A stretch of DNA of 64,000 nt from an uncultured Gammaproteobacteria bacterium (lineage in GTDB: Bacteria; Patescibacteriota; Microgenomatia; Levybacterales; UBA12049). How positions within the stretch are numbered: the first letter of the stretch is position 1; every line of letters starts with the position of its first letter. The notes beneath the pieces were generated by a model, which was not told where the DNA came from, ran no database searches, and saw only the letters and a program-made list of their open reading frames with translations. Made by a program: the position numbers and the translations under genes. The stretch spans positions 53,610-117,609 of the forward strand of contig CAYYSJ010000002.1 of assembly GCA_964474445.1 (NCBI GenBank), written 5' to 3'. This document shows, piece after piece, positions 1 through 64,000 of the stretch.

Positions 1-487
1 AAAACATTGTGATAAATGCGGTCAGTAATGGATCAACAACATAAAAATGAGCTGTTTGAATTGGTAATGTAGAAAGTCCATAGAGTGCACATCCTAACAG
101 CGCAATATTGGAAGAAAACATTCTTTTTCCCAGTAAGTAAATAAAAAGAATTGTTATGACTTCTGCAAAAATGGAGATATATCTTCCAACAAAACTCATG
201 CCACTATAGAGTCCAAGATCTGGAGACCATACTGAAGCAATGCTACTAATACTTTTTAAGAGATAAAGAGGGAAAGACCCATATGCAAAAAAATGTGGGT
301 TGAAAGAACTCATTGGAGAGAAAAATTCTGATAAAGAATGAGGGAGGCTAATTGGTTGAGAAAAGAGAATAATTGCTCTTTCATCAGGGTGAAGATGAAA
401 GTTTGCGTCCCAATTCATGCCATAAAACCTTATGCAAAAAGAAAAGAAAAGAATAAAGGCAAGTAGTATTCTGGCAATATATTTCAT
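1..487 (-). CDS. GT-C fold glycosyltransferase (PMT/ArnT-like, GT39/GT83-type). This is the N-terminal part; the C-terminus lies beyond the window edge. Not in the ORF table because it is truncated.
   Basis: The reverse-strand translation from ATG at 487 reads MKYIARILLAFILFFSFCIRFYGMNWDANFHLHPDERAII.., polytopic membrane. The N-terminus and the HPDE motif parallel the adjacent paralog at 484..2091. Confidence 0.55.
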   Translation of the reverse strand, partial: MKYIARILLAFILFFSFCIRFYGMNWDANFHLHPDERAIILFSQPISLPHSLSEFFSPMSSFNPHFFAYGSFPLYLLKSISSIASVWSPDLGLYSGMSFVGRYISIFAEVITILFIYLLGKRMFSSNIALLGCALYGLSTLPIQTAHFYVVDPLLTAFITMF

Positions 488-2091
488 AACTTTTTCTCAA
501 ATATCATAACAGTCGGTCTGTCAAAAACATTTGCAGTTTCTTCTACATGATAAAGAGGATTACCTATATATGTTAACGTACAAAAGATATCACAGGGAGT
601 TTCATAGATTTTTCTGTAGTTGGTGTTGTTGGATAGTAGATTTGTATAAAATGTTGCTCCAAGAGGGAATACGGTCTTATTTATTAATCTACTGTGAATA
701 AGTCGTTGGCTTGGAAGCACAAAAACATGTGCAATAGAAAAGTTCTGTTCAACTGTTGTAAATGCTTGTGGATTTTGATCCACCTCATACATGGGAAGTT
801 GAGTAATGGTAGGGAACATGTTATTAAATGGAAGAATTCCTAAATCATACGGTTCCGTTACAAGCATAGTAGTATTTGCAATATGATCCTGTGCCCATTG
901 TGCTGCGACAACTCGTGTATCAGGAGAAAAATAAACAGTTTTGATAAAAGAGTAGGTAAAGGCAAGTGAAACAAGAGCTATTGTTACATAGAGAAACCGT
1001 TTCACTTGAAGTGGTATGTATTCTAGCCACACAGAAATAATAATATACACAAATCCAAGTGTGGGGACCATATACCGTGCCCATTTTACAAATAAGAATG
1101 CTTGGGATACGAATATTATTAAGTAGTATATCGTAAGTAAAACCAATACAAGGTTTTTATGTTTTATTCCTTTTATCACAAGGAAAAGAAAAGCAGGAAT
1201 TAAAAGAACAGTTAGCAATGGATTCAATAAGAATGGGTATACCATTATAAACTGGAAAATAACAGGGATAGTGTTAAAAAAACTTCCTGTATAAAAAACA
1301 GGTAATGACCCGAGTGCTACTGAAGACTCATACTGCATACTCCCTAAGAAATCTTTTGTATCAAGTATTGCGAAAGGATTCGTTATAAGATAGATTGACC
1401 CAATGCAAAAAAAGTAAAGGAGAAAAGAAGAAAATACTTTAGGAATTACTATTGATTTTGTTTTAAAAAAGTAAAGAAAACTACAAAGAAGAGGAAAAAC
1501 GATGAGGGTAAGGTTTGAAATCTTTATTGATACTAAAATTCCCATAACTATCCCTGCAAAAAGTATATGTTTCACAGAGCTATTTCGTAGGAGAAGTAGT
1601 GAAGCATAAAACAGCCAAAGAGCAAAAAATGTTGTCCATATCTCAAATGTTCCAAAATGTGCATATTGAATAAACCCAGTACTAATGACTGCGAGAAAAG
1701 CACTAAATAACCCGATGCGTTTATTCCATAGTTTTGTGCCAATAAAAAAAAGGGAAAGTATTGTAAGAGATGATAACAATGCAGAGAAAAAGCGTAGCCA
1801 AAAAATCATAAAAGCAAAATCATTTTGTTTATTTGCTATATAGGAAAAAAGAGTACTTGCAAGGTAGATAAAATAGATAGGCAAAGATCCATATGCGAAA
1901 AAATGTGGATTCATCTGTGAAGGAAAAGAAAGTTGGCTTATCGCGTAGATGATATTTCTCTCATCAGGATGAAAGAAATATGGTGCCCCCCAGAGAAGAT
2001 TATAAAACCGGAGGAATGCTCCTATGAGAATAAGTATACCTATCAGAAACCAATAATTTTTGAGAGCAAAAAAACGATTTGAAAAATTCAT
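484..2091 (-). CDS. GT-C fold glycosyltransferase, dolichyl/undecaprenyl-phosphate-sugar dependent (PMT/ArnT-like, COG1807-type)
   Basis: 535 aa with more than 10 predicted TM helices and the N-terminal motif FYNLLWGAPYFFHPDERN typical of the PMT_2/ArnT family. A tandem paralog lies downstream. Confidence 0.7.
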   Translation of the reverse strand: MNFSNRFFALKNYWFLIGILILIGAFLRFYNLLWGAPYFFHPDERNIIYAISQLSFPSQMNPHFFAYGSLPIYFIYLASTLFSYIANKQNDFAFMIFWLRFFSALLSSLTILSLFFIGTKLWNKRIGLFSAFLAVISTGFIQYAHFGTFEIWTTFFALWLFYASLLLLRNSSVKHILFAGIVMGILVSIKISNLTLIVFPLLCSFLYFFKTKSIVIPKVFSSFLLYFFCIGSIYLITNPFAILDTKDFLGSMQYESSVALGSLPVFYTGSFFNTIPVIFQFIMVYPFLLNPLLTVLLIPAFLFLVIKGIKHKNLVLVLLTIYYLIIFVSQAFLFVKWARYMVPTLGFVYIIISVWLEYIPLQVKRFLYVTIALVSLAFTYSFIKTVYFSPDTRVVAAQWAQDHIANTTMLVTEPYDLGILPFNNMFPTITQLPMYEVDQNPQAFTTVEQNFSIAHVFVLPSQRLIHSRLINKTVFPLGATFYTNLLSNNTNYRKIYETPCDIFCTLTYIGNPLYHVEETANVFDRPTVMIFEKKL

Positions 2092-2147
2092 TATTTCATA
2101 ATTTCACTATCTCATTACCAAAAAATAACAATGGGACAATGTCGAAA

Positions 2148-3416
2148 TTATCTTGTTATGCGGCTTGCAATTTTTTGTCCAAGTTCTATCGCATAATTTG
2201 TCCCTCTATCCCATGGGTATACCTGTTGGATGTTCGCAAGATAAATATTTGCAAGTGGCGTATCAAAAGGAGGCATAATCTTTGAGTAATTAACTGGAAT
2301 AATTGGTTGTGCAAAAGGGGTTTTAAAAATATCAACACCAACCAAATCTTTTTCGTACCCTGGATGAAGAACTTGGAGGATATGATCAAATTCTTTCAGA
2401 ATTTCTTTTTCCGACATTGCAAAGTATGGGTGATTATGGGGAAGATAATTCCCAAGATAGACAAGATGTTCATTATTGTAATGTCTTTTATTCATAAAAT
2501 TTGTATGTTCGACAACAGCCATAACAGGTGAAGCAGGGTCACATATACTCAACCAATATGTATTATCTGTTAAAAATTGTTTTTTAAGACGCAGAACAAC
2601 AGTCATAGCCCCAAGTCCTTCTAATTTTTGTAATTTCTCTTTATAGTCCTGTGGGAGAGAAGGACATAGTTTAAGAAATGGGAAAGAAGGAAGTGTCACA
2701 ATCACTTTATCAAATTCATATTTTTCTTTTCCAACAACAACATAGGGTCTATCTTTTCCAGGTTTTATTTCTGTAACTCCTGCACTGTAGAGAAATGTAC
2801 CACCTTTTTCTTTAATTGCTTTTTCCAACTGTTTAGCAAATAGTAAAAAGCCTCCTCGTGGGTAAGCAAGAGAGGGAGTTCTTTTAACAATACGTGCCCA
2901 AAACCAAGCCAGGGAAATCCTATCTGCAAAGCTACCAAATTTATTTGTTAATTGTGGTTCCCAAATTAACTTATATGCCTTTTCCCCCATTGCTTTAGGA
3001 AGATATTCTGAAGCTTTTACCCTCTCCATCGGTTTCCAGAAAGGGTTAATACGAAGCAATCCAAGTGTTTCAACCATTCTCAGCCTATCCCAAATAGGTA
3101 GTTTTGGAAAAGTCAGAAATGCTGAAGGAGAATCAAGTTGATATATTTTCCCGTCTATAAATACAGATGTTTTTGGACGTTTTATCGTAACAGGGAAATG
3201 AATTTCTTTAGCAAGCGATAGGACTATATTGTCGTTAGTAAACCAGTGGTGGTAGTAACTTTCAAGCGTCCATTCCCATTCTTTTTTTGTGTATCCTATG
3301 GCAAGTCCTCCTGGATTCTGGTCTTTCTCAAATACGGTAACAGAATGTCCCTCTTTACTGAGTGCATATGCTGCTGCGAGTCCTGTAAACCCTGCTCCAA
3401 TAATTCCTATTTTCAT
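2148..3416 (-). CDS. FAD-dependent oxidoreductase (amine-oxidase / UDP-galactopyranose-mutase-like Rossmann fold)
   Basis: N-terminal MKIGIIGAGFTGLAAAYAL..VFEKDQNPGG dinucleotide-binding motif. HHWFTND resembles the Glf HIFHTND motif. 422 aa. Confidence 0.6.
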   Translation of the reverse strand: MKIGIIGAGFTGLAAAYALSKEGHSVTVFEKDQNPGGLAIGYTKKEWEWTLESYYHHWFTNDNIVLSLAKEIHFPVTIKRPKTSVFIDGKIYQLDSPSAFLTFPKLPIWDRLRMVETLGLLRINPFWKPMERVKASEYLPKAMGEKAYKLIWEPQLTNKFGSFADRISLAWFWARIVKRTPSLAYPRGGFLLFAKQLEKAIKEKGGTFLYSAGVTEIKPGKDRPYVVVGKEKYEFDKVIVTLPSFPFLKLCPSLPQDYKEKLQKLEGLGAMTVVLRLKKQFLTDNTYWLSICDPASPVMAVVEHTNFMNKRHYNNEHLVYLGNYLPHNHPYFAMSEKEILKEFDHILQVLHPGYEKDLVGVDIFKTPFAQPIIPVNYSKIMPPFDTPLANIYLANIQQVYPWDRGTNYAIELGQKIASRITR

Positions 3417-4771
3417 AATGCTGTTCCACGGCTTATCAAGAATAATACAATACCAATAACCGTTGTGACAATACCGGTTGTTCCTGCAACGACAATGGTA
3501 TTACTTCCTGTTGGTGGAAGTGTAGGGCGAGGTGTGACTGATGGAGTGGTCTTGATAGCCAATGTTGGCTGTAAGGTTGGTGTTAGAGATGAGGGTTGGA
3601 TAGTTGGAGTGGGAGTTGGGATTGCTATGGTTATGGTTGGTTGTGCAGAGGGTGTTGCTGACTGGTCTACCTGGGATCCTGCTGCAAAAACAGTAAATGA
3701 TTGTTCTATGGTGTGTAAAATACCGTTTGCGTCTTTTGTCATAACAGTTAATGTATGGTTACCGGGAGACAATTGCTGTGTTGGGCGATATGTCCAATTA
3801 CCAGCAGTATCTGTTGTAACAGTGCCAGTAATGACTTGGGATGAATGTATCTCTATCGTTACCGTTTGGTTAGGAAGAGCTTTTCCACTAAATCGAGGTT
3901 GTGCATCGGTAAAAGCTTCGTTCTTTTTTGGAGTAATAATAACTGGGGTTGCTGCCAGTGTATTAGAGGATGAAAATGCCGGAAAACCGATAGATGCTGC
4001 TGCAGAATCTGATGCCAAAGGCTGCAATGATGTAGTGAAGTTGTATGTCTGAGAAAGTGTGATAAGAGGGATAGGGTTACTTCCCGATAGTAAAACAGTT
4101 GCTTGAGATGTTGACGTCCCATCGGTTGCTAAAATATGAAGAGGGGTTGCATTTTGGAATACAAAAGGAGTCTTCCCATCAGCTGTTTTGTACGTATTGA
4201 GTGGAATAGTATAGATCCCTGAGGCTTTGGTAAGTGTTGATAATAGTTCTCCTTTATCAGCAGTAACATAAACCAGGGCTTCTCCTGGGATGTTTCCATC
4301 TGCAGTAACCAATTTACCACTCACTGGGTTTTGAGAAGACGGATTGTTATTAAGTTTTGGTGCTGTTTGGAGAGTGAAATATGCGTCGTGATTAAGGTAT
4401 GTTGTTGTCCCCGATGTTATTGAAAAAATATACGCTGTTCCTGGTAGAAGATTTTTGATACTGATACTGTGTACTCTGTAAAGCTGTGGGTTTCCTGACT
4501 GTTGATCTCTCTCATCAAGAATTGTTTTGAGGGAGTTTTTATCTTGTCCCATAGAGATTGTTCCGATAACTTTTGCATCTGTTGTATAAGTAATTGTTGC
4601 ATTAGTATCAGAGATATTGGTTACTCGGACGTTTTGTGGGTTTTCTGAAGGTGCAGCGCCACTAAAAAAAATAACGCCTGATTGCACTAAAAATGTTGTA
4701 CCTAAAACAGTTGCGGTAATAAAAACTAATGCCAAGATTGTAGGAACTTTCCTATTCCAGATGTTTCTCAT
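3413..4771 (-). CDS. Secreted cell-surface protein with Fn3/Ig-like repeats, a Thr/Pro-rich linker and a C-terminal LPPTG sortase-type sorting signal
   Basis: Signal-peptide-like N-terminus. The C-terminus reads ..PTPTPTIQPSSLTPTLQPTLAIKTTPSVTPRPTLPPTGSNTIVVAGTTGIVTTVIGIVLFLISRGTAL (LPxTG + hydrophobic + R). The start overlaps the upstream gene stop by 4 nt. Confidence 0.6.
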   Translation of the reverse strand: MRNIWNRKVPTILALVFITATVLGTTFLVQSGVIFFSGAAPSENPQNVRVTNISDTNATITYTTDAKVIGTISMGQDKNSLKTILDERDQQSGNPQLYRVHSISIKNLLPGTAYIFSITSGTTTYLNHDAYFTLQTAPKLNNNPSSQNPVSGKLVTADGNIPGEALVYVTADKGELLSTLTKASGIYTIPLNTYKTADGKTPFVFQNATPLHILATDGTSTSQATVLLSGSNPIPLITLSQTYNFTTSLQPLASDSAAASIGFPAFSSSNTLAATPVIITPKKNEAFTDAQPRFSGKALPNQTVTIEIHSSQVITGTVTTDTAGNWTYRPTQQLSPGNHTLTVMTKDANGILHTIEQSFTVFAAGSQVDQSATPSAQPTITIAIPTPTPTIQPSSLTPTLQPTLAIKTTPSVTPRPTLPPTGSNTIVVAGTTGIVTTVIGIVLFLISRGTAL

Positions 4772-5088
4772 TGCAGTGAACCTCCTTGAGATGCTACCTT
4801 TGCAGACGCAGTAGCAACATAAAGCGGTGGAAGTGGTGTAGGCGTTGGACTTGGTGTCAGGGAAATCGTTGGTATAGGAGAGATAGTAAAGGCAGGATTG
4901 ACGACAAGACGTTTAGCCATCTTTGCTAGCGTTGCAGTATCAAAGCTTGCTTCAATCGGAGCAATAGCTTCACTTGTTGTTGTGCTGATTGTTGAGGTCT
5001 GTGAGTTGTGAACAATAGTAAATGCGATCCACGCAAAGACAACCACACAGGCTGATGCTAATAAAAATAATACATCTCGTTGTTTCAT
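4768..5088 (-). CDS. Small membrane-anchored protein (possible pilus-assembly accessory)
   Basis: One N-terminal TM helix (LFLLASACVVVFAWIAFTIV) and a Thr/Pro-rich tail. Translationally coupled between the PilO-like and LPPTG genes. Confidence 0.4.
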   Translation of the reverse strand: MKQRDVLFLLASACVVVFAWIAFTIVHNSQTSTISTTTSEAIAPIEASFDTATLAKMAKRLVVNPAFTISPIPTISLTPSPTPTPLPPLYVATASAKVASQGGSLQ

Positions 5089-5090
5089 AC

Positions 5091-5726
5091 TTATGCTTTA
5101 AAATATGTTTTCCCTCGTATTTGCATTCTGAATGTTGTGTCTATCTTACCCACATGGGTAATACTTATTGTTTCAAGGGTGATAAGTCTATTCAAGTTGG
5201 CAAGATTGGTGACATATTTGATCAAATTTGCATAATCTCCTTGTATTTCAATAGAAAATTCATACGTTGTATATTTTGCAGCAGCAGTTTTTTGCGTGAT
5301 ATCAACTGGAAGCGTCTGGACACGGGTTAGCTGTACATTAGAAGTTCCAGCAAGAGTATGAATTTGTCCCATGAATATGTCAATTGATAAATTGGTTGGA
5401 ATTGCATCATAAAGGGGTGGCAATGTGTTTTGTAGATTAGAATAAAGCTGCTGAAGCGTAGTGAGATTAGCTATTTTTTTTTGCAAGCTTTGATGAGTAA
5501 AATTGTCATCGTCTAACTGTTTTTGCAAATCAGCAATAGTACCTAATGTTGGGTTAATTGCAAAAAGACCAAAAAAGGCGATAGTGAGAAGGGTCAGAGT
5601 AAGTGTTGTAAACTGTTTAGCTCGTTTCTCTTTCATACCAGGAATAATTGAAAGGAATAATTTGCTTTCTTTTGGGTTACCAATGCCAAGATTTTTTATA
5701 CTGGGTAAAGATATTTTCAGATTCAT
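5091..5726 (-). CDS. PilO-like type IV pilus assembly protein
   Basis: A single TM helix (TLTLTLLTIAFFGLFAI) followed by a coiled-coil (IADLQKQLDDDN..LQQLYSNLQ) and an alpha/beta C-terminal domain. Adjacent to the PilN-like gene with ATGA overlap. Confidence 0.45.
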   Translation of the reverse strand: MNLKISLPSIKNLGIGNPKESKLFLSIIPGMKEKRAKQFTTLTLTLLTIAFFGLFAINPTLGTIADLQKQLDDDNFTHQSLQKKIANLTTLQQLYSNLQNTLPPLYDAIPTNLSIDIFMGQIHTLAGTSNVQLTRVQTLPVDITQKTAAAKYTTYEFSIEIQGDYANLIKYVTNLANLNRLITLETISITHVGKIDTTFRMQIRGKTYFKA

Positions 5727-6280
5727 AATAGTGTTTTTTGTTTTGTTGTTTTAAAAGTTGCTGTTAATCCAATAGTATACTCTCCTGTTGCTGATTTATT
5801 CTCTAGCTTATCAATACTTACTTTTGCAATTGAAGTATATGCTTTAAGTTTTTTGACAAATGTTGAAAGAGAAACAACAGAACCAACAGAGGCATCAATA
5901 TGAATATCCGTTGTTGAGTAAAAAATATTTTGTACAACCATATCTGATGGGAAAAAGCTGGTAAGATCGAGGAGCGTTTTTAGTTGTGTTGTCGTATCTG
6001 CATCAATAGTTTTTGCAAGTAAAAGCCTATCTTGCACATTGTGATATGTTGTCTCATTGTTTTTGAGTAAACCAACAATAACTTTTTCCTGATTAATCCG
6101 GTCATTAAGGTCAAGAATTTGTCTATCAAGACCAAATCGGAAAAGAAATGCTCCAAGGGCAATCGCCTCAGTTGCTATCACTAATACTCTTCCGATAGAA
6201 AGCGCCCACGAAAAAAAACGGTCAATAAAGTGTTCCCCTCTATTTTTTGCAAGATTAATTGTAGGAGAAGATTTTTCCAT
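5723..6280 (-). CDS. PilN-like fimbrial assembly protein
   Basis: N-terminal INLAKNRGEH.. resembles the PilN INLLP motif. One TM helix, then a coiled-coil/periplasmic domain. 185 aa. Confidence 0.45.
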   Translation of the reverse strand: MEKSSPTINLAKNRGEHFIDRFFSWALSIGRVLVIATEAIALGAFLFRFGLDRQILDLNDRINQEKVIVGLLKNNETTYHNVQDRLLLAKTIDADTTTQLKTLLDLTSFFPSDMVVQNIFYSTTDIHIDASVGSVVSLSTFVKKLKAYTSIAKVSIDKLENKSATGEYTIGLTATFKTTKQKTLL

Positions 6281-6380
6281 ACTACTATTAGTCTAGGAAG
6301 TATGGGCTAAATTGTCAAAGGAAAAATCATGTAAGTGAAGGATTGCTTGTATAAGTTTTAGATGAAGTGAAACAACAGGT

Positions 6381-6698
6381 TTATTTTTTCTTTGGAGCTG
6401 CTTTTCTAACCACTTTTTTCTCTGATTTTGCAGTCACTTTTGCTGATGCAGTTTCTCCTTTTCCACCGCCAATAAGCTTGGAAAGGGCTGATTTGATACG
6501 TGCAGCTTTATTTTTATGAAGAATATGTTTTTTTGCAGCTTTATCTGTCAAACTTGTTGCTTTTTTAACCGTTGCAAGAGTTGGACTTTTCTTTGCTGCT
6601 TTAATAGCATCTTTTAATGCATCTTCTTTCTTTGCATTTCGGACCGTTCGCTTTTTGTCCTGGCGAAGTTTCTTTTTTGCTGATTTTATAACTGGCAT
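6381..6698 (-). CDS. rpsT: 30S ribosomal protein S20 with a Lys-rich C-terminal extension
   Basis: MPVIKSAKKKLRQDKKRTVRNAKK...HKNKAARIKSALSKL matches the S20 family. Start chosen at MPVIK inside the 6381..6704 ORF. Confidence 0.85.
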   Translation of the reverse strand: MPVIKSAKKKLRQDKKRTVRNAKKEDALKDAIKAAKKSPTLATVKKATSLTDKAAKKHILHKNKAARIKSALSKLIGGGKGETASAKVTAKSEKKVVRKAAPKKK

Positions 6699-6746
6699 GA
6701 GCATATTTTATCATGCTATACTGAAGATCGCAACTATAAACATCAT

Positions 6747-8405
6747 ATGGTAAAGAATTTCTTTCAAAAAAGCCTTTCTATCCTCTTCAAACAGCAAACA
6801 AATATCCTTTCTGCGGCCTTCATTATCATGGCAACGGTTATTCTCTCCCAATTTTTAGGTCTTATTAGACAGCGTTTCTTAGTAGGTATTTTTGGTGCAT
6901 CTAATACCCTTGGAGTTTATTTAGCATCGTCTCGTTTACCTGACTTTCTATTTCAACTCATTATCGCTGGAGCATTGTCGAGTGCCTTTATCCCTGTTTT
7001 TTCTGATTATCTTGCTCGAGGAAAAGAGAAGGAAGGGCATGAATTTGCCTCAACGCTCCTTGCCCTTGGTCTTGGTATCTTTTTTGTTATTTCTCTTATT
7101 CTTTTTGTGTTTGCTGAATATTTTTCCTATCTTGTTGCTCCCGGCTTTAGCCATTCCCAGCTTACTCTTATGGCTAACCTCATGCGAGTTATTATCGTTG
7201 GGGAAATGTTTTTTATTATTGCAAGTTTCCTTTCAGCAATTCTTCAATCATACAGTCATTTTTTTATTCCAGGGATTGCTGCTGCTTTATATAATTTAGG
7301 AATTATTCTTGGTATCGTGACATTGTGGCCATGGCTTGGAATTTATGCTCCAGCAGTTGGTGTTATCGTAGGTGCTCTTATTTTTGTACTTCTCCAGATA
7401 CCACTGGTGAGAAGTGTTGGATTTCGTTTTCATCCAACATCTTTAAAAAATGTGAGCGGTATAAAAGAAGTCTTTCATCTTATGTGGCCACGAACTATCT
7501 CTTTGGGAATTTTTCAAATAGGGACATTGCTTACTGTCACGCTTATTTCATTTTTATCAGACCCTGGAAGAAGTTATGTGATTTTTGATTATGCTCAAAC
7601 CTTAGCATTTGCGCCTGTTGCTCTCTTTGGTCAGACTATTGCTCAGGCTGCATTCCCGGTCCTTTCCAGACAGAGGGAGAAGCTAGATGATTTTAAGGTA
7701 ACATTTTTAACAAGTCTTTCACAAATGCTCTATCTTGTTTTGCCAATCTCCATTTTATTCTTAGTGCTTCGTATTCCAATCGTTCGTCTTGTTTACGGTG
7801 CATCACAGTTTGACTGGCCTGCGACGGTCATGACAGGAAGAATTTTGGCACTTTTTACTATTTCACTTTTTGCACAAGCGCTAACCTATCTTGTTTCTCG
7901 AGCCTTTTATGCATTACATGACACTGTCATCCCTCTTGTTGTTGGTGCTGTCTCAACAGCTGTTATGCTTGGGATTGCTGCAATTATGGTCTTTGGGCTG
8001 CATGCTGGCATATCAAGCATTGCCATCTCATATTCCTTTGGGAGTATTTTTCAATTTATTGTGTTGTTTGTATTACTTTCCTATAAAACAGGAGGCTTTG
8101 AAAGGTCATATCTATTCTTTTCATTTTCAAAAATTATTATCGCAACCTTTTTCACCGGATTTGCTCTCTATATTCCTCTCAAACTCTTAGATCAGCTTGT
8201 TTTTGATACAACTCACACCATTAACCTTATTCTTCTGACTGGTATTACCAGTCTTATTGGATTATCACTCTACCTTTTCCTCACATGGATTTTTCAAGTA
8301 AAAGAAGCACAAACCTATGTTGTTATGTTTAAGAGTCTTGGAAATTGGAAAGAAATTCTTACTAAAATTCAGGAGCTTCTCGAAGGGACCAGTCCAAAAG
8401 TGTAA
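6747..8405 (+). CDS. murJ: Lipid II flippase MurJ/MviN
   Basis: 552 aa, 14 TM-type protein. N-terminus LSAAFIIMATVILSQFLGLIRQRFLVGIFGAS..YLASSRLPDF is typical of MurJ. Confidence 0.85.
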   Translation: MVKNFFQKSLSILFKQQTNILSAAFIIMATVILSQFLGLIRQRFLVGIFGASNTLGVYLASSRLPDFLFQLIIAGALSSAFIPVFSDYLARGKEKEGHEFASTLLALGLGIFFVISLILFVFAEYFSYLVAPGFSHSQLTLMANLMRVIIVGEMFFIIASFLSAILQSYSHFFIPGIAAALYNLGIILGIVTLWPWLGIYAPAVGVIVGALIFVLLQIPLVRSVGFRFHPTSLKNVSGIKEVFHLMWPRTISLGIFQIGTLLTVTLISFLSDPGRSYVIFDYAQTLAFAPVALFGQTIAQAAFPVLSRQREKLDDFKVTFLTSLSQMLYLVLPISILFLVLRIPIVRLVYGASQFDWPATVMTGRILALFTISLFAQALTYLVSRAFYALHDTVIPLVVGAVSTAVMLGIAAIMVFGLHAGISSIAISYSFGSIFQFIVLFVLLSYKTGGFERSYLFFSFSKIIIATFFTGFALYIPLKLLDQLVFDTTHTINLILLTGITSLIGLSLYLFLTWIFQVKEAQTYVVMFKSLGNWKEILTKIQELLEGTSPKV

Positions 8406-8659
8406 TTATGGCGTTTTTTAAAACGAAAACAATTTACTGCAAGTACCCCTACCTATTACCACAAAAACAACTCCAAAGAAACAATTGGAAAGTTGTTGAA
8501 ATAATGATAGGTGAAATTACTTTTTAAACAAAAAGACCCTTTTTCGGCTTCTTTCCTTTCCCTTAGCCTCGTTTTCTGATAAAATAAACCGGTTAAGGTG
8601 TTTCGGTTCGATACATATGATCTATGGCATGACCAATGGCACCGTAACAGTAATAAAGT

Positions 8660-10453
8660 ATGCATGACCAAACACTAGTTAGAAATTTTGCAATAATAGC
8701 TCATATAGACCATGGTAAATCTACTCTGTCCGATCGGTTTTTAGAAATTACCGGTACGGTCAGAAAAGATATTCTTGGTAAACAAGAGCAATTTTTGGAT
8801 CAAAATCCAATTTCGAGAGAACGTGGTATTACCATCAAATTGGCTCCAGTAAGGATGTTTTATACTCCAAAAGAAATCCTGAAACAAACTCAGGATGAAA
8901 AGCTGAGTGCTTTGGGAATTAATTCAACATATATGTTGAATTTAATTGATACGCCTGGTCATGTAGATTTTTCTTACGAAGTCTCGCGCACCTTAGCTGC
9001 GTGTGAAGGAGTTATTCTTTTGGTTGACGCAACAAAAGGTGTACAAGCGCAGACAGTGGCTCATTTGCGTGCAGCACAAAAGCAAAATCTAGTCATTGTT
9101 CCCGCCATTAACAAAATTGATATGGACGGTGCAGAAGTCGAAAAGACGCTTAAGCAACTTGAGGTTTTGGGATTTGAGCCAACTACTATTCTTAAAATTT
9201 CTGCAAAGACAGGACAAGGAGTTGAAGAACTGTTGCAAAAAGCGATTATGAAGATTCCTTCTCCCCATGGATCTGCAGATAAAAATCTTCGTGCCCTTAT
9301 CTTTGATGCTGTATACGATGAACATCGGGGAGTTGTTGCTTTTGTGCGATTAATGGACGGAAAGGTAAAAACAAATGACAGTATAGCACTCGTCCAGACT
9401 GCAACCAAAACAAATGCGATTGATGTTGGACATTTTACGCCACAGCTTGTTAGTTCAGGTAATTTATCAGCAGGGGAAATTGGATACGTTGTGACAGGAG
9501 TCAAAGATATCCGTTTCGTTCGAGTAGGAGATACGATTGAACTCAACAATTTTCCTGTTGAACCACTTCCTGGATATACGACACCAAAGCCTATGGTTTT
9601 CTTTGGTGTGTATCCAAAGTCAACGGATGAGTTAGTACCTCTTCGGGAGGCACTGGGGAAATTGGCGCTCATTGATGCATCGTTAACATTTAATGAGGAA
9701 TATTCATCTTTTTTAGGGAGTGGATTTCGTGTTGGCTTTTTGGGATTATTGCATGCAGATATTTTTAAGCAGCGATTACAAAGGGAATATAACCTTGATC
9801 CATTATTTACCTTGCCACATGTAAATTATGAAAAAGAGGGTGTTGGGCAAGAAGTTCGTTATAAAGAGCCATACATGCATTTATCTGTTTTTGTTCCAGC
9901 AGAATATTTAGGTGGAGTCATGACAGTGTGCCAGAAAAGGAGGGGGGAAATGACACACATGGAATATCAGGACACCAATGTTATTCTAGAATATGATATG
10001 CCATATGCAATGTTTATTCGTGGATTGTCCAATGATTTAAAAACAGTTTCTAGCGGGTTTGCAAGTGTTGATTACGAGCTGACAGAATATAGAGACGCAG
10101 AGCTAGTAGAAGTAGGTGTTCAGATAAATGAAATACCAATTGATGTTCTCTCAGAGCTGACATACAGGGAAGATGCTGAATATTTGGCACGACTGAAAGC
10201 AGAAAAGCTTAAAGAAAGTCTCCCTCGTCAACAGTATCGTCAAGTTATTCAGTGTTTCGTTGGTGGACGCATTTTAGCGAGAGAAGAAATTGCACCATAC
10301 AGAAAAGATGTGCTTGCAAAGATGAGTGGCGGAGATAGAACGAGAAAAGATAAATTATTAGAAGCACAGAAAAAAGGGAAAAAGAAAATGTTTGGTATTT
10401 CAAAAGTGGAAGTTCCTCAAGAAGCTCTTTTTGAAATGATGAAAGGAAGCTAA
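8660..10453 (+). CDS. lepA: Elongation factor 4 (LepA)
   Basis: NFAIIAHIDHGKSTLSDR, DTPGHVDF, NKID and the C-terminal GGDRTRKDKLLEAQKKGKKKM signature. Confidence 0.95.
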   Translation: MHDQTLVRNFAIIAHIDHGKSTLSDRFLEITGTVRKDILGKQEQFLDQNPISRERGITIKLAPVRMFYTPKEILKQTQDEKLSALGINSTYMLNLIDTPGHVDFSYEVSRTLAACEGVILLVDATKGVQAQTVAHLRAAQKQNLVIVPAINKIDMDGAEVEKTLKQLEVLGFEPTTILKISAKTGQGVEELLQKAIMKIPSPHGSADKNLRALIFDAVYDEHRGVVAFVRLMDGKVKTNDSIALVQTATKTNAIDVGHFTPQLVSSGNLSAGEIGYVVTGVKDIRFVRVGDTIELNNFPVEPLPGYTTPKPMVFFGVYPKSTDELVPLREALGKLALIDASLTFNEEYSSFLGSGFRVGFLGLLHADIFKQRLQREYNLDPLFTLPHVNYEKEGVGQEVRYKEPYMHLSVFVPAEYLGGVMTVCQKRRGEMTHMEYQDTNVILEYDMPYAMFIRGLSNDLKTVSSGFASVDYELTEYRDAELVEVGVQINEIPIDVLSELTYREDAEYLARLKAEKLKESLPRQQYRQVIQCFVGGRILAREEIAPYRKDVLAKMSGGDRTRKDKLLEAQKKGKKKMFGISKVEVPQEALFEMMKGS

Positions 10454-10459
10454 ACTTCG

Positions 10460-11587
10460 TTACAACCCTACTACCAGTGCTACTCCCAAGACCGTTAAAA
10501 CTGCTCCGCCAATCCCTACAAAAAGAATCGTTTGGCCAGGGCCTGTTGGAGGGAGATTTCCATTTACTCCGCTGCCGACAGTAATCGTTTGCGAACAAGA
10601 AGCAGGATTACTTACATTGCCCGAGGATGTTGTGAGTGTAGCGGTTGCTGTAAAAGTACCATTCCCGCTGTAGGTATGGGGCGTTTGAGCATTGACATTA
10701 CCAGTACCAATTCCAGAACCGCTTGCAACAGTGTCAACAAGCCCATCACCATAGTTAAGAGCAATTTTTGTAATGCTGTCGTTGGTTGCATTTCCTGTCG
10801 TGGTAAAGGTAACATTCAGTGGTGCATTTCCTTTGGTTACACTTGCCGCAAGACTACTGCAGGTAACAGAAATATTTGCACCATTTGTGGTGGACCCACC
10901 GCCAGTCCCTCCTGATCCACCTGAACTTCCCGACCCACCACCAGTCCCTCCTCCGCCACCCGATGTTCCTCCGCTACCAGGTGTTGGTGTTGCAGTTCCA
11001 CCGCCTGCAGATGCTGTCCCTATGGTTATTAATCCGTCTTGTCCTGCTTGGAAGACATTTTCTGCTGCTTGATCTCCTGCTGCTGTTGAGAGTGCTTGGT
11101 TTTGGCCATTAACAAAACTTATTTTCGTTGGGGTTCCTGGATCAGTGTTTGCTTTTGCAGTGAGTTTGATACTTGCTATCTTTGCACGCGATTTAATAAT
11201 GGCATTATCGTTCTGACCAACAGAAAGAGTAAAGCTTACCTGACAAAGACTGCTATCGTTGCAGGTAATGGTTGGTTTTTCAAGTACGGTATACGTTGTA
11301 CTGTCAATGGTAACTGGGTTATCGCTTGCTTTCGTTAACTTCGTTCCGTCATATGTAAAAGTAGCTTTGACGAAAGATACTGCATTGACTCCTTGTGGGT
11401 CAACAATAATGGGAATGTCCATACTGTCTCCAACATTGACAGGACTTGCAGGTACGGTAAAGGAAAATTTGGTTGAAGCTGCAGCACCACTTTTAGTTTG
11501 AGTTTGATTTTGGAGAACAAAAATAGCAAGGGGAAGGCCAACAAGGAGTGTTAATCCAAGTCCCAGTAATATAAGTTTCTTAATCAT
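10460..11587 (-). CDS. Secreted surface protein with a Gly/Ser/Thr-rich linker, a PKD-like domain and a C-terminal LPPTG sorting signal
   Basis: Probable start at MIKKLILLGLGLTLLVGL (signal peptide). It carries a GGGTATPTPGSGGTSGGGGGTGGGSGSSGG.. linker. A PKD-like segment reads NVTFTTTGNATNDS..YGDG..HTYSGNGTFTATATL. The C-terminus is NLPPTGPGQTILFVGIGGAVLTVLGVALVVGL. Confidence 0.55.
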   Translation of the reverse strand: MIKKLILLGLGLTLLVGLPLAIFVLQNQTQTKSGAAASTKFSFTVPASPVNVGDSMDIPIIVDPQGVNAVSFVKATFTYDGTKLTKASDNPVTIDSTTYTVLEKPTITCNDSSLCQVSFTLSVGQNDNAIIKSRAKIASIKLTAKANTDPGTPTKISFVNGQNQALSTAAGDQAAENVFQAGQDGLITIGTASAGGGTATPTPGSGGTSGGGGGTGGGSGSSGGSGGTGGGSTTNGANISVTCSSLAASVTKGNAPLNVTFTTTGNATNDSITKIALNYGDGLVDTVASGSGIGTGNVNAQTPHTYSGNGTFTATATLTTSSGNVSNPASCSQTITVGSGVNGNLPPTGPGQTILFVGIGGAVLTVLGVALVVGL

Positions 11588-11666
11588 AATACTAGCATAC
11601 AACGATAAGAAACAAATACGCAAATAATTAAATAATAAAAAATGAATAGCAATCAAGAAAGGGGGC

Positions 11667-11724
11667 TTGACAAAAAATATCAAAGTCTGGTATAAAATTA
11701 GCAGTCACTCACCCTGAGTGATTT
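11667..11724 (+). promoter_or_regulatory. groESL promoter (TTGACA-18-TATAAA) with an overlapping degenerate CIRCE-like HrcA operator (TTAGCAGTC-N9-GAGTGATTT)
   Basis: The inverted repeat at 11698..11724 lies 54 nt upstream of the groES ATG. It matches the CIRCE consensus TTAGCACTC-N9-GAGTGCTAA at 14/18 positions. Confidence 0.6.
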
Positions 11725-11777
11725 CAAGGTTCTTGCTCTGAGTTTAATTAGAGCTGCCCCAGAATCTGAAAATAACT

Positions 11778-12068
11778 ATGAACGTAAAACCTTTATTTGA
11801 TAATGTCCTTATTGAGCCTTTAGAAGCAGAAGAAAAAACAGCAAGTGGCATTATTTTACCAGAGACAGCAAAAGAGAAGCCACAAATGGGTAAAGTTGTT
11901 GCAGTTGGTGAAGGAAAGTTTGATGAGGATGGAAAGCATATAAAGGTGTCTGTCAAAGTTGGTGACACTGTTATGTACAAAAAATGGGGTGGAGAAGACG
12001 TTGTTGTTGAAGGAAAAGATATGGTAATGGTTGAAGAAAAAAATATTTTAGCAGTTGTTTCAAAATAA
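11778..12068 (+). CDS. groES: Co-chaperonin GroES
   Basis: 96 aa. KPLFDNVLIEPLEAEEKTASGIILPE...GDTVMYKKWGG is canonical Cpn10. Confidence 0.95.
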   Translation: MNVKPLFDNVLIEPLEAEEKTASGIILPETAKEKPQMGKVVAVGEGKFDEDGKHIKVSVKVGDTVMYKKWGGEDVVVEGKDMVMVEEKNILAVVSK

Positions 12069-13715
<1,647 letters not shown>

Positions 13716-13753
13716 AGCAACGTAAAGCTAAAAAAGGCAGCTTTGAAAATTAT

Positions 13754-13773
13754 CCGCCATCAGGCGGTTTTTT
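13754..13773 (+). terminator. Intrinsic terminator after groEL
   Basis: CCGCC-atca-GGCGG hairpin followed by TTTTTT. Confidence 0.6.
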
Positions 13774-13790
13774 GATGGAAATCTAAGGCC

Positions 13791-14177
13791 TTAATGCAAG
13801 ACAATTGAGTAAGTTTTTATCAATTTTATTTTTGCATGTTTGCTGTGACTGTTGAATGTATACATGTTGCAAAAAGCAACCGATCCGCCATCTTCAAATT
13901 TCAATATTCCATTAGCTGCTACACGATCACCATGACTAACAATATTTTCAAAAGCTAATTCTGTAACTTTTGATCTCTTAGCATCTTCTGTCAAAAGACG
14001 TTCTACTGCTTCCTGCCCTTGTACTGTCTTATATCCTGGTATCTCCAGGCAAATATCATCTGTAAGCATATCCATAACAGTTTTTATATCTCCATGTACA
14101 TTTGCAACACAGAAATCTTTTATAAATCGTCTTTTGGGAGCATTATCACAATCTGCAGGAACAGTAATTTTGACCAT
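13791..14177 (-). CDS. NTF2/SnoaL-like fold hypothetical protein
   Basis: 128 aa soluble protein. The pattern resembles SnoaL/ketosteroid-isomerase-like small cone-fold proteins. Weak call. Confidence 0.35.
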   Translation of the reverse strand: MVKITVPADCDNAPKRRFIKDFCVANVHGDIKTVMDMLTDDICLEIPGYKTVQGQEAVERLLTEDAKRSKVTELAFENIVSHGDRVAANGILKFEDGGSVAFCNMYTFNSHSKHAKIKLIKTYSIVLH

Positions 14178-14286
14178 ACATCCATCATATCAAATTTTTG
14201 TATAGGGATATTCAGAATGAAAATGGTTTTGAGGTGTTACACATGAATGATTCAGACCTAAAATGAATACAAATTATTTGTAAATG

Positions 14287-14673
14287 CTAAATGACCTGTA
14301 TTTCTATATCTCTTTTTCTTGGACCATCCAGCTCCACTAACACTACTCTTTGCCAAACACCAAGTGTTAATTGCTGTTGTTGAAAAGGAATTGTCAAAGA
14401 GGGACCAATAATAGATGAAAGAATATGATCAGGAGCATGAGATGGATCATGGGGATGACGATATTGCATTTGTGGCAACATGCCTCTTAGTGCATCTAAA
14501 AAATCCAAATCAGTTCCTGGATCTAAATCAGCAGTAGTGACAGCGCATGTTGTATGTTTTATAAAAATTGTTACTACACCGCTTTCTTTTGCTTCTTTTT
14601 CCAAAACTTCTTCTATGTCATCCGTTATATCAATAATTTCGTCTTTTTGAGTTGTTTGGATAGTTATCTGCAT
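14287..14673 (-). CDS. YjbQ/UPF0047 family protein
   Basis: VTIFIKHTTCAVTTADLDPGTD...YRHP...HILSSIIGPSLTIPF..LTLGVWQRVVLVELDGPRKRDIEI matches the YjbQ family signature. Confidence 0.75.
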   Translation of the reverse strand: MQITIQTTQKDEIIDITDDIEEVLEKEAKESGVVTIFIKHTTCAVTTADLDPGTDLDFLDALRGMLPQMQYRHPHDPSHAPDHILSSIIGPSLTIPFQQQQLTLGVWQRVVLVELDGPRKRDIEIQVI

Positions 14674-14675
14674 GT

Positions 14676-15152
14676 CTATCTATTCCAATTATCCATAACT
14701 TGCCTCATGATTGCAAATTCTCCAACATGGTAAGCAGTATGATCAGCTACCAGCAAAAACTCTCTCATATATGTTTGTCCTGTCCCATGAGGAATTCTTT
14801 CTGTAAGATTCATATGAGGATCCATGACCATAATGGTGAGTTGTTGTAAATCGTCAAAATATTGCTTGAGAGTATTTTCCCAAATTTCCCTTGTTGCTTT
14901 CTCATCTTTTGTTGGCCAGTAATCTGTTGGCCATTCCATCTCAACATAATGCGGATTAATTATAAAATCCAAAATATCATGTTGAGTCCGACGAATATGT
15001 TCTAGTACATGCCAGGGAGTATAGGTTCCTTGAGGGAAGACAATGTTCATAGCACTTTCAGGAAAATCTTTCGTTGCATCAACAATAGTCATATGTGCTT
15101 GTCCCTTTGTGAGAAGATCAGTTATTTGTTCTCTCACCACACCCTCATCCAT
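14676..15152 (-). CDS. DinB-like four-helix-bundle protein (DinB_2/YfiT-like, uncertain)
   Basis: 158 aa, His-rich (HVLEHIRRTQHD, ADHTAYHVGEF). Stop-start adjacent with the YjbQ gene. Confidence 0.35.
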   Translation of the reverse strand: MDEGVVREQITDLLTKGQAHMTIVDATKDFPESAMNIVFPQGTYTPWHVLEHIRRTQHDILDFIINPHYVEMEWPTDYWPTKDEKATREIWENTLKQYFDDLQQLTIMVMDPHMNLTERIPHGTGQTYMREFLLVADHTAYHVGEFAIMRQVMDNWNR

Positions 15153-15240
15153 ATGTTCTTTCTACTCTTTCAATGTAATAAATGCAAGTGGAGTCAATCG
15201 GTCGGTTGACATTTATTACCAATACTGAAATACTTAAAGA

Positions 15241-16203
15241 ATGGATGGACAAAATACTAATCCACAAACCCCACAAGCAAATACACCAACGAATCCAGAA
15301 GTATCTGAGACACAAACCTCTGCAGTAGCTCAACCTGCTCAAAATCAAGAGCAGCTTTCTGTTGCATCACAATCTCCTGCAGAATCAAGCACCGGATCAA
15401 CTTCCACTGAACAGAATACCACTACACCTGTAAGCCCAACTCCTTCCTCTGGATCTGAACCAGTGCAAGCTTCTACTCCACAAAGCCAAACCCCTCAAGA
15501 AACACCCGCTTCGGCAACACAACCAGAACCAACACCTGTTGCAGTAACTCCAATGACCCAACAGCCTGTCGTGGGAACACCGGATTCTCTGCAACAGGCA
15601 GCTGGAGTACCAGCTGTTCCTCCAACTCCAAAAAAGGGCATTAGCATTTGGCTTGTGTTGTCATTTATCGTTCTGCTTTTTGCAGGAATAGGAGGCCTTT
15701 ATTTTTATATGGTAAATAATATGCAGTCAATTCCAACAGTACCTAGACTTGCTTACCCAAACAAAGCCACCAAACCCACAGTTGCTGTTAATTTGTCTCC
15801 TTCTCCTTCCAGTACACAAAGCGCTGTAGGACAGGGAAGTGTGAGTGGCACGCTCTGTTATCCATCAAGCACTATCCCAGCTGGGACAATTACTGCAAAA
15901 GATATGACAACAAATAAATTGTATACGCAAGCATATGCAGGATCCGGGGCAGCAGGAAGTACAACATATACGTTTTCATTGCCAATCGGTATGTATTATC
16001 TCAAATTTACTCCAACACAGAATCAAACTGTTGTGGGATATTATACAGATTATTCAAGCTGTGTTGGCAATTCAACAAATCCAAATTGCTCAGGGCAAAA
16101 GTTGCGACCTCTTCTCGCTGCCACGGTCTCAGCAAATATGACAGTACAAAACATAAATTTGTGTGATTATTATTATCCAACGAACACTCCTCCACAATTC
16201 TAG
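15241..16203 (+). CDS. Membrane-anchored protein with a T/P/Q-rich disordered N-terminus and a Cys-containing extracytoplasmic C-terminal domain
   Basis: The N-terminal 140 aa are low-complexity (TPQANTPTNPEVSETQTS...). One TM helix (ISIWLVLSFIVLLFAGIGGLYFYMV). The C-terminal domain has 6 Cys. Confidence 0.45.
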   Translation: MDGQNTNPQTPQANTPTNPEVSETQTSAVAQPAQNQEQLSVASQSPAESSTGSTSTEQNTTTPVSPTPSSGSEPVQASTPQSQTPQETPASATQPEPTPVAVTPMTQQPVVGTPDSLQQAAGVPAVPPTPKKGISIWLVLSFIVLLFAGIGGLYFYMVNNMQSIPTVPRLAYPNKATKPTVAVNLSPSPSSTQSAVGQGSVSGTLCYPSSTIPAGTITAKDMTTNKLYTQAYAGSGAAGSTTYTFSLPIGMYYLKFTPTQNQTVVGYYTDYSSCVGNSTNPNCSGQKLRPLLAATVSANMTVQNINLCDYYYPTNTPPQF

Positions 16204-16292
16204 AACATTTGAATTGATGGACATGTTTTATTCCATTCTTAAGCACTGTATCTAGCTTCCAATTTCCAATATCTAATTTCAAAACTTTTTTA

Positions 16293-16301
16293 TGCTATAA
16301 T
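16293..16301 (+). promoter_or_regulatory. Extended -10 promoter element TGCTATAAT, 6 nt upstream of the trhO ATG (near-leaderless)
   Basis: TGcTATAAT at 16293..16301, ATG at 16308. The same 9-mer recurs upstream of other genes at 17301 and 55520, and as TGCTATACT at 6714. Confidence 0.5.
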
Positions 16302-16307
16302 TTCCCC

Positions 16308-17246
16308 ATGTTACAACAAGATTTTCAAGTACTTCTGTATTACAAATATGTAGATATCAAAAATCCAGAAGAAGTCAGAGACGAGCAGAAAAAAATCTGC
16401 AATCTATTAGGCCTGAAAGGTCGTATTATTGTCGCATATGAAGGGATTAATGGCACTTTGGAAGGGACAATTGAAGCAACTGAAAAATACATCGAGGAAA
16501 TGGAAAAAAGCATATATTTTCAGGGTATTACCTATAAAAAGAGTGTCAGTATAGGAAATGCATTTCCCAAGCTATCTATTAAAGTAAGACCAGAAGTTGT
16601 AACAGCGCGGATGCCAGGACTCAATCCGAACTACGTAACTGGCAAACATTTGCCAGCAGAAGAATTGCATAAGTGGTTTGAGGGAAAACGGGAGTTCTAT
16701 ATTGTTGACATGCGGAATGATTATGAATACGCTTCGGGATATTTTGAAGGAAGTATTTTTTCAGGGATGCATAATTTCTATGATTTAGCGGAGGTGCTTC
16801 CAAGACTAGAACACTTAAAAAATAAAACAATAGTAACGGTATGTACTGGAGGAATCAGATGTGAGAAAGCATCAGGATTTTTAGTTGATAATGGATTTGC
16901 TGATGTGTATCAGCTCCAAGATGGTATTCAAACGTATATGGAAAAATACCCCAATGAGCATTTTAAAGGAAAGCTTTATGTATTTGATGGGAGAATTACC
17001 ATAGGATTTAATACTGATAGTGTAGATCATGAAATTGTTGGGACATGTATGCATTGTGGGGTAATTTGTGACAGTTATGTCAATTGTGAATATGATGTCT
17101 GTCATCGTCACTACATTTGTTGTGAGAATTGCAAGGATAGTGAGAGTGGGTTTGCTTTTTGTAACAGTGATTGTAAAGAAAAATATCTTTCGAGCAAACA
17201 GGTAAGAAAAAATTCTTCTGCAAAAACTTCTCCACTATCTCTATAA
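16308..17246 (+). CDS. trhO: tRNA uridine(34) hydroxylase TrhO (rhodanese-domain protein YceA/UPF0176) with a Cys-rich C-terminal tail
   Basis: LLYYKYVDIKNPEEV..KGRIIVAYEGINGTL.. and a rhodanese active-site loop CTGGIRCEKAS. The C-terminus contains CMHCGVICDSYVNCEYDVCHRHYICCENCKDS. Confidence 0.8.
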   Translation: MLQQDFQVLLYYKYVDIKNPEEVRDEQKKICNLLGLKGRIIVAYEGINGTLEGTIEATEKYIEEMEKSIYFQGITYKKSVSIGNAFPKLSIKVRPEVVTARMPGLNPNYVTGKHLPAEELHKWFEGKREFYIVDMRNDYEYASGYFEGSIFSGMHNFYDLAEVLPRLEHLKNKTIVTVCTGGIRCEKASGFLVDNGFADVYQLQDGIQTYMEKYPNEHFKGKLYVFDGRITIGFNTDSVDHEIVGTCMHCGVICDSYVNCEYDVCHRHYICCENCKDSESGFAFCNSDCKEKYLSSKQVRKNSSAKTSPLSL

Positions 17247-17332
17247 AGTTTGTCGTCTCTGATTTTTATCACTGACATAATTCATTCTAAATTTTATCTT
17301 TGCTATAATACATGCAGGTATATGAGATAATT

Positions 17333-18475
17333 ATGAAATTATATCCTTTTATTGCATTCCTACTCCTTTTTCTCCTTCTTCCATTTTCTGTTTTTGCTGC
17401 TGATCAGCAAACAGTTATTCTTTCTAAGAATGAAACAGTAAATCATGATTATTTTGCTACAGGAGGAAGTGTTGATATTGCAGGAACAGTCAATGGTGAT
17501 GTCTATGCTGGAGGAGGTAATGTGTTAATTGATGGGACAGTGAATGGTGATGTCCTTGCTGCAGGTGGACAAGTAACAGTAAGGGGAACTGTTCAGAATA
17601 TACGAGTAGCCGGAGGACAAATTGTTATTGACGGCAAGGTCAATGGAAATGTGACTGCTCTTGGAGGGAACATAACGACAACAGACACATCCACTATTAG
17701 CGGAGGCCTTGTTGGTGCAGGGGGACAATATAATTTACTTGGGCCTGTTGGTAAAACCGTCTCCATTGCATCTGGTCAAATAACTCTTGGAAGTATGATC
17801 GGAAGCGATGTCTGGCTGAATAGTCAAACTATTATCCTTACTCCCCAGGCAAAAGTAAATGGAAATGTTTCTTATGTCAGTCCACAGAATGCCCAGATCG
17901 CAAATGGTGCTATTATCAGTGGAAAAGTAAGTCACTCTTTTCCTCCTCAAAAACAGGAAAGACATGCGCGTGGTCTTATTGCAGCACTGGCAGGGCTTCG
18001 AATAGGTGTATCTATCGTGAGCTTTTTAGTAAGTCTTGTCTTTGGACTTTTATTGTTTCTCCTGATTCCTGTATATTCTGAAAGGATAACAGAACATATT
18101 TCACGCCATCCCTGGCAATCACTTCTTGTAGGAATTGTTGGTTGGGTACTCACACCTCTCGCCATTATTCTCCTTACAATAACACTTATTGGTATTCCAT
18201 TTGCAGTGGTTGTAGGCATTGCGATAGGTATCCTTTCCTATATTGGAAAAATCCTTGCGGCGGTTGTTATTGGACAATGGATAGTAGCACGGTTTGATAA
18301 ACGGAAAAATAATATTGTTGCACTCTTGGTTGGACTAATCGCAGTTGAGATAGTTGGACTTATTCCTGTCCTGGGTTGGTTATTTGCGTTTATCGTTGCA
18401 GCCATCGGATTTGGTGCAGTACTTTTTATGGAGAGAATATACTATACAGAATTTCGAGCGAAAAAACTCATTTAA
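17333..18475 (+). CDS. Signal-peptide protein with bactofilin-like beta-helical repeats and a C-terminal multi-TM domain
   Basis: MKLYPFIAFLLLFLLLPFSVFA-AD signal peptide, then repeated (G)TVNGDV.. / AGG.V.I.G.VNGNV motifs, then 4 or more TM helices. Start taken at the second ATG because the TGCTATAAT -10 box ends 2 nt before the first ATG. Confidence 0.5.
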   Translation: MKLYPFIAFLLLFLLLPFSVFAADQQTVILSKNETVNHDYFATGGSVDIAGTVNGDVYAGGGNVLIDGTVNGDVLAAGGQVTVRGTVQNIRVAGGQIVIDGKVNGNVTALGGNITTTDTSTISGGLVGAGGQYNLLGPVGKTVSIASGQITLGSMIGSDVWLNSQTIILTPQAKVNGNVSYVSPQNAQIANGAIISGKVSHSFPPQKQERHARGLIAALAGLRIGVSIVSFLVSLVFGLLLFLLIPVYSERITEHISRHPWQSLLVGIVGWVLTPLAIILLTITLIGIPFAVVVGIAIGILSYIGKILAAVVIGQWIVARFDKRKNNIVALLVGLIAVEIVGLIPVLGWLFAFIVAAIGFGAVLFMERIYYTEFRAKKLI

Positions 18476-19571
18476 CAATTTGTTCCCAGGGAAATCCTTT
18501 TCGTCCAAAGTGGCCATACGCAGCAGTCTTTTTATATAGAGGTTTTCGTAAATCAAGTCGTTTAAGAATACCACTTACAGATGTGTCTAAAAGTTCTTTC
18601 ATAAAATGTTTGATAACCTTGTCGCTCTTTTTAGCAGTTCCAAACGTCTCGATGTCTTGCATAACAGGATGTTTGACTCCAATACAGTAAGCAAGTCTCA
18701 CCTCACATTTTTCAGCCAACTTATGGGCAACGATATTTTTTGCTAAAAACCGTGCAGCATATGCTGCAGACCTATCTACTTTTGTTGGGTCTTTTCCAGA
18801 AAAGGCACCACCACCAATTCGTGCATAGCCTCCATATGTGTCAACAACAATTTTTCTGCCAGTTACCCCAGTATCGCTTGCAGGTCCTCCAATGTGCCAT
18901 ACGCTTGTTCCATTGACAATCAGTTGGTCTTTTTTAATAGCAAATCCATATTTTTTGAGAAGTGGTGAAACTACTTTTTGGTACAAATCATGCTCTACTT
19001 CAGGAAGTGTGACTTTCTCATCATGAGGAACGGCAATAACAACTGTAGTAACTCCTATTGGTTTGCCATTGTTATACTCAACAGTTACTTGTGTTTTGCC
19101 ATCTGGTCGAAGATAAGGTATTTTTTTTGATGTTCGTGCTGTATCCAGTTTTTCAGCAAGTCGATGCGCAAGGGTGATGGGGAGAGGCATCAGCTCTGGT
19201 GTCTCGTTACAAGCAAATCCAAACATCATTCCTTGATCTCCTGCCCCTTCATTATCAACACCAACTGCTATTTCAGGAGATTGCTCATGGATATATACCT
19301 CAACAGAAGATTTATAGGTAAAACGGAAAAGAGGATTGGTATATCCCAAGTCCTTTATGACATTTCGTGCGACTTTCTCAAAGTGTACTTTTGCATTAGC
19401 TGTAACTTCTCCGGCCAACACAATTTTTTCTTCAGTCACCAATGTCTCAACAGCAACTCGTCCTTTAGAATCTTCTCTCAGTACAGCATCCACTATCGCA
19501 TCGCTGACCTGATCACAAATCTTATCAGGGTGTCCACTACAAACTGACTCTGATGTAAAAATACTGCTCAT
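18468..19571 (-). CDS. metK: S-adenosylmethionine synthetase
   Basis: MSSIFTSESVCSGHPDKICDQVSDAIVDA..GAGDQGMMFGFA..GGGAFSGKDPTKVDRSAAYAAR. Start at the internal Met, because the upstream 67 codons of the table ORF are the riboswitch leader. Confidence 0.93.
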   Translation of the reverse strand: MSSIFTSESVCSGHPDKICDQVSDAIVDAVLREDSKGRVAVETLVTEEKIVLAGEVTANAKVHFEKVARNVIKDLGYTNPLFRFTYKSSVEVYIHEQSPEIAVGVDNEGAGDQGMMFGFACNETPELMPLPITLAHRLAEKLDTARTSKKIPYLRPDGKTQVTVEYNNGKPIGVTTVVIAVPHDEKVTLPEVEHDLYQKVVSPLLKKYGFAIKKDQLIVNGTSVWHIGGPASDTGVTGRKIVVDTYGGYARIGGGAFSGKDPTKVDRSAAYAARFLAKNIVAHKLAEKCEVRLAYCIGVKHPVMQDIETFGTAKKSDKVIKHFMKELLDTSVSGILKRLDLRKPLYKKTAAYGHFGRKGFPWEQIVK

Positions 19572-19607
19572 ATGCTTAGACTCCTTTTTCGTCTTCCTTT
19601 TGATTAC

Positions 19608-19745
19608 AAAAAAACCTCTCTTTCGAGAGGTACATGTTTGTTCTACATCTGGAACCACATTTTCCTCTCGGATTCTGGGCACCGTGTCAATAAGGTCGGT
19701 TGCCGGATAGGTCTGGCCTATCTCTCTGAATGTTCTAGGATAAAG
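19608..19745 (-). ncRNA. S-box/SAM-I-like riboswitch leader with an intrinsic terminator upstream of metK
   Basis: The minus-strand RNA contains a hairpin GATAGG-CCAGA-CCTATC, then GGCAACC..(14 nt)..GGUGCC, then AAUCC and GAGAGG. The terminator is CCUCUC-GAAA-GAGAGG + U7 (plus coordinates 19608..19630). The aptamer GAGAGG can pair alternatively with the terminator strand CCUCUC. Confidence 0.5.
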
Positions 19746-19840
19746 TAAAGCAGAAATGTAAAAAGATTGCAAGAGACTAAATGAAAAATACTAAATGTGT
19801 TTCAGGTGTTAGGGAGTCGTATGCTTCACCAAAAAATATT

Positions 19841-20137
19841 CTACTCCTGCTTAGTTTTTCTTCCTCTGAGAATATCAGCAAACTTATCAAGAGCACTACT
19901 CGCTGCCGCAGCTCCCAAATCAGATGCTGCTTCTTTTGGGTGTTTTATAAAAGTACGTAGATCATCAAGCCTCTCTTCAATTTTCTTTTGGATAGCAACA
20001 AATTTCTTCCATATATAAATAAGGAGAACAACGATGGCAATCAGAAGAATTGTATACAACGTCATGCAAATAATTCCAACAATATAAAATGTGTTTGCAA
20101 GATTCATACTACATTTTTTTAGCAAGAAGGTATGCAA
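19841..20137 (-). CDS. Small membrane protein (hypothetical)
   Basis: One TM helix (FYIVGIICMTLYTILLIAIVVLLIYIW) and a charged C-terminal tail. Confidence 0.3.
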   Translation of the reverse strand: MHTFLLKKCSMNLANTFYIVGIICMTLYTILLIAIVVLLIYIWKKFVAIQKKIEERLDDLRTFIKHPKEAASDLGAAAASSALDKFADILRGRKTKQE

Positions 20138-20193
20138 ACGGATTGAAAAGAAAGTAAGAATAACGGAAGAAGGTAGTCTGCTATAATAATTTT

Positions 20194-21174
20194 ATGGAAA
20201 TTTTAGATAAGATCTATGGAGCAATTGAGGTGACAGAACCGGTGATTGTTGATATTATTCATTCCAAACCTATGCAGCGATTGAAAAATATCAACCAGTA
20301 TGGTGTAACCGTATATCTTCAACCACTGTTTAGGACAACAACTCGGTACGACCATAGTATTGGAGCATGGTATCTTTCGAAAAAATATGGACGGTCAATG
20401 GAAGAACAAATCGCTTCACTTCTGCACGATATTCCCCATACAGCTTTTTCACACGTGGCAGACTTTGTTATGCAGGATGCGAATCACGAATACCATGATA
20501 AATTTCTTGAGAAAGTACTTATGCATTCTGAAATTCCTGAGATACTACAAAATCACAACATAAATGTTAAAGAAGTGCTCAAAAAAGAAAACTACCCACT
20601 TCTTGATAACAGATTACCTGATATTTCTGTTGATAGGTGGGATTATTTTTTGAGAGATGGTTATACATTTGGCATTATCCCAAAAGAAGTAGTCACGTTA
20701 CTTTTTCATAGCCTTAAAGAGAGAGGTAACGTGTTTTATTTTGAAGACACAAAAGTAGCAACACTTGCGGCAGTTCTTTTTCTCAATTGTTCTCGGCTTA
20801 TTTGGCTTGATCCGACTTCACATGGTGCTTTTTTCCTTCTCTCTGAGGCAATAAAGATTGCTATGAAAGAACGTTTACTTGCAGAAGAGGATTTATTTGG
20901 AGTTGATGATGAAATCATGAATAAACTAACGAGTTTTGGTAATCAAGAAATTGATACATTGCTTGGGCATCTTCACTCAGGTAAGCAATTTCACTATGCC
21001 TCAAAGAACGAGGCAGAATTTTATGGCCCCAACAAGCCTCGGTTTATTGATCCATTTGTAAAGGTGAGTGATGAACTAAAAAGAGTGAGTGATGTAGTGC
21101 CTGGTATGAATGAGTATTTCCAAGAGTTCGTCACGAATCATACCACTCTTGGTGTTAGCCAGAATAAGGAGTAG
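20194..21174 (+). CDS. HD-domain phosphohydrolase
   Basis: H..(28)..LLHDIPHTAFSH motif. 326 aa. YhaM/dGTPase-like HD superfamily. Confidence 0.65.
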   Translation: MEILDKIYGAIEVTEPVIVDIIHSKPMQRLKNINQYGVTVYLQPLFRTTTRYDHSIGAWYLSKKYGRSMEEQIASLLHDIPHTAFSHVADFVMQDANHEYHDKFLEKVLMHSEIPEILQNHNINVKEVLKKENYPLLDNRLPDISVDRWDYFLRDGYTFGIIPKEVVTLLFHSLKERGNVFYFEDTKVATLAAVLFLNCSRLIWLDPTSHGAFFLLSEAIKIAMKERLLAEEDLFGVDDEIMNKLTSFGNQEIDTLLGHLHSGKQFHYASKNEAEFYGPNKPRFIDPFVKVSDELKRVSDVVPGMNEYFQEFVTNHTTLGVSQNKE

Positions 21175-21183
21175 AATACATGT

Positions 21184-21651
21184 ATGAAACTGACTGTTGG
21201 GCAAATTGCTCCAGAATTTTCTCTCCCTGATCAAAATGGTGAAATGCATTCTTTATCAGATTATAGAGGAAAGTGGGTTCTTGTCTATTTCTATCCAAAA
21301 GACGACACACCTGGATGTACAACGGAAGCATGTAGCTTTCGTGATAACCTGCCGCACTTTACCAGTCAAAGAGCTATTGTTTTAGGCGTTAGTGCAGATA
21401 CGGTAAAAAGTCATAAAAAATTCACAGAAAAATATACACTTCCATTCACATTACTTGCAGATGAAGAGAAAAAAGTGGTCAAAGATTACGATGTCTGGCA
21501 TGTGAAGAAATTTATGGGGAAAGAATTTTTTGGAATACTAAGAACATCTTTTCTCATAAATCCAGAAGGGAAAATTATAAAAATTTATGAAGGGGTAAAA
21601 CCAGCAGAACATGCGCAGCAAGTCCTCCAAGATTTAACAGCCCTCACATAA
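21184..21651 (+). CDS. bcp: Thiol peroxidase Bcp (peroxiredoxin)
   Basis: YFYPKDDTPGCTTEACSFRD peroxidatic-Cys motif. 155 aa. Confidence 0.85.
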   Translation: MKLTVGQIAPEFSLPDQNGEMHSLSDYRGKWVLVYFYPKDDTPGCTTEACSFRDNLPHFTSQRAIVLGVSADTVKSHKKFTEKYTLPFTLLADEEKKVVKDYDVWHVKKFMGKEFFGILRTSFLINPEGKIIKIYEGVKPAEHAQQVLQDLTALT

Positions 21652-21660
21652 AAGATCTTC

Positions 21661-21691
21661 TTGACTCTTACGTTTCGTCATAGTTTATACT
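21661..21691 (+). promoter_or_regulatory. MerR-type promoter with a 19-nt spacer (TTGACT-19-TATACT) abutting the regulator start codon
   Basis: -35 at 21661..21666 and -10 at 21686..21691. Over-long 19-bp spacers are characteristic of MerR-family controlled promoters. This implies leaderless or second-ATG (21698) initiation. Confidence 0.45.
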
Positions 21692-22459
21692 ATGGCTATG
21701 AAATATACAGTACATGAATTGGCACAATTTTCTGGTATGAGTATTCGTACCCTTCATTATTATGACGAAATTGGACTTCTTAGACCAGAAAGTATAGGCA
21801 AAAATGGCTATCGATATTATGGCGAAAAGGAGATGGTACAACTCCAACAAATTCTTTTTTATAAAGAATTAGACTTTTCTTTGGATGAGATACAAAGATT
21901 GGTAAATGATCTGAATTTTGATATTGAACAAGCATTGCAAGATCATAAAAAGTTACTAATTGCAAAGAAAAAACGTATTGATAGTTTACTGATAACTATA
22001 GATAAAACAGTAAAACATTTGAAAGGAGGTGAAAGAATGACTAACGATGACTTATATCAAGGTTTTTCTGATGAAGAGCTGAATAAATTACAAGAAGAAG
22101 CTAAAGAACGTTGGGGTCATACTGATGCATATAAACAGTCTATAGAAAGAACCAAAGGTTGGACAAAGACTGATTATGATAGAACAGCAAAAAAGCAAAC
22201 TGATATTACAAAAGATCTTGCCGATCTTATGAAAAAAGGAGTTAGTCTGGAGAGCCCAGAGGTTCAGGCGGTTGTTGAAAGACATTATCAATACATTAAC
22301 CAGTTCTATGATGCATCAAATGCAATGTATCGGAATTTAGGAGAAATGTACGTTATAGATCTACGGTTTACTGCATACTATGATAAATTTGCACATGGTC
22401 TTGCAGTATTTATGAGAGACGCCATTGCTTATTACTGTAAGAATCATGGAGAAAAATAA
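21692..22459 (+). CDS. MerR-family transcriptional regulator with a TipAS/Mta-like C-terminal effector domain
   Basis: MKYTVHELAQFSGMSIRTLHYYDEIGLLRPESIGKNGYRYYGEKEMVQLQQILFYKELDFSLDEIQ is a MerR HTH plus coiled-coil. The C-terminal about 140 aa are TipAS-like. Confidence 0.8.
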   Translation: MAMKYTVHELAQFSGMSIRTLHYYDEIGLLRPESIGKNGYRYYGEKEMVQLQQILFYKELDFSLDEIQRLVNDLNFDIEQALQDHKKLLIAKKKRIDSLLITIDKTVKHLKGGERMTNDDLYQGFSDEELNKLQEEAKERWGHTDAYKQSIERTKGWTKTDYDRTAKKQTDITKDLADLMKKGVSLESPEVQAVVERHYQYINQFYDASNAMYRNLGEMYVIDLRFTAYYDKFAHGLAVFMRDAIAYYCKNHGEK

Positions 22460-22575
22460 AGAGGAGGCAGTGGTACCCTGCCTCTCTTATTATTAATAGA
22501 AAAGGAGTTAAAAAATTTGAATTTTATAACGTTATTTGCTAGTATCAACCTGGCTCTCGTAGAGAGAGTTTTTTT

Positions 22576-23382
22576 ATGAAAGCACTTGTTATCAATAATA
22601 CCTTTGAAGATAAAAAGAAAAGTCAGCTGCGAAATTCTATCTATCGAAAGCAAAAAATTCTGGAAGAATGGACAGAAAAAGTAGAAGAACTGCGTATGGA
22701 ACTTGAGCTCATTAAACATGAGTATCATGTGAGAGTTGGAGGGTTATTGTTAAAAGATAATCAACTTGATCTAGAAATACTACAGCTGAAAAATCTAAAA
22801 GAAAAAATGGCACAAGGTATGAGTTATGGTGAAGCTATAAAAGAAGATGAAGACGCATTCTATAATGAAATTCTCCGAATGCAAAAAGAACAAGAAACAA
22901 TTGAAGAGGAAAAAGAAATGCTGCAGAAAAGAGAAATAGTTGATAGTACTGTTGCAGAAGAAGTGAAATCGCTCTGGAAAAAACTTATCAGAAAATTTCA
23001 TCCAGATTTAGTTACAGATACTGATGAAAAACTTCGAAGAGAAGAGATTATGAAAAAGATAAATTTAGCATACACTCATTATGATATAGAAACTCTTAAG
23101 GCATTTGAAAACAATGTGGACATTGAAGATATAGCTCAATCAACTGTAGAAAGGCTCGAAGTTATTCTTATAGAAATTGAGAATAATGTAGAAGATTTGA
23201 GACTAGAATGGCTTGAGCTAAAAAATTCAATATGGTATTCATGGAAAATAAAAAAACAAAAAACCGCGAAACAAGAGGATGTTTTTGCTGATCTTGAAAA
23301 AACACTCTTGGATGATGTTGTAAAGAAGATAAAAATTCTTCAAGAGCTCCGTCGAGAAGTTATTCCAGATTACCCAATGTAA
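22576..23382 (+). CDS. Coiled-coil protein with an internal J-domain (HPD motif)
   Basis: LWKKLIRKFHPDLVTDTDEKLRREEIMKKINLAYTHY is J-domain helices II-III with HPD. The rest is a charged coiled-coil. Confidence 0.55.
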   Translation: MKALVINNTFEDKKKSQLRNSIYRKQKILEEWTEKVEELRMELELIKHEYHVRVGGLLLKDNQLDLEILQLKNLKEKMAQGMSYGEAIKEDEDAFYNEILRMQKEQETIEEEKEMLQKREIVDSTVAEEVKSLWKKLIRKFHPDLVTDTDEKLRREEIMKKINLAYTHYDIETLKAFENNVDIEDIAQSTVERLEVILIEIENNVEDLRLEWLELKNSIWYSWKIKKQKTAKQEDVFADLEKTLLDDVVKKIKILQELRREVIPDYPM

Positions 23383-23477
23383 ATAGTAAAAGAATGCCTG
23401 TGCCTTTATCGCTAATCACGCAATGGATTTAGAGGAATAGACAAAAAAACTACAATAAGTCTCATCTGTTTGTTATC

Positions 23478-23506
23478 AACTTTTCACCAGAATTTTACCT
23501 TGCAAG
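23478..23506 (+). promoter_or_regulatory. Sigma70-like promoter TTGCAA-17-TATAGT upstream of hsp20
   Basis: cTTGCAAgtacattattgTATAGTatgg immediately upstream of the Hsp20 start. Confidence 0.4.
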
Positions 23507-23513
23507 TACATTA

Positions 23514-23978
23514 TTGTATAGTATGGCAGTTATCAGATGGAATCCATGGAGCATAGAAAATTTCTTTGACGATGAGGGATTAGATATGCCAACAATACCA
23601 GGACTTTCTAGACTGGGACAAGGATTGAATTTGTATGAAACAAATGATGGAGTGTTTGCTGAGGTTGCATTGCCTGGTGTTTCTTCTGACAAGATTGATA
23701 TAACAGTTGAGGATGGATTAGTTCGAATAACAGGTGAACAAGAACAGAAAAGAGAAAAAAAAGAGAACACACGTTACTTTATGAATTCACTTTCTGCTTC
23801 ATATAATTATGCATTCCGATTGCCAAAAGATGTTGATCAAAATGCAGAGCCCGAGGCAACATGGGATAATGGCATTCTCCGGTTAATGTTCACCAAAGTG
23901 CAAAAAACACAGCCTAAAAGAATTTCAGTAAAAACGAAAGAAAAGGAAAATAAAAGTAAAGAGAAGGAGATAAAGTGA
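23514..23978 (+). CDS. Small heat shock protein (Hsp20/alpha-crystallin family)
   Basis: Alpha-crystallin domain: YETNDGVFAEVALPGVSSDKIDITVEDGLVRITGE...ASYNYAFRLP..ATWDNGILRLMF. Confidence 0.85.
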   Translation: MYSMAVIRWNPWSIENFFDDEGLDMPTIPGLSRLGQGLNLYETNDGVFAEVALPGVSSDKIDITVEDGLVRITGEQEQKREKKENTRYFMNSLSASYNYAFRLPKDVDQNAEPEATWDNGILRLMFTKVQKTQPKRISVKTKEKENKSKEKEIK

Positions 23979-24102
23979 ATGTCACAAGGACATCTAAATC
24001 CTATTCAAGTCCAAAAAAACATGTAAGGGAATAGATTATACCTGTTCCTTACTAACCTCATTCTTGACAAGATTTTTTTATCCATAGATACTACTAATAC
24101 CT

Positions 24103-24486
24103 ATGGATTTTAATTCTCAACAGATACAAGAGATAAATGATATACAGGCAATAGAAAAGCAAATTGCTTCAGATGAACAGCCTCATATATTGACCGAAAA
24201 CGTTGAAGTAGATAGATCAACGCTGAAAAATTTACTTGCATCATTTGGGATTATTGTCGTTGGAGGAGCAGCAATACTCCTTATTTTTATTTCGTTTCCC
24301 TCTGTAAAGAAAAAATTAGCTACAGTTCCTTCTCCTAAGACGGTTGATACCACAATGACAATTCCAATAGCATCTGATTCTGCTATTACGGTTCAAACAG
24401 AATATACAAATCCTTTTGACGCAAAAACCCAATATGAAAATCCCTTCTTAGCATCCAGAAATCCATTTGACAATATAACACAATGA
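24103..24486 (+). CDS. Hypothetical single-pass membrane protein
   Basis: One TM helix (FGIIVVGGAAILLIFISF). Overlaps the downstream gene start by 4 nt. Confidence 0.35.
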   Translation: MDFNSQQIQEINDIQAIEKQIASDEQPHILTENVEVDRSTLKNLLASFGIIVVGGAAILLIFISFPSVKKKLATVPSPKTVDTTMTIPIASDSAITVQTEYTNPFDAKTQYENPFLASRNPFDNITQ

Positions 24487-25622
24487 AACAAATAGGAAGT
24501 ATTCTCAGTATCACAATAGCTTTTTTTGCTCTGTCGTTATTTCAGGTTTTTGCACAGACTCCAACAACTGTGGAACAACAAGTATCGAGTCAATACAATA
24601 TAACATTTCCAATTGTGGAATTAGGGAATTGCACAGATCTTTCAAGTTGTAAAGCGTATTGTAATGATTCATCTCATCAACAAGCTTGCGTCGACTTTGC
24701 TAAGAAAAAAGGATTTTATAAGGAGACAACACTTGATACACAGAAAACAACAGTTTTACAATCTGCTAAAACAGATTTAGGATGCGATTCTGAAGAGACA
24801 TGTAGACAAGCATGTGAAAAAAAAGAAAATTTTGAGAAATGTGCTCAGTTTGCAAAAAGATTTAATTTAAAGGGAGGCCAGCCTAGCAACACGTCGGATA
24901 CTACTATTTTGCAAAGAGCAAAAACCATGTTGGGATGTACATCTGTCGACTCATGTAAATTGTTTTGTCAGCAAGGCGAAAATCAACAAAAATGTTCGAA
25001 TTTCGCAAAACAGGTAGGGTTAAGGGGTGGAACAACACAAGTTGGTCCTGGTGGATGTTCCTCTATTGACTCATGCAGAGCATACTGCATTGATCCAAGT
25101 CATTCTCAAATTTGTAGGCAATTTGCTCCTAAGAGTGGGAATCCCTCAGGTGAACTAAGACCACAGGTGAAAGGGCCTGGAGGTTGTATGAGCGAAGAGT
25201 CATGCAGAGCATATTGTGCTAATCACCCAGAAGCTTGTCATCACGGAGATAACAGTGTCCCAAGCAATATAATGTCACCATCTCCATACCATTCTCAGAT
25301 AGTACCATCCTCTTCAAATCAGTCAGATGATTGTAAAATGTATCCTGATCATTGTCATATACAAACACCTCAAGGTGCTATTACTAATAATCCACCTGTT
25401 CATGTCGATGACCCTGCATCAAATTGCGCAAGAAATAATTGTATTTGGACAGGAGGCACCTGCGTTTGTCCAAGTAAACAGCCAATAGAATCTGGTAGCC
25501 CAATTCCAGCACAACCTTCAACACCTGTCGTTTCACCTTTTCCTACAGTGCAACAAGTGCATGCAGCAGCAACCCACAAAAATATTATGCAGTGGTTATG
25601 GGATTATTTTTTCCTCAAATAA
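24483..25622 (+). CDS. Secreted cysteine-rich tandem-repeat protein (five C-x5-C-x3-C-x7-C modules)
   Basis: Signal peptide MKQIGSILSITIAFFALSLFQVFAQT. Five repeats of about 45 aa follow, e.g. GCDSEETCRQACEKKENFEKCAQFAKRF, GCTSVDSCKLFCQQGENQQKCSNFAKQV, GCSSIDSCRAYCIDPSHSQICRQFAPKS. There are extra Cys and His in the C-terminal 100 aa. Confidence 0.55.
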   Translation: MKQIGSILSITIAFFALSLFQVFAQTPTTVEQQVSSQYNITFPIVELGNCTDLSSCKAYCNDSSHQQACVDFAKKKGFYKETTLDTQKTTVLQSAKTDLGCDSEETCRQACEKKENFEKCAQFAKRFNLKGGQPSNTSDTTILQRAKTMLGCTSVDSCKLFCQQGENQQKCSNFAKQVGLRGGTTQVGPGGCSSIDSCRAYCIDPSHSQICRQFAPKSGNPSGELRPQVKGPGGCMSEESCRAYCANHPEACHHGDNSVPSNIMSPSPYHSQIVPSSSNQSDDCKMYPDHCHIQTPQGAITNNPPVHVDDPASNCARNNCIWTGGTCVCPSKQPIESGSPIPAQPSTPVVSPFPTVQQVHAAATHKNIMQWLWDYFFLK

Positions 25623-25624
25623 AG

Positions 25625-25957
25625 TTATTTAATTTCCAGAAGTTCTATATCAAAAACAAGAGTTGCAAAGCCAGGGATATCTCCAGCACCGTATTTACCG
25701 TATCCATATTGATAAGGGATCGTTAATTTCCTTTTTCCTCCCACTCTCATGCCAGGAATTCCTACATCCCATCCCCTTATCACATATCCCGCGCCTATTT
25801 GGACTTCAAATGGCTCTTTTCTATCATACGAGCTATCAAATTGTTTGCCATCAGGGAAGTATCCTTTATAGTGAACGATAATAGTATCTCCTTCTTTTAC
25901 TTCTTGTCCTGTGCCTTTTGTAAGATCTTCAATATGTAATTTTTCTTCACTGTCCAT
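25625..25957 (-). CDS. FKBP-type peptidyl-prolyl cis-trans isomerase
   Basis: 110 aa. GDTIIVHYKGYFPDGKQFDSSYDRKEPFEVQIGAGYVIRGWDVGIPGMRVGGKRKLTIP is the canonical FKBP fold. Confidence 0.85.
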   Translation of the reverse strand: MDSEEKLHIEDLTKGTGQEVKEGDTIIVHYKGYFPDGKQFDSSYDRKEPFEVQIGAGYVIRGWDVGIPGMRVGGKRKLTIPYQYGYGKYGAGDIPGFATLVFDIELLEIK

Positions 25958-26029
25958 ATTACAAGTATAGCAAAAAGAGGAAGATAAAACAGAGGATTTT
26001 TAGCTTGACAACTCTGCTATACTGAATAT

Positions 26030-26443
26030 ATGGATATTACGAAAAAAGATGAGACAAACTCATTAAAAAATAAAGGGGAGGATTTTTGGAAAAAGAAATT
26101 AACTCCGGAGCAATATCATGTACTGCGGGAAAAAGGAACAGAAACACCATTTTCAGGGAAGTTTTATAAAAATTTTGAGAAAGGAATGTATGTTTGTGCT
26201 GCTTGTGGACAAGAACTATTTTCTTCAGACACGAAATTTGATAGCGATTGTGGTTGGCCAAGTTTTGATAAATCACTGGCAGGAAATGTTCAGTTGCGTG
26301 ATGATTATTCTTTTGGTATGCATCGTATTGAGGTAACCTGCAGTAAATGTGGGTCTCATTTGGGACACGTATTTGATGATGGTCCTACAGAAACAGGAAA
26401 GAGATTTTGCATTAACTCCGTCTCTTTAGATTTTAAAAAATAA
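26030..26443 (+). CDS. msrB: Peptide-methionine (R)-S-oxide reductase MsrB
   Basis: [24 protein letters not shown]...[16 protein letters not shown] SelR signature with two CxxC pairs. Confidence 0.9.
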
Positions 26444-26447
26444 TTCA

Positions 26448-27323
26448 ATGATAGGCATTGCTAGTTTTTTGCTTCTTGTTCTCGTGTCTATTATTTTTGG
26501 TTATTCTTGGTATAGACTTCATAAAGAAGTGCATATCCATGTACCTGGATATAAAGATACTCCTAAAAATAATGGTCTAGACTACAGAGAATTTACTGTT
26601 ACAACACGTGACAATGTAAAAATTTCAGGATGGTATATTCCCATTTCTTCGCCAAAAGCATTTGTTATCTTACTTCATGGAAGACTAACAAAGGATGGTG
26701 GGAGAGCAATGATGCTTTCTCATGCACAGTATTTGTATGCTCATGGATATGCAACATTGCTTTTTGATATGCGGGGAGTTGGAGAAAGTGAAGGGAATAC
26801 TATTACATTAGGAGTTGACGAATGGAAAGACGTTGAGGCGATCTACACATATGTTAAGAATTTACCTGAAGCAAAAAATAAAAAAGTTGGATTTTTAGGT
26901 ATTTCTATGGGGGCGGTAGTTGGTATTATTGCAGCAGGTAAAGAAAAAATTGGCGATTTTTACATTGGATCTGTTCCGTATAAAAGTTATGTCAGTCTAT
27001 TCTCCCAACAAGTCAAACGGGAGCATGTATTTCCTCGGACTATTTTCTCTTGGGCCCTTGCTGTTGCCGCACTGTTTGAACTGGGGCCATTGTATTACTT
27101 ATATAATCCTATTCGTTTGATTAAACGTATACACGCTCCTATACTTCTCATTAGTGCGAAAGATGACGATATGATCAACCCGAAAGATCCATGGGATCTC
27201 TACCAACAAGCAAATAAACCTAAAGAATTTTGGGAAGCGGACAGCAATCATCATGTTCATGGATCACTAAAAGAAGACTTTGAATCAAGAGTACTAAACT
27301 TTTTACAAGTTTACGCACAATAA
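26448..27323 (+). CDS. Alpha/beta-hydrolase with an N-terminal TM anchor
   Basis: N-terminal TM helix. Nucleophile elbow GISMGAVVG. LLHG.. and the DMRGVGESEG region. Confidence 0.6.
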   Translation: MIGIASFLLLVLVSIIFGYSWYRLHKEVHIHVPGYKDTPKNNGLDYREFTVTTRDNVKISGWYIPISSPKAFVILLHGRLTKDGGRAMMLSHAQYLYAHGYATLLFDMRGVGESEGNTITLGVDEWKDVEAIYTYVKNLPEAKNKKVGFLGISMGAVVGIIAAGKEKIGDFYIGSVPYKSYVSLFSQQVKREHVFPRTIFSWALAVAALFELGPLYYLYNPIRLIKRIHAPILLISAKDDDMINPKDPWDLYQQANKPKEFWEADSNHHVHGSLKEDFESRVLNFLQVYAQ

Positions 27324-27329
27324 GAAGCA

Positions 27330-27956
27330 CTATTTCTTTTCAAGAACATTTACAGTAAGTTCGTTATTGTGATAGTCAAATACAATATCAATTGGTTTAT
27401 CTTTGTTATTTTTAACATATAAATTTTGCAATGCATTGTTATTTGTTTGGCCAGGCATAAAGTAAATTGCGGTACCAAATTCTCTTGGAATTTCTGGGAT
27501 GACAGCGAAATCGTGATTAGTTGGAGAAACAACTTGTAACCCTGCTTTGAAAGCTGCTTCATGGATAAGAGAAGCTAAGTGACAGACTCCATCTGCAACC
27601 AGATAACCGTCTGATTTAAATCCTTCACTTGCCCCAAAATGAGCATTCGTTGTTTTTACAATTTTGCCCGCAAACTCTGGAAGAATGTCTTCATGGAATG
27701 CAAATACCTCACCAGGCTTAAGCGTAAATGAATAGGTGAATGGTTGCTCAACAATATTCCAGTTTGGATTATTTGTTATCGTCATACCACGCATGTATGC
27801 AAGCGTAAGGAGGATGTTATCTTTAAAAACATCATTCACAAACGTATTTGCATATCGTTTTTCAAGAGAAAACGCCTGGCTTCCCAACACAGATGGTGGT
27901 TGGGACATGCTTACTGCTGTAAACATACCGAGCGCAAAAAGTAAATTTAATAGCAT
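27330..27956 (-). CDS. VanW-like domain secreted protein
   Basis: Signal peptide. The segment DGVCHLASLIHEAAFKAGLQVV resembles the VanW core motif GGGVCQVSSTLYNAALLAGL. Weak. Confidence 0.4.
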   Translation of the reverse strand: MLLNLLFALGMFTAVSMSQPPSVLGSQAFSLEKRYANTFVNDVFKDNILLTLAYMRGMTITNNPNWNIVEQPFTYSFTLKPGEVFAFHEDILPEFAGKIVKTTNAHFGASEGFKSDGYLVADGVCHLASLIHEAAFKAGLQVVSPTNHDFAVIPEIPREFGTAIYFMPGQTNNNALQNLYVKNNKDKPIDIVFDYHNNELTVNVLEKK

Positions 27957-28145
27957 ATAGTATTCTTCAGTTCAATCCATATCTCTCTATAAGATTGTTT
28001 TAAGGCTGATTTTTATGGAGAGAATGAGGAAATTGAAGCTGAAGTGTTGGTGATTGTATCAAACTACAGGACAAAAGTCAAGCTTTAAGCATAGTGAGGG
28101 CTTATGCATTTTGGGAGGAAATAGGGACAAATATGGTAGGAAAAA

Positions 28146-28571
28146 CTATCTATCTTTTCGTCGAAATACGAATTTCAGTGCTGACCAATTTTCATTTACT
28201 GATACAACTTTTATGTCAACGAAATCTTGTGAGAGACCTATTCCTCGAACAATGTTTTCATTAACATTTGATCGTATATCACAATGTCCTTTTGGCCAAC
28301 TAATCCATATCATCCCCTGCACTTTTACTAGCTGTTTGAGATAAGGAAATAGTTCTTGGAGTCGTTCTTGAGATTGTATAAAAGCTTGAATAAGATCGTA
28401 CTCTCTTTGAGATGGAAGATCTTCATAATTGCAAGAGTCAATGGTCACTGTTTCAGGGAGATCGTAGAAGAGCTGTTGATATTCTTTCGGCTCATGAACA
28501 AGTAATACGTTCATGCCATGTTTTATTCCTAATTTTTGTACTAATGTACGGGAAGCATAACTTTTTTCCAT
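28146..28571 (-). CDS. Hypothetical protein (DUF3052-like)
   Basis: 141 aa soluble protein. The N-terminal LVQKLGIKHGMNVLLV resembles the DUF3052 family. Confidence 0.35.
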   Translation of the reverse strand: MEKSYASRTLVQKLGIKHGMNVLLVHEPKEYQQLFYDLPETVTIDSCNYEDLPSQREYDLIQAFIQSQERLQELFPYLKQLVKVQGMIWISWPKGHCDIRSNVNENIVRGIGLSQDFVDIKVVSVNENWSALKFVFRRKDR

Positions 28572-28592
28572 TGGATATAGTATACTTTAGGT

Positions 28593-28853
28593 ATGGAAAA
28601 GAAGCGATATTGGTTTCTTGCAAAAAAATTTGGACTAGGCTGGAGTCCAGCAACATGGGAGGGGTGGGTTATTACTCTTGTTTACATCTACGCACTTACC
28701 GTAGATATCATTGCACTCGTTCACAGCAGTGGCTATGCTTTTTTGAGATATTTGCTCAATGCATTGTTTCTTACCCTGTTTTATATTGCGGTCTGTTACG
28801 TCACAGGTGAAAAAATTACCTGGCGTTTTGGAAAGAAAAGAAAGTCGTTGTAA
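28593..28853 (+). CDS. Small membrane protein (hypothetical)
   Basis: Two TM helices, 86 aa. Confidence 0.3.
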   Translation: MEKKRYWFLAKKFGLGWSPATWEGWVITLVYIYALTVDIIALVHSSGYAFLRYLLNALFLTLFYIAVCYVTGEKITWRFGKKRKSL

Positions 28854-28920
28854 GAAAAATACAGCTAATTTTCTATCTTAGTTCTATCTTCTAGAAACGA
28901 CTTGACGAGAAAGCAATAAG

Positions 28921-29589
28921 TTGGTTATAGTAGTCTCCTGTATGTTTGTCTTTTCCACAATAGGAATTCCTGTCGTTTCGTTACTCCTTTCATTCCTTTA
29001 TCCTCAAGGCATTCAGGCCAAAAGTATACCACCTCTAGAACATCGTACTGTTCAAACACTCACTCGTCCAACACTTCCTGTCCTGCCAAGTCGTCCAGTT
29101 TTTAATGATAGATATACAACAACTTCATCAATCACACCCACAAAGGTAGCATCTATAACTAACCAGCCAACGACACAAACGCAATCAACCCCAACGCCAA
29201 CTGACTCAACTGTTCCAAGTGCCACTCCTGTCCAGACGGATGATAAAAAACACTTTATTATGAATGCAATTAACCAGTATCGTGCTTCCTATGGGTTACA
29301 ACCAGTCAGTATGAATGATACAACATGTAATTTTGCAAAAATCCGTGCAATAGAAATAACAAGTAACTTTAACCATGATGGGTTTAATCAGCGTATTCAA
29401 AACCATACCTTGCCATATCCAAGTTATTCACTCGTTACCGAAAATATTGCTGAGACGAGTAATTATCAGGAGGTTGTTACTATGTGGGCAAATTCTCCTG
29501 GTCATGCTGCAAATATGCGAGCCGACACTCCTTATGTCTGTGTTGAAAGCAATAATAATAACTACTACGCCTTTGAGGGATGGCGGTAA
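28921..29589 (+). CDS. CAP/SCP/PR1-like (YkwD-type) secreted protein
   Basis: Signal peptide and a Thr/Pro-rich linker. The CAP domain reads HFIMNAINQYRASYGLQPVSMNDTTCNFAKIRA...MWANSPGHAANM. Confidence 0.6.
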   Translation: MVIVVSCMFVFSTIGIPVVSLLLSFLYPQGIQAKSIPPLEHRTVQTLTRPTLPVLPSRPVFNDRYTTTSSITPTKVASITNQPTTQTQSTPTPTDSTVPSATPVQTDDKKHFIMNAINQYRASYGLQPVSMNDTTCNFAKIRAIEITSNFNHDGFNQRIQNHTLPYPSYSLVTENIAETSNYQEVVTMWANSPGHAANMRADTPYVCVESNNNNYYAFEGWR

Positions 29590-29687
29590 TAGAAGACGTT
29601 AACGAATCTTCATACAACATTGTACAAATGTGCTAATTTTTTACCTTAACGGGGCTCAATTTTTATGCTACAGTAATAGTACTTTGT

Positions 29688-30527
29688 ATGAAACGGTTGT
29701 TATTTCTTATTCTTCCAATACTACTTGCGATAGCAACATTTACCTCATTTTCTTTTATGCTTTCTCAAAGTACTTCAGGAAAAGGAGCACTGCAGGTAAC
29801 TTCAATTCCAGCAAGTAATGTCTATCTCAATGGAAAACTGGTAGGAAAGACACCTTTTTGCCAATGTGAAGGTAAAGACATGCTTGCTACTGGAGATTAT
29901 ACGTTAAAGTTAGTCCCTCTTGCGGGAGATAATCTTGATACCTACGAACAGAGGATCACTATTACAAAATCAATTCTTACAGTTGTTGATAGGACGTTTG
30001 GTGTAGGAGCTCTTTCAAGCGGATTTGTCATTAACCTTAGCCCTCTTTCAGACAATAATGCTGTACAATTGTTTATCTCCTCATTTCCTTCCGGTGCTCG
30101 TCTTAGTATTGATGGCAACGATTCAGGGCAAACACCATTGCTACTTAAAAATATCACATCATCCGACCACGATCTTGTTCTTGCAAAACCTGGATATAAA
30201 TCTAAGACTGTTCATGTTCAAACTCACCCTGGGTATCAGTTAAATGCAACTGTTTTTCTTGCTTTGCTCCCTCCTGATGCTAGTAGTGCAGCAATATTTG
30301 ATAACACAGGACTGACTCCCATACAAAAGCAAAAAGTGGTCATTTTAAATACTCCAACTGGATTTTTACGTGTGCGCTCTGACCCTTCTTTAGTAGGAAG
30401 CGAATCTGCACAAGTGAGACCTGGTGATATCTTTGAACTAGCCAGCGAACAGGATGGTTGGTATCAGATTAAACTTAAAGATGGAACGTTGGGGTGGGTT
30501 AGTGCTACCTATGCAAAGAAGCAGTAA
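29688..30527 (+). CDS. PEGA-domain protein with a C-terminal bacterial SH3 domain
   Basis: Signal/TM N-terminus. Two PEGA-like modules (VTSIPASNVYLNGKLVGKTP; ISSFPSGARLSIDGNDSGQTP). The C-terminal SH3b-like segment is FLRVRSDPSLVGSESAQVRPGDIFELASEQDGWYQIKLKDGTLGWV. Confidence 0.6.
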   Translation: MKRLLFLILPILLAIATFTSFSFMLSQSTSGKGALQVTSIPASNVYLNGKLVGKTPFCQCEGKDMLATGDYTLKLVPLAGDNLDTYEQRITITKSILTVVDRTFGVGALSSGFVINLSPLSDNNAVQLFISSFPSGARLSIDGNDSGQTPLLLKNITSSDHDLVLAKPGYKSKTVHVQTHPGYQLNATVFLALLPPDASSAAIFDNTGLTPIQKQKVVILNTPTGFLRVRSDPSLVGSESAQVRPGDIFELASEQDGWYQIKLKDGTLGWVSATYAKKQ

Positions 30528-30593
30528 TGAGAAAGACCTTAGGAAATCAGAACTATCAGTCTGAAGTAATTGCCGTGCTACAAGTATGTAAAC

Positions 30594-31538
30594 TTATCCT
30601 CCGAGGAAATAAATGATTCCTATTACAAGCATTGCCCATGCAATGACTGTTATAAGAAGAGGAGTGTCTGATAACAGTACCTTCTCAGGGCTTTCTCCTT
30701 CATGTTTTTCGTAAATGTCCTGCAAATACCGCATGAGGCCATAGACAACAGGAATAATAGTTATCATAAGCCACTTTCTCTGAAAGGATGCTGGAAGAAA
30801 GTCAGGAAGTAGAATGTTGGCCCCTATTTTCAGTCCCCCAGGATTCTCAAAAAATGTAAAGAGTGTATAGAAAATATATGTGGATGTTGCAAAAATAGAT
30901 GCATAAACATTCAGTAAGGATTCAGAATAATGAGAAAGTGTTTTTCGGGTTGCCTCAATTTGGGTTCCTGGCATATGAGAAATAAGAGTAAGTTCAGACT
31001 TTCTTTTTCCAATAGCAAGAAAAAGTGAGAGTGCTACTGTTGTAAGAACAAGCCACACTGAAATATGGTATCCTGTTGCCAATTCTCCTGCGTAGACTCG
31101 AAGCATATATCCAGCTGCCAGAGCGAGAATATCCAACACAGTAATATTTTTCAAAAACATGGAATAGGATAACTGTAATGACAGATAGACAAGGACAAGA
31201 AAAAGAAATGTAGGGCTCAATGAGACAGCAACAATAAGAGATAATGCGATAAGAATAAGAGCAAAGATAATTGCGTAGGAAACTGAAAGATCACCATGGG
31301 CAAGTGGACGAAATCGTTTGAATGGGTGAATTCTATCTTTTTCAATATCAAAAATATCATTAACGATATAAATTGCAGAGGAGAGACCACAGAACACGAG
31401 AAACCCTAGAACACTTCTTGAAAAAAGATTTGGATCAAAGAGACGTCCTGAAAAAATGAGAGCAGCAAAGATAGCAAAGTTTTTAATCCATTGCTTTGGA
31501 CGTAAGAGTTTTAATGTTTTAAAAAGTTTTTTCTTCAT
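30594..31538 (-). CDS. UbiA-family polyprenyl-phosphate phosphoribosyltransferase-like protein (resembles decaprenyl-phosphate 5-phosphoribosyltransferase, Rv3806c-type)
   Basis: LRPKQWIKNFAIFAALI, YIVNDIFDIEKDRIHPFKRFRPLAHG (NDxxDxxxD + KRFRP), YMLRVYAG, IGKRKSEL. 8-9 TM helices. Start at the internal MKKKL. Confidence 0.75.
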   Translation of the reverse strand: MKKKLFKTLKLLRPKQWIKNFAIFAALIFSGRLFDPNLFSRSVLGFLVFCGLSSAIYIVNDIFDIEKDRIHPFKRFRPLAHGDLSVSYAIIFALILIALSLIVAVSLSPTFLFLVLVYLSLQLSYSMFLKNITVLDILALAAGYMLRVYAGELATGYHISVWLVLTTVALSLFLAIGKRKSELTLISHMPGTQIEATRKTLSHYSESLLNVYASIFATSTYIFYTLFTFFENPGGLKIGANILLPDFLPASFQRKWLMITIIPVVYGLMRYLQDIYEKHEGESPEKVLLSDTPLLITVIAWAMLVIGIIYFLGG

Positions 31539-32598
31539 CGCTTTGGAGTGTTTTATATAAAAATACCAATCCTCCACCAGCAATTGCTAAAAGCATCAAG
31601 ATTGCAAAAAGCTTTCCTGTGCTCGACAATGTCAAAGATACTGCGCCTAATATAGCAGAAACAATATAGTAAAACAAGGCAATACTCCTTTGGGAATACC
31701 CGAGGCGGAGTAGTTGGTGATGAAGATGCAAATTGTCGTGCCAAAAAGGAGATTTCCCTGAAGCAATACGTCTTGTGATAGTAAATAAACCATCTGCCAT
31801 TGGGACTCCCATGACAAGAATTGCCGTTGCCAATTTTGCTCCTGATAAGATAGCCACAACACTTAAAAGAAGATAAATAGATGTTGCACCGTAGCCAGGG
31901 AATATTTTTGCTGGATGAAAGTTATAGAGTAAAAATCCTAAGGCTGCTCCTGCAATAAGAAAAGAAAGTTTAGCGGCAAGAAGAGTGTGCGGATCTGTCC
32001 ATGAGAACCTTAAACTGAGTATTCCTATGACAATTCCTGATATTGCGACAACACCTGGCATTTGTCCATCAACTCCTTTACTCCAGTTCAACATGTTCAT
32101 TGCCCATACAACCCATAACAGTGCGAGCATGTCGGACAAAGGATAAATTGTGTGTGTCCCAAAAAAAGAAAATGTTATTTTGAGAAAATCTAAATGAATA
32201 ATGCCACCAAAGGGATTCGTGACAAATGGTATACCAATTCCTGCACTGACAACAATAAGTGCACAAAGAAAATTAATACCTAACCGGAGATATCGAGAAA
32301 TGTCATATTTATCATCCAGTGTTCCAATAACGAGTGCAAGCAAAGACGCAATAAAAATAGATATTGTTGTTCGGTCAATAGGTAAAGAAAAGAGAGCTCC
32401 TATAAAAATTCCTAAAAATAGAGCAACTCCTCCACCTCGTGGTATTGGTTTGGTATGTAACATTGCTGGATGTTTATGTGTTTTTGGATCGTCGACGTAG
32501 CCAAAACGTTTAATAATTGGGATAAGGAGTGGTGTTGCAATAGCAGTTGAAAGGAAAGCAATAGCAAGTGGAATAATAATGAAAAGAGGAAAATTCAT
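31519..32598 (-). CDS. Polyprenyl-phosphate N-acetylhexosamine-1-phosphate transferase (MraY/WecA/TagO family, GT4-type PNPT)
   Basis: IIKRFGYVDDPKTHKHPAMLHTKPIPRGGGVALFLG and the DD/DK motifs. 10-11 TM helices. 359 aa. Confidence 0.8.
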   Translation of the reverse strand: MNFPLFIIIPLAIAFLSTAIATPLLIPIIKRFGYVDDPKTHKHPAMLHTKPIPRGGGVALFLGIFIGALFSLPIDRTTISIFIASLLALVIGTLDDKYDISRYLRLGINFLCALIVVSAGIGIPFVTNPFGGIIHLDFLKITFSFFGTHTIYPLSDMLALLWVVWAMNMLNWSKGVDGQMPGVVAISGIVIGILSLRFSWTDPHTLLAAKLSFLIAGAALGFLLYNFHPAKIFPGYGATSIYLLLSVVAILSGAKLATAILVMGVPMADGLFTITRRIASGKSPFWHDNLHLHHQLLRLGYSQRSIALFYYIVSAILGAVSLTLSSTGKLFAILMLLAIAGGGLVFLYKTLQSDEEKTF

Positions 32599-32966
32599 AG
32601 AATCACCTGAAAAATTCTCATTACAAAAATTAACACAAAGAAGGCAAGCGCTGCATTTGTGACAAAAACAAATCGGGCGAGAAGAGGATTTTTTTTGAGA
32701 AACTGAGTACCTAAAAAGAGATTGCTTAGTATGAGAATAAGTGAAAGCAATATTGGGACAAAAATTTCATATGTTCTTCCAAGTCTTTGATATCCCCATG
32801 GCTCGTGGTTATAGAGAGGCAAAAAAGGAGGTAGTTGTCGATATAAGAGAGCAACTCCTGCAACGACAAAAAGAAGAAGACTAAAGCTTATGATAAAGCT
32901 CCACCATGCAACATTGTCTGATTGTAATTGTTTAATAAGTCCTTTCATAGATAATAGCATTATCAA
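32595..32966 (-). CDS. Small membrane protein (3 TM helices)
   Basis: Hydrophobic 123 aa. Translationally coupled between the GT-C and WecA-like genes. Confidence 0.35.
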   Translation of the reverse strand: MIMLLSMKGLIKQLQSDNVAWWSFIISFSLLLFVVAGVALLYRQLPPFLPLYNHEPWGYQRLGRTYEIFVPILLSLILILSNLFLGTQFLKKNPLLARFVFVTNAALAFFVLIFVMRIFQVIL

Positions 32967-34407
32967 ATGTTATTTTCATTTTGTAATGTTTTAATTGATA
33001 TGGCATATTGCCTGCATTTTGAAGAATAATAACATACTTTGGCATTGTTTGTATAAGTGCAGTTTGTGTTTCCTTTATGGTTGTTCCATTTGCTGTAATA
33101 TGGTATGCAACAGTGTATTTCCCCGGAGGAAGGCTATTCGTTAATTTATAAATCTGAGCGCTATTCCCCCAAATGAAAATTTGCTCGTTATGTTTACGAA
33201 CAGTTTGTATATATGCTGCAACATCATAATCTTGGGGGGTCTGTTGATCAAAAAAAGTTTGATATGCCTCAGTTGTTTTTTTACCAGCAGCATAGGATAG
33301 GTAATTTGCGTAATACAAAAATGTTTTATTGTAGTACCAAAAGTTTTTGGCGATAAAAAAGACGATCACAATAAGAAGAATACTATGGAGCACTTTTTGC
33401 TTTTGTTGCTGTATAAGAAGTCCAATGAATAAAGAAAAACTTGCAATGAAAACTAAAAGATAATGTGTATATGGTCGTTGTGAGAAAAGCGCACTAAAAA
33501 GAGAAAAGGAAAGCCAAATATAAACAAAAAGTTGAGTAAGGGAAAAGACTTGTTTTTTCCATAAAAGTATAAGACATAGACCTCCCAAAATAAAAATTTT
33601 TCCAAGTAACAATCCTTGAGGGATAATAAATTGGTTGCCGTAATTTACATACCCCACATTACTAAAGAAGGCTGATTGGAGAAATATTTTAAGCGCTCCA
33701 TGTGTTACAAAAAAGACAATTGTTAGAATGAGTGGAACAAAAAATGCCGAGAGAAAAACTGCGCTATAGGTAAGAGTTTGTTTGATCAATTTGGTAAAGG
33801 AATGGAGTTGAAAATAACAAACAAAAAGGAAAAACCAAAACGCTGCTATATCAAAAATAGCTACAACTTTTATGAGAAATGATATTCCTAGGGCCATTCC
33901 TGCCAGACCTACAAGGATGTAATCTTTATTTACTGTTTGTTTCTTTTGTGCAACATAAAGTATCAGTAGAGCGCTTATTAACGAAGGTAAAACCATAAAA
34001 TTTTCTGCATTTGCAATATTCCCTTCAAGAAACGGAAGTCCTAGGAGAAGTGCAAACAGGAATGTACTAGCATAGTAAGCAGTTTTTTTAGCGAAGAGTT
34101 TTTTTGCAATGAAGAAAAAGAGAAGAACAGCAAGAAGACCAACAATACAAGAAAAAATCTTAACTGGCATTTGATCTCCCTGAAACAGTGAATAGATAAG
34201 ATACAAGAAAGGTGGTTTGTTATCCCAAATGTCCCTATAGAGAAATCTCCCGTGCCGTAGTCCAAGTCCGACCACTTCATAAATTCCTTCATCACCATAC
34301 CAATACGGTTCAAAAAAAGAAGGAAGTCTTAGGAAGAAAAAAAGAATACTTGTTGATAGGACAAACCAAAAGTCGAGGGATTGCTGAAGACGAGTAAGAA
34401 GTTTCAT
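32932..34407 (-). CDS. GT-C fold glycosyltransferase (PMT_2/ArnT-like)
   Basis: 491 aa polytopic protein. The N-terminal motif FFEPYWYGDEGIYEVVGLGLRHG (DE motif) precedes about 12 TM helices. Confidence 0.6.
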   Translation of the reverse strand: MKLLTRLQQSLDFWFVLSTSILFFFLRLPSFFEPYWYGDEGIYEVVGLGLRHGRFLYRDIWDNKPPFLYLIYSLFQGDQMPVKIFSCIVGLLAVLLFFFIAKKLFAKKTAYYASTFLFALLLGLPFLEGNIANAENFMVLPSLISALLILYVAQKKQTVNKDYILVGLAGMALGISFLIKVVAIFDIAAFWFFLFVCYFQLHSFTKLIKQTLTYSAVFLSAFFVPLILTIVFFVTHGALKIFLQSAFFSNVGYVNYGNQFIIPQGLLLGKIFILGGLCLILLWKKQVFSLTQLFVYIWLSFSLFSALFSQRPYTHYLLVFIASFSLFIGLLIQQQKQKVLHSILLIVIVFFIAKNFWYYNKTFLYYANYLSYAAGKKTTEAYQTFFDQQTPQDYDVAAYIQTVRKHNEQIFIWGNSAQIYKLTNSLPPGKYTVAYHITANGTTIKETQTALIQTMPKYVIILQNAGNMPYQLKHYKMKITFDNAIIYERTY

Positions 34408-34452
34408 ATAACTGCTATTGTTATTATAACAATTATATCAGTTATAGCTAGT

Positions 34453-35946
34453 TTATATTTTCTCTGTTACTTTGTACTCAATCCGTTTACCAAGCATAAG
34501 CTGCGTATGGGAGATCAACGCTGGGAGTGTTGAAAGGAAGAATCCAGCAATGGGGAGAAGCATAAACTCAAGAGGGAATAAGAAGTACTTTATTTTTGAA
34601 ACATGTTTTGTATGTGGACGGTTTCTAAAGTCAATGCCTATCATGATCAGTGTTGAGAAAAGACAGAATGTAAGAATGAGTCCTGCAAGACTTGGTAATT
34701 TATATCCAAGAGTAGTACGGGCAAAAATAGGATTGACAAATGGAATAATATTGGCCGCAACAGTAATAATAAACCAGTTAACTGGCCAAAGAAAATGATC
34801 GAGCAATACGTGATATAACATAAGTGTTTTTCTTACAAAAGGCACACCAGGGACGGTAAACCACCATTTAATAAACAGTGGATCATCAGACACTCCCCAA
34901 GACCAACGTCTTTCTTGCTCATATTTATTCATCAAACTATTCCAATACCCATTTGAAAGAGGAGCATCCATGGAAGTTTTGAGAAAAATTGGTTCAACCC
35001 ATACTTGCCCTTGTAACTTATAAAAGGCTTTAAAGAAAATTCTATAATCTTCAGGTATCACATCAGTATCCCAAAAACCTATTTGATGAAGCATCTTTAA
35101 AGAGAGCGAGTATGTTGAGTTAGAAACAAGTCTATCCCCTTGGATAAGAAGTGCTGTTCTCCACAAGGAACCAAAGAATGACAGAATTCGGATTGGTGCT
35201 GGAACACTCCAGAAATTATTATAATTCACGTTTGCTGACTGCCAGAATTTATTAAATGGCTTTGGGTCAGTTAAAAATTTGTAAGAAAGGTATGCAAAGT
35301 ATTGTTTATCAAAAATAGAATCGGCGTCTACTGATGAAATCGTTGCGTAGTTAACATCAATTTTTTTGTTTTCAACTAACTGTTTATATGCAAGTTGTGC
35401 TCCGAAACTTTCATTGGATGACTTTCCTTTCACCTCTCCTGGAATATCAGGATGATAGCTCGCAAAAATGTCTCCAAAGACCGGTTTAAATTCTTTGATA
35501 AGGCTTTCTGCTTTTTCTTTCGCGTCGGCTTCCCGTTCTTCCATTGCTAAAACAACATAGATTCGTTTGGTTGGAAAAGTTTGATGTGCAATTGATTGAA
35601 TTGTCTCTCGTAGTTTGTGGACTCTTTCTCTATAGTTAGGAATAACTAATATATGAGTCATTTTGTTAAATTGTGGCAAAGTGTGTGTTTTTTCTAACCA
35701 GTTTTCCTTTTCCGCAGTTCGAATTTTTCCTGAGGAAATAAAAGCAGTTGTTGTAAGAGAGAGTGATTTATACAGCCAGTAGACATCAAAGAATAAAATA
35801 AAGTATGCAAGAGCAGCAGGAAAGAAAAGGCCACCCCACAGCGGAAAAAGGATAAGGGTCCAGGATAATACGCCTGGTACTAGTTCTAATGCTCTTCTTG
35901 TTTTTACAGGATATCGAGAAAAGAGTATTTGAAAAAATTTATTCAT
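34453..35946 (-). CDS. Processive family-2 glycosyltransferase (membrane-integrated synthase, cellulose/chitin/hyaluronan-synthase-like)
   Basis: ISSVDADS (DxD), QERRWSWG (the QxxRW processivity motif), and N- and C-terminal TM bundles. 497 aa. Confidence 0.7.
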   Translation of the reverse strand: MNKFFQILFSRYPVKTRRALELVPGVLSWTLILFPLWGGLFFPAALAYFILFFDVYWLYKSLSLTTTAFISSGKIRTAEKENWLEKTHTLPQFNKMTHILVIPNYRERVHKLRETIQSIAHQTFPTKRIYVVLAMEEREADAKEKAESLIKEFKPVFGDIFASYHPDIPGEVKGKSSNESFGAQLAYKQLVENKKIDVNYATISSVDADSIFDKQYFAYLSYKFLTDPKPFNKFWQSANVNYNNFWSVPAPIRILSFFGSLWRTALLIQGDRLVSNSTYSLSLKMLHQIGFWDTDVIPEDYRIFFKAFYKLQGQVWVEPIFLKTSMDAPLSNGYWNSLMNKYEQERRWSWGVSDDPLFIKWWFTVPGVPFVRKTLMLYHVLLDHFLWPVNWFIITVAANIIPFVNPIFARTTLGYKLPSLAGLILTFCLFSTLIMIGIDFRNRPHTKHVSKIKYFLFPLEFMLLPIAGFFLSTLPALISHTQLMLGKRIEYKVTEKI

Positions 35947-36011
35947 ACGTTTGGTTCATTGTCTTATTGCTTCATTGTAAAACAACGGAACAGTGGAACA
36001 ATGGGACAATG

Positions 36012-36818
36012 TTAAGAAATGTGAAATAATTTTTTGGCATTTTGCTCAGTTTGTAGATTTATTTCTTCAAACGATAAGCCTTTCACTTTTGCTAGAAATT
36101 CACCCACTATTATAACATAGCTCGGTTTATTTTGAGTTCCACGGAAAGGAATTGGGGTAAGAAACGGGCTATCTGTCTCAGTAACTATCCTCTCGAGAGG
36201 AGTTGCTTTTGCAATGTCGGCCAATGCCACTGTTTCACCAGGGGCAAGGCCTGGATAGGTACTGTTTCCATCAAATCCTATCATAAAACCCAAATCAAGT
36301 GCTCCCTTAAGAATATTCATGTCACCTGCAAAACAGTGAAACATTCCAGGATAATCACTTCTGAGTAAATTCTTGTGGTGAGTAAGAATTTCCAGAATAT
36401 CTTTTCCTGCATGACGATTATGAATTTGAAGAGGCAGGTTAAGTTTGTGAGCAAGTTCTATTTGTGCTTCAAAGAATTCTTTTTGGAGGTCTGAGTCAAC
36501 AATACCATTGGATTGATATCGATAATAATCAAGACCTATTTCTCCAATACCAACGACTTTTGGTTTTTTGGCGAGGGTTTCAAGTTCTTCAATCCAATTC
36601 GATGAAACATCTTGCTTGTCAGCATGGTGTGGATGGACACCAACAATTGCATATAAATGCTCATACTGTTGTGCTAACTCGACAGCTTTTTCGCTTGAGT
36701 CAATTTTTGTACCTGTATTAATGATGTAGGTGACTCCTTCATCATACGCTTCTTTGATAAGCTCATTATAGTTGCTCTCAAAAGCATGAAAATTTAGATG
36801 GCAATGAACATCAATCAT
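36012..36818 (-). CDS. tatD: TatD-family metal-dependent hydrolase/DNase
   Basis: MIDVHCHLNFHAF.. and GVHPHHA.. motifs. 268 aa. Confidence 0.85.
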   Translation of the reverse strand: MIDVHCHLNFHAFESNYNELIKEAYDEGVTYIINTGTKIDSSEKAVELAQQYEHLYAIVGVHPHHADKQDVSSNWIEELETLAKKPKVVGIGEIGLDYYRYQSNGIVDSDLQKEFFEAQIELAHKLNLPLQIHNRHAGKDILEILTHHKNLLRSDYPGMFHCFAGDMNILKGALDLGFMIGFDGNSTYPGLAPGETVALADIAKATPLERIVTETDSPFLTPIPFRGTQNKPSYVIIVGEFLAKVKGLSFEEINLQTEQNAKKLFHIS

Positions 36819-36888
36819 ACGCTAAGTATACTATATACAACTATTTTTCTGTTACTATCATTATATGCTTTTTGTTTTGTAAATTTCA

Positions 36889-37827
36889 TTGCGTTATATC
36901 GTACTTGTTTTTTTGTTTTGCGCCTCATTGTGTCTTTCTATGGATTTCTCCGGGCAGATAGCAATCATGTATAGTTATAGATATACTATTGCTATGGGGA
37001 ATCAGAAAATTGTTGAAAAACAAACTTCCTCTGGTGAAAAGATTGCGTACTATCTAGAAGGAGATGAAAAAAACGCTCCCATTGTTCTTATCTCTGGATT
37101 TACCGGCACTCATGGAGATCTATTAGAATTAGCGCGTCAATTAAAAGATAAGTACTTTATTATTATTCCTGAGTTTCCGGGATGGGGTGATAGTCCAGAA
37201 GGTCATTCCCACCTTACTATTGTTTCCTATGCAAATGTTATTCGAAAAGTGTTAGATGATCTTTCCCTTCGTAAGGCAACTCTTGTTGCTCATTGTATGG
37301 GTGCAACAGTGGCACTTGAAGCAGCGTATCGATTTCCTGAAAGAATAAAAGGACTTATTTTAATAAGTACTCCCTATCAAGATGGTACTGCAGGACAAGT
37401 ATTCTTTCGTTTTATGACTAAGCTCAGTGAAAAGACACCTGAACGTATAAGACCATTATTCTTTTTCTGGCGAAGCAGAATAATAACAATTCCAATAAGT
37501 TTCTTTGTCTTACAAACACGAACCCTAGGAAAAAAACTAAAACTTGTCGAAAAGACATTAACCCAGCAAGCACATCAAGATGAGCATGTCCTCGAAATGA
37601 ATTGGAACAGCTTAGTTCATTATGATTACCAGAAATTAAAAAAGTTATCTGTGCCTGTTCATTTGTTGCATGGGGAGAAGGATCTTCTTGTTCCAATAAC
37701 TCAGGCAGAAAAACTTTCTCATATTCTTCCGCATACAACACTTGATGTCCTCTCTCATGCAGGTCATTTACCTCCTATAGAGACTCCAGAGACGGTAGCA
37801 CATACAATAGAAAAATATTTGGCTTAG
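36889..37827 (+). CDS. Alpha/beta-hydrolase
   Basis: HCMGATVA nucleophile elbow, and HG/GH near the C-terminus. Possible true start at MGNQK (36994). Confidence 0.6.
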   Translation: MRYIVLVFLFCASLCLSMDFSGQIAIMYSYRYTIAMGNQKIVEKQTSSGEKIAYYLEGDEKNAPIVLISGFTGTHGDLLELARQLKDKYFIIIPEFPGWGDSPEGHSHLTIVSYANVIRKVLDDLSLRKATLVAHCMGATVALEAAYRFPERIKGLILISTPYQDGTAGQVFFRFMTKLSEKTPERIRPLFFFWRSRIITIPISFFVLQTRTLGKKLKLVEKTLTQQAHQDEHVLEMNWNSLVHYDYQKLKKLSVPVHLLHGEKDLLVPITQAEKLSHILPHTTLDVLSHAGHLPPIETPETVAHTIEKYLA

Positions 37828-37860
37828 TCTTCTTGTTCTCATGAAGACGGACCACCTAAC

Positions 37861-39312
37861 TTATACGATTCGTGGGAAAAGAGGTGTTTGTGCTTTTATT
37901 TCTGGTCCCTTGAACTGTTCTTCGATGGCCTTTGCTGTTGCAGGTAAAAATGGTTCAAGAAGTCCTGCAATTTCTTGCAACCCATCAACAGCATGAGCAA
38001 GCACTGGTTTTACTTGCTTATCTTGATTCTTAACCAACTCCCATGGCTTTTGGGTATCAATAAATTGATTTAATTCTGCTACTTTTCTCCATATAAAAGC
38101 TAGTGCATCATGAAATCTAAATTCATTAATAGCACTTGTATATTCTTCGACCTCTACTAGATGAGCGGAGATTCGATCCTCTGATCCCATTTGGATATAT
38201 CCTGCAGATTCACATAATTTGGCAACTCGGGAAATAAGATTACCAAGTCCATTTGCAAGATCAGCATTGTATACTTCCCGAAGTCGTGTCTCAGAGAAAT
38301 CTCCATCACTAGTCGTTGGAATATCCCGAAGAACATAGTAACGGAATGCATCTACTCCATATTTTTCAACGACTTCGATTGGGTCAACGACATTTCCGAG
38401 TGTTTTACTCATCTTTTGTCCATTGACAGTAAAGTATCCATGAACGAAGAGGGATTTTGGTAATGGCAATTTTGCAGAAAGCAAGAAAGCTGGCCAGTAA
38501 ATAGCGTGGAATCTGAGAATTCCTTTCCCAATAACATGAACATCTGCAGGCCACCACTTCTTATATTTCTCCTCGTTCCATCCAAAGCCAACGCCACTTT
38601 GATAAATATTTAATGCGTCAAACCATACGTACATACGTTGACTATTATCTCCAGGAACTGGTACCCCCCAACCTTTTGCTCGTTCATTAGATCGTGAGAT
38701 GCTAATATCCTGAAGTGTATTCCTTTTTAAGAAGGAGAGCGCCTCATTTTTTCGTGTTGTTGGGACAATTCTCAACTCATCAGACTCCAACAGTTTGATT
38801 AACTCGTCTTGATATTTTGAAAGTCTAAAAAAATAATTTTCTTCAGAAACTTTCTCAAGAGGTTTTCCAGGGTGTTCAAAACACTCTCCATTCTCATTTA
38901 ACTCTTCTGGTTCATAAAATTGTTCACATCCCACGCAGTAAAGACCAGTATAGGTTTTCTTGTAAATATCGCCGTTGGCTACACATAATTCCCATAGCTT
39001 TTGCGATGATTCATGATGCTGCTTACTACTACCTTTTTGAAAAACATCAAATTGGACATTTAATCTTTTTGCAAGCTCTGCAAAAAGATTACTATTAAGG
39101 TCAATAAATTCCTGAACAGGGAGCCCTGCTTTTTCTGCAGCTTGTACATTTTTTAGGGCATTTTCATCTCCACCAGATAGAAGCGTTACTTCCTCACCTA
39201 AAATACGATGAAACCGTGCCAACACATCAGCCTGAACAAATTCAAGCGCATGACCAACGTGCGGCTTGGCATTTACATACGGAATTGCTGTTGTAATATA
39301 AAATTTTATCAT
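37861..39312 (-). CDS. metG: Methionyl-tRNA synthetase (short form, no C-terminal tRNA-binding domain)
   Basis: PYVNAKPHVGHALE (HIGH-type) and QKMSKTLGNVVDP (KMSKS). 483 aa. Confidence 0.93.
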   Translation of the reverse strand: MIKFYITTAIPYVNAKPHVGHALEFVQADVLARFHRILGEEVTLLSGGDENALKNVQAAEKAGLPVQEFIDLNSNLFAELAKRLNVQFDVFQKGSSKQHHESSQKLWELCVANGDIYKKTYTGLYCVGCEQFYEPEELNENGECFEHPGKPLEKVSEENYFFRLSKYQDELIKLLESDELRIVPTTRKNEALSFLKRNTLQDISISRSNERAKGWGVPVPGDNSQRMYVWFDALNIYQSGVGFGWNEEKYKKWWPADVHVIGKGILRFHAIYWPAFLLSAKLPLPKSLFVHGYFTVNGQKMSKTLGNVVDPIEVVEKYGVDAFRYYVLRDIPTTSDGDFSETRLREVYNADLANGLGNLISRVAKLCESAGYIQMGSEDRISAHLVEVEEYTSAINEFRFHDALAFIWRKVAELNQFIDTQKPWELVKNQDKQVKPVLAHAVDGLQEIAGLLEPFLPATAKAIEEQFKGPEIKAQTPLFPRIV

Positions 39313-39349
39313 GCTCAGATTGTATCAAAGTAGTCAAGGCCAAACAAGG

Positions 39350-39703
39350 TTATTTCTTTTTGTAGAGAGCAAATTCAAGACTGACAACAATGGCTAAAAG
39401 TAGTAAACCAAAGAGAATATGGGTGATGCCAAAGTAACGCAAAAGCAAATAGGCAATGGTCGCTCCTGCTAGTAGAACCCCCTGTAAAAAACTTATTGTG
39501 AAGTATGCGGCTAGTGTATAGACACCTAAGAATAAACCAACAAAGAAGGGGATTAAAAGAGAGATCTTGAGTGATCCAAGAGAAATTATATAATCTGGAG
39601 GAAAGTTGAGAACCAAATATCCAACTATTCCAAAAAAAATGACGCTAAAAATAAGCAGAGGCCAGGGGTGTTTTTTTACTGTTTTTTCTGGTTGGTGCTC
39701 CAT
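39350..39703 (-). CDS. Small membrane protein (hypothetical)
   Basis: 117 aa, four hydrophobic helices. Confidence 0.3.
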   Translation of the reverse strand: MEHQPEKTVKKHPWPLLIFSVIFFGIVGYLVLNFPPDYIISLGSLKISLLIPFFVGLFLGVYTLAAYFTISFLQGVLLAGATIAYLLLRYFGITHILFGLLLLAIVVSLEFALYKKK

Positions 39704-39738
39704 TTCTTGAGTATACCATTCATGCTAAAATACATGCT

Positions 39739-40101
39739 ATGCATATCTTTTGGGGAAAAGTACGAAGTGGTGATAAAAGGGGACGAGAGTTAGGATATCC
39801 AACTGCAAATATGTTTCTTCATAAACATTTGGGAGAAGGAGTCTTTGTCTCAGAAGTACAGGTTGATGGAGAGTGGTATCCTGCGTTGACTTTCGTTGGT
39901 AAAGCCAGGACGTTCGATAAGACTGATTATAAAGCAGAGAGTTGGCTTATTGATTTCGAAGAAGATCTTTATGGGAAAATGCTTACTGTAAAACTCTTAA
40001 AAAAACTACGAGGAAATAAAAAATTTGGTTCTGCTAACGATCTAATTGTACAGATGAAACAAGATGAAAAAGACGCACGAGAGTATTTTAGAAATTGTTA
40101 G
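39739..40101 (+). CDS. Monofunctional riboflavin kinase (RibF C-terminal-domain homolog only)
   Basis: GKVRSGDKRGRELGYPTANM ... E.WL.DF is the RFK domain signature. Only 120 aa, with no FAD-synthetase domain. Confidence 0.7.
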   Translation: MHIFWGKVRSGDKRGRELGYPTANMFLHKHLGEGVFVSEVQVDGEWYPALTFVGKARTFDKTDYKAESWLIDFEEDLYGKMLTVKLLKKLRGNKKFGSANDLIVQMKQDEKDAREYFRNC

Positions 40102-41039
40102 ACTCTCACTGCTTCAACAGCTAATGCTTCCGACTCTTTCTTCAGTGGCCTGGTAATTTGATAAATAGCAAAGAGGAGTATTACCACACCCAAAATTTGT
40201 GTTGGAGAAAGCACCTTGTGATACAAGAAGTAATCAATAAAAATAGCAGAAGCTGGCCATACTAATTCACATAGTGTTGTAATTCGTGCTGGAGTACGCT
40301 TAAGACCATAATAATAAAAACTAAGTGCGACCAAGCCAGTTGAGAAGGTAATAAGAAGAAGAGTAATAAATTGTTGAGGGTTAATTGCAAAGAGCGCTTT
40401 ACCTTGATGACCAGCAAACACAAACCCAAGTGCAAAGATTGGTGCGAAGAAATATCTCATAGCAACTCCAGTAAGAAAGGTAACTTTATTTAATACATAT
40501 TTACTCAAGGCGGTACTGGACCCCCACATAAGTCCTGCTCCAATTGCCAAAAGTCCTGCGAAAAGTGTCCCACTCCCTGTTGCAAGGTTAACACGAAGGT
40601 TAGGGAACGTGATAAGGTATGCTGCAGTAAGAGCAACTACCGCCCACCAAATGAAATTCTTGGTGATTTTTTCTTTCAGAAGTAGAGCTGCTGTTGCAAT
40701 AGCCCAAAGAGGTTGTAGTTGCTGCTGAAGCAACACGACAACAGAATAGGAAGAGTAGTTAATTTGCTGGAGTGCACTGGTATACAGAATTGTTCCAAGA
40801 GCACCGGAAAAGAGAGAGACAGTGCCTATTGCTAGCCATTCTTTTCTGGACATTTTCTTCACATCTTTTATCCAGGCAAAAGCGACAAATAACAGAATAA
40901 CTGCACCGAGTGCGTGTTCGTAGAAGACGATAACTGAAGGAGGGAGGCTGTAGAGACTGATACGTAAAAGTCCATCAAAACTCCACAAAAGAGCAGTGAT
41001 GATAATAAATAGTGGTCCAAAGGCTAAAAGTCTTTTCAT
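40098..41039 (-). CDS. EamA/DMT-family transporter
   Basis: 313 aa with 10 TM helices, duplicated EamA-like halves. Confidence 0.7.
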   Translation of the reverse strand: MKRLLAFGPLFIIITALLWSFDGLLRISLYSLPPSVIVFYEHALGAVILLFVAFAWIKDVKKMSRKEWLAIGTVSLFSGALGTILYTSALQQINYSSYSVVVLLQQQLQPLWAIATAALLLKEKITKNFIWWAVVALTAAYLITFPNLRVNLATGSGTLFAGLLAIGAGLMWGSSTALSKYVLNKVTFLTGVAMRYFFAPIFALGFVFAGHQGKALFAINPQQFITLLLITFSTGLVALSFYYYGLKRTPARITTLCELVWPASAIFIDYFLYHKVLSPTQILGVVILLFAIYQITRPLKKESEALAVEAVRV

Positions 41040-41056
41040 GATTAGTTTTGTCTACA

Positions 41057-41079
41057 AAAAATACCCCTCGTCGGGGTAT
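41057..41079 (-). terminator. Intrinsic terminator (minus strand) ending the 41422..41634 transcript
   Basis: The minus-strand RNA reads ..CAUACCCC-GACGA-GGGGUAUUUUUU. The plus-strand sequence is aaaaaatacccctcgtcggggtatg. Confidence 0.5.
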
Positions 41080-41421
41080 GTCAAAAAACTCAAAATAGTC
41101 AGTATTTCAGAGAATCAGACATACTGAAACTCCAGTTTACTGAATATTTTGGATTATCTTTCTTACTCTTCTTAAAAGGAAAAACATTTGACGTTTTTAT
41201 CGATTTAAAAAGTCGCATTTAATGCGATTCCGACTATACGGCCGCTACCAGAATTACACTGGTTCTTCCTGCAAATTCAAGAACTTTTATCCTGAGCTTG
41301 TCGAAGGATCGTGGAGTTTATCATGTACCGTTCTGGTATAGATTTCACCACCGATAAGGATTTTCACCTAACCCCGAAAGATATATTGAGAATACACCAT
41401 GAAAAATGCAATAGCAATAGG

Positions 41422-41634
41422 TTATCCTCTTCGTAATGATGATTTCCTTGGGTTTGCTCCAATTGCATTAATTGCTGCTATATCCTCCTCGCCGAGACGT
41501 ATTTCATTAAGACTTTCAGGTGGTATTATTCCAAAGGGGACCAAAACAGTTCTAATTGGAAGCAAAATGAGCGCTCTAACACCAACTTTCAATCTTCTCC
41601 AATTAGTCAATTGTTCTACTTGTTCTGTTGTCAT
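41422..41634 (-). CDS. Small hypothetical protein (70 aa) with a strong SD
   Basis: AAGGTGG lies 7 nt upstream of the ATG. The protein is MTTEQVEQLTNWRRLKVGVRALILLPIRTVLVPFGIIPPESLNEIRLGEEDIAAINAIGANPRKSSLRRG. It is preferred over the overlapping + ORF 41399..41665, which lacks an RBS. Confidence 0.4.
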   Translation of the reverse strand: MTTEQVEQLTNWRRLKVGVRALILLPIRTVLVPFGIIPPESLNEIRLGEEDIAAINAIGANPRKSSLRRG

Positions 41635-41785
41635 ACATTTTCACCCACCTTTCAATGTCCAATAGTTTTTTATTTACACCTATATTATACTCTTATTGTT
41701 AAACTTGTAGGCATAGTTTTTCCTTTAGTCTCATAAGAGAAAAATGAATCTTTTATTCTCCTTAAGGTTTTTGTTAAATCAGGTC

Positions 41786-41822
41786 TTGACAATTGTTAGC
41801 AGTGTTGTTATATTAGTGCTAA
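41786..41822 (+). promoter_or_regulatory. hrcA operon promoter (TTGACA-17-TATATT) with a near-perfect CIRCE operator TTAGCAGTG-N9-TAGTGCTAA
   Basis: -35 at 41786..41791, -10 at 41809..41814. The CIRCE inverted repeat at 41796..41822 lies 20 nt upstream of the hrcA ATG. Confidence 0.85.
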
Positions 41823-41841
41823 TCCTGCCATTTGTAGATTT

Positions 41842-42573
41842 ATGAATGACCTAACTCAAAGACAAATTCAAATCCTCAAAAGTCTTATTGAAGAATATAT
41901 CGAAACAGCTGATCCCGTTGGCTCCGAAACTCTTGAAAAAAAGCATAATTTATCAGCAAGTCCAGCAACTATTAGAAATGAAATGGTTCGATTGACAGAC
42001 CTTGGCTATCTCAAAAAACCTCATACATCTGCGGGTCGCATTCCAACTCCTCAAGGCATGAAATTTTATGTCAAACAACTTATGAAGGAAAAAGAATTAT
42101 CAGTTGCAGAAGAAGTTGCACTGAAAGAGAGAGTGTGGGATTATCGTGAACAAGAAGCAAGATTCTTAAAAGAAGCAGTAAAATCTTTAGCTGAAAAAAC
42201 ACGAGCACTGGCTGTTGCAACCACTCAAGGAGGAGATGTCTTTGCAGCAGGATATGCAAATATTTTGGACATGCCAGAATTTTATGATATCGATATAACC
42301 AAAAATTTACTAACAGCACTTGATGAATTTGAAACTTTCCGTGCAATCTGTTCTATTCCACAAGATGAAGAAGAAATTCATGTCTTGGTTGGTGAAGATT
42401 TAGCACCAAGACTGCAAGGCCCTTACGGATTTGTTTTTACCAGGTATCACACACCGTTAAATGAAACTGGTGAAATTGGCGTCTTAGGGCCAACACGGCT
42501 TGCTTACACGTCTGTTGTACCAGTTGTCAGATATTTTGGCGATTTAATTGAAGAAATTGCCAAGGGATGGTAA
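41842..42573 (+). CDS. hrcA: Heat-inducible transcription repressor HrcA (short, 243 aa)
   Basis: LTQRQIQILKSLIEEYIETADPVGSETL..SPATIRNEMVRLTDLGYLKKPHTSAGRIPT is the HrcA winged-helix N-terminus. Confidence 0.9.
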   Translation: MNDLTQRQIQILKSLIEEYIETADPVGSETLEKKHNLSASPATIRNEMVRLTDLGYLKKPHTSAGRIPTPQGMKFYVKQLMKEKELSVAEEVALKERVWDYREQEARFLKEAVKSLAEKTRALAVATTQGGDVFAAGYANILDMPEFYDIDITKNLLTALDEFETFRAICSIPQDEEEIHVLVGEDLAPRLQGPYGFVFTRYHTPLNETGEIGVLGPTRLAYTSVVPVVRYFGDLIEEIAKGW

Positions 42574-42602
42574 GGGCAGAGCTGCAGTGCAGTTGCAGAT
42601 AG

Positions 42603-43127
42603 TTGGTAATATATGATATGGATGAAAAAAGAAGAGACAAAGAAAATCACATAGAAGAAGAGAATATTGTTGAGAGCGAAGTAAAGCATTCTCAAGAAAT
42701 TAAAACAGAGAAAAAAGAAGAAAATGATCTTTTACAAAAAGTTCAGGAATTAGAGGATAAATACAGAAGAGCCTTGGCAGACTATCAAAATCTGCAGAGA
42801 AGAACTCAGGACGAGAAACGAGAATGGGCACGATTTTCAAATAAAGATTTGATCTTGAAACTCTTGCCGATTCTCGATACACTAATGCTTGCAGAGAAGC
42901 ATACAAAAGATCAGAATTTTGTCTTGACTGTACAGCAATTCTTGCAAGCATTAGAGCAAGAAGGAGTAAAAAGAATCAAGACCATTGGTGAGGAATTTAA
43001 TCCTCATACAATGGAAGCAGTCTCAACAGCAGAAGGTGATAGAGGCAAAGTTGTTGAGGAGCTGCGAGCAGGATACATGTTGTTTGACATGGTCCTGCGA
43101 CCAGCACAAGTAATAGTTGGGGAATAA
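42603..43127 (+). CDS. grpE: Nucleotide exchange factor GrpE
   Basis: [21 protein letters not shown]...LLPILDTL..A.. GrpE signature. 174 aa. Confidence 0.9.
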
Positions 43128-43132
43128 ACATT

Positions 43133-45040
43133 ATGGCACAAAGTAAAATTATTGGTATTGATTTAGGAACAACAAATTCGTGTGTTGCAGTCATGGAAGG
43201 TGGGCAACCAAAAGTTATCCACTCTGCAGAAGGACGCAATGTCATCCCATCTGTTGTAGATCCAAAAACACACGTTGTTGGAGATGTGGCAAAGCGTCAA
43301 TTAGTTCTTAAGCCAAGAGAAACCATCTTCTCAGTCAAGCGCATCATGGGTCGAAAATATCATGATGAATCTGTTCAATATGATATTAAATGGCTTCCAT
43401 ATACCGTCAAAGCGGGGCGAGACGATATGGCAGATGTTGAAGTAGGTGGAAAAATGTATACTCCTCAGGAAATTTCAGCAATGGTGCTGCAAAAAATTAA
43501 AACTGACGCAGAGGCATATCTTGGAGATAAAGTAACCCAAGCTGTTATTACCGTTCCAGCATATTTTGATGATGCACAAAGGCAAGCAACTAAGCAAGCT
43601 GGGGAAATTGCAGGTTTGGAAGTTTTGAGAATTATCAACGAGCCAACTGCAGCAGCACTTGCTTACGGCTTGGATAAGAAGAATGCACATACCATCGCTG
43701 TCTATGATTTGGGAGGCGGAACATTTGATATTTCAATTCTCGAGCTTGGTGAAGGTGTTTATGAAGTGAAATCAACCAATGGTGATACTCACCTTGGTGG
43801 AGATGATTTTGACCAGAAGATTGTTGATTATTTAGCAGATGAATTTAAAAAGGAAAATAATATAGATCTTCGAAAAGATCCGCAAGCATTGCAAAGACTT
43901 CGAGAGTCAGCAGAAAAAGCAAAGATTGAATTGTCATCCTCTCAGGAAGCACAAATTAACCAGCCATTTATTACCGTTGGACCAAATGGGCCACTTCATT
44001 TAACAATGACCCTTACCCGAGCAAAGCTTGAGGCAATTGTTGATGATCTTATTCAAAAATCACTTGAGCCAGTAAAGAAAGCGCTTTCTGATGCAAAAAA
44101 GAGTATCTCTGATATTGATGAGGTTGTGCTGGTTGGTGGTATGACTAGAATGCCAAAAGTGATAGAGACAGTGACCAAATTCTTTGGAAAAGAGCCAAAT
44201 AAGTCAGTTAATCCAGATGAAGTAGTTGCAATTGGAGCAGCAGTACAGGGTGGTGTGTTGGCTGGAGAAGTTACAGATGTCCTCCTTTTGGATGTAACAC
44301 CTTTAACGCTTGGTCTTGAGACTTTAGGCAGTGTCAGTACACCACTTATTCAACGAAACACAACCATTCCAACCAGTAAATCTCAAGTTTTTTCAACAGC
44401 AGCAGACAATCAAACGCAAGTTGAAATCAATGTTCTGCAAGGAGAACGTCCAATGGCAGCAGACAATAAATCACTTGGAAGGTTTATTCTTGATGGTATT
44501 CCACCAGCTCCTAGAGGTGTTCCACAAGTGGAAGTGACCTTTGATATTGATGCGTCAGGAATTTTGTCTGTGAAGGCTAAAGATAAAGCATCTGGCAAAG
44601 AGCAGTCTATTAAGATTACTGGCTCAACAGGCCTTTCTAAAGATGAAGTCGAGAAAATGACCAAAGAAGCGGAGCTTCATGCAAAGGAAGATGAAGAGAA
44701 GAAGGCAAAGATAGAAGCACGAAATCATGCAGACTCTCTTATCTTTACTGCTGAAAAAGCACTGAAAGACGGTGGAGATAAAGTTCCTGCTGATGTAAAG
44801 AGTGAAGTAGAAGGTAAGATCAAAGATTTGAAAGACATTTTAGATACTGGGAGTAAAGAAGATTTGGAAGCAAAGACAAAAGATTTGTCTGAGACCCTCT
44901 CAAAGATTGGACAAGCAGCATACCAACAAGGTCAGCAAGCAACGACAGAACCTGAAGTTGAAGCAAAAGAAGAAGATGGTTCGACAGGCTCATCAAAAAG
45001 TGGTAAGGATGAGGCACAAGAAGGAGAAGTGATTAGTTAA
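43133..45040 (+). CDS. dnaK: Chaperone DnaK (Hsp70)
   Basis: [41 protein letters not shown]. 635 aa. Confidence 0.98.
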
Positions 45041-45076
45041 GATTGCGATTTAAGAATTAAGATAGAGGAATAATTG

Positions 45077-45097
45077 TGCGCGCGTGAGCGCATTTTT
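45077..45097 (+). terminator. Hairpin plus T-run between dnaK and dnaJ (partial terminator/attenuator), followed by a TATAAT box
   Basis: TGCGC-gcgtga-GCGCA followed by TTTTT, then agTATAATtagc at 45099..45106. Confidence 0.45.
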
Positions 45098-45142
45098 AGT
45101 ATAATTAGCACGTACTACAAAGGATAAGAAAGGACTAAACCT

Positions 45143-46018
45143 ATGCCGACAGCAAAAGATTATTATGAAATTATGGGAGTCTCAAAATCTGCGACAGATC
45201 AAGAGATAAAATCCGCGTATCGAAAACTTGCTTTGCAATATCATCCTGACCGCAACAAAACAAAAGAAGCAGAGGAGAAATTTAAGGAAGTTACAAAAGC
45301 ATACGAAGTATTATCGGATTCTCAAAAAAGACAAACTTACGACCAATTTGGTGCAGCAGCTTTTGAGCAAGGTGGCATGGGTGGAGGCAATCCTTTTGCT
45401 GGAGGGTTTGGCGGGCAGCAAGGACCATTTACATATACATACACAACTAATGGAGGTGGGTTTGATTTCGGTGGATTCAATGATCCTTTTGACATCTTTG
45501 AACAATTTTTCGGAGGGGCATCCCCTTTTGGTAGACAACAACGCCGTCCAATATACTCTGTTACGATAGACTTTATGGAATCTGTTAAAGGAATAACGAA
45601 AAAGGTAACGATTAATGGCAAGCAGCAATCAATTAAAATCCCAGCAGGTGTTGATAGCGGATCTCGCATTCGTTTTCAGGATTATGATGTCGTTATAGAA
45701 GTCCTCCAGCATAATCGGTATAAAAGAGAAGGATATGACATTGTGACAGATGAAGAAATCTCTTTTCCACAGGCGGCTTTGGGAACAGAGTATACAGTAG
45801 AGACTATTGATGAAAAGGTGACTGTTCGAATCCCTGCCGGTACACAACCCAATGCTCTTATCAGACTTCGTGGCAAAGGGGTACCTCATCTCCAAGGATC
45901 TGGAAGAGGGGATCACTATATGCATGTGAAAGTCGTTGTACCTAAAAATTTAACTTCTCGCCAGAAAGAGCTTCTCAAAGAGTTTGATGGGGAAAAAAGC
46001 AAAAAAGGTTGGTTTTAA
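45143..46018 (+). CDS. dnaJ: DnaJ-family co-chaperone lacking the CxxCxGxG zinc-finger domain (CbpA/type II-like)
   Basis: J-domain DYYEIMGVSKSATDQEIKSAYRKLALQYHPDRNK and a G/F-rich linker GGMGGGNPFAGGFGG. The C-terminal beta-sandwich domains are present, but no Cys-rich repeats. Confidence 0.85.
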   Translation: MPTAKDYYEIMGVSKSATDQEIKSAYRKLALQYHPDRNKTKEAEEKFKEVTKAYEVLSDSQKRQTYDQFGAAAFEQGGMGGGNPFAGGFGGQQGPFTYTYTTNGGGFDFGGFNDPFDIFEQFFGGASPFGRQQRRPIYSVTIDFMESVKGITKKVTINGKQQSIKIPAGVDSGSRIRFQDYDVVIEVLQHNRYKREGYDIVTDEEISFPQAALGTEYTVETIDEKVTVRIPAGTQPNALIRLRGKGVPHLQGSGRGDHYMHVKVVVPKNLTSRQKELLKEFDGEKSKKGWF

Positions 46019-46234
46019 AAATGGTTCCACGAAATATTGTCGTTCTGTATGTGGGTTGCAAAAAAGCTCTATATTCCACATGTGAGTCTTGCTCGTTCAG
46101 TTGATGCAACACAATGTATGCAGGCATTAGAACTGCTTCCCGACGATATTGCTTATACAACTCTTGTTAGGGAAATTGTTCTTGTTGAGAGAGGACCTCA
46201 TGGGACATGTAAAAAAGTGTTAGAAAAATTTCCT

Positions 46235-46480
46235 CTAAATAATTTGAAGCAATAGCCAGAGGGTTAAGACCAAAGAACAAATTGTTATTCCAAACGCCAG
46301 TTTTACAAATAGCATTGCAAATCTTGGAAGATCTAGGGTAAAGGCTTCTTTTGCTTTATGAAGGCGAATTGTATAGAAGATATCATAAACAGTCATAAGA
46401 AAAAGAAGGAGACAGAATCCTAAGAGTAAGGATATTTTTGTGACAAGAAGAACATTAGGTATAAGAAATTCTCCTTCCAA
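46235..46480 (-). CDS. Small membrane protein (hypothetical; the start codon may be internal)
   Basis: 81 aa, two TM helices. Overlaps the upstream gene end by 26 nt, so the true start is probably a downstream Met. Confidence 0.25.
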   Translation of the reverse strand: MEGEFLIPNVLLVTKISLLLGFCLLLFLMTVYDIFYTIRLHKAKEAFTLDLPRFAMLFVKLAFGITICSLVLTLWLLLQII

Positions 46481-47063
46481 AAAAGATGGGATTTGGAGAT
46501 TGGTTTACATGAATGTATTCTAGTTCCTCATTGTGTGTTAAAAAGTTGCGAAGCTTTGCTGCAATAGCAGTTGGACGGGAGATATGGTACAACACAAATT
46601 CTTCTGAGTGTGTTGGTCTATCAAATGTCAGTGTAATATTACCAAAATCAAATATTTCCTCAAAAATACCGTTTTTATTCTCATCAATTTCAGTACAGCG
46701 GACTTGGTCAAGAAGAATGGTATTGGTCTTGTGAATAAAAAATGGTGAATATGAAACTTCAACTAATTTATGTGTCGTAACAACATACAAATGGAAATAC
46801 CAATCAACAATAATTTTTGTCACAGAGCTGAGAAAAAATGCAATAAGACAGAAGAGAAGCGGGATAAGAAAGTATAGAACATGAGTCATGCTCAAAATAG
46901 CAAGGGAAAGAGAGAAAAAGATGCTCATAGACAGAGTCAATAAAAAAAGAGGGGGGATAAGGAGTAGATAATGTTGCCTTGTATAGAGAATTACTCTTTC
47001 TTCCGGCAATTCAAGAAAATGCTGAAGTTTTTCTCTAAGAAAGGAATTATTTGTGCCTGCCAT
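46455..47063 (-). CDS. Membrane protein with a bacterial PH (bPH_2/YdbT-like) domain
   Basis: The N-terminal soluble segment is followed by two TM helices, then a C-terminal beta-rich domain (HKLVEVSYSPFFIHKTNTILLDQV..). Confidence 0.45.
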   Translation of the reverse strand: MAGTNNSFLREKLQHFLELPEERVILYTRQHYLLLIPPLFLLTLSMSIFFSLSLAILSMTHVLYFLIPLLFCLIAFFLSSVTKIIVDWYFHLYVVTTHKLVEVSYSPFFIHKTNTILLDQVRCTEIDENKNGIFEEIFDFGNITLTFDRPTHSEEFVLYHISRPTAIAAKLRNFLTHNEELEYIHVNQSPNPIFFGRRISYT

Positions 47064-47164
47064 AGTTGTCTACTTGTCAAGATACACTAGATGTAAGGTA
47101 AAGGCTGTAATCTTGCTTACAAAGTTTGGTAAGTAAATAGTAAGAAAAAGGTAAGAAGGAATGA

Positions 47165-47803
47165 TTATAATAATCTTTTAAATAACTTATCTGAAATTAG
47201 TAACCCTCTACTAATTTTTTGAACCGAACCTTCTTTCTGTAATTTGTCCATTTCTAACGTGACTGTTTCTCTACTTAGTCCAGCCATGTCCGCAACTTCT
47301 TGGTGGGTAAAGGTAAAATCAACAACAGCAAAACCATTTTCCCATTTTCCAAGATTGTTGGCAACAAAAAATAACACATTGATAACTCTTTCAGAAGCGC
47401 TTCCTAATAATGTTGCCTCAAACCGTGATGCAACTCCTTCTAATCGATTAATGACTCTCTTTACCGTATATTGAAAAATGCGGGAATCCTCTTGTGTTAA
47501 TGCTAAATAATCTTCTTTTGGAGCACATTTTACTTCTATATTTGTAAGGGCTTGAAAAGTGTGTTGTGGCATTTTGTCAAAGAGTACCCATAAAATAGGG
47601 AAAAGATCGTGTGGTCCAAGAAGTGTATTGGTTAATTCACGCCCCTCCTTTGTTAAAAAAATGGTTCTAACAACCCCTTTTACTATATAGTAGACGTTTG
47701 TAGGTTCTTTCTCCCCAAAGAGAATATTTTCTCGTTTTTTATATCTATATGATTTATAACGAGAAAAGAAGTTCTCAAGTATTGCGATGACCTCTTCGTT
47801 CAA
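47165..47803 (-). CDS. Crp/Fnr-family transcriptional regulator
   Basis: N-terminal cNMP-binding beta-barrel and a C-terminal HTH (THQEVADMAGLSRETVTLEMDKLQKEGSV). Confidence 0.75.
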   Translation of the reverse strand: MNEEVIAILENFFSRYKSYRYKKRENILFGEKEPTNVYYIVKGVVRTIFLTKEGRELTNTLLGPHDLFPILWVLFDKMPQHTFQALTNIEVKCAPKEDYLALTQEDSRIFQYTVKRVINRLEGVASRFEATLLGSASERVINVLFFVANNLGKWENGFAVVDFTFTHQEVADMAGLSRETVTLEMDKLQKEGSVQKISRGLLISDKLFKRLL

Positions 47804-47851
47804 GATACCTGTAGTATAAAGCTCAAAAGTTTAAATAGCAAATAAGGAGTT

Positions 47852-48739
47852 CTATTGTTGTAATAACTTTAATGTTTTTGAATATAAATTAAATGAGGGT
47901 TTATCCATCATTTCGCTTTGTTGACTTCCAATAACAAAAGTTCCATCTTTCAACGAATCGAACTCTTTGAGGACTTGTTCTGCTCTCTCTCTTAATTTTT
48001 CTTTATTAAAAATACTGTTGATAATTTTGATCTGAGTTGGATGAATTGCTACTTTACTCCCAAATCCCATCTGAAAAGAAAGCTGGCATTCTTCTTTAAA
48101 ATCTCTTAGATTTTTGAGTGATCCGTATTTTCTTGATGGTCCATCTTTGAGAATAACCCTATTTTTTTTTGCAGATATAATGCATTCATTTAGAATGTGA
48201 ACAAGTGGATTTGGTTGAGTCAAATCTGAAGGTTTTTCAATTCCTAGCTCGGAAGATAAGTCTTCATATCCAATTGCTAAGATGTCATAAGGCCGTAATG
48301 CTTTCGTAATTGCGTCACGGTTTTCGTACCCAGTGAGTGTCTCTATAATAACACAAAGTTGTGTATTCAAAAATATATTCTGGTATTCAATGACTTCTTG
48401 AGTAGTTTCAATCTTAGGAATGATTACAAAGTTGGGATTGATTTTCTTTACTGCTTCTATGTCACATTGTGTGTAGGGAGAATTATGGTTATTTATTCTT
48501 ATTCCTATACAAAACATTGAATAGAATTGTTGTCTCAAGTGTCTACTATGAAGAAGATATGTAATAAGTTGCTCTCTCGCTTTAGTTTTTGTCTCAAAAG
48601 TATCCGCTACTGAGTCTTCAAGATCAAAAATAATAACATCTGGCTTATTTTCATCAATTAACGTAAGAGTTTTTCGTATAAATCTTTCTTTAATAGCAGG
48701 GAAAATAAGCCATGAACGTATTAAGTATGGATTTACCAT
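47852..48739 (-). CDS. HpcH/HpaI-family lyase, citrate lyase beta / citryl- or malyl-CoA lyase-like (CitE-like)
   Basis: RSWLIFPA...DVIIFDLEDSV, VIIPKIETTQEV, LAIGYEDLSSELG, GFGSKVAIHPTQI parallel the CitE motifs. Confidence 0.65.
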   Translation of the reverse strand: MVNPYLIRSWLIFPAIKERFIRKTLTLIDENKPDVIIFDLEDSVADTFETKTKAREQLITYLLHSRHLRQQFYSMFCIGIRINNHNSPYTQCDIEAVKKINPNFVIIPKIETTQEVIEYQNIFLNTQLCVIIETLTGYENRDAITKALRPYDILAIGYEDLSSELGIEKPSDLTQPNPLVHILNECIISAKKNRVILKDGPSRKYGSLKNLRDFKEECQLSFQMGFGSKVAIHPTQIKIINSIFNKEKLRERAEQVLKEFDSLKDGTFVIGSQQSEMMDKPSFNLYSKTLKLLQQ

Positions 48740-48992
48740 ATTGTTGTAATCTGCTTTGTAAGTACCAAAAAATAATCAAAAAAATGTATGAAGCTCGTAT
48801 CTGATGGGTGATAGTTATTTTCAATTTTGCAATCTGACTCTTTGTTTAAAAATTGTACTTATGGCCATTGGGGTATTGACCCTGATACCATCCGTGCATC
48901 ACACTGGCCATATCTTTGCAAAAATATACTTACCTATATTTACACAATTACTGAGTTGAAGAGACTTACTTAATCTGCTTTACTAAAAGTAT

Positions 48993-49310
48993 ATGCAGTA
49001 TCCAGTACTTCTATTACAATTCTGGTATTTTACCGCACCAAAAGGTATTCTTGCCTATTTTGCATCGCTCAATGCCTCGTTTTTCCAACTGTTTTCAATA
49101 CCCCTTCTTTTACAAACATTCTTTAAACCATGGAAAAATGAGTATCGTGAGGGTTTGGTCGGTTTTTCTATTGCAATGGGAATTGTCGTAAAGTCTTGTG
49201 TTATCTTTGCTGGACTTGTCTTATTTGGTCTAGTACTTCTAGCTGAAACGAGTTTATTCATTGGTTTTCTACTTTGGCCTATTGCAACAGTCTATTTATT
49301 ATTTTTGTAA
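48993..49310 (+). CDS. Small membrane protein immediately upstream of the ClpB-like gene
   Basis: 105 aa, three TM helices. Its stop is 3 nt before the ClpB-like start. Confidence 0.35.
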   Translation: MQYPVLLLQFWYFTAPKGILAYFASLNASFFQLFSIPLLLQTFFKPWKNEYREGLVGFSIAMGIVVKSCVIFAGLVLFGLVLLAETSLFIGFLLWPIATVYLLFL

Positions 49311-49313
49311 TGT

Positions 49314-51674
49314 ATGGAATATTTTGCATCTTTGCACTATTTATATCGACAGTCCTGGGTAAGAATGGTAAGACTTCTTGTTCTGCTTGGGCTTAGTGGA
49401 TTTGTTTTACTTCATATACAAAACTTTGCATCAGTGAAACTTCTTCTTTTTATACTCTCACTATTTTTTATCAATGAAGTCTTCATTTCTTTTTCTCTCT
49501 CGCGAAAAATGCCCCTCTATAAAATTTCAGAAGAAAAAGATACTCTTCACAGTATAACGCTTGAGGCAATGGAAACATTGCTTCCCTCATCCACAAAAGT
49601 ATCTCTTACTAGGCTTTTAAAATACCCTCAAATCGAGTTTTTGTTGGGAAAAGCAATAATACAGAAAGAAGAAATACCCCTTACGGATATTGACAAAAAT
49701 GTACTTCTTGCAGAAGCGCGAAAACATGCAGAAACAGTGAAAGGAGCGTACGTTACAACAATAGATCTTGTTATTGCATATCTGCTTCTCACAGAAGACA
49801 AAACAAAGGTCTTGTTTAACAAGAAGATAAAAAAAGAAGATTTAGAAAATATAGCGTATTGGACGCATCTTCATTTTCCAGAGGAAGAACAAGAGAAGAA
49901 AACTCGAGTCACTTTTTGGGGTGAAGGTATAGGGCAATCCTTTGTATCAGGCTGGACTCTTGAAACAAAGAGGTACACCCAGGACTTTAGTAGTCTGGCA
50001 CTTCATAAGAAGCCTCTGCATGTAGAAAGAGAGAAAGAATATCGATTTCTTACAGAAACGCTTTCAAAAAAGGAGAATAACAATGTTATTTTAACTGGTG
50101 AAGTAGGAGCAGGAAAAGAAAGTTTGGTAGAAGCACTCGCAGTTGATAGCTTTATGGGGAGACTCAATCCTTCTCTGAACTATAAAAGAGTATTAGAGTT
50201 GTTGGTAGGATCACTCCTTGCGGGAGTTATGACCAAAGGAGAATTGCAAGAGCGGCTTGAGGCAATTTTACAGGAAGTATCTCATGCAGGAAATATTATT
50301 TTATATATTCCAGAGTTTCAAAGTGTTTTGGGATCATCATCTTTTGGAGTTGATATTTCAGATGTTTTAATACAATATCTTCGCAATGGCAAAATACCTA
50401 TTATCGGGACAATGACAGCAGCAAATTATAAATCATTCATGGAAAAAAGTACTCTGAGAGAGATGTTTGAGGTTATTACTCTTCCCGAACCCGATAAAAA
50501 ACAAGCAATGCAGATGCTCCTTCAGAAAGTATTTGAAATTGAAGAAAAATATCAGGTACACATTAGCTACCAAGCTGTTGTCACAGCTGTTGATTTGGCG
50601 GGCAAATATGTTGTGGACACAGTATTACCAGGGAATGCCGTTATCCTTTTAGAAGATACGGCGAATGCTATCGTCAATAAGAGAAAGGCAATGGTTGCTT
50701 CAGAGGATGTTATCGAAAAAGTAGAAAGTAAAACCAATATCCATGTGGGTGTACCCAAAAAAGCAGAAAAAGACCTCCTTCTTCATTTGGAAGAAAAAAT
50801 GCATGAGCGGGTTATTGGGCAGGATGGGGCAATTATTGCAGTTGCAGAAGCACTTCGTCGGCTTCGTGCAGGTATCGCGACGACAAACAAGCCTATCTCA
50901 TTTCTTTTCTTAGGTCCGACTGGTGTAGGTAAAACAGAAACTGCAAAAGCATTAGCTGCTTTGTATTTTGGGAAAGAGCAATCAATGCTTCGGTTTGATA
51001 TGAGTGAGTATAGTGATCCAACTGCGGTGATGAAGCTGTTAGGAGCTCCTGGGACAAGTCAGCGAGGAGAACTGACAGAGGCAGTACATGATAATCCTTT
51101 TTCCTTAATTTTACTTGATGAATTTGAAAAGGCAAATGAAGAAGTACTCAATCTTTTCTTGCAGGTTTTAGAGGATGGAAGACTCACAGATGGTCAAGGT
51201 AAGACTGTCTCATTTGCCAGTACGATTATTATTGCAACGTCAAATGCGGCGTCAGAGCTTATTCGTGAGGCTGTTAAGAAAGGAATAACAATCGATCACA
51301 CTTTTCAAAGCAAACTTCTTGAATTTTTACAACAAAAAGCTGTCTTCAAGCCTGAGTTGCTCAATAGATTTGATGCCATTGTCGCTTTTAGAAATTTGGA
51401 AGAGAAAGAAATAGAACAAGTGGTAAATCTGTTGTTAGCAGAGACGGTGAAAAAACTTGCCCAACAAGATATTACTCTTACCTATACGAGTGCAGTAGTA
51501 GATGCAGTGGCTACACAAGGGTATGATCCATCTTTTGGAGCTCGTCCTCTCAGACGATTTATTCAAGATAAAATAGAAGATATGCTTGCGAAAAAAATGC
51601 TCCAAGAATCTCTTTCGCGTGGTGCGAGAGTTACCCTCTCTGTGAATTCTTCAGGATCTATTATTGTAGGTTGA
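49314..51674 (+). CDS. ClpB/ClpC-like AAA+ chaperone with an N-terminal TM anchor and a degenerate first nucleotide-binding domain
   Basis: N-terminal two TM helices, then a Clp_N-like repeat. NBD1 Walker A reads GEVGAGKES and its Walker B reads ILYIPEF. NBD2 is canonical: FLFLGPTGVGKTETAKALA, LILLDEFEKAN, GARPLRR. No IGF/LGF ClpP loop was seen. Confidence 0.8.
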   Translation: MEYFASLHYLYRQSWVRMVRLLVLLGLSGFVLLHIQNFASVKLLLFILSLFFINEVFISFSLSRKMPLYKISEEKDTLHSITLEAMETLLPSSTKVSLTRLLKYPQIEFLLGKAIIQKEEIPLTDIDKNVLLAEARKHAETVKGAYVTTIDLVIAYLLLTEDKTKVLFNKKIKKEDLENIAYWTHLHFPEEEQEKKTRVTFWGEGIGQSFVSGWTLETKRYTQDFSSLALHKKPLHVEREKEYRFLTETLSKKENNNVILTGEVGAGKESLVEALAVDSFMGRLNPSLNYKRVLELLVGSLLAGVMTKGELQERLEAILQEVSHAGNIILYIPEFQSVLGSSSFGVDISDVLIQYLRNGKIPIIGTMTAANYKSFMEKSTLREMFEVITLPEPDKKQAMQMLLQKVFEIEEKYQVHISYQAVVTAVDLAGKYVVDTVLPGNAVILLEDTANAIVNKRKAMVASEDVIEKVESKTNIHVGVPKKAEKDLLLHLEEKMHERVIGQDGAIIAVAEALRRLRAGIATTNKPISFLFLGPTGVGKTETAKALAALYFGKEQSMLRFDMSEYSDPTAVMKLLGAPGTSQRGELTEAVHDNPFSLILLDEFEKANEEVLNLFLQVLEDGRLTDGQGKTVSFASTIIIATSNAASELIREAVKKGITIDHTFQSKLLEFLQQKAVFKPELLNRFDAIVAFRNLEEKEIEQVVNLLLAETVKKLAQQDITLTYTSAVVDAVATQGYDPSFGARPLRRFIQDKIEDMLAKKMLQESLSRGARVTLSVNSSGSIIVG

Positions 51675-51744
51675 TAGATAATGCTGAATCTGGTATACTG
51701 AACTGAGAAATTTAGGAATACAAAAGATCTTAAATCTTACTATT

Positions 51745-52755
51745 ATGCCAGCAGTACAACGAAGTGAATTCTATTTAGCACTTAACCAAGTCGCTACTGA
51801 GCGAGGGGTAAGTATTGACGTTATTCTTGAGACAGTTGAAGGAGCAATCCTTGCAGCATACAGAAAAGATCATCCTGGAATTGAAGCAGAAGAATATTCA
51901 GTCAAGCTTAATCCAAGCAGTGGAGAAGCACATGTCTATCACAATGGCAGTGATGTCACCCCTCCAGGTTTTGGTCGAATTGCAGCCCAGACAGCAAAAC
52001 AAGTTATTCTCCAAAAAGTGCGAGAAAAAGAGAAAGAAGCAATTTTAACAGACTTTTCAACCAAAATTGGTACTATTATGAATGGAACAGTTCTTAGATT
52101 TGCTGGACCTAATGTTATTGTTGACTTAGGTAAGACTGAAGCAATTATGCCTCCTCAAGAACAAATTTCTGCTGAAAGATATCACCAAAACCAAAGACTT
52201 TCTGTCTACATTGTTGAAATTCGAGAAGGTGTTCGAGGTCAAGAACTCGTTGTTTCACGATCTCATACTGGTCTTTTGGAAGGACTTTTCAAACGTGAAG
52301 TTCCTGAAATAGCGCAAGGAACAGTTGTTATTAAGGGAATTGCTCGAGAAGCAGGAAGTCGATCAAAAGTTGCCGTTGCATCCACACAAGCAGGTATTGA
52401 TCCAGTTGGAAGTTGTGTTGGACAGAAAGGTGTCAGAGTTCAGGCAATCATTCAGGAGTTTGGCGGTCTTGAGAAAATTGATATTATTCAATGGCAAGAA
52501 GATACTAAGGCATTTATCGCAGCTGCATTGTCTCCAGCAAAAGATTTAACAATTACCCTTGATTCTGATAATAGAACAGCATTTGTGGTTGCTCCAAAAG
52601 ACCAATTGTCAATTGCCATTGGAAAAGAGGGACAAAATGCACGTCTTGCATCAAAATTAACGGGTTGGAGAATTGAAATACGAGAAAATGAAAGTATAGG
52701 AGAAGAAGCAAAGGAAGAACATACAGAAGAAGTTGAAGAAGCAACGGTTGCATAA
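51745..52755 (+). CDS. nusA: Transcription termination/antitermination factor NusA (no C-terminal AR repeats)
   Basis: The N-terminal domain, S1 and two KH-like domains (VAVASTQAGIDPVGSCVGQKGVRVQAI; QLSIAIGKEGQNARLASKLTGWRIEI). 336 aa. Confidence 0.9.
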   Translation: MPAVQRSEFYLALNQVATERGVSIDVILETVEGAILAAYRKDHPGIEAEEYSVKLNPSSGEAHVYHNGSDVTPPGFGRIAAQTAKQVILQKVREKEKEAILTDFSTKIGTIMNGTVLRFAGPNVIVDLGKTEAIMPPQEQISAERYHQNQRLSVYIVEIREGVRGQELVVSRSHTGLLEGLFKREVPEIAQGTVVIKGIAREAGSRSKVAVASTQAGIDPVGSCVGQKGVRVQAIIQEFGGLEKIDIIQWQEDTKAFIAAALSPAKDLTITLDSDNRTAFVVAPKDQLSIAIGKEGQNARLASKLTGWRIEIRENESIGEEAKEEHTEEVEEATVA

Positions 52756-52850
52756 ATATGAGAAGTCTTAGTCTATTCACATTAGTCTTCTAATAATTCT
52801 TCTGTCGAAAAGGTACTAAAGTGACGTAAGTCACGTGTTTTCAAAAAATT

Positions 52851-54302
52851 ATGACAAATTTCCCACCAGTTGTATCAGTATTAGGCCATGTAGATCATGG
52901 GAAAACTACTCTTTTGGATGCTATCAGAAAAAGTAATATCGCCAATCGTGAACATGGGGGTATTACACAAAAAATTGGTGCATCCACTGTTGAAATAGTT
53001 CACGATGGAGAGAAAAGACTCATTACTTTTATTGATACTCCTGGTCATGAAGCATTTTCCTCAATGCGTAGTCGGGGTGCTCGAGTTGCAGATATTGGTA
53101 TTTTAGTTATTGCTGCTAATGACGGTGTGATGCCTCAAACAAAAGAGTCTATACAGCTTCTTAAAAATGCCCAAATTCCTTTTATTGTTGCCTTTACGAA
53201 GTCAGATCTACCAGAAGCTCAAGTCGAAAAAGTAAAACAACAGCTTTTAAAAGAGGATATTATCGTGGATAGTATGGGAGGGGAAGTCCCGTCTCTTGAA
53301 GTTTCTGCAAAGTCTGGTCACAATATAAAAGAACTCCTTGACCTTATTCTCTTAGTGTTTGAAATGAATTATACACTGGAACGTGAAACAGGAAATGTAG
53401 CCTCCAACAAGCCACTAGAAGCTGTCGTTATTGAATCCCGCCTTGATCCAAAGTCAGGAGCGAGAGCAACAATAGTGATAAAAAATGGCACCCTTTCAGT
53501 AAAAGATATGGTGGTTGCGAAGTCGACGACAACGTCAGGGCAAGCAACGGGTAAAGTGAGATCTCTTGTGACCGATACAGGTGCGATGGTGCAGTCAGCA
53601 ACTATTGGAGATGCAGTTGAAGTGTTGGGTTTTGAGGAAGTACCACCTGTTGGAAGTATTGTTAGAAAACAAGGAGAAGCAGCGGTTGGGTTGGTTGAGG
53701 CTCCTCATGTTACAAAAGCGAAAAAAGCAGAAGAAGAAAGTTTGTTGTCTCTTATTCTTGTTGCTGACACTCAAGGATCTCTCGAGGCTATTTTATATTC
53801 ACTTCCTGAAGGAGTAAATGTTATCTTGTCAAAGACAGGAGATGTGTCTGAAGCGGACGTCCTTATGGCTAAATCGGTAGGAGCGATTATCCTCACATTC
53901 AACCTCAAGCTCAAACCGGATCTTCAAAAATTTGCGTTGACTGAAAAAGTCTTACTCAAAAATTACACTATTATTTATGAATTACTGGATGAATTGCGAG
54001 ATGTTATGGAAGGGAAAGCATTAGCAGGTATGGAGCAGCTCTACGGTGCTGCACGTATTTTAGCCACATTTCCTTTTGAAAAGACTCAGGTTTTGGGAGT
54101 CAAAGTCCTTGAAGGAAGAATTGCAAAAGGTGATAAGATTCGTATCATGAGAGATGATATAGTAATTGGTGAAAGTAGTATTGTTTCTCTAAGACAAGGC
54201 AAAAACCCAACCTCAAAAGTGGAGAAAAATCAAGAAGCGGGTATTCTCATTTCTCCTTTTCTTGACTTTTCTGTAGGAGATGTGATACTATCTCATAGTT
54301 AG
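52851..54302 (+). CDS. infB: Translation initiation factor IF-2, minimal form starting at the G domain
   Basis: The start MTNFPPVVSVLGHVDHGKTTLLD is the P-loop at residue about 10. DTPGHEAF. FTKSDL in place of NKxD. The C-terminal beta-barrels are present. 483 aa. Confidence 0.9.
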   Translation: MTNFPPVVSVLGHVDHGKTTLLDAIRKSNIANREHGGITQKIGASTVEIVHDGEKRLITFIDTPGHEAFSSMRSRGARVADIGILVIAANDGVMPQTKESIQLLKNAQIPFIVAFTKSDLPEAQVEKVKQQLLKEDIIVDSMGGEVPSLEVSAKSGHNIKELLDLILLVFEMNYTLERETGNVASNKPLEAVVIESRLDPKSGARATIVIKNGTLSVKDMVVAKSTTTSGQATGKVRSLVTDTGAMVQSATIGDAVEVLGFEEVPPVGSIVRKQGEAAVGLVEAPHVTKAKKAEEESLLSLILVADTQGSLEAILYSLPEGVNVILSKTGDVSEADVLMAKSVGAIILTFNLKLKPDLQKFALTEKVLLKNYTIIYELLDELRDVMEGKALAGMEQLYGAARILATFPFEKTQVLGVKVLEGRIAKGDKIRIMRDDIVIGESSIVSLRQGKNPTSKVEKNQEAGILISPFLDFSVGDVILSHS

Positions 54303-54304
54303 TT

Positions 54305-55372
54305 ATGGATAATAACATGTTCCAGCGTCTTAAAGACCTGGTAACTCAACATCAGTCAATAGGTATCATTGTCCCTCCAAACCCAACCCATGATGAAATG
54401 GCCGCAGGTCTCGGTATGTATTTAGCGCTCAAACAAATGGATAAAAATGTGAGCGTTGCATGCCCAACAGATCCAACCGTTGCTATTTCATCCCTTGTTG
54501 GTATCGATAAGGTACAAAGAGCCTTATCAGGTGCAGGAGGAGATTTGGTTGTCACATTTCCTTATCGAGAAGGAGAAATTGAAAAAGTTTCTTATACTGT
54601 TGACAATGGACAGCTCAATATTGTTGTAAAAGCTGGTCAAAATGGCCTATCTTTCAGTCAGTCAGATGTCCAATTTCGACAAGGTGGAGCAATTCCTACA
54701 CTCATTTTTATGATGGGAATTACTGATCTGAATCAAATAGCAGGTGTTGTAAATCCAGCAGAAATGAGTGGAACAACAGTGGTAAATATAGATAACAAGC
54801 CAAGTAATACTGGATTTGGAGATGTCGTTCATGTTTCTCCAAGGTTCAGTTCCATTTCAGAAATGGTTGCAGATTTCTTGACCCTTCTTGAGCCACAAAT
54901 TGAATTAGATGTTGATACTTCCCAAAATCTTCTTTCTGGTATCCTATCTTCTACTGCTGATTTTCAAAATGGTAAAGGGAGTTATTTAGCGTTTGAAATG
55001 GCAGGTATCTTGATGAAAAAGGGTGCAGTTAGATCAGTGAATGGTAATTTTGCAAGTCCAACAACAACACAAATGCCAACAAATAACTATTTCCCACAAC
55101 AGCAGCCAGCGCCTGTTCAACCAGCTGTTCAACAATCAGTACAGCAACCCGTTCAGCAACCTCAACCGATGGCAATGCCTCAACAACCTGTGGCGCCAAT
55201 ACAACAGGCAACTGAGCCAATGCAACCTTTTGGTACAGTTCAGGGTGCTCAACCAGTTCAAAATGCACAACCTCAACAGCCAACTCAACCATTCGATCAA
55301 TCCCAGAATCAACAACAGCCTCCAGCTGATTGGTTAACTCCAAAAGTATATAAAGGAAGCACAGTAATCTAA
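54305..55372 (+). CDS. DHH/DHHA1-family (NrnA-like) protein with degenerate catalytic motifs and a Gln/Pro-rich C-terminal tail
   Basis: NrnA-like fold. The DHH motif is replaced by NIDNKPSN and GDTGRF by SSTADF. The C-terminal 110 aa are Q/P-rich low complexity (QQPAPVQPAVQQSVQQPVQQPQP...). Confidence 0.55.
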   Translation: MDNNMFQRLKDLVTQHQSIGIIVPPNPTHDEMAAGLGMYLALKQMDKNVSVACPTDPTVAISSLVGIDKVQRALSGAGGDLVVTFPYREGEIEKVSYTVDNGQLNIVVKAGQNGLSFSQSDVQFRQGGAIPTLIFMMGITDLNQIAGVVNPAEMSGTTVVNIDNKPSNTGFGDVVHVSPRFSSISEMVADFLTLLEPQIELDVDTSQNLLSGILSSTADFQNGKGSYLAFEMAGILMKKGAVRSVNGNFASPTTTQMPTNNYFPQQQPAPVQPAVQQSVQQPVQQPQPMAMPQQPVAPIQQATEPMQPFGTVQGAQPVQNAQPQQPTQPFDQSQNQQQPPADWLTPKVYKGSTVI

Positions 55373-55519
55373 ACTTCTCATCACCCTCATTTCTAACAGA
55401 GTCCCTATTTTGTTGTAACAATTTGTACCTAGCTCATTTTTGAGGTTTATCAAAAGAAATGAGATCAATAGATGCTATGAAACAGATAAAGTTCTAGGAT
55501 TGCGGATAGGAAGAAAACC

Positions 55520-55528
55520 TGCTATAAT
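55520..55528 (+). promoter_or_regulatory. Extended -10 promoter TGCTATAAT upstream of rpsO (11-nt leader)
   Basis: The same 9-mer as at 16293 and 17301. The ATG follows at 55540 with no SD. Confidence 0.45.
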
Positions 55529-55539
55529 ACATACACTTT

Positions 55540-55809
55540 ATGGTTCTCAATACAGTTCAAAAGCAAGATATTATTAAGCAATTCCGAACTCAAGACGGAG
55601 ATACAGGGAGTCCTGAGGTACAAATTGCACTCTTAACTCACAGAATTAAAGCTCTTATCGCACATTTACAAGGTCATGCACATGATAATCACAGTAGACG
55701 TGGTCTTTTGTCCATGATTGCAAAAAGAAGAAGACTTCTCAATTTCTTGGAGAAAGTTGATAAAGTACGTGCAAAAGATATTATTGAAAAGCTTGGTCTT
55801 CGAAGTTAA
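55540..55809 (+). CDS. rpsO: 30S ribosomal protein S15
   Basis: 89 aa. GDTGSPEVQIALLTHRIKALIAHL..HDNHSRRGLL S15 signature. Confidence 0.95.
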   Translation: MVLNTVQKQDIIKQFRTQDGDTGSPEVQIALLTHRIKALIAHLQGHAHDNHSRRGLLSMIAKRRRLLNFLEKVDKVRAKDIIEKLGLRS

Positions 55810-55906
55810 CATCGAATTTGCTTCTGTGTTGATAGTAGAAAAAAAAGAAAAAGTATTTTATAATTAAAAAGTTTTATAAAGAATAAAAGAACGAAAGATA
55901 TATATA

Positions 55907-58207
55907 ATGAAAGTTACCTCAAAATCAATTGAATTCGCCGGAAAAACACTCACATTTGAAACCGGAAAATGGGCACAACAGGCAACAGCAGCTGTGAGAG
56001 CACAGCTTGGTGACACTGTTGTGTTAGCAACTGTTGTTGAAGGAAAAGATAGAGAAGATTTAGGCTATTTCCCTCTTTCTATTGAATACGTAGAACGTCT
56101 TTATGCTGGTGGAAAAATTAAAGGAAGTCGTTGGGTAAAAAGAGAAGGACGACCCTCAGATGGAGCAGTATTATCTGGAAGATTGATTGATAGATCTATT
56201 CGACCACTATTCCCTAAAGAATTCAAAAAAGAAGTTCAGGTTGTTGTGACTGTCTTGTCCGTTGATGGAGAAAATGAACCAGATATTTTAGGACTCAATG
56301 CAGTCTCTGCAGCACTTGCCATGTCTCGGATTCCTTGGAAAGGCCCAGTTGGTGCTGTAAGAATGGGATATGTTCAAGCAGGTGACTCAGAAGATGCAGG
56401 GTTTTTGGTAAATCCTGGTGGAGCAGAACTCGATCTTTCAGAGTTAGACTTAGTTGTTTCACAGACACGAGAAAAGACGCTCATGATTGAAGCAGGAGCC
56501 TTACAGGTTCCAGAAGATGTCATGCTTGAAGCAGTAAAAAGAAGTCACAGTGAAACTACAAAGCTTCTTAACTTTATTGAGGAATTTGCAAAAGAAGCAG
56601 CTACGGGGACAAAACCAGTTATTGAAAAAGATCCAGCATTTGTCGAGTTGTGCCATCGCATCGATGAAAAATACAAATCAGACGTTCAAAACCTGATTAA
56701 ACAACAAGCTGCAAAAGAAGGTGGTCCGTCAACAGAAAGAGATGCCTTGATTGATAGGATTTTTGCAGATGAACAAGCAGCAAATCCTGAAGCTCCAACT
56801 GATAAAAAGACAATCAGTAAAGCAGTTGAATATGTCTTTTTCCAAACCATTCGAAGTAATGTATTGGACAAAGATGAGCGTGCAGATGGGAGAAAGTTAG
56901 ATGAAATTCGTCCACTTAGTGTTGAAGTTGGAGTCCTTCCAAGAACCCACGGTTCTGCAGTATTCCAAAGAGGCCAGACACAAGTTCTTACAGTTGCAAC
57001 TCTTGGCTCTGCTCGAATGGAACAGCTTATTGAGTCAGCAGAAGGAGAAGAGCGAAAAAGATATATTCATCATTACTCATTTCCTCCTTACTCTGTGGGA
57101 GAAGCAGGAAAAATTGGAATGCTTTCACGACGAGAAATTGGTCATGGGGCACTTGCAGAACGTGCACTCTTGGCAGTTATCCCATCTGCAGATGTTTTTC
57201 CCTATACGATGAGATTAGTCTCTGAAACACTTTCATCGAATGGATCTACATCAATGGCATCTACCTGTGGTTCAACGCTTGCTCTTATGGATGCTGGAGT
57301 ACCAATTCTAAAGCCCGTTGCTGGTATATCAGTTGGAAAGATGTCTTATGTTGATGAGAAAGGCAAAGTTACAAAATACAAACTGCTCACTGATATTATC
57401 GGACTTGAGGATTTTTCAGGAGATATGGATTTTAAAGTCGCTGGGACAACTGATGGAATCACTGCAATTCAGCTTGATGTGAAAGATGCAGGGCTAACCG
57501 TTGAACAAATTGAAGAAGTATTCCAAAGAGCAAGAGAAGCAAGACTGAAGATTTTGGATGTCATGCTTACAGCAATTACAGAGCCTCGTTCTACAGTAAG
57601 TGAGTACGCACCTAAAGTAGCAGTTGTTCATATCCCAGTTGAGAAGATTGGTGAACTCATTGGACCTGGAGGCAGAGTTATTAAAAATATCATTGCAACA
57701 ACAGGTGCAGATGTTGAGGTGCAAGATGATGGCACAGTGAGTATCTCAGCAGTGTCTGAGGATCAGTTACAAGCAGCTGTCTCATGGGTACAGGGGCTAA
57801 CACGAGAAGTCAAAGTTGGAGAGGTATTTGAGGATGCAGAAGTAAAAAGAATTTTACCATTTGGTGCATTTGTAGAATTTTTACCAGGGAAAGAAGGAAT
57901 GGTTCACGTTTCAAAGATGGCAGATCATTTTGTTCAAAATCCTGCAGAAGTTGTGAATATTGGAGATCGGGTTAAAATATGGGTTCAAGAAATTGATGAT
58001 CAGGGAAGAATTAATCTTTCAATGATTGATCCATCACAGCTTCCAGCACGTCAACCACGAGAAGATAGAGGTCCACGTGAACATCGAGAGTTTCGAGGGA
58101 ATGACCGAGGTGTAGAGAGACCAAAACATCCATTAGCAATGCAATTTGAACGAGAAAAACGACAACAAAAAAGACAATATGGTCCAAAGCGAAACTTCGA
58201 TAGGTAA
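55907..58207 (+). CDS. pnp: Polyribonucleotide nucleotidyltransferase (PNPase) with an Arg/Glu-rich C-terminal tail
   Basis: Two RNase PH domains, KH (GPGGRVIKNII) and S1 (GEVFEDAEVKRILPFGAFVEF). 766 aa. Confidence 0.97.
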   Translation: MKVTSKSIEFAGKTLTFETGKWAQQATAAVRAQLGDTVVLATVVEGKDREDLGYFPLSIEYVERLYAGGKIKGSRWVKREGRPSDGAVLSGRLIDRSIRPLFPKEFKKEVQVVVTVLSVDGENEPDILGLNAVSAALAMSRIPWKGPVGAVRMGYVQAGDSEDAGFLVNPGGAELDLSELDLVVSQTREKTLMIEAGALQVPEDVMLEAVKRSHSETTKLLNFIEEFAKEAATGTKPVIEKDPAFVELCHRIDEKYKSDVQNLIKQQAAKEGGPSTERDALIDRIFADEQAANPEAPTDKKTISKAVEYVFFQTIRSNVLDKDERADGRKLDEIRPLSVEVGVLPRTHGSAVFQRGQTQVLTVATLGSARMEQLIESAEGEERKRYIHHYSFPPYSVGEAGKIGMLSRREIGHGALAERALLAVIPSADVFPYTMRLVSETLSSNGSTSMASTCGSTLALMDAGVPILKPVAGISVGKMSYVDEKGKVTKYKLLTDIIGLEDFSGDMDFKVAGTTDGITAIQLDVKDAGLTVEQIEEVFQRAREARLKILDVMLTAITEPRSTVSEYAPKVAVVHIPVEKIGELIGPGGRVIKNIIATTGADVEVQDDGTVSISAVSEDQLQAAVSWVQGLTREVKVGEVFEDAEVKRILPFGAFVEFLPGKEGMVHVSKMADHFVQNPAEVVNIGDRVKIWVQEIDDQGRINLSMIDPSQLPARQPREDRGPREHREFRGNDRGVERPKHPLAMQFEREKRQQKRQYGPKRNFDR

Positions 58208-58327
58208 CCGCAATTTTCAATTTTTAGTTCTCAATTTCCATTTGATGTTCATTGCTTCAGTTTCAAAGAGTTCGATTGATGTCCTGTGAGATTTGATTAA
58301 AAATGGTAAATTGAAGATTGGAAATTT

Positions 58328-60013
58328 ATGTATAATAAAGATATGAACCAAGAGCAAGTACGTATTATCCCCCTCGGTGGGACAGGTGTTGTGACTCGTA
58401 ATATGTATGTCTATGAGTATCAAGACCAAATGCTGCTTGTCGATTGTGGGCTTGGGTTTGCAGATGAAACAATGCTTGGAGTAGATTTACTGCTCCCGGA
58501 TATATCCTATCTGCAAAAATCTCTTCAAAACGGTAAAAAAATTGTTGGGATGCTTATTACACATGGTCATGAAGATCATATGGGAGCACTTCCGTTTATT
58601 CTTCCAGAATTACCCGATTTTCCCATTTTTGCTACTCCTTTGACGGCAGCTTTAGCTGAGGAAAAATTAAAAAACTTTGGTATTGCCAGAAAAGTTCAAC
58701 CTATTCCATTTGAATCAGATCACCAGTTGCAACTTGGACCCTTCTCTGCAAATTTTATACGGGTCACTCACTCTGTTCCGGATACATCTCATATTTTTAT
58801 TCGTACTCCTATTGGAAATATTTACCACGGAAGTGATTTTAAATTTGATCTTACACCATTTGATAAGAAAAAAACTGATTTTGCAAGAATTGCCAAGTGT
58901 GGAGAATTAGGTGTTTTATTCTTACTATCTGACTGTCTTGGATCTGAAAGACCTGGGACAACTGGTTCTGAGGATAAATTAACAGATACAATTTATCGGG
59001 AAATGGAAAATGTGAAGGGGAAGTTTATTCTCACCACGTATTCATCTCACATTAATCGTATTAATCAGACATTACTTGCCGCTGAGAAGTTACACAAACG
59101 TGTTTGTTTTATTGGTCGGTCTCTTATCAAGACTGTCGATGTTGCAAAAAGACTTGGGTTAATCAGAATACCAAAAGGAATGGAGGTTCGAATGGATCAG
59201 CTACGGCAATATAAGGATGACCAACTCGTACTGTTAGTTGCAGGGTCTCAAGGACAAGAAAATTCCGCACTCACCCGGATTGCGACTGGAGAGCACAAAG
59301 AGGTCAAAATTACTCAACAAGATACCATTGTTTTTTCATCAGATCCAATTCCTGGGAACGAAATAATGGTCAATGCGCTTGTTGATAGCCTTTCTAAGAT
59401 AGGCGCACGAGTTATGTATTCTGATGTTTCTTCAGACTTCCATGTATCAGGACACGGCTCAGCAGACGAACTGATGTTGCTCATGGAGCTTGTAAGACCA
59501 AGAAAAATTTTACCTATTGGTGGAACACCAAAGCATATGCTTGCATATAGAAAGCTTGCACAAAAAGTAGGATTTGCTCCTCAGGATGTGTTACTTCCCG
59601 ACAGTGGACAGGAAATTGTTATAACAAGACAAGGTGCAACATTTGGACAGAGATACTCAATGAAAAATGTGTATGTAGACGAAATAAGTGGTGAAGAGAT
59701 AGAGGGATATGTATTGCGGGACAGGCAAAGACTTTCTCAGGATGGTGTTATTGCAATTATGGTTGAGGTAGATGCGGCAGCAGGTTCATTGGCTGACAAG
59801 CCTGATATTGTTGTGAGAGGATTTTCAGAAAAAGATGCAGAGGAGATGAGACAGGCGATCTCCCAAGAATTACAGAAAGTGCTTTCAGGCAAACAAGGAC
59901 AAGTAACAAATTGGATATACTTACGAAAAATGATAGGTGAAGTAACAGAAAAGCGAATTTTTAGAGATTTTAGACGCCGTCCCCTTATTCTTCCAGTAGT
60001 GATAGAGGTATAG
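58328..60013 (+). CDS. rnj: Ribonuclease J
   Basis: The metallo-beta-lactamase motif LITHGHEDHMGALP, a beta-CASP domain and a C-terminal domain. 561 aa. Confidence 0.9.
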   Translation: MYNKDMNQEQVRIIPLGGTGVVTRNMYVYEYQDQMLLVDCGLGFADETMLGVDLLLPDISYLQKSLQNGKKIVGMLITHGHEDHMGALPFILPELPDFPIFATPLTAALAEEKLKNFGIARKVQPIPFESDHQLQLGPFSANFIRVTHSVPDTSHIFIRTPIGNIYHGSDFKFDLTPFDKKKTDFARIAKCGELGVLFLLSDCLGSERPGTTGSEDKLTDTIYREMENVKGKFILTTYSSHINRINQTLLAAEKLHKRVCFIGRSLIKTVDVAKRLGLIRIPKGMEVRMDQLRQYKDDQLVLLVAGSQGQENSALTRIATGEHKEVKITQQDTIVFSSDPIPGNEIMVNALVDSLSKIGARVMYSDVSSDFHVSGHGSADELMLLMELVRPRKILPIGGTPKHMLAYRKLAQKVGFAPQDVLLPDSGQEIVITRQGATFGQRYSMKNVYVDEISGEEIEGYVLRDRQRLSQDGVIAIMVEVDAAAGSLADKPDIVVRGFSEKDAEEMRQAISQELQKVLSGKQGQVTNWIYLRKMIGEVTEKRIFRDFRRRPLILPVVIEV

Positions 60014-60059
60014 CCGTAGATATCACTGCTTCATCGGTGATCCTTCGCTTGCATTAGCT

Positions 60060-62237
60060 TTGAGATTCTTTATAATAAGAAGTATGGCCAAAAAACGTGG
60101 TGGAGGTCGTCGTAAAAAAGTACAACTTCGCAAAGAAACAATTTACACACTTTTTGCATTAGGACTTGTTGTTGTTGGTATTTTGCAATTTCTTTCTTTT
60201 TCAAGGCAAGGAGATGTTTTAATGACGGTTCAGCAAATGCTGGAGCAAAATTTTTCTTCAATGCAGTATCTTTTCCCATTTGTTTTTATTTTCATAGGAT
60301 TTCTCTTTTTCAGGTTTAAATTTTTCCTCTCCAAGCCGCATGTCACAATAGGATATATCATTACCTTTTTTTCTCTTGTTGGCATTCTCAAATCAGGTGC
60401 TGTAGGACGACATATGTTTCAGATTCTATCTGATATTTTAGGGAATGTTGGTTCAGATTTAGTATATATTGCTGGAGTATTTGTTGGACTTGTTGTTTTC
60501 TTTGATACCTCAATTGACGAATTGTTACAAGGATTTGTTGCTGTTCTCAATACCGTCCCAAAATTTATCCCATCAGGAGCTGTTTCTCTTTTCAAAAGCA
60601 AAAAGCCTGTCAAAGGGAAGGAATTAACTATTAAACAAGCAGGCCTTACGAATGAAGAGCCAAAGATTAATGGAAAAGATAAAACCATTTTCCCATCCTC
60701 CAAAATGGAAGATAAACCAGACTTGGTGGTGAAGAAAAAAGAGCAGGCGGAACTTATCTCAGATAAATTGGTAACGAATGTGTTGGAAAATGGTATGTGG
60801 GAAAATCCCCCGCTTTCATTATTGTCAGATAGTTCTGGTGCAAAAGCAGAAAGAGGTGACGTAAAGCGCATTGCACAAATTATTGAAAAAACGCTTGAAT
60901 CATTTGGTATTGCTGCACGAGTTGCTGAAGTAAATTTAGGCCCCTCCGTTACCCAGTATGCTTTAGAAATTGCTCTTGGGACAAAAGTAAGTAAAATTAC
61001 CTCTCTTGCTAACGATTTGGCGCTTGCAACTGAAGCACCTTCTGGACAAATTCGTATTGAAGCGCCTATTCCTGGACGATCTTTGGTAGGGATAGAAATT
61101 CCAAACAGATCCTTGGAAGTTGTACCGCTTCGTACTATGCTTTCTTCTCAAACAATGCAAAAAGCAAAGTCCAAACTCACAGTTGCTATGGGACTTGATG
61201 TGTCAGGCAATCCAGTTGTTGCGGACATTGCAAAAATGCCTCATGTTCTCATTGCAGGTACCACAGGATCAGGAAAATCATATCTTATGAATGCGTTTAT
61301 TTGTTCTATGCTTTTCAGAGCTTCTCCTCAAGAAGTAAAGATGATTTTAGTTGACCCGAAACGAGTTGAATTTACCCAGTATAACGGCATTCCTCATTTG
61401 TTAACACCTGTTATTGTTGAGCCAGAGAAAATTCTTTCAGCACTCAAGTGGGCGATGGGTGAAATGGACAGAAGATACAAGCTATTCGCTGAAAGAGGAG
61501 TGAGAAATATTGACTCATATAATGAGCTATCAGGCTTTCAAGCACTACCATACGTTGTTATCGTTGTCGATGAATTGGCAGATTTAATGATGCTTGCTCC
61601 TGTTGAGGTTGAAGATGCTATTGCGCGTTTAGCACAAATGGCACGCGCAACAGGAATTCACTTGGTTATTGCAACACAAAGACCTTCTGTCAATGTCATT
61701 ACTGGCCTTATTAAAGCAAATATTCCAACGCGTATTGCTCTGAATGTCTCTTCTCAAATTGATTCTCGTGTTATCTTAGATGGGCCAGGCGCGGAAAAAT
61801 TATTAGGTAGAGGAGATATGTTATATGTTCCACCAGATGCTGCAAAGCCGTACCGTATTCAAGGATCATATGTTTCTGAAAAAGAGGTGCAACGGCTCGT
61901 AGGCTACTTGAAGGAAAAAGCTCCTGAAGTTAACTATACCGAGGAAGTTACTCAACAACAGGTGAGTATTAAAGGGAAAAATGGTGGGGGTATATCAAGC
62001 GGTGGTGGAGAAGGCTTAGACAATTTGTTTGATGATGCTGTACGAATCGTATGTCAATATGATAAAGCATCAGCATCACTTTTGCAGAGAAAATTGTCTG
62101 TTGGCTATTCGCGTGCAGCAAAACTTTTGGATCAGCTCGAAGAAAATGGTATTATTGGACCGGCTGAAGGAAGTAAGCCACGAGATGTTTTAAGTAAGAA
62201 TGCTGATGAAGTACTGGCACAAATACACGGAGAATGA
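60060..62237 (+). CDS. ftsK: DNA translocase FtsK/SpoIIIE
   Basis: N-terminal 4 TM helices. The motor has Walker A GTTGSGKS and Walker B VVIVVDELADLMM. The C-terminal gamma winged-helix reads LFDDAVRIVCQYDKASASLLQRKLSVGYSRAAKLLDQLEENGIIG. It ends with TGA. Confidence 0.9.
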   Translation: MRFFIIRSMAKKRGGGRRKKVQLRKETIYTLFALGLVVVGILQFLSFSRQGDVLMTVQQMLEQNFSSMQYLFPFVFIFIGFLFFRFKFFLSKPHVTIGYIITFFSLVGILKSGAVGRHMFQILSDILGNVGSDLVYIAGVFVGLVVFFDTSIDELLQGFVAVLNTVPKFIPSGAVSLFKSKKPVKGKELTIKQAGLTNEEPKINGKDKTIFPSSKMEDKPDLVVKKKEQAELISDKLVTNVLENGMWENPPLSLLSDSSGAKAERGDVKRIAQIIEKTLESFGIAARVAEVNLGPSVTQYALEIALGTKVSKITSLANDLALATEAPSGQIRIEAPIPGRSLVGIEIPNRSLEVVPLRTMLSSQTMQKAKSKLTVAMGLDVSGNPVVADIAKMPHVLIAGTTGSGKSYLMNAFICSMLFRASPQEVKMILVDPKRVEFTQYNGIPHLLTPVIVEPEKILSALKWAMGEMDRRYKLFAERGVRNIDSYNELSGFQALPYVVIVVDELADLMMLAPVEVEDAIARLAQMARATGIHLVIATQRPSVNVITGLIKANIPTRIALNVSSQIDSRVILDGPGAEKLLGRGDMLYVPPDAAKPYRIQGSYVSEKEVQRLVGYLKEKAPEVNYTEEVTQQQVSIKGKNGGGISSGGGEGLDNLFDDAVRIVCQYDKASASLLQRKLSVGYSRAAKLLDQLEENGIIGPAEGSKPRDVLSKNADEVLAQIHGE

Positions 62238-62330
62238 AATAAAATTTCTAATTACTAATTTCTAAAGAATTCCTCAGGGCTACATTCCCAAATTGGTCAT
62301 TAGAAATTAAGTCAACGAGGTATTCCATCT

Positions 62331-62972
62331 ATGATTAAAATTGGTGATAGACTAAAACAAGAGAGAAAACAGCAAGGGTATACGATTGATGAAATTGCAA
62401 AGGCAACAAAAATACGTCCTCAATTTATTGTTGCGATTGAAGCAGGCGACTACACTCGCCTTCCAGGAAGTAGTTATACACAAGGATTTGTAAAAAATTA
62501 TATCGAATTTTTAGGACTACCTATGAGGGAATCACTGGCGATGTTTAGAAGAGAATTCGATGAGAAACAGTATGTTGATGTAGTTCCGGAGAGTTTTGTT
62601 GGTAAAGAAGATATTCCTTTAAAAACAATACGGTTAAATAGAGCAATTGGTATAGTGAGTCTTATTGTACTCATTGTCATGTTATATCTTTTCTCTCAAT
62701 ACAGATCTGCATTCTTCTCGCCGCAATTATCAGTAGATGTCCCTGCTGAAAGGGCTCCCATTGCTTCTCAAACAGTTGTTGTTACAGGAACGACCGATCC
62801 AAGTAGCACAGTAACTGTTAATGGTCTTCCTGCATATGTTGATGCAAATGGGAAATTTAGAAAAGAAATTCCGGTATTCCCTGGCGTTGCAACAATTTCT
62901 ATAAAATCGGTTAATAATTTTGGTAGGATAAGCTCTGTAGAGAGACACGTTGTTGTAACGGTTGCACAATAA
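62331..62972 (+). CDS. rodZ: RodZ-like cytoskeleton protein (XRE HTH + TM + periplasmic C-terminal domain)
   Basis: IGDRLKQERKQQGYTIDEIAKATKIRPQFIVAIEAGDYTRLPG (HTH_25-like), then one TM helix (IGIVSLIVLIVMLYLF), then a beta-rich C-terminal domain. Confidence 0.6.
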   Translation: MIKIGDRLKQERKQQGYTIDEIAKATKIRPQFIVAIEAGDYTRLPGSSYTQGFVKNYIEFLGLPMRESLAMFRREFDEKQYVDVVPESFVGKEDIPLKTIRLNRAIGIVSLIVLIVMLYLFSQYRSAFFSPQLSVDVPAERAPIASQTVVVTGTTDPSSTVTVNGLPAYVDANGKFRKEIPVFPGVATISIKSVNNFGRISSVERHVVVTVAQ

Positions 62973-63045
62973 TGTTATATAACTTGGAGCGAAGAGCATA
63001 CCCAAAAGGCTTGACTTCTTTTGTATCAGTTGGTACGCTAAATAT

Positions 63046-63339
63046 ATGGACGTCACCCAAATTCTTCTTATTACTGTGGTTGGAGTTTTGACACTATTAT
63101 TATTACTATTAGGTATTCAGGTCTTCTTTATTCTTCGTGAAGTAAAAAACACCCTCTCTAAAGCGAATAAAGTATTGGATGATGCAGGTGTTATTAGTGG
63201 CAGTATTTCTCGCCCTGTTGAATCACTCTCAACAATTATGTCAGGGGTCAAATTAGGGTCTTTAGTTGCATCCTTTCTTTCCAAAACAATGGATAAGCAT
63301 GAGAAACATCCAAAGGAGGAAAAAAATGGATCACGATAA
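63046..63339 (+). CDS. DUF948/YtxG-like small membrane-anchored protein
   Basis: N-terminal TM helix (ILLITVVGVLTLLLLLLGIQVFFIL) followed by an amphipathic helical region. Confidence 0.4.
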   Translation: MDVTQILLITVVGVLTLLLLLLGIQVFFILREVKNTLSKANKVLDDAGVISGSISRPVESLSTIMSGVKLGSLVASFLSKTMDKHEKHPKEEKNGSR

Positions 63340-63694
63340 TAGACAACATAGTAGTGGAGGGTTTTTCAATGGGTTTATCTTAGGCCTTCTCGTTGGAGCA
63401 GGACTTGTCTTCTTGTTTGGTACTTCAAAAGGAAAGAGAGTGTTGCAAATGCTTCTTGAACAAGTTGAAGAGAACACTGAACTCTCTGAATTGCTTGAAA
63501 TTCCTGAGGGAGAAGAAGATGAATATTTTGATGCAATAGAAGAAGAGCCTGAAATGAGAATGGAAGAAGAGCCAAAAGATGAGATAAGACATGTATTTCA
63601 AAATGGTCATCACCATGATGATGAAAAATCCCACAAACCAGTTGCAAAAGTGAAGCGTTTCTTCAGAGGTCCTTCTAAAAAGCTAGTAAGTTAA
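63326..63694 (+). CDS. YtxH-like membrane-anchored acidic protein
   Basis: GGFFNGFILGLLVGAGLVFLFGTSKGKRVLQML resembles the YtxH N-terminal motif. Very acidic C-terminus. Start taken at the internal MDHDN. Confidence 0.4.
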   Translation: MDHDNRQHSSGGFFNGFILGLLVGAGLVFLFGTSKGKRVLQMLLEQVEENTELSELLEIPEGEEDEYFDAIEEEPEMRMEEEPKDEIRHVFQNGHHHDDEKSHKPVAKVKRFFRGPSKKLVS

Positions 63695-63727
63695 ATATCC
63701 TTATAAAGTTAGCTTAATCTATCTCAG

Positions 63728-64000
63728 TTATAATCCAAACTTTTGAATGTTTGCATTTTGTTCACCCAAAGTCCTTGCAAAGTGTAGGAGTCCCTTATTA
63801 TCTGAAATATAGTAAAAATAACTTGTACTTGTTGGGTGATAGACAGCATTGAGTGCATCAAAACCAGGATTTGCAATTGGCGTGGGTGGAAGACCAGGAT
63901 TGAGATACGTATTATACGGTGAATCAATTTTCAGATTTTTGGCAGTTGGAGTTGGCCACCAATTGATTGAACTGCCTAGGACATACTGAATCGTTGAGTC
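63728..64000 (-). CDS. mltG: Endolytic murein transglycosylase MltG/YceG. This is the C-terminal 90 aa; the N-terminus lies beyond the window.
   Basis: The reverse-strand translation ..DSPYNTYLNPGLPPTPIANPGFDALNAVYHPTSTSYFYYISDNKGLLHFARTLGEQNANIQKFGL* matches the YceG C-terminus (SPYNTY..GLPPGPI..PG). Confidence 0.7.
   Translation of the reverse strand, partial: DSTIQYVLGSSINWWPTPTAKNLKIDSPYNTYLNPGLPPTPIANPGFDALNAVYHPTSTSYFYYISDNKGLLHFARTLGEQNANIQKFGL

Follow-up and report, generated by a model that had tools for sequence, protein, structure and literature searches.

The closest described relatives of the regulator encoded at this locus are the TipA-class members of the MerR family (S. lividans TipAL/TipAS, B. 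subtilis Mta, C. crescentus SkgA and Listeria Lmo0526, the protein of PDB entry 3QAO), whose three-part architecture the window protein shares from end to end. In the autoregulated "minimal MDR system" of this class, the promoter precedes the regulator's own gene, as it does here. The tipA gene of S. lividans gives two in-frame products, a long regulator and a short ligand-binding domain, and the classical target of an Mta-type regulator is an MFS transporter. Another MerR-family protein, HspR, is encoded beside chaperone genes. On the chaperone side, DnaK and J-domain proteins take substrates from assemblies of small heat-shock proteins (sHSPs). Among bacterial J-domain proteins, DjlA is a membrane-anchored representative of class C (type III) (PMC10410713).

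The window analyzed here, a 64-kb stretch of a Patescibacteria genome, carries a TipA-class regulator gene followed by genes for a J-domain protein (hereafter J) and an Hsp20 (Table 1). The first-pass annotation had read the three as a chaperone module that responds to drugs or stress under the control of the MerR protein, a proposal that the single operator, the intervening hairpins, the J gene's own promoter, a separate block upstream of hsp20 and poor synteny do not support. Instead, the three genes appear to be separately controlled neighbors in a variable neighborhood, with no regulator-driven chaperone module. We put the probability that the interval holds three independently transcribed genes in a variable stress/proteostasis stretch of this genome at about 68%; the components as such are ordinary.

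Table 1. Features of the interval, with positions counted along the 64-kb window
Feature	Position	Strand	Details and basis
Promoter of the regulator gene, TipA/Mta class	21661..21691	+	-35 TTGACT (21661-21666), 19-nt spacer, -10 TATACT (21686-21691); read from sequence
Imperfect dyad ACTcTtACGtttCGTcAtAGT, presumed operator	21664..21684	.	Within the 19-nt spacer region
TipA-class MerR regulator, 253 aa	21698..22459	+	Pfam and PDB sequence matches; public gene calls begin at 21692 (255 aa)
Internal Shine-Dalgarno AGGAGGTG and in-frame ATG 22037 (Met114)	22024..22039	+	Conserved motif
Candidate TipAS-like short product, 140 aa	22037..22459	+	Internal Shine-Dalgarno and start
GC-rich terminator-like hairpin GGCAGYGGTAYCCTGYC after the regulator gene	22463..22485	+	Terminator scan
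Promoter of the J gene	22517..22545	+	TTGAAT (22517-22522), 17 nt, TAGTAT (22540-22545); 8/12 match, below scanner threshold
5' hairpin of the J gene (22552-22570) and T7 run ending at the J start codon	22552..22575	+	Intrinsic-terminator shape
Class C (type III) J-domain protein, 268 aa	22576..23382	+	Pfam, homologue alignment, AlphaFold, hhalign
Parts of the J protein: helical hairpin, residues 7-121; J segment, residues ~124-179; C-terminal helical domain, residues 191-262	22945-23112 (J segment)		
Conserved block upstream of hsp20	23470..23499	+	TTGTTAwC..CTTTTCAC..TTTAC; alignment of the window, L001, L036 and L040
Small heat-shock protein (Hsp20/alpha-crystallin), 151 aa	23523..23978	+	Pfam HSP20 (PF00011), 4.9e-14, above gathering score

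The proposed identity of the first gene product, a MerR regulator with a TipAS-like ligand-binding domain, is borne out by Pfam, which finds MerR_1 (E 2.4e-16), MerR (1.2e-13) and MerR-DNA-bind (1.3e-07) in the open reading frame at 21692-22459, together with TipAS (PF07739) at E 6.5e-39 over profile positions 2-117 of 117. Searches of PDB sequences retrieved 3QAO (5.8e-49) and SkgA (7CLA, 1.6e-43), MtaN aligned with residues 1-105 (3.4e-29), and the TipAS structures 2MBZ and 1NY9 matched at about 5e-24. More than 5000 homologues fall at E<=1e-40, and a metagenome scan with the regulator returned only three distant loci. The thiostrepton-reactive cysteine is a trait specific to TipA, not to Mta or SkgA, and the window protein does not have it: opposite the two TipA cysteines (HYDCGYEMHTCLGEMYV), the alignment to 2MBZ places Ala and Asn. 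Because the reactive one aligns with Asn, covalent capture of thiopeptides is unlikely. The protein is also no HspR equivalog, scoring 27.5 bits with NF047375 against a cut-off of 105, and its TipAS domain lies outside the 92-position HspR model.

The promoter in front of the regulator gene resembles the mta promoter probe TTGACCCTAACGTTGCGTGATTGTTT, and its ACG..CGT core is common to the tipA, mta and skgA promoter probes (PMC7762955). It is very close to that of mta, both having a 19-nt spacer and an ACG..CGT dyad. The first-pass reading of a MerR-type promoter with a 19-nt spacer thus stands, and the spacing is kept in six other loci: the geometry TTGACT-19 nt-(-10 box)-6 nt-ATG is common to the window, L001, L006, L035, L040, L042 and L043. 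The spacer had been suggested as a place to look for a palindromic MerR operator, and an imperfect dyad is indeed found there. An mta-like dyad accompanies the promoter across the seven loci and is near-perfect in L006 (ACTCTCACGCTGCGTGATAGT); that of L032 reads TAACGTTACGTTA. When up to three mismatches were allowed, the dyad matched once in the 64-kb window, which was the scope of the search, and that match is the regulator's own promoter. At the level of sequence, the over-long 19-bp spacer with its dyad operator is the mta-, tipA- and skgA-like arrangement of an autoregulated gene, and we infer from this geometry that the regulator controls its own synthesis.

The start codon of the regulator gene requires a correction. 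The -10 box had been said to abut the start codon, which is true of the annotated ATG at 21692; as the real start, however, the ATG at 21698 is favored, since in seven of seven loci an ATG lies exactly 6 nt past the -10 box. This position makes it probable that the annotated start is two codons too long and that the mRNA of the long form is leaderless. The resulting N-terminus (MKYTV...) is like the MKYQV of Mta. Within the window, a Shine-Dalgarno-like motif precedes only 4 of 56 genes, and in many cases the ATG follows a TATAAT-type -10 box at a distance of about 6 nt, with a TG frequently standing ahead of that box. The apparently leaderless long form and the Patescibacteria host set this regulator apart from its TipA-class relatives.

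Further into the same reading frame, the motif AGGAGGTG occurs once in the window and precedes an in-frame start at the point where, in the alignment, the natural TipAS isoform begins. The pattern (A)AGG(A/G)GGTG-N5-ATG or GTG is kept in all seven loci; one of them carries a Met-to-Val change at this position, yet retains a GTG start codon. Only 6 of the 64 Gly-Gly dicodons here are written GGAGGT. The conserved motif and start would probably yield a TipAS-like short product.

Between the regulator and J coding sequences lie two hairpins and a promoter. The hairpin that follows the regulator gene is kept in L001, L040 and L043, but only the window, with an interrupted T-tract, and L001 have a T-run after it; in L040 and L043 there is no clean T-run, so read-through may occur. 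The J promoter keeps its position and spacing in L001, L035, L036, L039, L040, L042 and L043, and it is also kept where MerR is absent (e.g., L036, L039 and L002). With the operator found only at 21664-21684 and hairpins at 22463-22485 and 22552-22570 preceding the J coding sequence, the layout is not that of a MerR regulon.

The second hairpin, which runs into the J start codon through its T-run, belongs to a layout that recurs at 13 J loci, whose stems show at least seven different sequences. Elsewhere the same layout is rare, being present at 1 of the 55 genes of the window and at 2 of 199 other open reading frames. A covariance model built from three J leaders recovered five further ones at marginal E values (0.008-1.7), mixed with metK terminators, and RNAalifold on MAFFT-aligned leaders was unsuccessful because stem and loop lengths differ. 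Rfam gave no match to the hairpin at E<=1 and none across 21100-24300. We therefore set aside an RNA thermometer or known cis-regulatory RNA, the predicted free energy still being -6.8 kcal/mol at 45 °C. We infer that this conserved terminator-like 5' element may insulate or attenuate the J gene.

The third gene is hsp20, as originally proposed. The NCBIfam models Hsp14, Hsp20 and Hsp18 all match its product below their cut-offs, so that it is not the orthologue of a named sHSP. Like the sHSPs (Hsp20/IbpA-B/Hsp18), it has an alpha-crystallin domain, an aromatic-rich N-terminal arm (MAVIRWNPW, kept in relatives) and a C-terminal I-x-V motif (here I-S-V), and nothing notable differs. The hsp20-specific promoter of the first-pass annotation (TTTACC, 17 nt, TATAGT) did not hold up: matches as good as its 9/12 are about as frequent in this region as chance predicts (14 found against 12 expected), the relatives do not share this promoter, and its -10 box touches the hsp20 ATG, so that a transcript from there would lack the conserved start codon. 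Four aligned upstream regions (window, L001, L036 and L040) gave no convincing hsp20 promoter; what they share is the block listed in Table 1, which is unrelated to the MerR operator or the J promoter. The terminator scan of the window found no terminator in the 140-nt gap between J and hsp20, so the two could be co-transcribed. No CIRCE-like repeat was found near J or hsp20; the window also contains an hrcA-grpE-dnaK-dnaJ operon and a CIRCE-like repeat at 41797-41821.

The J protein is a member of a modestly interesting, uncharacterized family of class C J-domain proteins of about 270 aa that extends across Patescibacteria. As in DjlA, the HPD-bearing J domain is the only common module, with no G/F region, zinc finger or DnaJ C-terminal domain; Pfam finds neither DnaJ_C nor a zinc finger in the protein, which is therefore not a DnaJ/CbpA of class A or B. 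Unlike DjlA-type proteins, however, it has its J domain in an internal position without a recognizable helix I, and the flanks are a conserved helical hairpin (motif EYxVRIGxLLLKDNQLDLEI) and a Trp-containing C-terminal helical domain. AlphaFold models an all-helical protein in which helices of 73 and 38 residues pair as the hairpin and the J segment forms helices at 124-141, 149-167 and 171-179. The parts outside the J segment have no Pfam, PDB-sequence or fold match, and Pfam finds no TerB domain. A cut-off of E<=1e-30 gives 84 clusters for the family, and one of E<=1e-10 gives 588; members with an informative organism name are mostly Patescibacteria, although many record titles are uninformative or doubtful. 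Longer homologues carry N-terminal extensions with a weak FtsK_gamma match, a second J domain or a PQQ propeller and otherwise no Pfam domain. Transmembrane segments occur in the extensions of P0128, P0129, P0138, P0196, P0204 and P0214, and the N-terminal multi-pass membrane domain of some distant members recalls the membrane anchor of DjlA. The gene neighborhoods of P0129 and P0111 were uninformative, and a literature search returned no paper linking J-domain proteins to Patescibacteria. A phage or defense role for the J protein was dropped after PHROGs and PADLOC gave nothing.

An internal J-domain (KFHPDL) had been named as the only recognizable feature of this protein, and Pfam agrees, placing DnaJ at residues 127-167. 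The match (E 3e-4) reaches 21.2 bits against a gathering score of 27.8 and is limited to positions 14-51 of the 63-position profile, leaving helix I unmatched; an hhalign comparison with the DnaJ of the window yields E 1.2e-4 at a probability of just 56%, and fold searches return generic helical matches only. These figures would suit a merely structural coiled-coil protein with a degenerate, non-functional relic of a J domain, yet we consider such a relic very improbable. Loss of the HPD had been named as a sign against a J domain, and it is kept: across 32 homologues, which reach down to 35% identity, F141, H142, D144 and L145 never vary and P143 is retained in at least 90%; the single departure from HPD is one HAD. 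In helix II, the basic K135 is kept in at least 90% of sequences and the majority residue is basic at 136, 139 and 140, while N163, A165 and Y166 of helix III are invariant or nearly so. In addition, the J segments of other family members score 21-29 bits, with P0204 (29.0) above the Pfam threshold and P0196 (27.8) equal to it, and the only PDB sequence matches below E 0.05 are J domains. A working J protein would find its partner in the window, which encodes DnaK at 43133-45040 (HSP70, 1.5e-257) along with GrpE and a canonical DnaJ with DnaJ and DnaJ_C domains at 45143-46018; the J protein presumably stimulates this DnaK.

That a TipA-like regulator drives J and hsp20 as one ligand- or stress-inducible module, through read-through or undetected operators, is very unlikely, although the three genes lie on one strand with short gaps, the same order recurs with insertions in L001 and L040 (MerR-J in L043), and the interrupted T-tract behind the regulator's hairpin might be leaky. 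Against it stand the single operator in 64 kb, the two terminator-shaped hairpins, a conserved J promoter that persists in loci without MerR and the different block in front of hsp20. Gene order argues in the same direction. Unlinked genes in related genomes had been named as evidence against the module, and this is largely what was found: no relative with a J below 76% identity was found to have the triad, and above that level it is still interrupted by insertions (L001 and L040) or lacks the regulator gene (L036), while hsp20 is lost in L035 (72% identity). Among relatives with J at least 72% identical, five lineages (window, L001, L040, L043 and L035) have MerR upstream of J, either adjacent or with one gene in between, and four (window, L001, L036 and L040) have hsp20 zero to two genes downstream; in L006 and L042, which are more distant, MerR is also no more than 4 kb from J. 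None of 19 more distant genomes has a MerR or HSP20 gene within two genes of J, and a Pfam scan of 72 neighboring genes in 21 genomes found each at most once, both in L001. J itself stays in a MetK/HD...FKBP/MsrB backbone, in which MerR, hsp20, NUDIX and gene X are among the genes whose presence varies. In L042, the regulator gene is followed by an MFS transporter, the kind of target expected of an Mta-type protein. Some functional linkage among J, MerR and hsp20 in close relatives is conceivable.

We also consider it unlikely, if less so, that J and Hsp20 form a pair without the regulator, in which J would recruit DnaK to sHSP-bound aggregates and, in this lineage, a single transcript from the J promoter would cover both genes. 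The known hand-over of sHSP-held substrates to DnaK and J-domain proteins, the terminator-free gap, and the position of the genes (adjacent in the window and L036/L037, near each other in L001 and L040) would fit. However, the adjacency is limited to relatives of at least 76% identity, for which shared ancestry is explanation enough; an opposite-strand gene separates the two in L001 and two genes do so in L040; the pair is absent from L035, L038, L002, L039, L042 and the 19 more distant genomes; and hsp20 has its own conserved upstream block. A broader proposal, which we offer as speculation and hold to be somewhat improbable, is that J represents an undescribed Patescibacteria class C co-chaperone family with membrane-anchored relatives, in which the protein's helical hairpin directs DnaK to a lineage-specific client or site, the conserved, promoter-proximal and start-abutting RNA hairpin gates synthesis as attenuator or insulator, and the protein cooperates with the adjacent Hsp20 in this lineage.

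If the three genes are independently transcribed, as we favor, the regulator gene would be a self-contained "minimal autoregulated multidrug-resistance" unit of the TipA/Mta/SkgA class. A dimeric regulator would bind the dyad in the spacer of its own promoter, and ligand binding would realign the -35 and -10 elements and raise regulator synthesis. The long form would be translated from the leaderless mRNA at ATG 21698, while the internal Shine-Dalgarno and start would probably supply the ligand-binding domain alone, sequestering the compound. The J protein, through its HPD and basic helix II, would stimulate the window's DnaK (43133-45040), and its conserved helical hairpin and C-terminal domain would provide a client or location; the J gene would be served by its own promoter and by a terminator-shaped 5' hairpin that insulates or attenuates. 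The third gene would be that of an ordinary sHSP with its own upstream signals.

A module of the kind first proposed would have been a new wiring of chaperones to a drug sensor, but the evidence says no. What the locus offers instead is a clean, phylogenetically footprinted TipA/Mta-type unit in Patescibacteria, with a corrected start, a probably leaderless long form and a probable short form, and a conserved terminator-like element at the 5' end of the J gene. The J family is a sizeable one in bacteria with reduced genomes (~588 clusters at 50% identity) and is a candidate for specializing their single DnaK. Genes for Bcp, FKBP and MsrB also lie near the interval.

Downstream of a peroxiredoxin gene, the window carries a TipA-class MerR regulator gene, a gene for a 268-aa J-domain protein (here J), and hsp20, which the first-pass annotation had taken together as one drug- or stress-responsive chaperone module. 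Its observations proved largely right, but the evidence does not support reading the three genes as a chaperone module driven by MerR: we found a single operator, at the regulator's own promoter, two hairpins before J, and a synteny limited to one lineage. The best reading is of three independent units, namely a TipA/Mta-type sensor, a lineage-wide class C J co-chaperone whose gene has an unusual 5' element, and an sHSP. All components belong to known kinds, and follow-up value lies only in the J family and its leader element.

Positions of features in the window and, where a locus (L) of a related genome holding a J homologue is named, in that locus
Feature	Position	Strand	Remarks
Bcp/AhpC-TSA peroxiredoxin gene	21184-21651	+	directly before the three ORFs
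Regulator promoter	TTGACT 21661-66, 19 nt, TATACT 21686-91	+	sequence
Operator dyad	21664-21684		
Regulator ORF	21692-22459	+	MerR_1 2.4e-16, MerR-DNA-bind, full-length TipAS 6.5e-39
Internal SD and start	22024-22039 (SD 22024-22031, ATG 22037)		L001 4441-4455; L006 1896-1910
GC-rich hairpin 3' of regulator gene	22463-22485	+	sequence conserved in L001, L040, L043
J promoter	TTGAAT 22517-22, 17 nt, TAGTAT 22540-45	+	conserved position and spacing
J 5' hairpin	22552-22570, then T7 (to 22575), then ATG	+	6-10 nt past promoter
J ORF, 268 aa	22576-23382	+	sub-threshold DnaJ match only, residues 127-167
Conserved block 5' of hsp20	23470-23499		TTGTTAwC..CTTTTCAC..TTTAC; four upstream regions (window, L001, L036, L040)
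hsp20 ORF	23523-23978	+	HSP20 4.9e-14
orf127 and 379-aa protein unit	24103-25622		
CIRCE-like inverted repeat	41797-41821		TAGCAGTGTTGTTATATTAGTGCTA
hrcA-grpE-dnaK-dnaJ	41842-46018		dnaK 43133-45040
Family X genes	L035 3287-3931; L036 3312-3941; L002 4287-4940		

Pfam bore out both the MerR and the TipAS domain of the regulator, which aligns over its full length with the solved TipA-class proteins of Listeria (3QAO, 5.8e-49) and Caulobacter (SkgA, 1.6e-43) and further matches the solved structures of B. subtilis MtaN (3.4e-29) and Streptomyces TipAS (5e-24); more than 5000 homologues were found at E<=1e-40. The promoter with a 19-nt spacer described earlier is present, and TTGACT, 19 nt, and a -10 box also stand 5' of the orthologous gene (54-66% protein identity) in L001, L006, L035, L040, L042, and L043. 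In all these loci, the dyad has the form ACTnTnACG-N3-yGTnATrGT, very near the published mta promoter probe TTGACCCTAACGTTGCGTGATTGTTT, and its ACG..CGT core is also found in the tipA and skgA probes (PMC7762955). The TipA class has been described as "minimal autoregulated multidrug resistance systems" (PMC7762955), and the regulator is best read as a self-contained TipA-class unit, an autoregulated TipA/Mta-type sensor and sequestration gene. The L042 gene is followed by an MFS transporter gene, the classical Mta-type arrangement. Across the whole 64-kb window, a search for the operator that tolerated as many as three mismatches found it nowhere except at the regulator promoter, and a looser core pattern gave one extra, unrelated match within a gene.

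The promoter was also said to abut the start codon: its -10 box does touch the annotated ATG at 21692, but the probable true start lies 6 nt further on. Because an ATG stands exactly 6 nt past the -10 box in 7/7 loci (in the window, ATG 21698), the protein most likely begins MKYTV..., resembling the MKYQV... of Mta, on a leaderless mRNA, and the public gene call (255 aa) is likely two codons too long. This agrees with the scarcity of SD-like motifs in the genome, found in just 4 of 56 gene starts surveyed; many window genes have a TATAAT-type -10 box ~6 nt 5' of the ATG, often preceded by TG. Leaderless mRNAs appear, from such starts, to be common in the host genome, and since leaderless-type starts are widespread in the window, a promoter abutting the start codon is not peculiar to the MerR gene.

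AGGAGGTG occurs just once in the 64 kb, within the regulator gene at the HTH/TipAS domain boundary and 5 nt before an in-frame ATG (Met114). The arrangement (A)AGG(A/G)GGTG-N5-start codon is kept there in all seven loci, L043 having changed Met to Val via GTG, which is still a start codon. Codon preference does not account for this conservation, as GGAGGT makes up only 6 of 64 Gly-Gly dicodons in window genes. The internal start aligns within a few residues of the natural N-terminus of TipAS. In S. lividans, translation of TipAS begins at an alternative start codon, and this antibiotic-binding form predominates (PMC7762955). A short TipAS-like isoform of the regulator, as in a TipAL/TipAS-like pair, is therefore probable. 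The TipA segment HYDCGYEMHTCLGEMYV contains two cysteines, presumably including the one that reacts with thiopeptides; the regulator has Ala and Asn at these positions, so covalent thiopeptide capture would be unlikely.

Gene order around J, from loci in species-representative genomes and exact-protein look-ups
Locus	J identity to window	Gene order
Window	reference	Bcp-MerR-J-Hsp20
L036	80%	X-J-Hsp20-DUF2795; no MerR
L043	78%	MerR-J, contig ends
L001	76%	Bcp-MerR-J-(Bcp-like gene, opposite strand)-Hsp20
L040	76%	MerR-J-170 aa gene-NUDIX-Hsp20
L035	72%	MerR-X-J-NUDIX; no Hsp20
L038	70%	MetK-J-PurL
L002	68%	X-J-FKBP
L039	58%	Bcp-EamA-193 aa gene-J
L042	58%	MerR-MFS-...-J
L006	56%	MerR-HAD-...-J

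J is fixed within a MetK/HD...FKBP/MsrB backbone, and its neighbors vary. In the remaining genomes (30-58% J identity), no MerR or HSP20 gene was found within two genes of J, and a Pfam scan of 72 neighboring genes from 21 genomes returned no more than one of either, in both cases in L001; a HAD hydrolase was the most frequent neighbor (4/72). Since these genomes lack MerR and HSP20 within two genes of J and close ones carry insertions or losses, the linkage of the three genes is confined to a narrow lineage and eroded even there. A variable region inherited from a common ancestor would give such a pattern, unlike a selected operon. Directly upstream of J in three related lineages is a gene of family X (209-218 aa), absent from the window and without a match in Pfam or PADLOC; in L035, X starts 18 nt after the MerR gene with no terminator between.

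The hairpin after the regulator gene keeps its loop (GGCAGYGGTAYCCTGYC) as well as its stem in four loci (L001 copy at about 4876-4897; L040 and L043 copies between MerR and J), in intergenic DNA that has otherwise diverged, and a T-run follows it in just two of the four; its function may go beyond termination. J has its own promoter, conserved in L001, L035, L036, L039, L040, L042, and L043. Downstream of it, in 13 J loci (the window, L001, L002, L006, L014, L015, L035, L036, L038, L039, L040, L042, and L043), a hairpin is followed by T5-7 directly against the start codon. The stems differ (CTCTC/GAGAG, CCCTC/GAGGG, TCCCG/CGGGA, TCCG/CGGA, CCTTT/AAAGG, GCCC/GGGC, and AGATGGTT/AACCATCT) and covary among loci. 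By a simple criterion, this shape occurs at 1/55 window genes (J itself) and 2/199 other ORFs in related loci; in shape, the element resembles an intrinsic terminator, and it is almost unique to J genes. Rfam gave no match for it, its covariance model also detects metK terminators, and the hairpin is predicted to be still folded at 45 C. Candidate roles are (i) a read-through insulator, (ii) an attenuator, (iii) a 5' stabilizer, or (iv) a means of sequestering the purine-rich 3' arm. Irrespective of its function, it puts a second barrier between the regulator promoter and the coding sequence of J. In L043, the public call for J starts at a GTG that precedes the hairpin of that gene (1191 vs 1227), likely a start misannotation.

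As noted at first pass, the J segment is the sole recognizable feature of its protein, matching Pfam DnaJ below threshold (E 3e-4; 21 bits vs a gathering score of 27.8). Among 5.8 billion proteins searched, 114 full-length homologues (about 260-285 aa) were found; those that carry an annotation are Patescibacteria entries called hypothetical or "J domain-containing protein". Searching 1.84 billion cluster representatives with a profile gave 84 clusters at E<=1e-30, rising to 588 at E<=1e-10. Conservation of the HPD motif, on which the J-domain claim had been staked, holds: across 32 aligned members, down to 35% identity, F141, H142, D144, and L145 are invariant and P143 nearly so. K135 (helix II) and N163, A165, and Y166 (helix III) are likewise conserved, so the segment is under selection. 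Against solved structures, the profile matched only J domains below E 0.05 (Sec63, DnaJ, and others), and it aligns with the window's own DnaJ (E 1.2e-4). Conservation extends beyond the J segment to an N-terminal motif, EYxVRIGxLLLKDNQLDLEI, in which Y50, G55, D61, and N62 are invariant, and to the C-terminal part, where W220, W223, F237, E241, and K251 are. The AlphaFold model (mean pLDDT 81.5) is all-helical: helices 7-79 and 84-121 pair as a hairpin, the J helices span 124-179, and three more helices follow at the C-terminus. From the J segment and its family-wide conservation, J is therefore assigned to an undescribed subfamily of class C J-domain proteins; its partner is presumably the DnaK encoded in the window. 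Among distant members (P0128, P0129, P0138, P0196, P0204, P0214, P0218, and P0261), some begin with a multi-pass transmembrane domain; a second J domain is present in one and a C-terminal PQQ beta-propeller in one. These additions hint at a membrane-associated ancestral role.

The third gene is hsp20, as Pfam confirmed. Its product is an ordinary sHSP that begins with the conserved MAVIRWNPW and carries an I-S-V motif at the C-terminal end. The promoter ascribed to it (TTTACC, 17 nt, TATAGT) is a chance-level match, and because its -10 box directly adjoins the ATG, RNA initiated there would leave out the conserved start codon. The conserved block, 25-55 nt before hsp20 in its four loci, is unlike the MerR operator, the J promoter, and the sigma-70 consensus, and may serve as an operator or as a promoter recognized by a different sigma factor. 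Since a scan of the J-hsp20 gap found no terminator, some co-transcription is possible, and so is a J-Hsp20 partnership within the window's lineage, weaker than a module.

Elsewhere, the window (37.7% G+C) holds the hrcA-grpE-dnaK-dnaJ operon, with the sole CIRCE-like repeat found just upstream, and a groEL gene. Its closest relatives are Patescibacteria metagenome-assembled genomes (labeled Levyibacteriota, Microgenomates, Paceibacterota, and others). The title "uncultured Gammaproteobacteria bacterium" is also borne by the Patescibacteria-like contigs L001, L005, L008, L010, L012, L014, L016, L017, and L020, L023 being titled Woesearchaeota and L009 Limnocylindrales; such titles are probably placeholder or misbinned taxonomy. 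Beyond hsp20 lies a two-gene unit without a Pfam match, made up of orf127 and the gene for a cysteine-rich protein of 379 aa, which has repeated C..C motifs and an N-terminus resembling a signal peptide; tblastn found similar sequences at the equivalent position in L004 and L005, and two genes of comparable length (122 and 387 aa) occupy it in L035.

Follow-up and report, generated by a model that had tools for sequence, protein, structure and literature searches.

A locus of Microgenomates pairing a tandem Cys-repeat protein with a small NPF-tail membrane protein

CPR/Patescibacteria account for much of bacterial diversity, and a life attached to other cells is presumed for most of them; to our knowledge, almost nothing is known of their surface proteins. 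In the 64-kb stretch of DNA analyzed here (the window), a gene at 24483..25622 raises the question of what a protein built from five tandem Cys-rich modules might do in such an organism. The reading that we favor, at a probability of roughly 0.45, is that of a disulfide-stabilized surface protein in a complex with a membrane partner bearing an NPF-repeat tail, the two genes forming an envelope cassette. Directly supported are the repeat architecture, the signal peptide features, the parity of the Cys, the lack of a known family or fold, the gene pairing, and a C-terminal tail that is amphipathic and not transmembrane (TM). The gene and the parts of its product are as follows.

24483..25622, + strand: Cys-repeat gene; ATG start, 379 aa plus stop, open reading frame confirmed
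24483..24554, + strand: Sec-type signal peptide, aa 1-24, read from the sequence; A24 kept in at least 90% of 99 aligned homologues
24588..24722, + strand: module 1, aa 36-80; opens with the family hallmark FPIxELGNC; pLDDT >90
24741..24875, + strand: module 2, aa 87-131; C101, C107, C111, C120 and F123 invariant in 99 sequences
24894..25028, + strand: module 3, aa 138-182; C152, C158, C162, C171, F174 and A175 invariant in 99 sequences; pLDDT ~92
25029..25148, + strand: module 4, aa 183-222, GPGGC type; pLDDT 82-89
25158..25268, + strand: module 5, aa 226-262, GPGGC type with a short C-x6-C last spacer; pLDDT 83-91
25326..25361, + strand: 2-Cys mini-module, aa 282-293, C-x6-C; family form C[RK]ENPDKC
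25413..25472, + strand: 4-Cys mini-module, aa 311-330; family form CxxxGCxWxGxxCxC; pLDDT ~92
25473..25556, + strand: low-complexity Pro/Ser/Thr-rich linker, aa 331-358; pLDDT <50
25557..25619, + strand: C-terminal tail, aa 359-379, VHAAATHKNIMQWLWDYFFLK; V-[QKRH]-G-x-x-T, then an amphipathic helix

Public assemblies hold an identical 379-aa gene call. The N-terminus of the protein, MKQIGSILSITIAFFALSLFQVFA followed by QT, shows the organization of a Sec signal peptide (n-region, h-region and an A-x-A-like site), and inspection of the sequence found neither a lipobox nor a twin-arginine motif. The Cys cores of the five modules, i.e., aa 50-69, 101-120, 152-171, 192-211 and 235-252, follow the pattern C-x5-C-x3-C-x8-C in units 1-4, with a last spacer of x6 in unit 5. 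An initial annotation had described a secreted protein of five repeats, and this was borne out both by the Sec-type features and by the relatedness of the modules: all 10 pairwise local alignments beat residue shuffles (z = 5.4 to 19.1; with 300 shuffles per module pair, the observed score was reached by 0-1). Its formula for the unit was right in giving five related units of ~45 aa, but wrong in the spacer between the third and fourth Cys, for which it had x7 or x(5-7) in place of x8 (units 1-4) and x6 (unit 5); in addition, unit 1 reads G-N-C and not G-C, and unit 5 is without F-A. The additional Cys- and His-containing strings that it placed near the C-terminus, DDCKMYPDHCHI and NCARNNCIWTGGTCVCP, were found there.

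Residues conserved across 99 sequences mark each module. In module 1, P43, L47, C50, C56, C60, C69, G77 and F78 are invariant, as are G188, G190, G191, C192, C198, C202 and C211 in module 4, while G231-C235, C241, C245, P249 and C252 of module 5 are at least 90% conserved. AF2 predicted compact, all-helical modules (pLDDT 83-97) with low-confidence linkers between them, and unbroken high pLDDT running from module 1 into module 2. A recent tandem duplication at the DNA level was considered and rejected, the only matches being imperfect ones of 16-23 nt; because repeats at the DNA level are negligible, the duplication of the modules is ancient.

The repeat had not been recognized as a known family on first reading, and our comparisons agree: neither Pfam nor structure comparison gave a match to a described domain, anaphylatoxin-like domains included. 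Pfam-A gave 0 matches to the Cys-repeat protein at E<=10, and 99 homologues had no Pfam family in common (none matched more than 2 members; best E-value 9e-4). The only NCBIfam match was PorD (E = 0.08, 13 bits relative to a cutoff of 60), PADLOC and PHROGs gave no matches, and neither sequence nor fold similarity to the Cys-repeat protein was found among PDB chains. We found no paper describing the family; the ‘secreted cysteine-rich protein’, not named further, that a paper on Roizmanbacteria notes next to a CRISPR locus cannot be equated with it. A profile search recovered 1,821 cluster representatives, all unannotated (another count gave 974 homologues). A single peptide pattern located the family in 57 species-representative genomes of Microgenomates; of the 57 loci retrieved, about half have record titles naming Microgenomates or Patescibacteria and 24 have titles, unverified, naming Gammaproteobacteria or Pseudomonadales. 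The protein in the window has the traits of the family, i.e., the FPIxELGNC cap, tandem C-x5-C-x3-C-x(6-8)-C modules and an upstream TM partner with an NPF tail. This large family, the partner and the conserved amphipathic tail had all been missed by the initial annotation.

The regular spacing of the Cys had been taken to suggest either disulfide-stabilized mini-domains or metal sites, and the evidence leans to the first of these. The protein contains 26 Cys, an even number, and 11 His. From the first module onward the Cys number is even in 164 of 165 complete homologues (totals ~20 to 50), consistent with paired Cys, and all module Cys are invariant in 99 sequences. An even count suits Cys4 sites equally well, and each module could bind Zn, Cu(I), Cd or a similar metal through its four thiolates, so that the array would act as a metal buffer on the cell surface, sequestering metal or delivering it. 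Four invariant Cys in every module, the extra His near the C-terminus of the window protein, and the redox and stress genes nearby (peroxiredoxin, MerR/TipAS, Hsp20 and MsrB) are in keeping with such sites. The C-x5-C-x3-C-x8-C pattern is nevertheless unlike the CxxC pairs of zinc knuckles and ribbons, and C2 and C3 of a module, four residues apart, fall in the same AF2-predicted helix. The 2-Cys mini-modules could not make a site alone, yet parity is kept; the occurrence of 2-Cys units in the family thus fits disulfides better than metal sites. No His or Asp was conserved across homologues, export is of the Sec type, no metal-binding family was matched, and the stress-gene neighborhood is not kept across loci. 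Judged from sequence, metal handling is less likely than disulfides, and we consider a metal-binding array distinctly improbable. Genes for an MdbA-like thiol-disulfide oxidoreductase and for VKOR have been reported in CPR bacteria (PMC6744442).

Downstream of the five modules, the protein is more variable. The 2-Cys mini-module differs in copy number among homologues, and the 4-Cys mini-module, predicted by AF2 as a short helix followed by a beta-hairpin, occurs in 1-4 copies. The Pro/Ser/Thr linker varies widely in length and composition. In the Microgenomates subfamily the protein is closed by a conserved tail with the consensus VQGASTxrSLFQxILdfFfxl, i.e., VQGxxT and ~16 aa, seen in 91 of 120 homologues by regular expression and in 165 of 250 with a looser pattern. 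These 165 tails have a mean hydrophobic moment of 0.62 and a post-motif length averaging 15.7 aa, and AF2 places a helix at residues 368-377 of the window protein. Since the longest stretch without a polar or charged residue averages only 4.5 residues, the tail is not a TM helix. A tail HMM run on the 12-kb surroundings of the gene and on ~500 kb of related loci matched only members of the Cys-repeat family, with one extra match (L041, 542-1012) in what is probably a second copy of that family; a scan of the 64-kb window with the looser pattern found no other open reading frame with the tail. A role of the tail as a general sorting signal is not favored: in the DNA scanned the tail is confined to the family, and it is too short and polar for a TM anchor.

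If the Cys-repeat protein is a surface component, a further question is whether it acts alone. The gene lying directly upstream has the following features.

24064..24092, + strand: promoter-like site TTGACA-17-GATACT, 11 nt upstream of the partner gene; consensus scan 10/12, a pattern match only
24103..24486, + strand: partner gene encoding a 127-aa single-pass membrane protein; open reading frame, without a Pfam match
24235..24291, + strand: TM helix of the partner, aa 45-63, LASFGIIVVGGAAILLIFI; Kyte-Doolittle 19-residue window >2.5
24400..24483, + strand: NPF-repeat tail of the partner, aa 100-127, EYTNPFDAKTQYENPFLASRNPFDNITQ; three NPF motifs

In ~50 of 58 loci, the Cys-repeat gene is immediately preceded, on the same strand, by a gene for a small TM protein that has an NPF tail; several of the ~8 loci in which no partner was recognizable are contig ends or start-calling problems. 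The start ATG of the Cys-repeat gene and the stop codon of the partner share 4 bp, ATGA, and this overlap is seen in most homologous loci, a recurrence that suggests translational coupling. A Shine-Dalgarno-like sequence was looked for upstream of the Cys-repeat start and none was seen. Promoter-like sites such as the one upstream of the partner number 11 in the region, compared to 7.6 expected by chance. The partner is also present in 6 of 6 distant variants, which have up to ~15 modules and range from 43 to 61% GC. In the reciprocal test, starting from the NPF profile, the pairing with a Cys-repeat gene held, in one case. Across the 58 loci no gene family apart from the partner is conserved nearby; the neighbors that come next in frequency are PBP (7), VanW (5) and MsrB (4). 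In the window the neighbors concern stress and redox, i.e., peroxiredoxin, MerR/TipAS, a J-like protein, Hsp20, FKBP and MsrB; this neighborhood was considered as a functional clue and rejected, given that only the partner is conserved across the 58 loci.

The partner consists of an acidic N-terminal part, one TM helix, a Ser/Thr/Pro-rich linker and the NPF-repeat tail. A homology search with the window partner alone gave 3 matches, whereas a profile of 34 diverse partners gave 66, all of 73-133 aa and unannotated save one. That one, P0284, carries the JGI label "flagellar basal body-associated protein FliL", which we took as spurious. Among the 34 partners, N103, P104, P121 and F122 of the tail are invariant and F105, N113-F115 and N120 are at least 90% conserved, with a family consensus of EYxNPFDKxxQYVNPFSxYKNPFDxLK. 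A model of one NPF motif for each module was tried and rejected: the motif count is 2-4 across the family, whether there are 5 or ~15 modules, and because it does not scale with module number a 1:1 correspondence is unsupported. The partner is kept in variants that have no VQG tail, and its retention there suggests that contact is made through the Cys modules, or else through the TM helix.

Which side of the membrane the NPF tail is on bears directly on its role, since a cytoplasmic tail could not touch the modules. Counts of K/R at the TM flanks are ambiguous, the N flank being richer in 14 homologues compared to 28 for the C flank, and only slightly favor a cytoplasmic C-terminus. On this basis the partner might instead couple across the membrane: its NPF tail would recruit an intracellular factor while its TM helix associates with the amphipathic or hydrophobic C-terminal tail of the secreted protein, linking the extracellular module array to the cell interior for signaling or positioning. 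The acidic N-terminus of the window partner (net -6) and the KKK that follows its TM helix fit this arrangement, as do the distant variants, in which a charged Ala/Glu/Lys juxtamembrane helix takes the place of the PT-rich linker, and the retention of some hydrophobic C-terminal tail in many variants. Three homologues (P0239, P0182 and P0171) have no hydrophobic C-terminal tail, and still the partner is there; short N-termini that carry K/R ahead of a hydrophobic stretch resemble ordinary N-in signal anchors; and no conserved candidate for a cytoplasmic NPF-binding protein lies nearby. We regard coupling to the cell interior as unlikely. In favor of the surface complex, the Microgenomates partners have a PT-rich linker separating TM helix from NPF tail, similar to the one in the secreted protein.

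Encoded side by side, a secreted protein rich in Cys and a small membrane protein with one TM helix also have a superficial likeness to a bacteriocin and its immunity protein, and an antimicrobial module was among the functions proposed in the initial annotation. That proposal found no backing, as there were no defense, phage or bacteriocin-type matches or neighbors. The proteins are large and modular (~320-1,555 aa), with stalk-like linkers and an anchoring tail, in contrast to a small leader-bearing peptide or toxin domain, and the cassette is widespread in the lineage with a fixed five-module design, being neither patchy nor hypervariable. No dedicated exporter or processing genes and no transporter, leader-peptidase or mobile-element neighbors are conserved beside it, and PADLOC and PHROGs were silent. 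An antimicrobial or toxin-like protein with a membrane immunity protein is therefore highly improbable here.

Under the favored reading of a surface complex, 24103-24486 and 24483-25622 would be a conserved bicistronic cassette for an envelope component made of two proteins. The Cys-repeat protein would be exported by the Sec route, with its signal peptide cut off following A24. Once outside, the five ~45-aa helical modules and the two mini-modules would each be locked by intramolecular disulfides (two in a 4-Cys module, one in a 2-Cys mini-module), which an oxidizing system of the MdbA/VKOR type, as reported for CPR bacteria, probably makes. A stalk would be provided by the flexible Pro/Ser/Thr linker and the C-terminal amphipathic helix would lie on the outer membrane face, with the co-translated single-pass partner helping to retain and organize the protein at the surface. 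The invariant C-terminal NPF short linear motifs of the partner would be the likely point of contact with the Cys modules, and the helical modules on display may form a stable array at the surface, with a structural or ligand-binding (adhesive) role; homology points to no ligand. A more specific form of this idea would be a hitherto undescribed two-component surface system of CPR bacteria, in which a new disulfide-stapled helical repeat fold is paired with a short linear motif, an extracellular NPF tail of the single-pass partner docking on the Cys4 modules to tether and organize them, possibly as part of an apparatus by which such ultra-small cells attach themselves to hosts or particles; we rate this version as possible but somewhat unlikely.

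The cassette is widespread in Microgenomates and has neither annotation nor structural precedent, and the triple-NPF peptide, invariant in the co-translated membrane partner, offers a precise and testable molecular handle. If there is a true surface complex, it would represent a new domain family and a new bacterial motif-domain interaction, and would supply a marker or antigen with which to label and enrich Microgenomates cells. CPR organisms are often regarded as strict anaerobes, and such a complex would place a heavy demand on the disulfide machinery outside their cytoplasm. Even a merely structural wall protein would still give an annotation to several thousand proteins labeled hypothetical.

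Comparison with known systems places the pair as follows. With CHCH twin-Cx9C proteins and the Cys-stabilized alpha/alpha twin-Cx3C toxins, the modules share a tiny helix-loop-helix with four Cys and a CxxxC on one helix face, but each has a single Cx3C, and no CHCH-type structure was among the fold matches. Anaphylatoxin-like or fibulin-type domains are likewise small, helical, disulfide-rich and extracellular, and can be tandem, but they have six Cys in another pattern, compared to four spaced x5/x3/x8 in the module, and we found no Pfam ANATO match (E<=10) or structural match. A Cys4 zinc ribbon or knuckle is not indicated, there being no CxxC, a spacing of x5/x3/x8, and C2 and C3 within a predicted helix. 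The copper storage protein Csp is bacterial and has many Cys on CxxxC-bearing helices; it is a single four-helix bundle with a Cys-lined core, unlike this string of separate four-Cys modules, and no Csp match was obtained in Pfam or NCBIfam. Several NPF tripeptides in a flexible tail recall the eukaryotic NPF/EH pairs, in which motifs dock on a small helical domain; the proteins here are bacterial and probably extracytoplasmic, and the likeness is one of analogy, not homology. The partner tail has the three ligand NPF motifs, and the receptor is what differs, as Pfam gave neither EH-domain nor EF-hand matches for the Cys-repeat protein and 99 homologues. To known adhesin domains there is no relation in sequence or fold. 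The C-terminal amphipathic helix of E. coli PBP5/6, a peripheral membrane anchor, bears a looser likeness to the tail. In the order of its parts, i.e., signal peptide, N-terminal tandem modules, Pro/Thr-rich stalk and, at the C-terminus, a short element that is conserved, the protein is like LPXTG/sortase surface proteins, but its tail is unlike those of sortase substrates: the motif V-[QKRH]-G-x-x-T is without Pro or any LPXTG-like pentapeptide, and it is followed by neither a basic cluster nor the TM helix of ~20 hydrophobic residues and basic residues found with sortase, exosortase and rhombosortase signals. The Cys4-module domain family is new; the general kind of protein is familiar.

The open reading frame at 24483-25622 (+), the sole long frame at its position in the ORF analysis of the window, encodes a protein of 379 aa, here called the Cys-repeat protein. 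Its N-terminus, MKQIGSILSITIAFFALSLFQVFA|QT, reads as a Sec signal peptide; inspection of the sequence found neither a lipobox Cys nor a twin arginine in it, and A24 is kept in at least 90% of aligned homologues. The mature part holds 26 Cys, 20 of them within five units (residue numbers):

50-69, unit 1, spacing C-x5-C-x3-C-x8-C
101-120, unit 2, same spacing
152-171, unit 3, same spacing
192-211, unit 4, same spacing
235-252, unit 5, with x6 in place of x8
284/291, 2-Cys unit, two of the six remaining Cys
315-329, 4-Cys unit, four of the six remaining Cys

The initial annotation had proposed five tandem Cys units behind a signal peptide, and this is confirmed by the reading frame, the Cys positions and the pairwise unit alignments, all ten of which beat residue shuffles (z 5.4 to 19.1). 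Its repeat motif was essentially right and needs three corrections: the last spacer has one more residue than given, G-N-C replaces G-C in unit 1, and F-A is missing from unit 5; the further Cys that it saw toward the C-terminus are the six of the last two units. DNA-level repeats across the modules are short imperfect matches only, which indicates that the repeat is ancient.

Searches against described families bore out the earlier impression that the repeat is unlike known ones. Pfam gave zero matches to the Cys-repeat protein even at E≤10, and across 99 homologues it gave no family in common, only six unrelated families with one or two members each (best E = 9e-4). NCBIfam returned PorD alone, at 13 bits, a noise-level score below the cutoff of 60. 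PADLOC had zero matches for the Cys-repeat protein and for the product of the gene directly 5' of it (the partner), while PHROGs had zero for the former and an unannotated family only for the latter (E = 0.022). Among PDB sequences, the single sequence reached a best E of 0.35, and a 99-sequence profile gave 0 hits at E≤10. The Cys-repeat protein is an undescribed domain family, and the partner an undescribed partner family.

Far from being an orphan, the protein belongs to a large unannotated family. In a word-indexed search 974 proteins matched at E≤0.001, all ‘hypothetical’ and none with a Pfam domain, and a HMMER scan of 1.84 billion cluster representatives gave 1,821 at E≤0.001 and 1,072 at E≤1e-30. 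As to phyletic range, which the annotation had wanted checked, the few named sources among the 974 are Candidatus Roizman-, Gottesman-, Levy- and Daviesbacteria. A single peptide pattern, searched in species-representative genomes, gave 57 loci, with taxa taken from record titles: 20/57 carry Microgenomates lineage titles (Levy- 4, Roizman- 5, Gottesman- 2, Davies- 5, Woesebacteria 2, Microgenomates 2), 11/57 ‘Patescibacteria group’, 1/57 Eisenbacteria and 1/57 plain ‘bacterium’. The other 24/57, titled ‘uncultured Gammaproteobacteria/Pseudomonadales’, come from a single TPA MAG accession series (CAY*/CAZ*) and share the gene pair with named Microgenomates genomes (loci L008, L014, L016, L020, L024-L028, L031, L037-L040, L043, L045, L049, L051, L053, L054, L057, L059, L062, L063); the taxonomy in these titles appears to be a placeholder or mistaken.

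Within 99 sequences each module Cys is invariant or at least 90% conserved, as are P43, L47, G77, F78, F123, F174, A175 and the GPGGC glycines. By a strict pattern, 124 of the 165 complete homologues have five modules. The C-terminal half is variable, with C[RK]ENPDKC and CxxxGCxWxGxxCxC mini-modules in differing numbers and low-complexity P/T/S/Y-rich stretches, and distant variants reach about 15 modules (e.g., P0224, 1,555 aa; P0215, 829 aa). Pfam found no domains in the distant many-module variants except Big_13 in P0127 (913 aa), a fusion in which five modules are followed by a second partial module set, a Big_13 Ig-like domain and a C-terminal TM helix with a basic tail; here the module array is anchored in the membrane directly. 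On a Daviesbacteria contig (L023) the gene pair is tandemly duplicated (1720-3738 and 3962-5383), and at L041 a segment upstream of the main copy (542-1012), with GTPSY repeats and then a VSGVST... tail, appears to be the C-terminus of a second copy.

AlphaFold2, run with the 99-sequence alignment, predicted every module as helical; one helix carries both C2 and C3, at a distance of four residues, and the first Cys lies in an extended cap. Confidence was high in the modules (pLDDT >90 at residues 40-130, about 92 for module 3, 82-91 for modules 4 and 5, and about 92 for the 4-Cys mini-module); since the linkers fell below 50 and the whole-model pTM was 0.39, the picture is one of beads on a string. 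The cysteines are strictly paired across the family: counted from the first module onward they are even in 164/165 complete homologues, at totals of about 20 to 50, so that the suggested check for an even number holds for the 26 in the window protein and beyond it. The disulfide-stabilised mini-domains that had been proposed gain support from this parity; the bonds themselves we infer, as two disulfides per 4-Cys module and one per 2-Cys mini-module. They are plausible because module cores of ~30 residues need covalent staples, and because an MdbA-like oxidoreductase and VKOR have been reported in CPR bacteria (PMC6744442). The metal-handling function also raised, with Cys4 metal sites in the modules, is possible but disfavoured: the Cys spacing is unfavourable, 2-Cys units occur with parity still kept, no His is conserved, and metal families gave zero matches.

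The partner gene and its arrangement are as follows:

24103-24486 (+), partner gene, 127 aa, directly 5' of the Cys-repeat gene, with a 4-bp ATGA overlap with its start codon

The partner has an acidic N-terminus followed by one strongly hydrophobic helix (aa 45-63); a linker rich in S, T and P leads on to its tail, EYTNPFDAKTQYENPFLASRNPFDNITQ. The consensus tail in related loci is EYxNPFDKxxQYVNPFSxYKNPFDxLK. A partner-type gene occupies the same position in 49/58 related loci by BLAST clustering, and motif and hydrophobicity criteria gave 54 distinct partners. Apart from it and the Cys-repeat family, no gene family is conserved around the 58 loci; PBP (7), VanW (5) and MsrB (4) come next in frequency. 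The pairing is also kept in six of six distant many-module variants (43-61% GC), with partners of 75-101 aa and 2-4 terminal NP[FL] motifs. Reciprocally, P0276, an NPF-profile match without BLAST similarity to the window's partner, is followed by a gene for 749 aa with an FPIPELGNC start and about 10 GPGGC modules. Linkage of the Cys-repeat gene to an NPF-tail membrane protein is obligatory. Sequence searches barely detect the partner family: a single sequence finds 3 hits and a 34-sequence profile 66, all of 73-133 aa and unnamed bar one JGI ‘FliL’ label. The overlap is the usual arrangement in related loci and, as inspection found no Shine-Dalgarno-like sequence ahead of the Cys-repeat gene, the two genes are probably translationally coupled. 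In two distant many-module variants, secD and secF lie directly 3' of the pair (L066, 5648-8030; L072, 6704-8267).

In the Microgenomates subfamily the Cys-repeat protein ends in V-[QKRH]-G-x-x-T plus ~16 residues (consensus VQGASTxrSLFQxILdfFfxl; VHAAATHKNIMQWLWDYFFLK in the window protein). These VQG tails are amphipathic (mean hydrophobic moment 0.62, mean hydrophobicity 0.26; 78% lie >1 sd above their own shuffles), and their longest stretch free of polar and charged residues has a mean length of 4.5, too short to span a membrane. A tail HMM, run on the gene's 12-kb surroundings and ~500 kb from related loci, and a looser pattern scan of all 64 kb of the window placed the tail in the Cys-repeat family alone; given this confinement to one family in the DNA scanned, a signal of the sortase or exosortase type is unlikely.

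The Cys-repeat protein thus combines Sec export features, a modular helical architecture and an amphipathic C-terminal helix. The C-terminal helix of PBP5 lies along the outer membrane face, and the VQG tail may rest there in the same manner, with the P/S/T linker as a putative stalk and the partner holding or organising the protein. The partner is kept in variants without any hydrophobic tail (P0239, P0182, P0171), which makes the Cys modules the common denominator for contact; the model we prefer is therefore one where NPF motifs outside the cell would dock on these modules. A 1:1 NPF-to-module model fails, as NPF number is independent of module number. The main alternative, in which the NPF tail would be cytoplasmic and the pair would serve as a transmembrane coupling device, depends entirely on partner topology: K/R counts lean C-in (28 vs 14 homologues), whereas short K/R-bearing N-termini resemble N-in signal anchors and Microgenomates linkers are PT-rich, like extracellular stalks. 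We put at roughly one chance in four the most far-reaching reading of this extracellular docking, in which both the fold and the bacterial motif-domain tethering system built on it would be new.

Stress/redox genes surround the pair in the window (21184-23978 and 25625-26443), beyond a riboswitch-led metK:

18468-19772 (-), metK, SAM synthetase, TTG-started ORF as listed
19624-19738 (-), SAM-I/IV riboswitch, leader of metK (Rfam RF01725, 47.8 bits against a gathering score of 41.1)
21184, peroxiredoxin
21692, MerR/TipAS regulator
22576, J-domain-like protein (below Pfam cutoff)
23514, Hsp20
25625 (-), FKBP
26030, MsrB

Because the listed metK ORF overruns the riboswitch, its true start is probably further downstream. 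MsrB adjoins the pair in 4/58 related loci, but the complete stress/redox cluster is not conserved. In the window (27330-27956 (-)) and in four other loci (including L003, 9346-9975) a VanW-like protein is encoded no more than a few kb from the pair, probably as residual synteny. Secreted or surface-type genes nearby encode a CAP-domain protein (28921-29589) and a PEGA/bacterial SH3 protein (29688-30527). Several PMT_2 glycosyltransferases occur in the window (484-2091 (-), 32932-34407 (-)) and beside the pair in L005 and L065. At 3413-6280 (-), a Big_13 Ig-like protein (3413-4771) adjoins a PilO-like protein (5091-5726) and an unannotated 185-aa ORF (5723-6280); these genes may belong to a type IV pilus gene set. 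The antimicrobial role floated in the annotation, as a toxin with its immunity protein, is unlikely given the protein's size, its stalk and anchor design and its lineage-wide conservation, and exporter or defence signatures were absent from the neighbours at 58 loci, PADLOC and PHROGs.

The general category, secreted, Cys-stabilised, repetitive surface proteins, is familiar, and on present evidence the cassette represents neither a demonstrated new mechanism nor a surprising biological principle. It is a useful lead for CPR specialists and one that can be tested: the surface cassette occurs throughout the lineage and offers a defined peptide handle. Likeness to CHCH or Cys-stabilised alpha/alpha hairpins is limited to the general principle of disulfide-stapled helices, and the NPF tail is reminiscent of eukaryotic EH-domain ligands, although an EH domain is absent here. 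The Cys-repeat protein fails each defining feature of sortase substrates testable here, yet its layout is that of Gram-positive surface proteins: signal peptide, tandem modules, wall-spanning linker and C-terminal retention element.

Follow-up and report, generated by a model that had tools for sequence, protein, structure and literature searches.

A conserved Levybacteria operon with a putative Rv3806c-type phosphoribosyltransferase and a predicted role in envelope glycan synthesis

Layout of the locus

The window analysed here is a 64-kb stretch of DNA from a Levybacterium (Microgenomates). Between positions 30594 and 35946 it carries five genes on the minus strand. The first in the direction of transcription encodes a membrane-embedded GT2 of the hyaluronan/cellulose/chitin-synthase type (34453..35946, 497 aa). 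It is followed by a GT-C glycosyltransferase (32932..34407, 491 aa), a small membrane protein with three transmembrane (TM) helices (32595..32948, 117 aa), an atypical GT4/PNPT protein of the MraY/WecA superfamily (31519..32598, 359 aa) and a predicted UbiA-superfamily polyprenyl-phosphate 5-phosphoribosyltransferase (PPPRS/DPPRS) of the Rv3806c type (30594..31538, 314 aa). A plus-strand gene for a secreted or anchored PEGA + SH3b protein (29688..30527, 279 aa) converges with the UbiA gene. The UbiA start is an ATG, with the mechanical ORF extending to 31583; the start of the small ORF was set at M7 from its orthologues (mechanical ORF, 32966; public gene call, 32960). The original prediction described five co-directional, partly overlapping genes, and this layout is borne out: the junctions GT-C/small ORF, small ORF/PNPT and PNPT/UbiA overlap by 17, 4 and 20 nt, and a 45-nt gap separates GT2 from GT-C. 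The window also holds a second GT-C gene (484..2091) and pilus genes (PilO); related loci contain further GT-C paralogues.

Properties of the encoded proteins

The UbiA protein was compared with NCBIfam models of the UbiA subfamilies. It reached 226.9 bits on NF008978, above the curated cut-off of 207, and 227.6 bits on NF008977 (cut-off 234), and the E-values on these two decaprenyl-phosphate phosphoribosyltransferase models were 2e-67 and 3e-67. Models for menaquinone, ubiquinone, heme O, chlorophyll and archaeal lipid enzymes gave at most 51 bits each, about 175 bits less. The protein also aligned over its full length (residues 8-306) with the structure of Mycobacterium tuberculosis Rv3806c (PDB 8j8j; E 1.3e-40, 34% identity), a member of the same subfamily. 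These matches, like the Pfam matches of the PNPT and GT-C given below, lie far outside what chance would produce.

All four motifs named in the original prediction as typical of Rv3806c are present: RPKQWIKN (13-20), NDIFDIEKD (60-68), HPFKRFRP (71-78) and GKRKSEL (177-183). They include residues that bind PRPP in the Rv3806c structure. Residue by residue, R13, K19, Y57, N60, D64, D68, K74, R77, Q122, Y125, K130, Y144, K178, R179 and E182 correspond to Rv3806c R22, K28, Y70, N73, D77, D81, K87, R90, Q135, Y138, K143, Y157, K191, R192 and E195; across 81 orthologues, Q122 is the only one of these 15 that varies (78 Q, 3 H). According to the Rv3806c structure paper, N73 and D77 are the Mg2+ ligands, R22, K87, R90, K143 and Y138 form the pyrophosphate cluster, and K28, Y70, Q135 and Y157 make phosphoribose-specific contacts that ordinary UbiA prenyltransferases do not conserve. 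Every PRPP-, Mg2+- and 5'-phosphate-binding residue of Rv3806c is kept and identical. Because the DPPR-synthase scores lie far above those of the rival subfamilies and the motifs are real, neither doubt attached to the original prediction holds, namely that the protein might group with menaquinone, heme O or archaeal lipid prenyltransferases or that the motifs were not those of the Rv3806c subfamily. The reading as an ordinary aromatic or lipid prenyltransferase draws on membership of Pfam PF01040 and on the JGI label '4-hydroxybenzoate polyprenyltransferase' carried by some homologues; with 51 bits at most against 227, and all phosphoribose-specific residues retained, it is effectively refuted. 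We conclude that assignment as an Rv3806c-type membrane phosphoribosyltransferase is well supported by sequence.

The GT2 has two N-terminal and about four C-terminal TM helices and the motifs PNYxE, KGKSSN, DAD, PED and QERRW. Its sequence weakly matches Pfam GT2 and TIGR03937 (PgaC) and, at that level, resembles no synthase of known structure. The best PDB matches found with Foldseek for its AF2 model (pLDDT 79) were PcManGT, hyaluronan synthases, BcsA and chitin synthase (TM 0.61/0.61 with the Chlorella virus hyaluronan synthase, 9yq4_A). With these enzymes it shares fold, topology and the D, D, D, QxxRW signature, but it lacks PilZ or accessory domains. The predicted QxxRW processive synthase is therefore recovered in both motif and membrane-embedded fold. 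The anticipated GT-C fold was likewise found in the neighbouring protein, whose first outside loop carries an invariant D39-E40, whose C-terminus forms a small alpha/beta domain and which matches PMT_2 (Pfam, E 1e-9). Its model is closest to transferases that use polyprenyl-monophosphate sugars, Pmt4 among the best matches, and is structurally more distant from Aft/Emb enzymes than from mannosyltransferases; no sequence relation to GT-C proteins flanking PPPRS genes elsewhere was detectable. This GT-C may use a sugar carried on polyprenyl phosphate as its donor.

The PNPT belongs to the same PF00953 fold family as MraY, WecA, TagO and DPAGT1 (E 7e-23) and keeps the DD, NxxNxxxGxDG and HxHH motifs (here HLHH). 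It scored 98 bits on the WecA model TIGR02380 (cut-off 326) and 42 bits on the MraY model (cut-off 192), far below both equivalog thresholds. Profile alignment with MraY structures (5jnq, 9zno and 4j72; E 2e-20) places Tyr236 at the 'FMGD' Asp, a canonical catalytic residue that binds Mg2+ in MraY (D265 in MraY_AA numbering). This position is Y in 88/88 Levybacteria orthologues and Y, F or D (31, 11 and 5 sequences) in other lineages. The label 'WecA-like' thus stands at the level of the superfamily but not of the subfamily, and since the Asp equivalent to D265 is absent, the activity may be non-canonical. A further difference from MraY and WecA is an additional 3-TM N-terminal module, a separate gene in most genomes. 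This 117-aa protein, with a conserved extracytoplasmic loop (LPPxxPLFNQxPWGxxRL), matched no Pfam or NCBIfam family. It was found in 87/87 Levybacteria loci, and in six loci (L132, L137, L147, L151, L153 and L163) it is fused in frame to the PNPT N-terminus, giving proteins of 485-536 aa. From this sequence evidence we conclude that the small ORF corresponds to an N-terminal module of the PNPT, detached as a gene of its own.

Conservation and missing functions

Of the 80 species representatives of Levybacteria, essentially all show the order GT2, GT-C, small ORF, PNPT, UbiA, and downstream of UbiA the PEGA gene runs towards it on the other strand. GT2 identity is 59-88% across about 70 Levybacteria. 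The cluster is also retained in more distant metagenome lineages with small genomes, in which UbiA shares about 45-50% identity with the window protein. The PNPT gene adjoins UbiA in 134 of 136 loci and overlaps it in 129 of 139. Where enough flanking sequence was available, GT2 was present in 59/59 Levybacteria and 24/29 other loci, and GT-C was missing from the cluster in 2/59 and 11/29, respectively, so GT-C is not obligatorily linked. The predicted pairing of UbiA with a GT-C is therefore correct for this operon, but UbiA is most tightly linked to the PNPT. Next in conservation among the neighbours comes the gene annotated with the Pfam families PEGA and SH3_3 on the identical public contig; it lies beside UbiA in 79/80 Levybacteria and 29/36 other loci (132 loci in the clustering). 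The S/T/P-rich linker of its product, often short, is mildly enriched (median 0.43, background 0.33). The protein could possibly be an acceptor or wall-associated partner.

Neither the operon, the 64-kb window nor about 160 related loci contained a 5'-phosphatase (HAD-PRP, PAP2 or PHP), a GtrA/SMR/MATE flippase or a DprE1/DprE2-type epimerase, which leaves part of the pathway unaccounted for at these loci. An absence of DprE1/DprE2 from the window had been noted beforehand, as had the different fold of the FAD enzyme at 2148..3416; the latter is of the amine-oxidase/CrtI type and not of the DprE1 (VAO) type.

Predicted pathway, known systems and alternatives

Dependence of polymer synthesis on a polyprenyl-phospho-pentose, as originally proposed, gains support from the scores and residues of UbiA and from the GT2 and GT-C folds. 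On the cytoplasmic face, UbiA is predicted, with good sequence support, to move ribose-5-phosphate from PRPP onto polyprenyl phosphate, yielding polyprenyl-P-ribofuranose-5-P. An enzyme encoded elsewhere would remove the 5'-phosphate, after which the lipid-linked pentofuranose would be flipped. Because no epimerase is in sight, the default sugar would be ribofuranose, with arabinofuranose or xylofuranose only if the genome encodes epimerases at another site. A GT-C, most simply that of the operon, would transfer the sugar outside the membrane to an acceptor probably made by the PNPT and GT2. The two-piece PNPT (117-aa module plus catalytic body) may load a sugar phosphate on polyprenyl phosphate, probably side by side with the presumably translationally coupled phosphoribosyltransferase on one lipid pool, and the synthase-type GT2 may polymerise and export a beta-glycan. 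Since a synthase of this type needs no lipid-linked primer, a contribution of PNPT and GT2 to one product is conjecture.

From these steps, the operon would be a variant of the published 'three-component' pathway, in which a PPPRS, a flippase and a GT-C add pentofuranoses outside the membrane and, where no epimerase is present, the donor is undecaprenyl-P-ribofuranose (Kelly et al., PNAS 2024, PMC11127046). In Citrobacter youngae O1/O2 (ORF12-15, PMC11127046), a same-family PPPRS and a GT-C likewise share one locus, and polyprenyl-P-ribofuranose is made inside from PRPP and transferred outside, as predicted here. That locus has a fused HAD phosphatase domain and a MATE flippase, both lacking from the operon, and is an accessory serotype-diversifying module, whereas ours is a fixed lineage-wide core that also includes a PNPT and a GT2 of the synthase type. 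On plasmid pF27D of the monoderm Lactococcus cremoris, a surface-polysaccharide locus has the order hypothetical membrane protein, PPPRS homologue (33% identity), HAD-IB phosphatase, GtrA. The phosphatase and GtrA-type flippase have no counterpart in the CPR operon, and the membrane protein beside this PPPRS shows no relation to the CPR GT-C. On Lactococcus, Chondrinema and Haloterrigena replicons, the neighbours of PPPRS genes include phosphatase, GtrA, epimerase or GT39 genes; these neighbourhoods confirm that the family normally works with such partners.

In mycobacteria, ubiA sits with aftB and glfT2, that is, with a GT-C and a GT2, and wecA is not known to be linked to it. The operon UbiA similarly lies with GT-C and GT2 in a polymer-synthesis operon, but here UbiA is coupled directly to a PNPT, the GT2 is a synthase embedded in the membrane and not of the GlfT2 type, the GT-C falls outside the Aft/Emb families, and no Rv3807c-type PAP2 phosphatase, DprE1/DprE2 or Rv3789/GtrA-type protein is nearby. 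A mycobacterial-style pathway, in which the UbiA product would be dephosphorylated and then epimerised by DprE1/DprE2-type enzymes from elsewhere in the genome, with the GT-C as an arabinofuranosyltransferase building an arabinan-like polymer, is distinctly unlikely. It would fit the match to Rv3806c even at Q122 and Y144, where most family members have N/T/M and F, the resemblance of GT2, GT-C, UbiA and a lipid-carrier priming enzyme to the arabinogalactan genes (Rv3805c-Rv3808c), and a Bacteroidota plasmid with the order PPPRS, DprE1-like, DprE2-like, GT39.

Protein O-glycosylation, in which the PMT_2/GT39-like GT-C would place pentofuranose on Ser/Thr of the PEGA-SH3 protein or of type IV pilins and the GT2/PNPT polymer would be unrelated, has a precedent in Pseudomonas aeruginosa. 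There, the GT-C TfpW is reported to arabinosylate pilin with Rv3806c/DprE1/DprE2 homologues, a case of a PPPRS-family enzyme supplying a GT-C outside Actinobacteria. Type IV pili are found in CPR bacteria too, as PilO in the window illustrates, but the operon has polymer-synthesis genes and neither epimerases nor an adjacent pilin gene. The protein-mannosyltransferase Pfam assignment, the Pmt4 match and the conserved PEGA-SH3 neighbour with its linker agree with this reading; PMT_2, however, is generic for bacterial GT-Cs, including ArnT-like lipid and glycan modifiers, the linker enrichment is weak, and many loci keep the PEGA gene without the GT-C. We consider it unlikely. The genes could also be mere neighbours in a clade-inherited order, with UbiA feeding a GT-C elsewhere (e.g. 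484..2091) and the PNPT starting some other, unrelated wall polymer as an ordinary enzyme of the TagO/WecA type. The evidence for coupling is synteny throughout, and additional GT-Cs exist in the window and in related loci. Yet the PNPT-UbiA overlap is kept down to about 45% UbiA identity while flanking genes change, and the fusions of small ORF and PNPT indicate selection on this unit, which makes chance neighbourhood very unlikely.

We thus favour, with a probability of about 0.6, the reading that Levybacteria and related Microgenomates with small genomes share a conserved operon for envelope glycans, which encodes a variant of the three-component pentofuranose pathway and uses ribofuranose by default. 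The general pathway has been in the literature since 2024 and PGAP already names the proteins, so the novelty is confined to where the system occurs, in CPR bacteria, and to how it is organised there. Given that UbiA matches Rv3806c, the starter of arabinan synthesis in the tuberculosis bacterium, this group of ultra-small CPR/Patescibacteria very probably builds part of its cell surface with a ribose-derived, lipid-linked sugar donor.

A glycan operon conserved in Levybacteria

All five genes that the original prediction assigned to an envelope glycan cluster are present on the minus strand where it placed them, and together they span 30594..35946. They encode a GT2 glycosyltransferase (34453..35946), a GT-C enzyme (32932..34407), a small membrane ORF (32595..32966 as called mechanically), a protein of the MraY/WecA superfamily (GT4/PNPT; 31519..32598) and a UbiA-family protein (30594..31538). 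Comparison with orthologues places the start of the small ORF at its seventh codon (32595..32948), giving a protein of 117 aa. From GT2 to UbiA, the junctions are a 45-nt gap followed by overlaps of 17, 4 and 20 nt. A promoter and terminator scan of the operon returned counts not above those of shuffled sequence.

For all proteins, close homologues are found in MAGs of Patescibacteria, chiefly Candidatus Levybacteria/Levyibacteriota. The window, with a GC content of ~37%, is on this ground assigned to a Levybacterium or a near relative in the Microgenomates. The surroundings are of housekeeping type, including the heat-shock operon hrcA-grpE-dnaK-dnaJ (41842..46018, plus strand), PilO (5091..5726) and MurJ (6747..8405), and this context gives no sign of the glycan operon lying within a mobile element or an island. 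Elsewhere in the window, the leader of the gene for S-adenosylmethionine synthetase contains a SAM-I/IV riboswitch (19624..19738, minus strand; 47.8 bits, exceeding the gathering score); the ORF of this synthetase is 18468..19772, and its enzyme domains begin at residue 70.

A set of 80 species representatives from GTDB, every one of Levybacteria type, shows an essentially invariant gene order: MetRS, TatD, GT2, GT-C, small ORF, PNPT, UbiA and, convergent with these, PEGA-SH3. Seeding a metagenome scan with UbiA sequences of greater divergence (a 6-sequence alignment) yielded 80 further loci, many on contigs of 0.7–1.4 Mb, with UbiA proteins ~45–50% identical to that of the window. Neighbours were counted by profile searches, using only loci with enough flank. 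PNPT lies beside UbiA in 89/89 Levybacterial loci and 45/47 loci of other lineages, and the small ORF in 87/87 and 37/47, respectively; the corresponding counts near UbiA are 59/59 and 24/29 for GT2, 57/59 and 18/29 for GT-C, and 79/80 and 29/36 for PEGA-SH3. The stop of PNPT overlaps the start of UbiA in 129/139 loci, by a median of 20 nt. From these counts and this overlap, we conclude that the conserved core is PNPT (with its module, described below) and UbiA, then GT2 and PEGA-SH3, and that GT-C is frequent, not obligatory. Some loci carry additional GT-C paralogues or a Wzy_C-type protein. Two Levybacteria representatives (L028 and L067), the only ones without GT-C, keep an otherwise intact operon (GT2, small ORF, PNPT, UbiA); these natural “knock-outs” could reveal what GT-C contributes.

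The PEGA-SH3 gene (29688..30527, plus strand) encodes a secreted or anchored protein with PEGA and SH3b domains and is convergent with UbiA in 132 of ~160 loci. In many orthologues a short S/T/P/A-rich linker precedes the SH3 domain. We considered this linker as an O-glycosylation site and set it aside, the S/T/P enrichment over background being weak. Levybacteria-type operons with 60–78% identical proteins also occur in five loci (L005, L008, L013, L019 and L024) and ~30 more titled “uncultured Gammaproteobacteria bacterium”; on these GTDB records the title is evidently a placeholder or wrong taxonomy.

The UbiA-family protein

The UbiA protein had been proposed to resemble decaprenyl-phosphate 5-phosphoribosyltransferase (DPPRS; more generally the polyprenyl-phosphate enzyme, PPPRS), the Rv3806c type, on the basis of four motifs. 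All four were found, as RPKQWIKN, NDIFDIEKD, HPFKRFRP and GKRKSEL. Against the DPPRS models, the protein scored 226.9 bits on NF008978 (above the cut-off of 207), 227.6 bits on NF008977 (slightly under the cut-off of 234) and 175.8 bits on NF008976 (failing the cut-off of 474). All other UbiA subfamily models (heme O synthase, UbiA, MenA-like, chlorophyll synthase, GGGP/DGGGP synthases, EboC and MqnP) gave at most 51 bits. Among proteins of solved structure the best match is Rv3806c (8j8j), with an alignment that covers residues 8–306 at an E value of 1.3e-40 and 34% identity. This identity is in the range of that of ORF15 of C. youngae (31%), an experimentally proven PPPRS (PMC11127046).

The ligands of the mycobacterial enzyme are retained. 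In Rv3806c, Mg2+ is bound by N73 and D77, ribose is contacted by N73 and Q135, the 5′-phosphate by K28, Y70 and Y157, and pyrophosphate by a K/R cluster comprising R22, K87, R90, K143 and Y138; the phosphoribose contacts are unconserved in ordinary UbiA prenyltransferases (PMC10994848). The equivalent residues here are all identical: R13, K19, Y57, N60, D64, K74, R77, Q122, Y125, K130 and Y144. They are invariant in 81 orthologues, the pyrophosphate cluster (R13, K74, R77, K130 and Y125) included, except for Q122 (78 Q, 3 H). The NDxxDxxxD motif that binds Mg2+ and PRPP (N73, D74, D77 and D81 in Rv3806c, PMC10994848; N247, D248, D251 and D255 in ORF15, PMC11127046) corresponds to N60, D61, D64 and D68, invariant in the 81 orthologues and in 143 family representatives. 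The phosphoribose-specific contacts are likewise present, as K19, Y57, Q122 and Y144 (K28, Y70, Q135 and Y157 in Rv3806c). Since the wider family mostly has N, T or M where Rv3806c has Q135, and F in place of Y157, the Levybacterial enzyme is nearer to Rv3806c at these two sites than most of its relatives are.

By scores, alignment and residues, the protein is thus DPPRS-like as proposed; it does not group with other prenyltransferases, and the motifs ascribed to it are real. It belongs to a large family, which forms 2,099 clusters at the 50% identity level (E <= 1e-30); members are encoded by replicons of haloarchaea, Lactococcus, Bacteroidota, rhizobia and actinomycetes, and one phage record contains a member too.

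Partner enzymes of the operon

The PNPT belongs to the PF00953 superfamily, and a profile of 29 orthologues matched three MraY structures with E values of 1e-18 to 2e-20. The label “WecA-like” holds at this superfamily level but not at the level of an equivalog: the protein scored 98.2 bits on the WecA model TIGR02380, which has a cut-off of 326.05 (MraY, 42 against 192), and its Tyr236 aligns under the Asp of the MraY “FMGD” motif. This Asp, D265 of MraY_AA and shared by enzymes of the MraY/DPAGT1 type, binds Mg2+ and is essential in MraY. Position 236 is Tyr in 88/88 Levybacterial sequences, and in the distant cluster-linked homologues it is Tyr in 31, Phe in 11 and Asp in 5; the DD, NxxNxxxGxDG and HLHH motifs are invariant. 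The substitution suggests, from sequence, that the Tyr236-type PNPTs are a subfamily with altered metal or donor binding.

The 117-aa protein encoded beside PNPT is predicted to have three TM helices, carries a conserved loop on the outside (LPPxxPLFNQxPWGxxRL), and matched no family in Pfam or NCBIfam. Six metagenome loci join the two genes in frame, with this protein at the N-terminal end of PNPT, giving fused proteins of 485–536 aa (L132, 7710-9218; L137, 7542-9056; L147, 5563-7173; L151, 8523-9980; L153, 217-1704; L163, 6992-8512). In most of these the fused region covers positions 12–115 of the small-protein profile, which is 117 positions long (5–111 in L147, only 12–86 in L163), and is followed by a full PNPT. 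The two are separate genes in Levybacteria and one gene in another lineage, and we conclude from the fusions that the 117-aa protein is a detached PNPT module. Apart from L153, the fused loci have enough upstream flank to judge, and in none of these five was a GT-C detected in the cluster.

Sequence searches of the PDB, with single sequences and with profiles, returned nothing meaningful for GT2 or GT-C; fold searches alone were informative. GT-C matches PMT_2/PMT in Pfam, its AlphaFold model (pLDDT 85.7) has the GT-C fold, and D39-E40 in the first outside loop are invariant. Its nearest structures are users of polyprenyl-monophosphate monosaccharide donors, a donor type that, judged from the model, would fit a polyprenyl-P-pentose. 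No sequence or closest-fold relationship to the mycobacterial AftA-D and EmbA-C (GT53/85/87/89 enzymes) was found. A GT-C profile showed no relation, or a weak local one, to the GT-C/GT39 proteins beside PPPRS in Lactococcus, Chondrinema and Haloterrigena, and a common PPPRS-associated GT-C family was not demonstrable from these three comparators. A second GT-C (PMT_2; 484..2091) stands in a tight minus-strand run (484..4771) that also encodes an FAD oxidoreductase (2148..3416) and, at 3413..4771, a surface protein of Ig-like/fn3 type; this run may be a separate lipid-linked glycosylation module.

GT2 gave only marginal family matches. Its model (pLDDT 79) resembles hyaluronan synthases (TM 0.61), BcsA, chitin synthase and the minimal cellulose-synthase-like PcManGT, and the match spans the TM and GT-A parts. 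The motifs PNYxE, KGKSSN, DAD, PED and QERRW are invariant in 73 orthologues. The protein shares with the processive membrane GT2 synthases (BcsA/HAS/Chs/PgaC) a GT-A domain with D, D, D and QxxRW and flanking TM helices. The QxxRW motif attributed to this protein is thus confirmed as QERRW, and for the predicted fold “processive synthase-type GT2” is a fair description.

A candidate pentofuranose pathway

In the three-component system described by Kelly et al. in 2024, a PPPRS, a flippase and a GT-C attach pentofuranose side chains outside the membrane, a phosphatase takes off the 5′-phosphate, and optional epimerases turn ribofuranose into xylo- or arabinofuranose (PMC11127046). The Levybacterial operon is like this system in encoding PPPRS and GT-C together (57/59 Levybacterial and 18/29 other loci), and differs from it in having no dedicated flippase and no 5′-phosphatase; the systems described so far offer nothing comparable to its tight coupling of PNPT and UbiA. 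In the plasmid comparators such functions do lie directly beside PPPRS, the gene orders being PPPRS, HAD-IB phosphatase and GtrA in Lactococcus (pF27D), PPPRS, FAD-binding oxidoreductase, SDR, acyltransferase and GT39 in Chondrinema, and GT39, GT-C, NAD epimerase, PPPRS and a PHP-domain protein in Haloterrigena. The Lactococcus cremoris genes (L164, 6563-9682), which begin with a 462-aa hypothetical membrane protein, lie in an EPS-type locus on a dairy plasmid; in this food bacterium they apparently make up a system for pentofuranose side chains that has not been described.

Candidates for the remaining steps were sought in the window and in the related loci. By Pfam, the whole window contains no DprE1-type FAD enzyme or DprE2-type SDR, no PAP2, HAD or PHP phosphatase, no GtrA, SMR or MATE protein, and no PRPP synthase. 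Clustering of flanking ORFs from ~160 loci gave no conserved phosphatase, flippase or epimerase candidate; just 4 loci have a HAD protein, and an FAD_binding-like cluster is MurB-sized. The DprE1 (VAO-type)/DprE2 pair is absent from all related loci as well. No phosphoribose 5′-phosphatase (HAD-PRP, PAP2 as Rv3807c, or an equivalent) was found in the UbiA protein itself or the operon, and the operon encodes no dedicated flippase (MATE, or SMR/GtrA-type as Rv3789); MurJ is 22 kb distant.

Three proteins of the window were weighed as substitutes and rejected or set aside. The first, in place of DprE1, was the FAD enzyme at 2148..3416; it matches the uncharacterised family PRK07233/NF005560 (391 bits), an amine-oxidase/CrtI fold, and lies 27 kb from the cluster without synteny, and the family match and the Pfam scan agree with the prediction that it is of another fold and that the window holds no DprE1/DprE2-like pair. 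TatD (36012..36818), directly upstream of GT2 in ~99 loci, was weighed as the missing phosphatase. Its scores are those of an ordinary YchF/TatD exonuclease, and other bacteria commonly have MetRS and TatD as a housekeeping pair. The 117-aa protein was considered as a GtrA/SMR-type flippase; it has no family match and three rather than four TM helices, and is fused to PNPT in other loci.

The predicted first step, PRPP + polyprenyl-P to polyprenyl-P-ribofuranose-5-P, is well supported by sequence. We infer the later steps from the framework of Kelly et al.: the operon GT-C, or another such as that at 484..2091, would transfer pentofuranose to the product of PNPT and/or the synthase-type GT2, or to a surface protein. 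The default sugar would be ribofuranose, because no epimerase is in sight in the window or the related loci. The original reading of a polyprenyl-phospho-pentose system is supported, with corrections. The tight PNPT-UbiA coupling, the Asp-to-Tyr change and the missing phosphatase leave room for less conventional chemistry. The atypical PNPT (Tyr/Phe for the Mg2+-binding Asp, with the extra 3-TM module) and PPPRS might form a two-enzyme route in which polyprenyl-P-ribose-5-phosphate is used directly and not dephosphorylated, for example with the 5-phosphate as the PNPT acceptor, yielding a ribose-phosphate lipid-linked unit or anchor for the GT2 polymer. If true, this would account for the lack of a 5′-phosphatase, flippase or epimerase with the operon in ~160 genomes; we nevertheless consider it very improbable.

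Parts of this picture are already known: UbiA homologues bear the NCBI name “decaprenyl-phosphate phosphoribosyltransferase”, the proteins in public MAGs having been named automatically, and the pathway type has been in print since 2024. No paper linking PPPRS or the decaprenyl-phosphoribose pathway with CPR/Patescibacteria was found by full-text literature searches, and the partner set of the Levybacterial operon is unlike that of every described system. The polyprenyl-phospho-pentose reading would extend pentofuranose glycosylation to a distant branch of the bacterial tree, with a different partner set (PNPT and a synthase-type GT2, without a recognisable phosphatase or flippase). The operon also flags an unusual PNPT subfamily without a residue held essential in MraY. 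Both Rv3806c and DprE1 are targets of tuberculosis drugs, which makes natural variants that have diverged from them useful for structure-function comparison. CPR/Patescibacteria are ultra-small, mostly uncultured epibionts whose envelope chemistry is essentially unknown. An operon fixed across a whole lineage, in which PRPP would be spent on a lipid-linked pentofuranose, predicts that these cells add ribo-, arabino- or xylofuranose outside the membrane.
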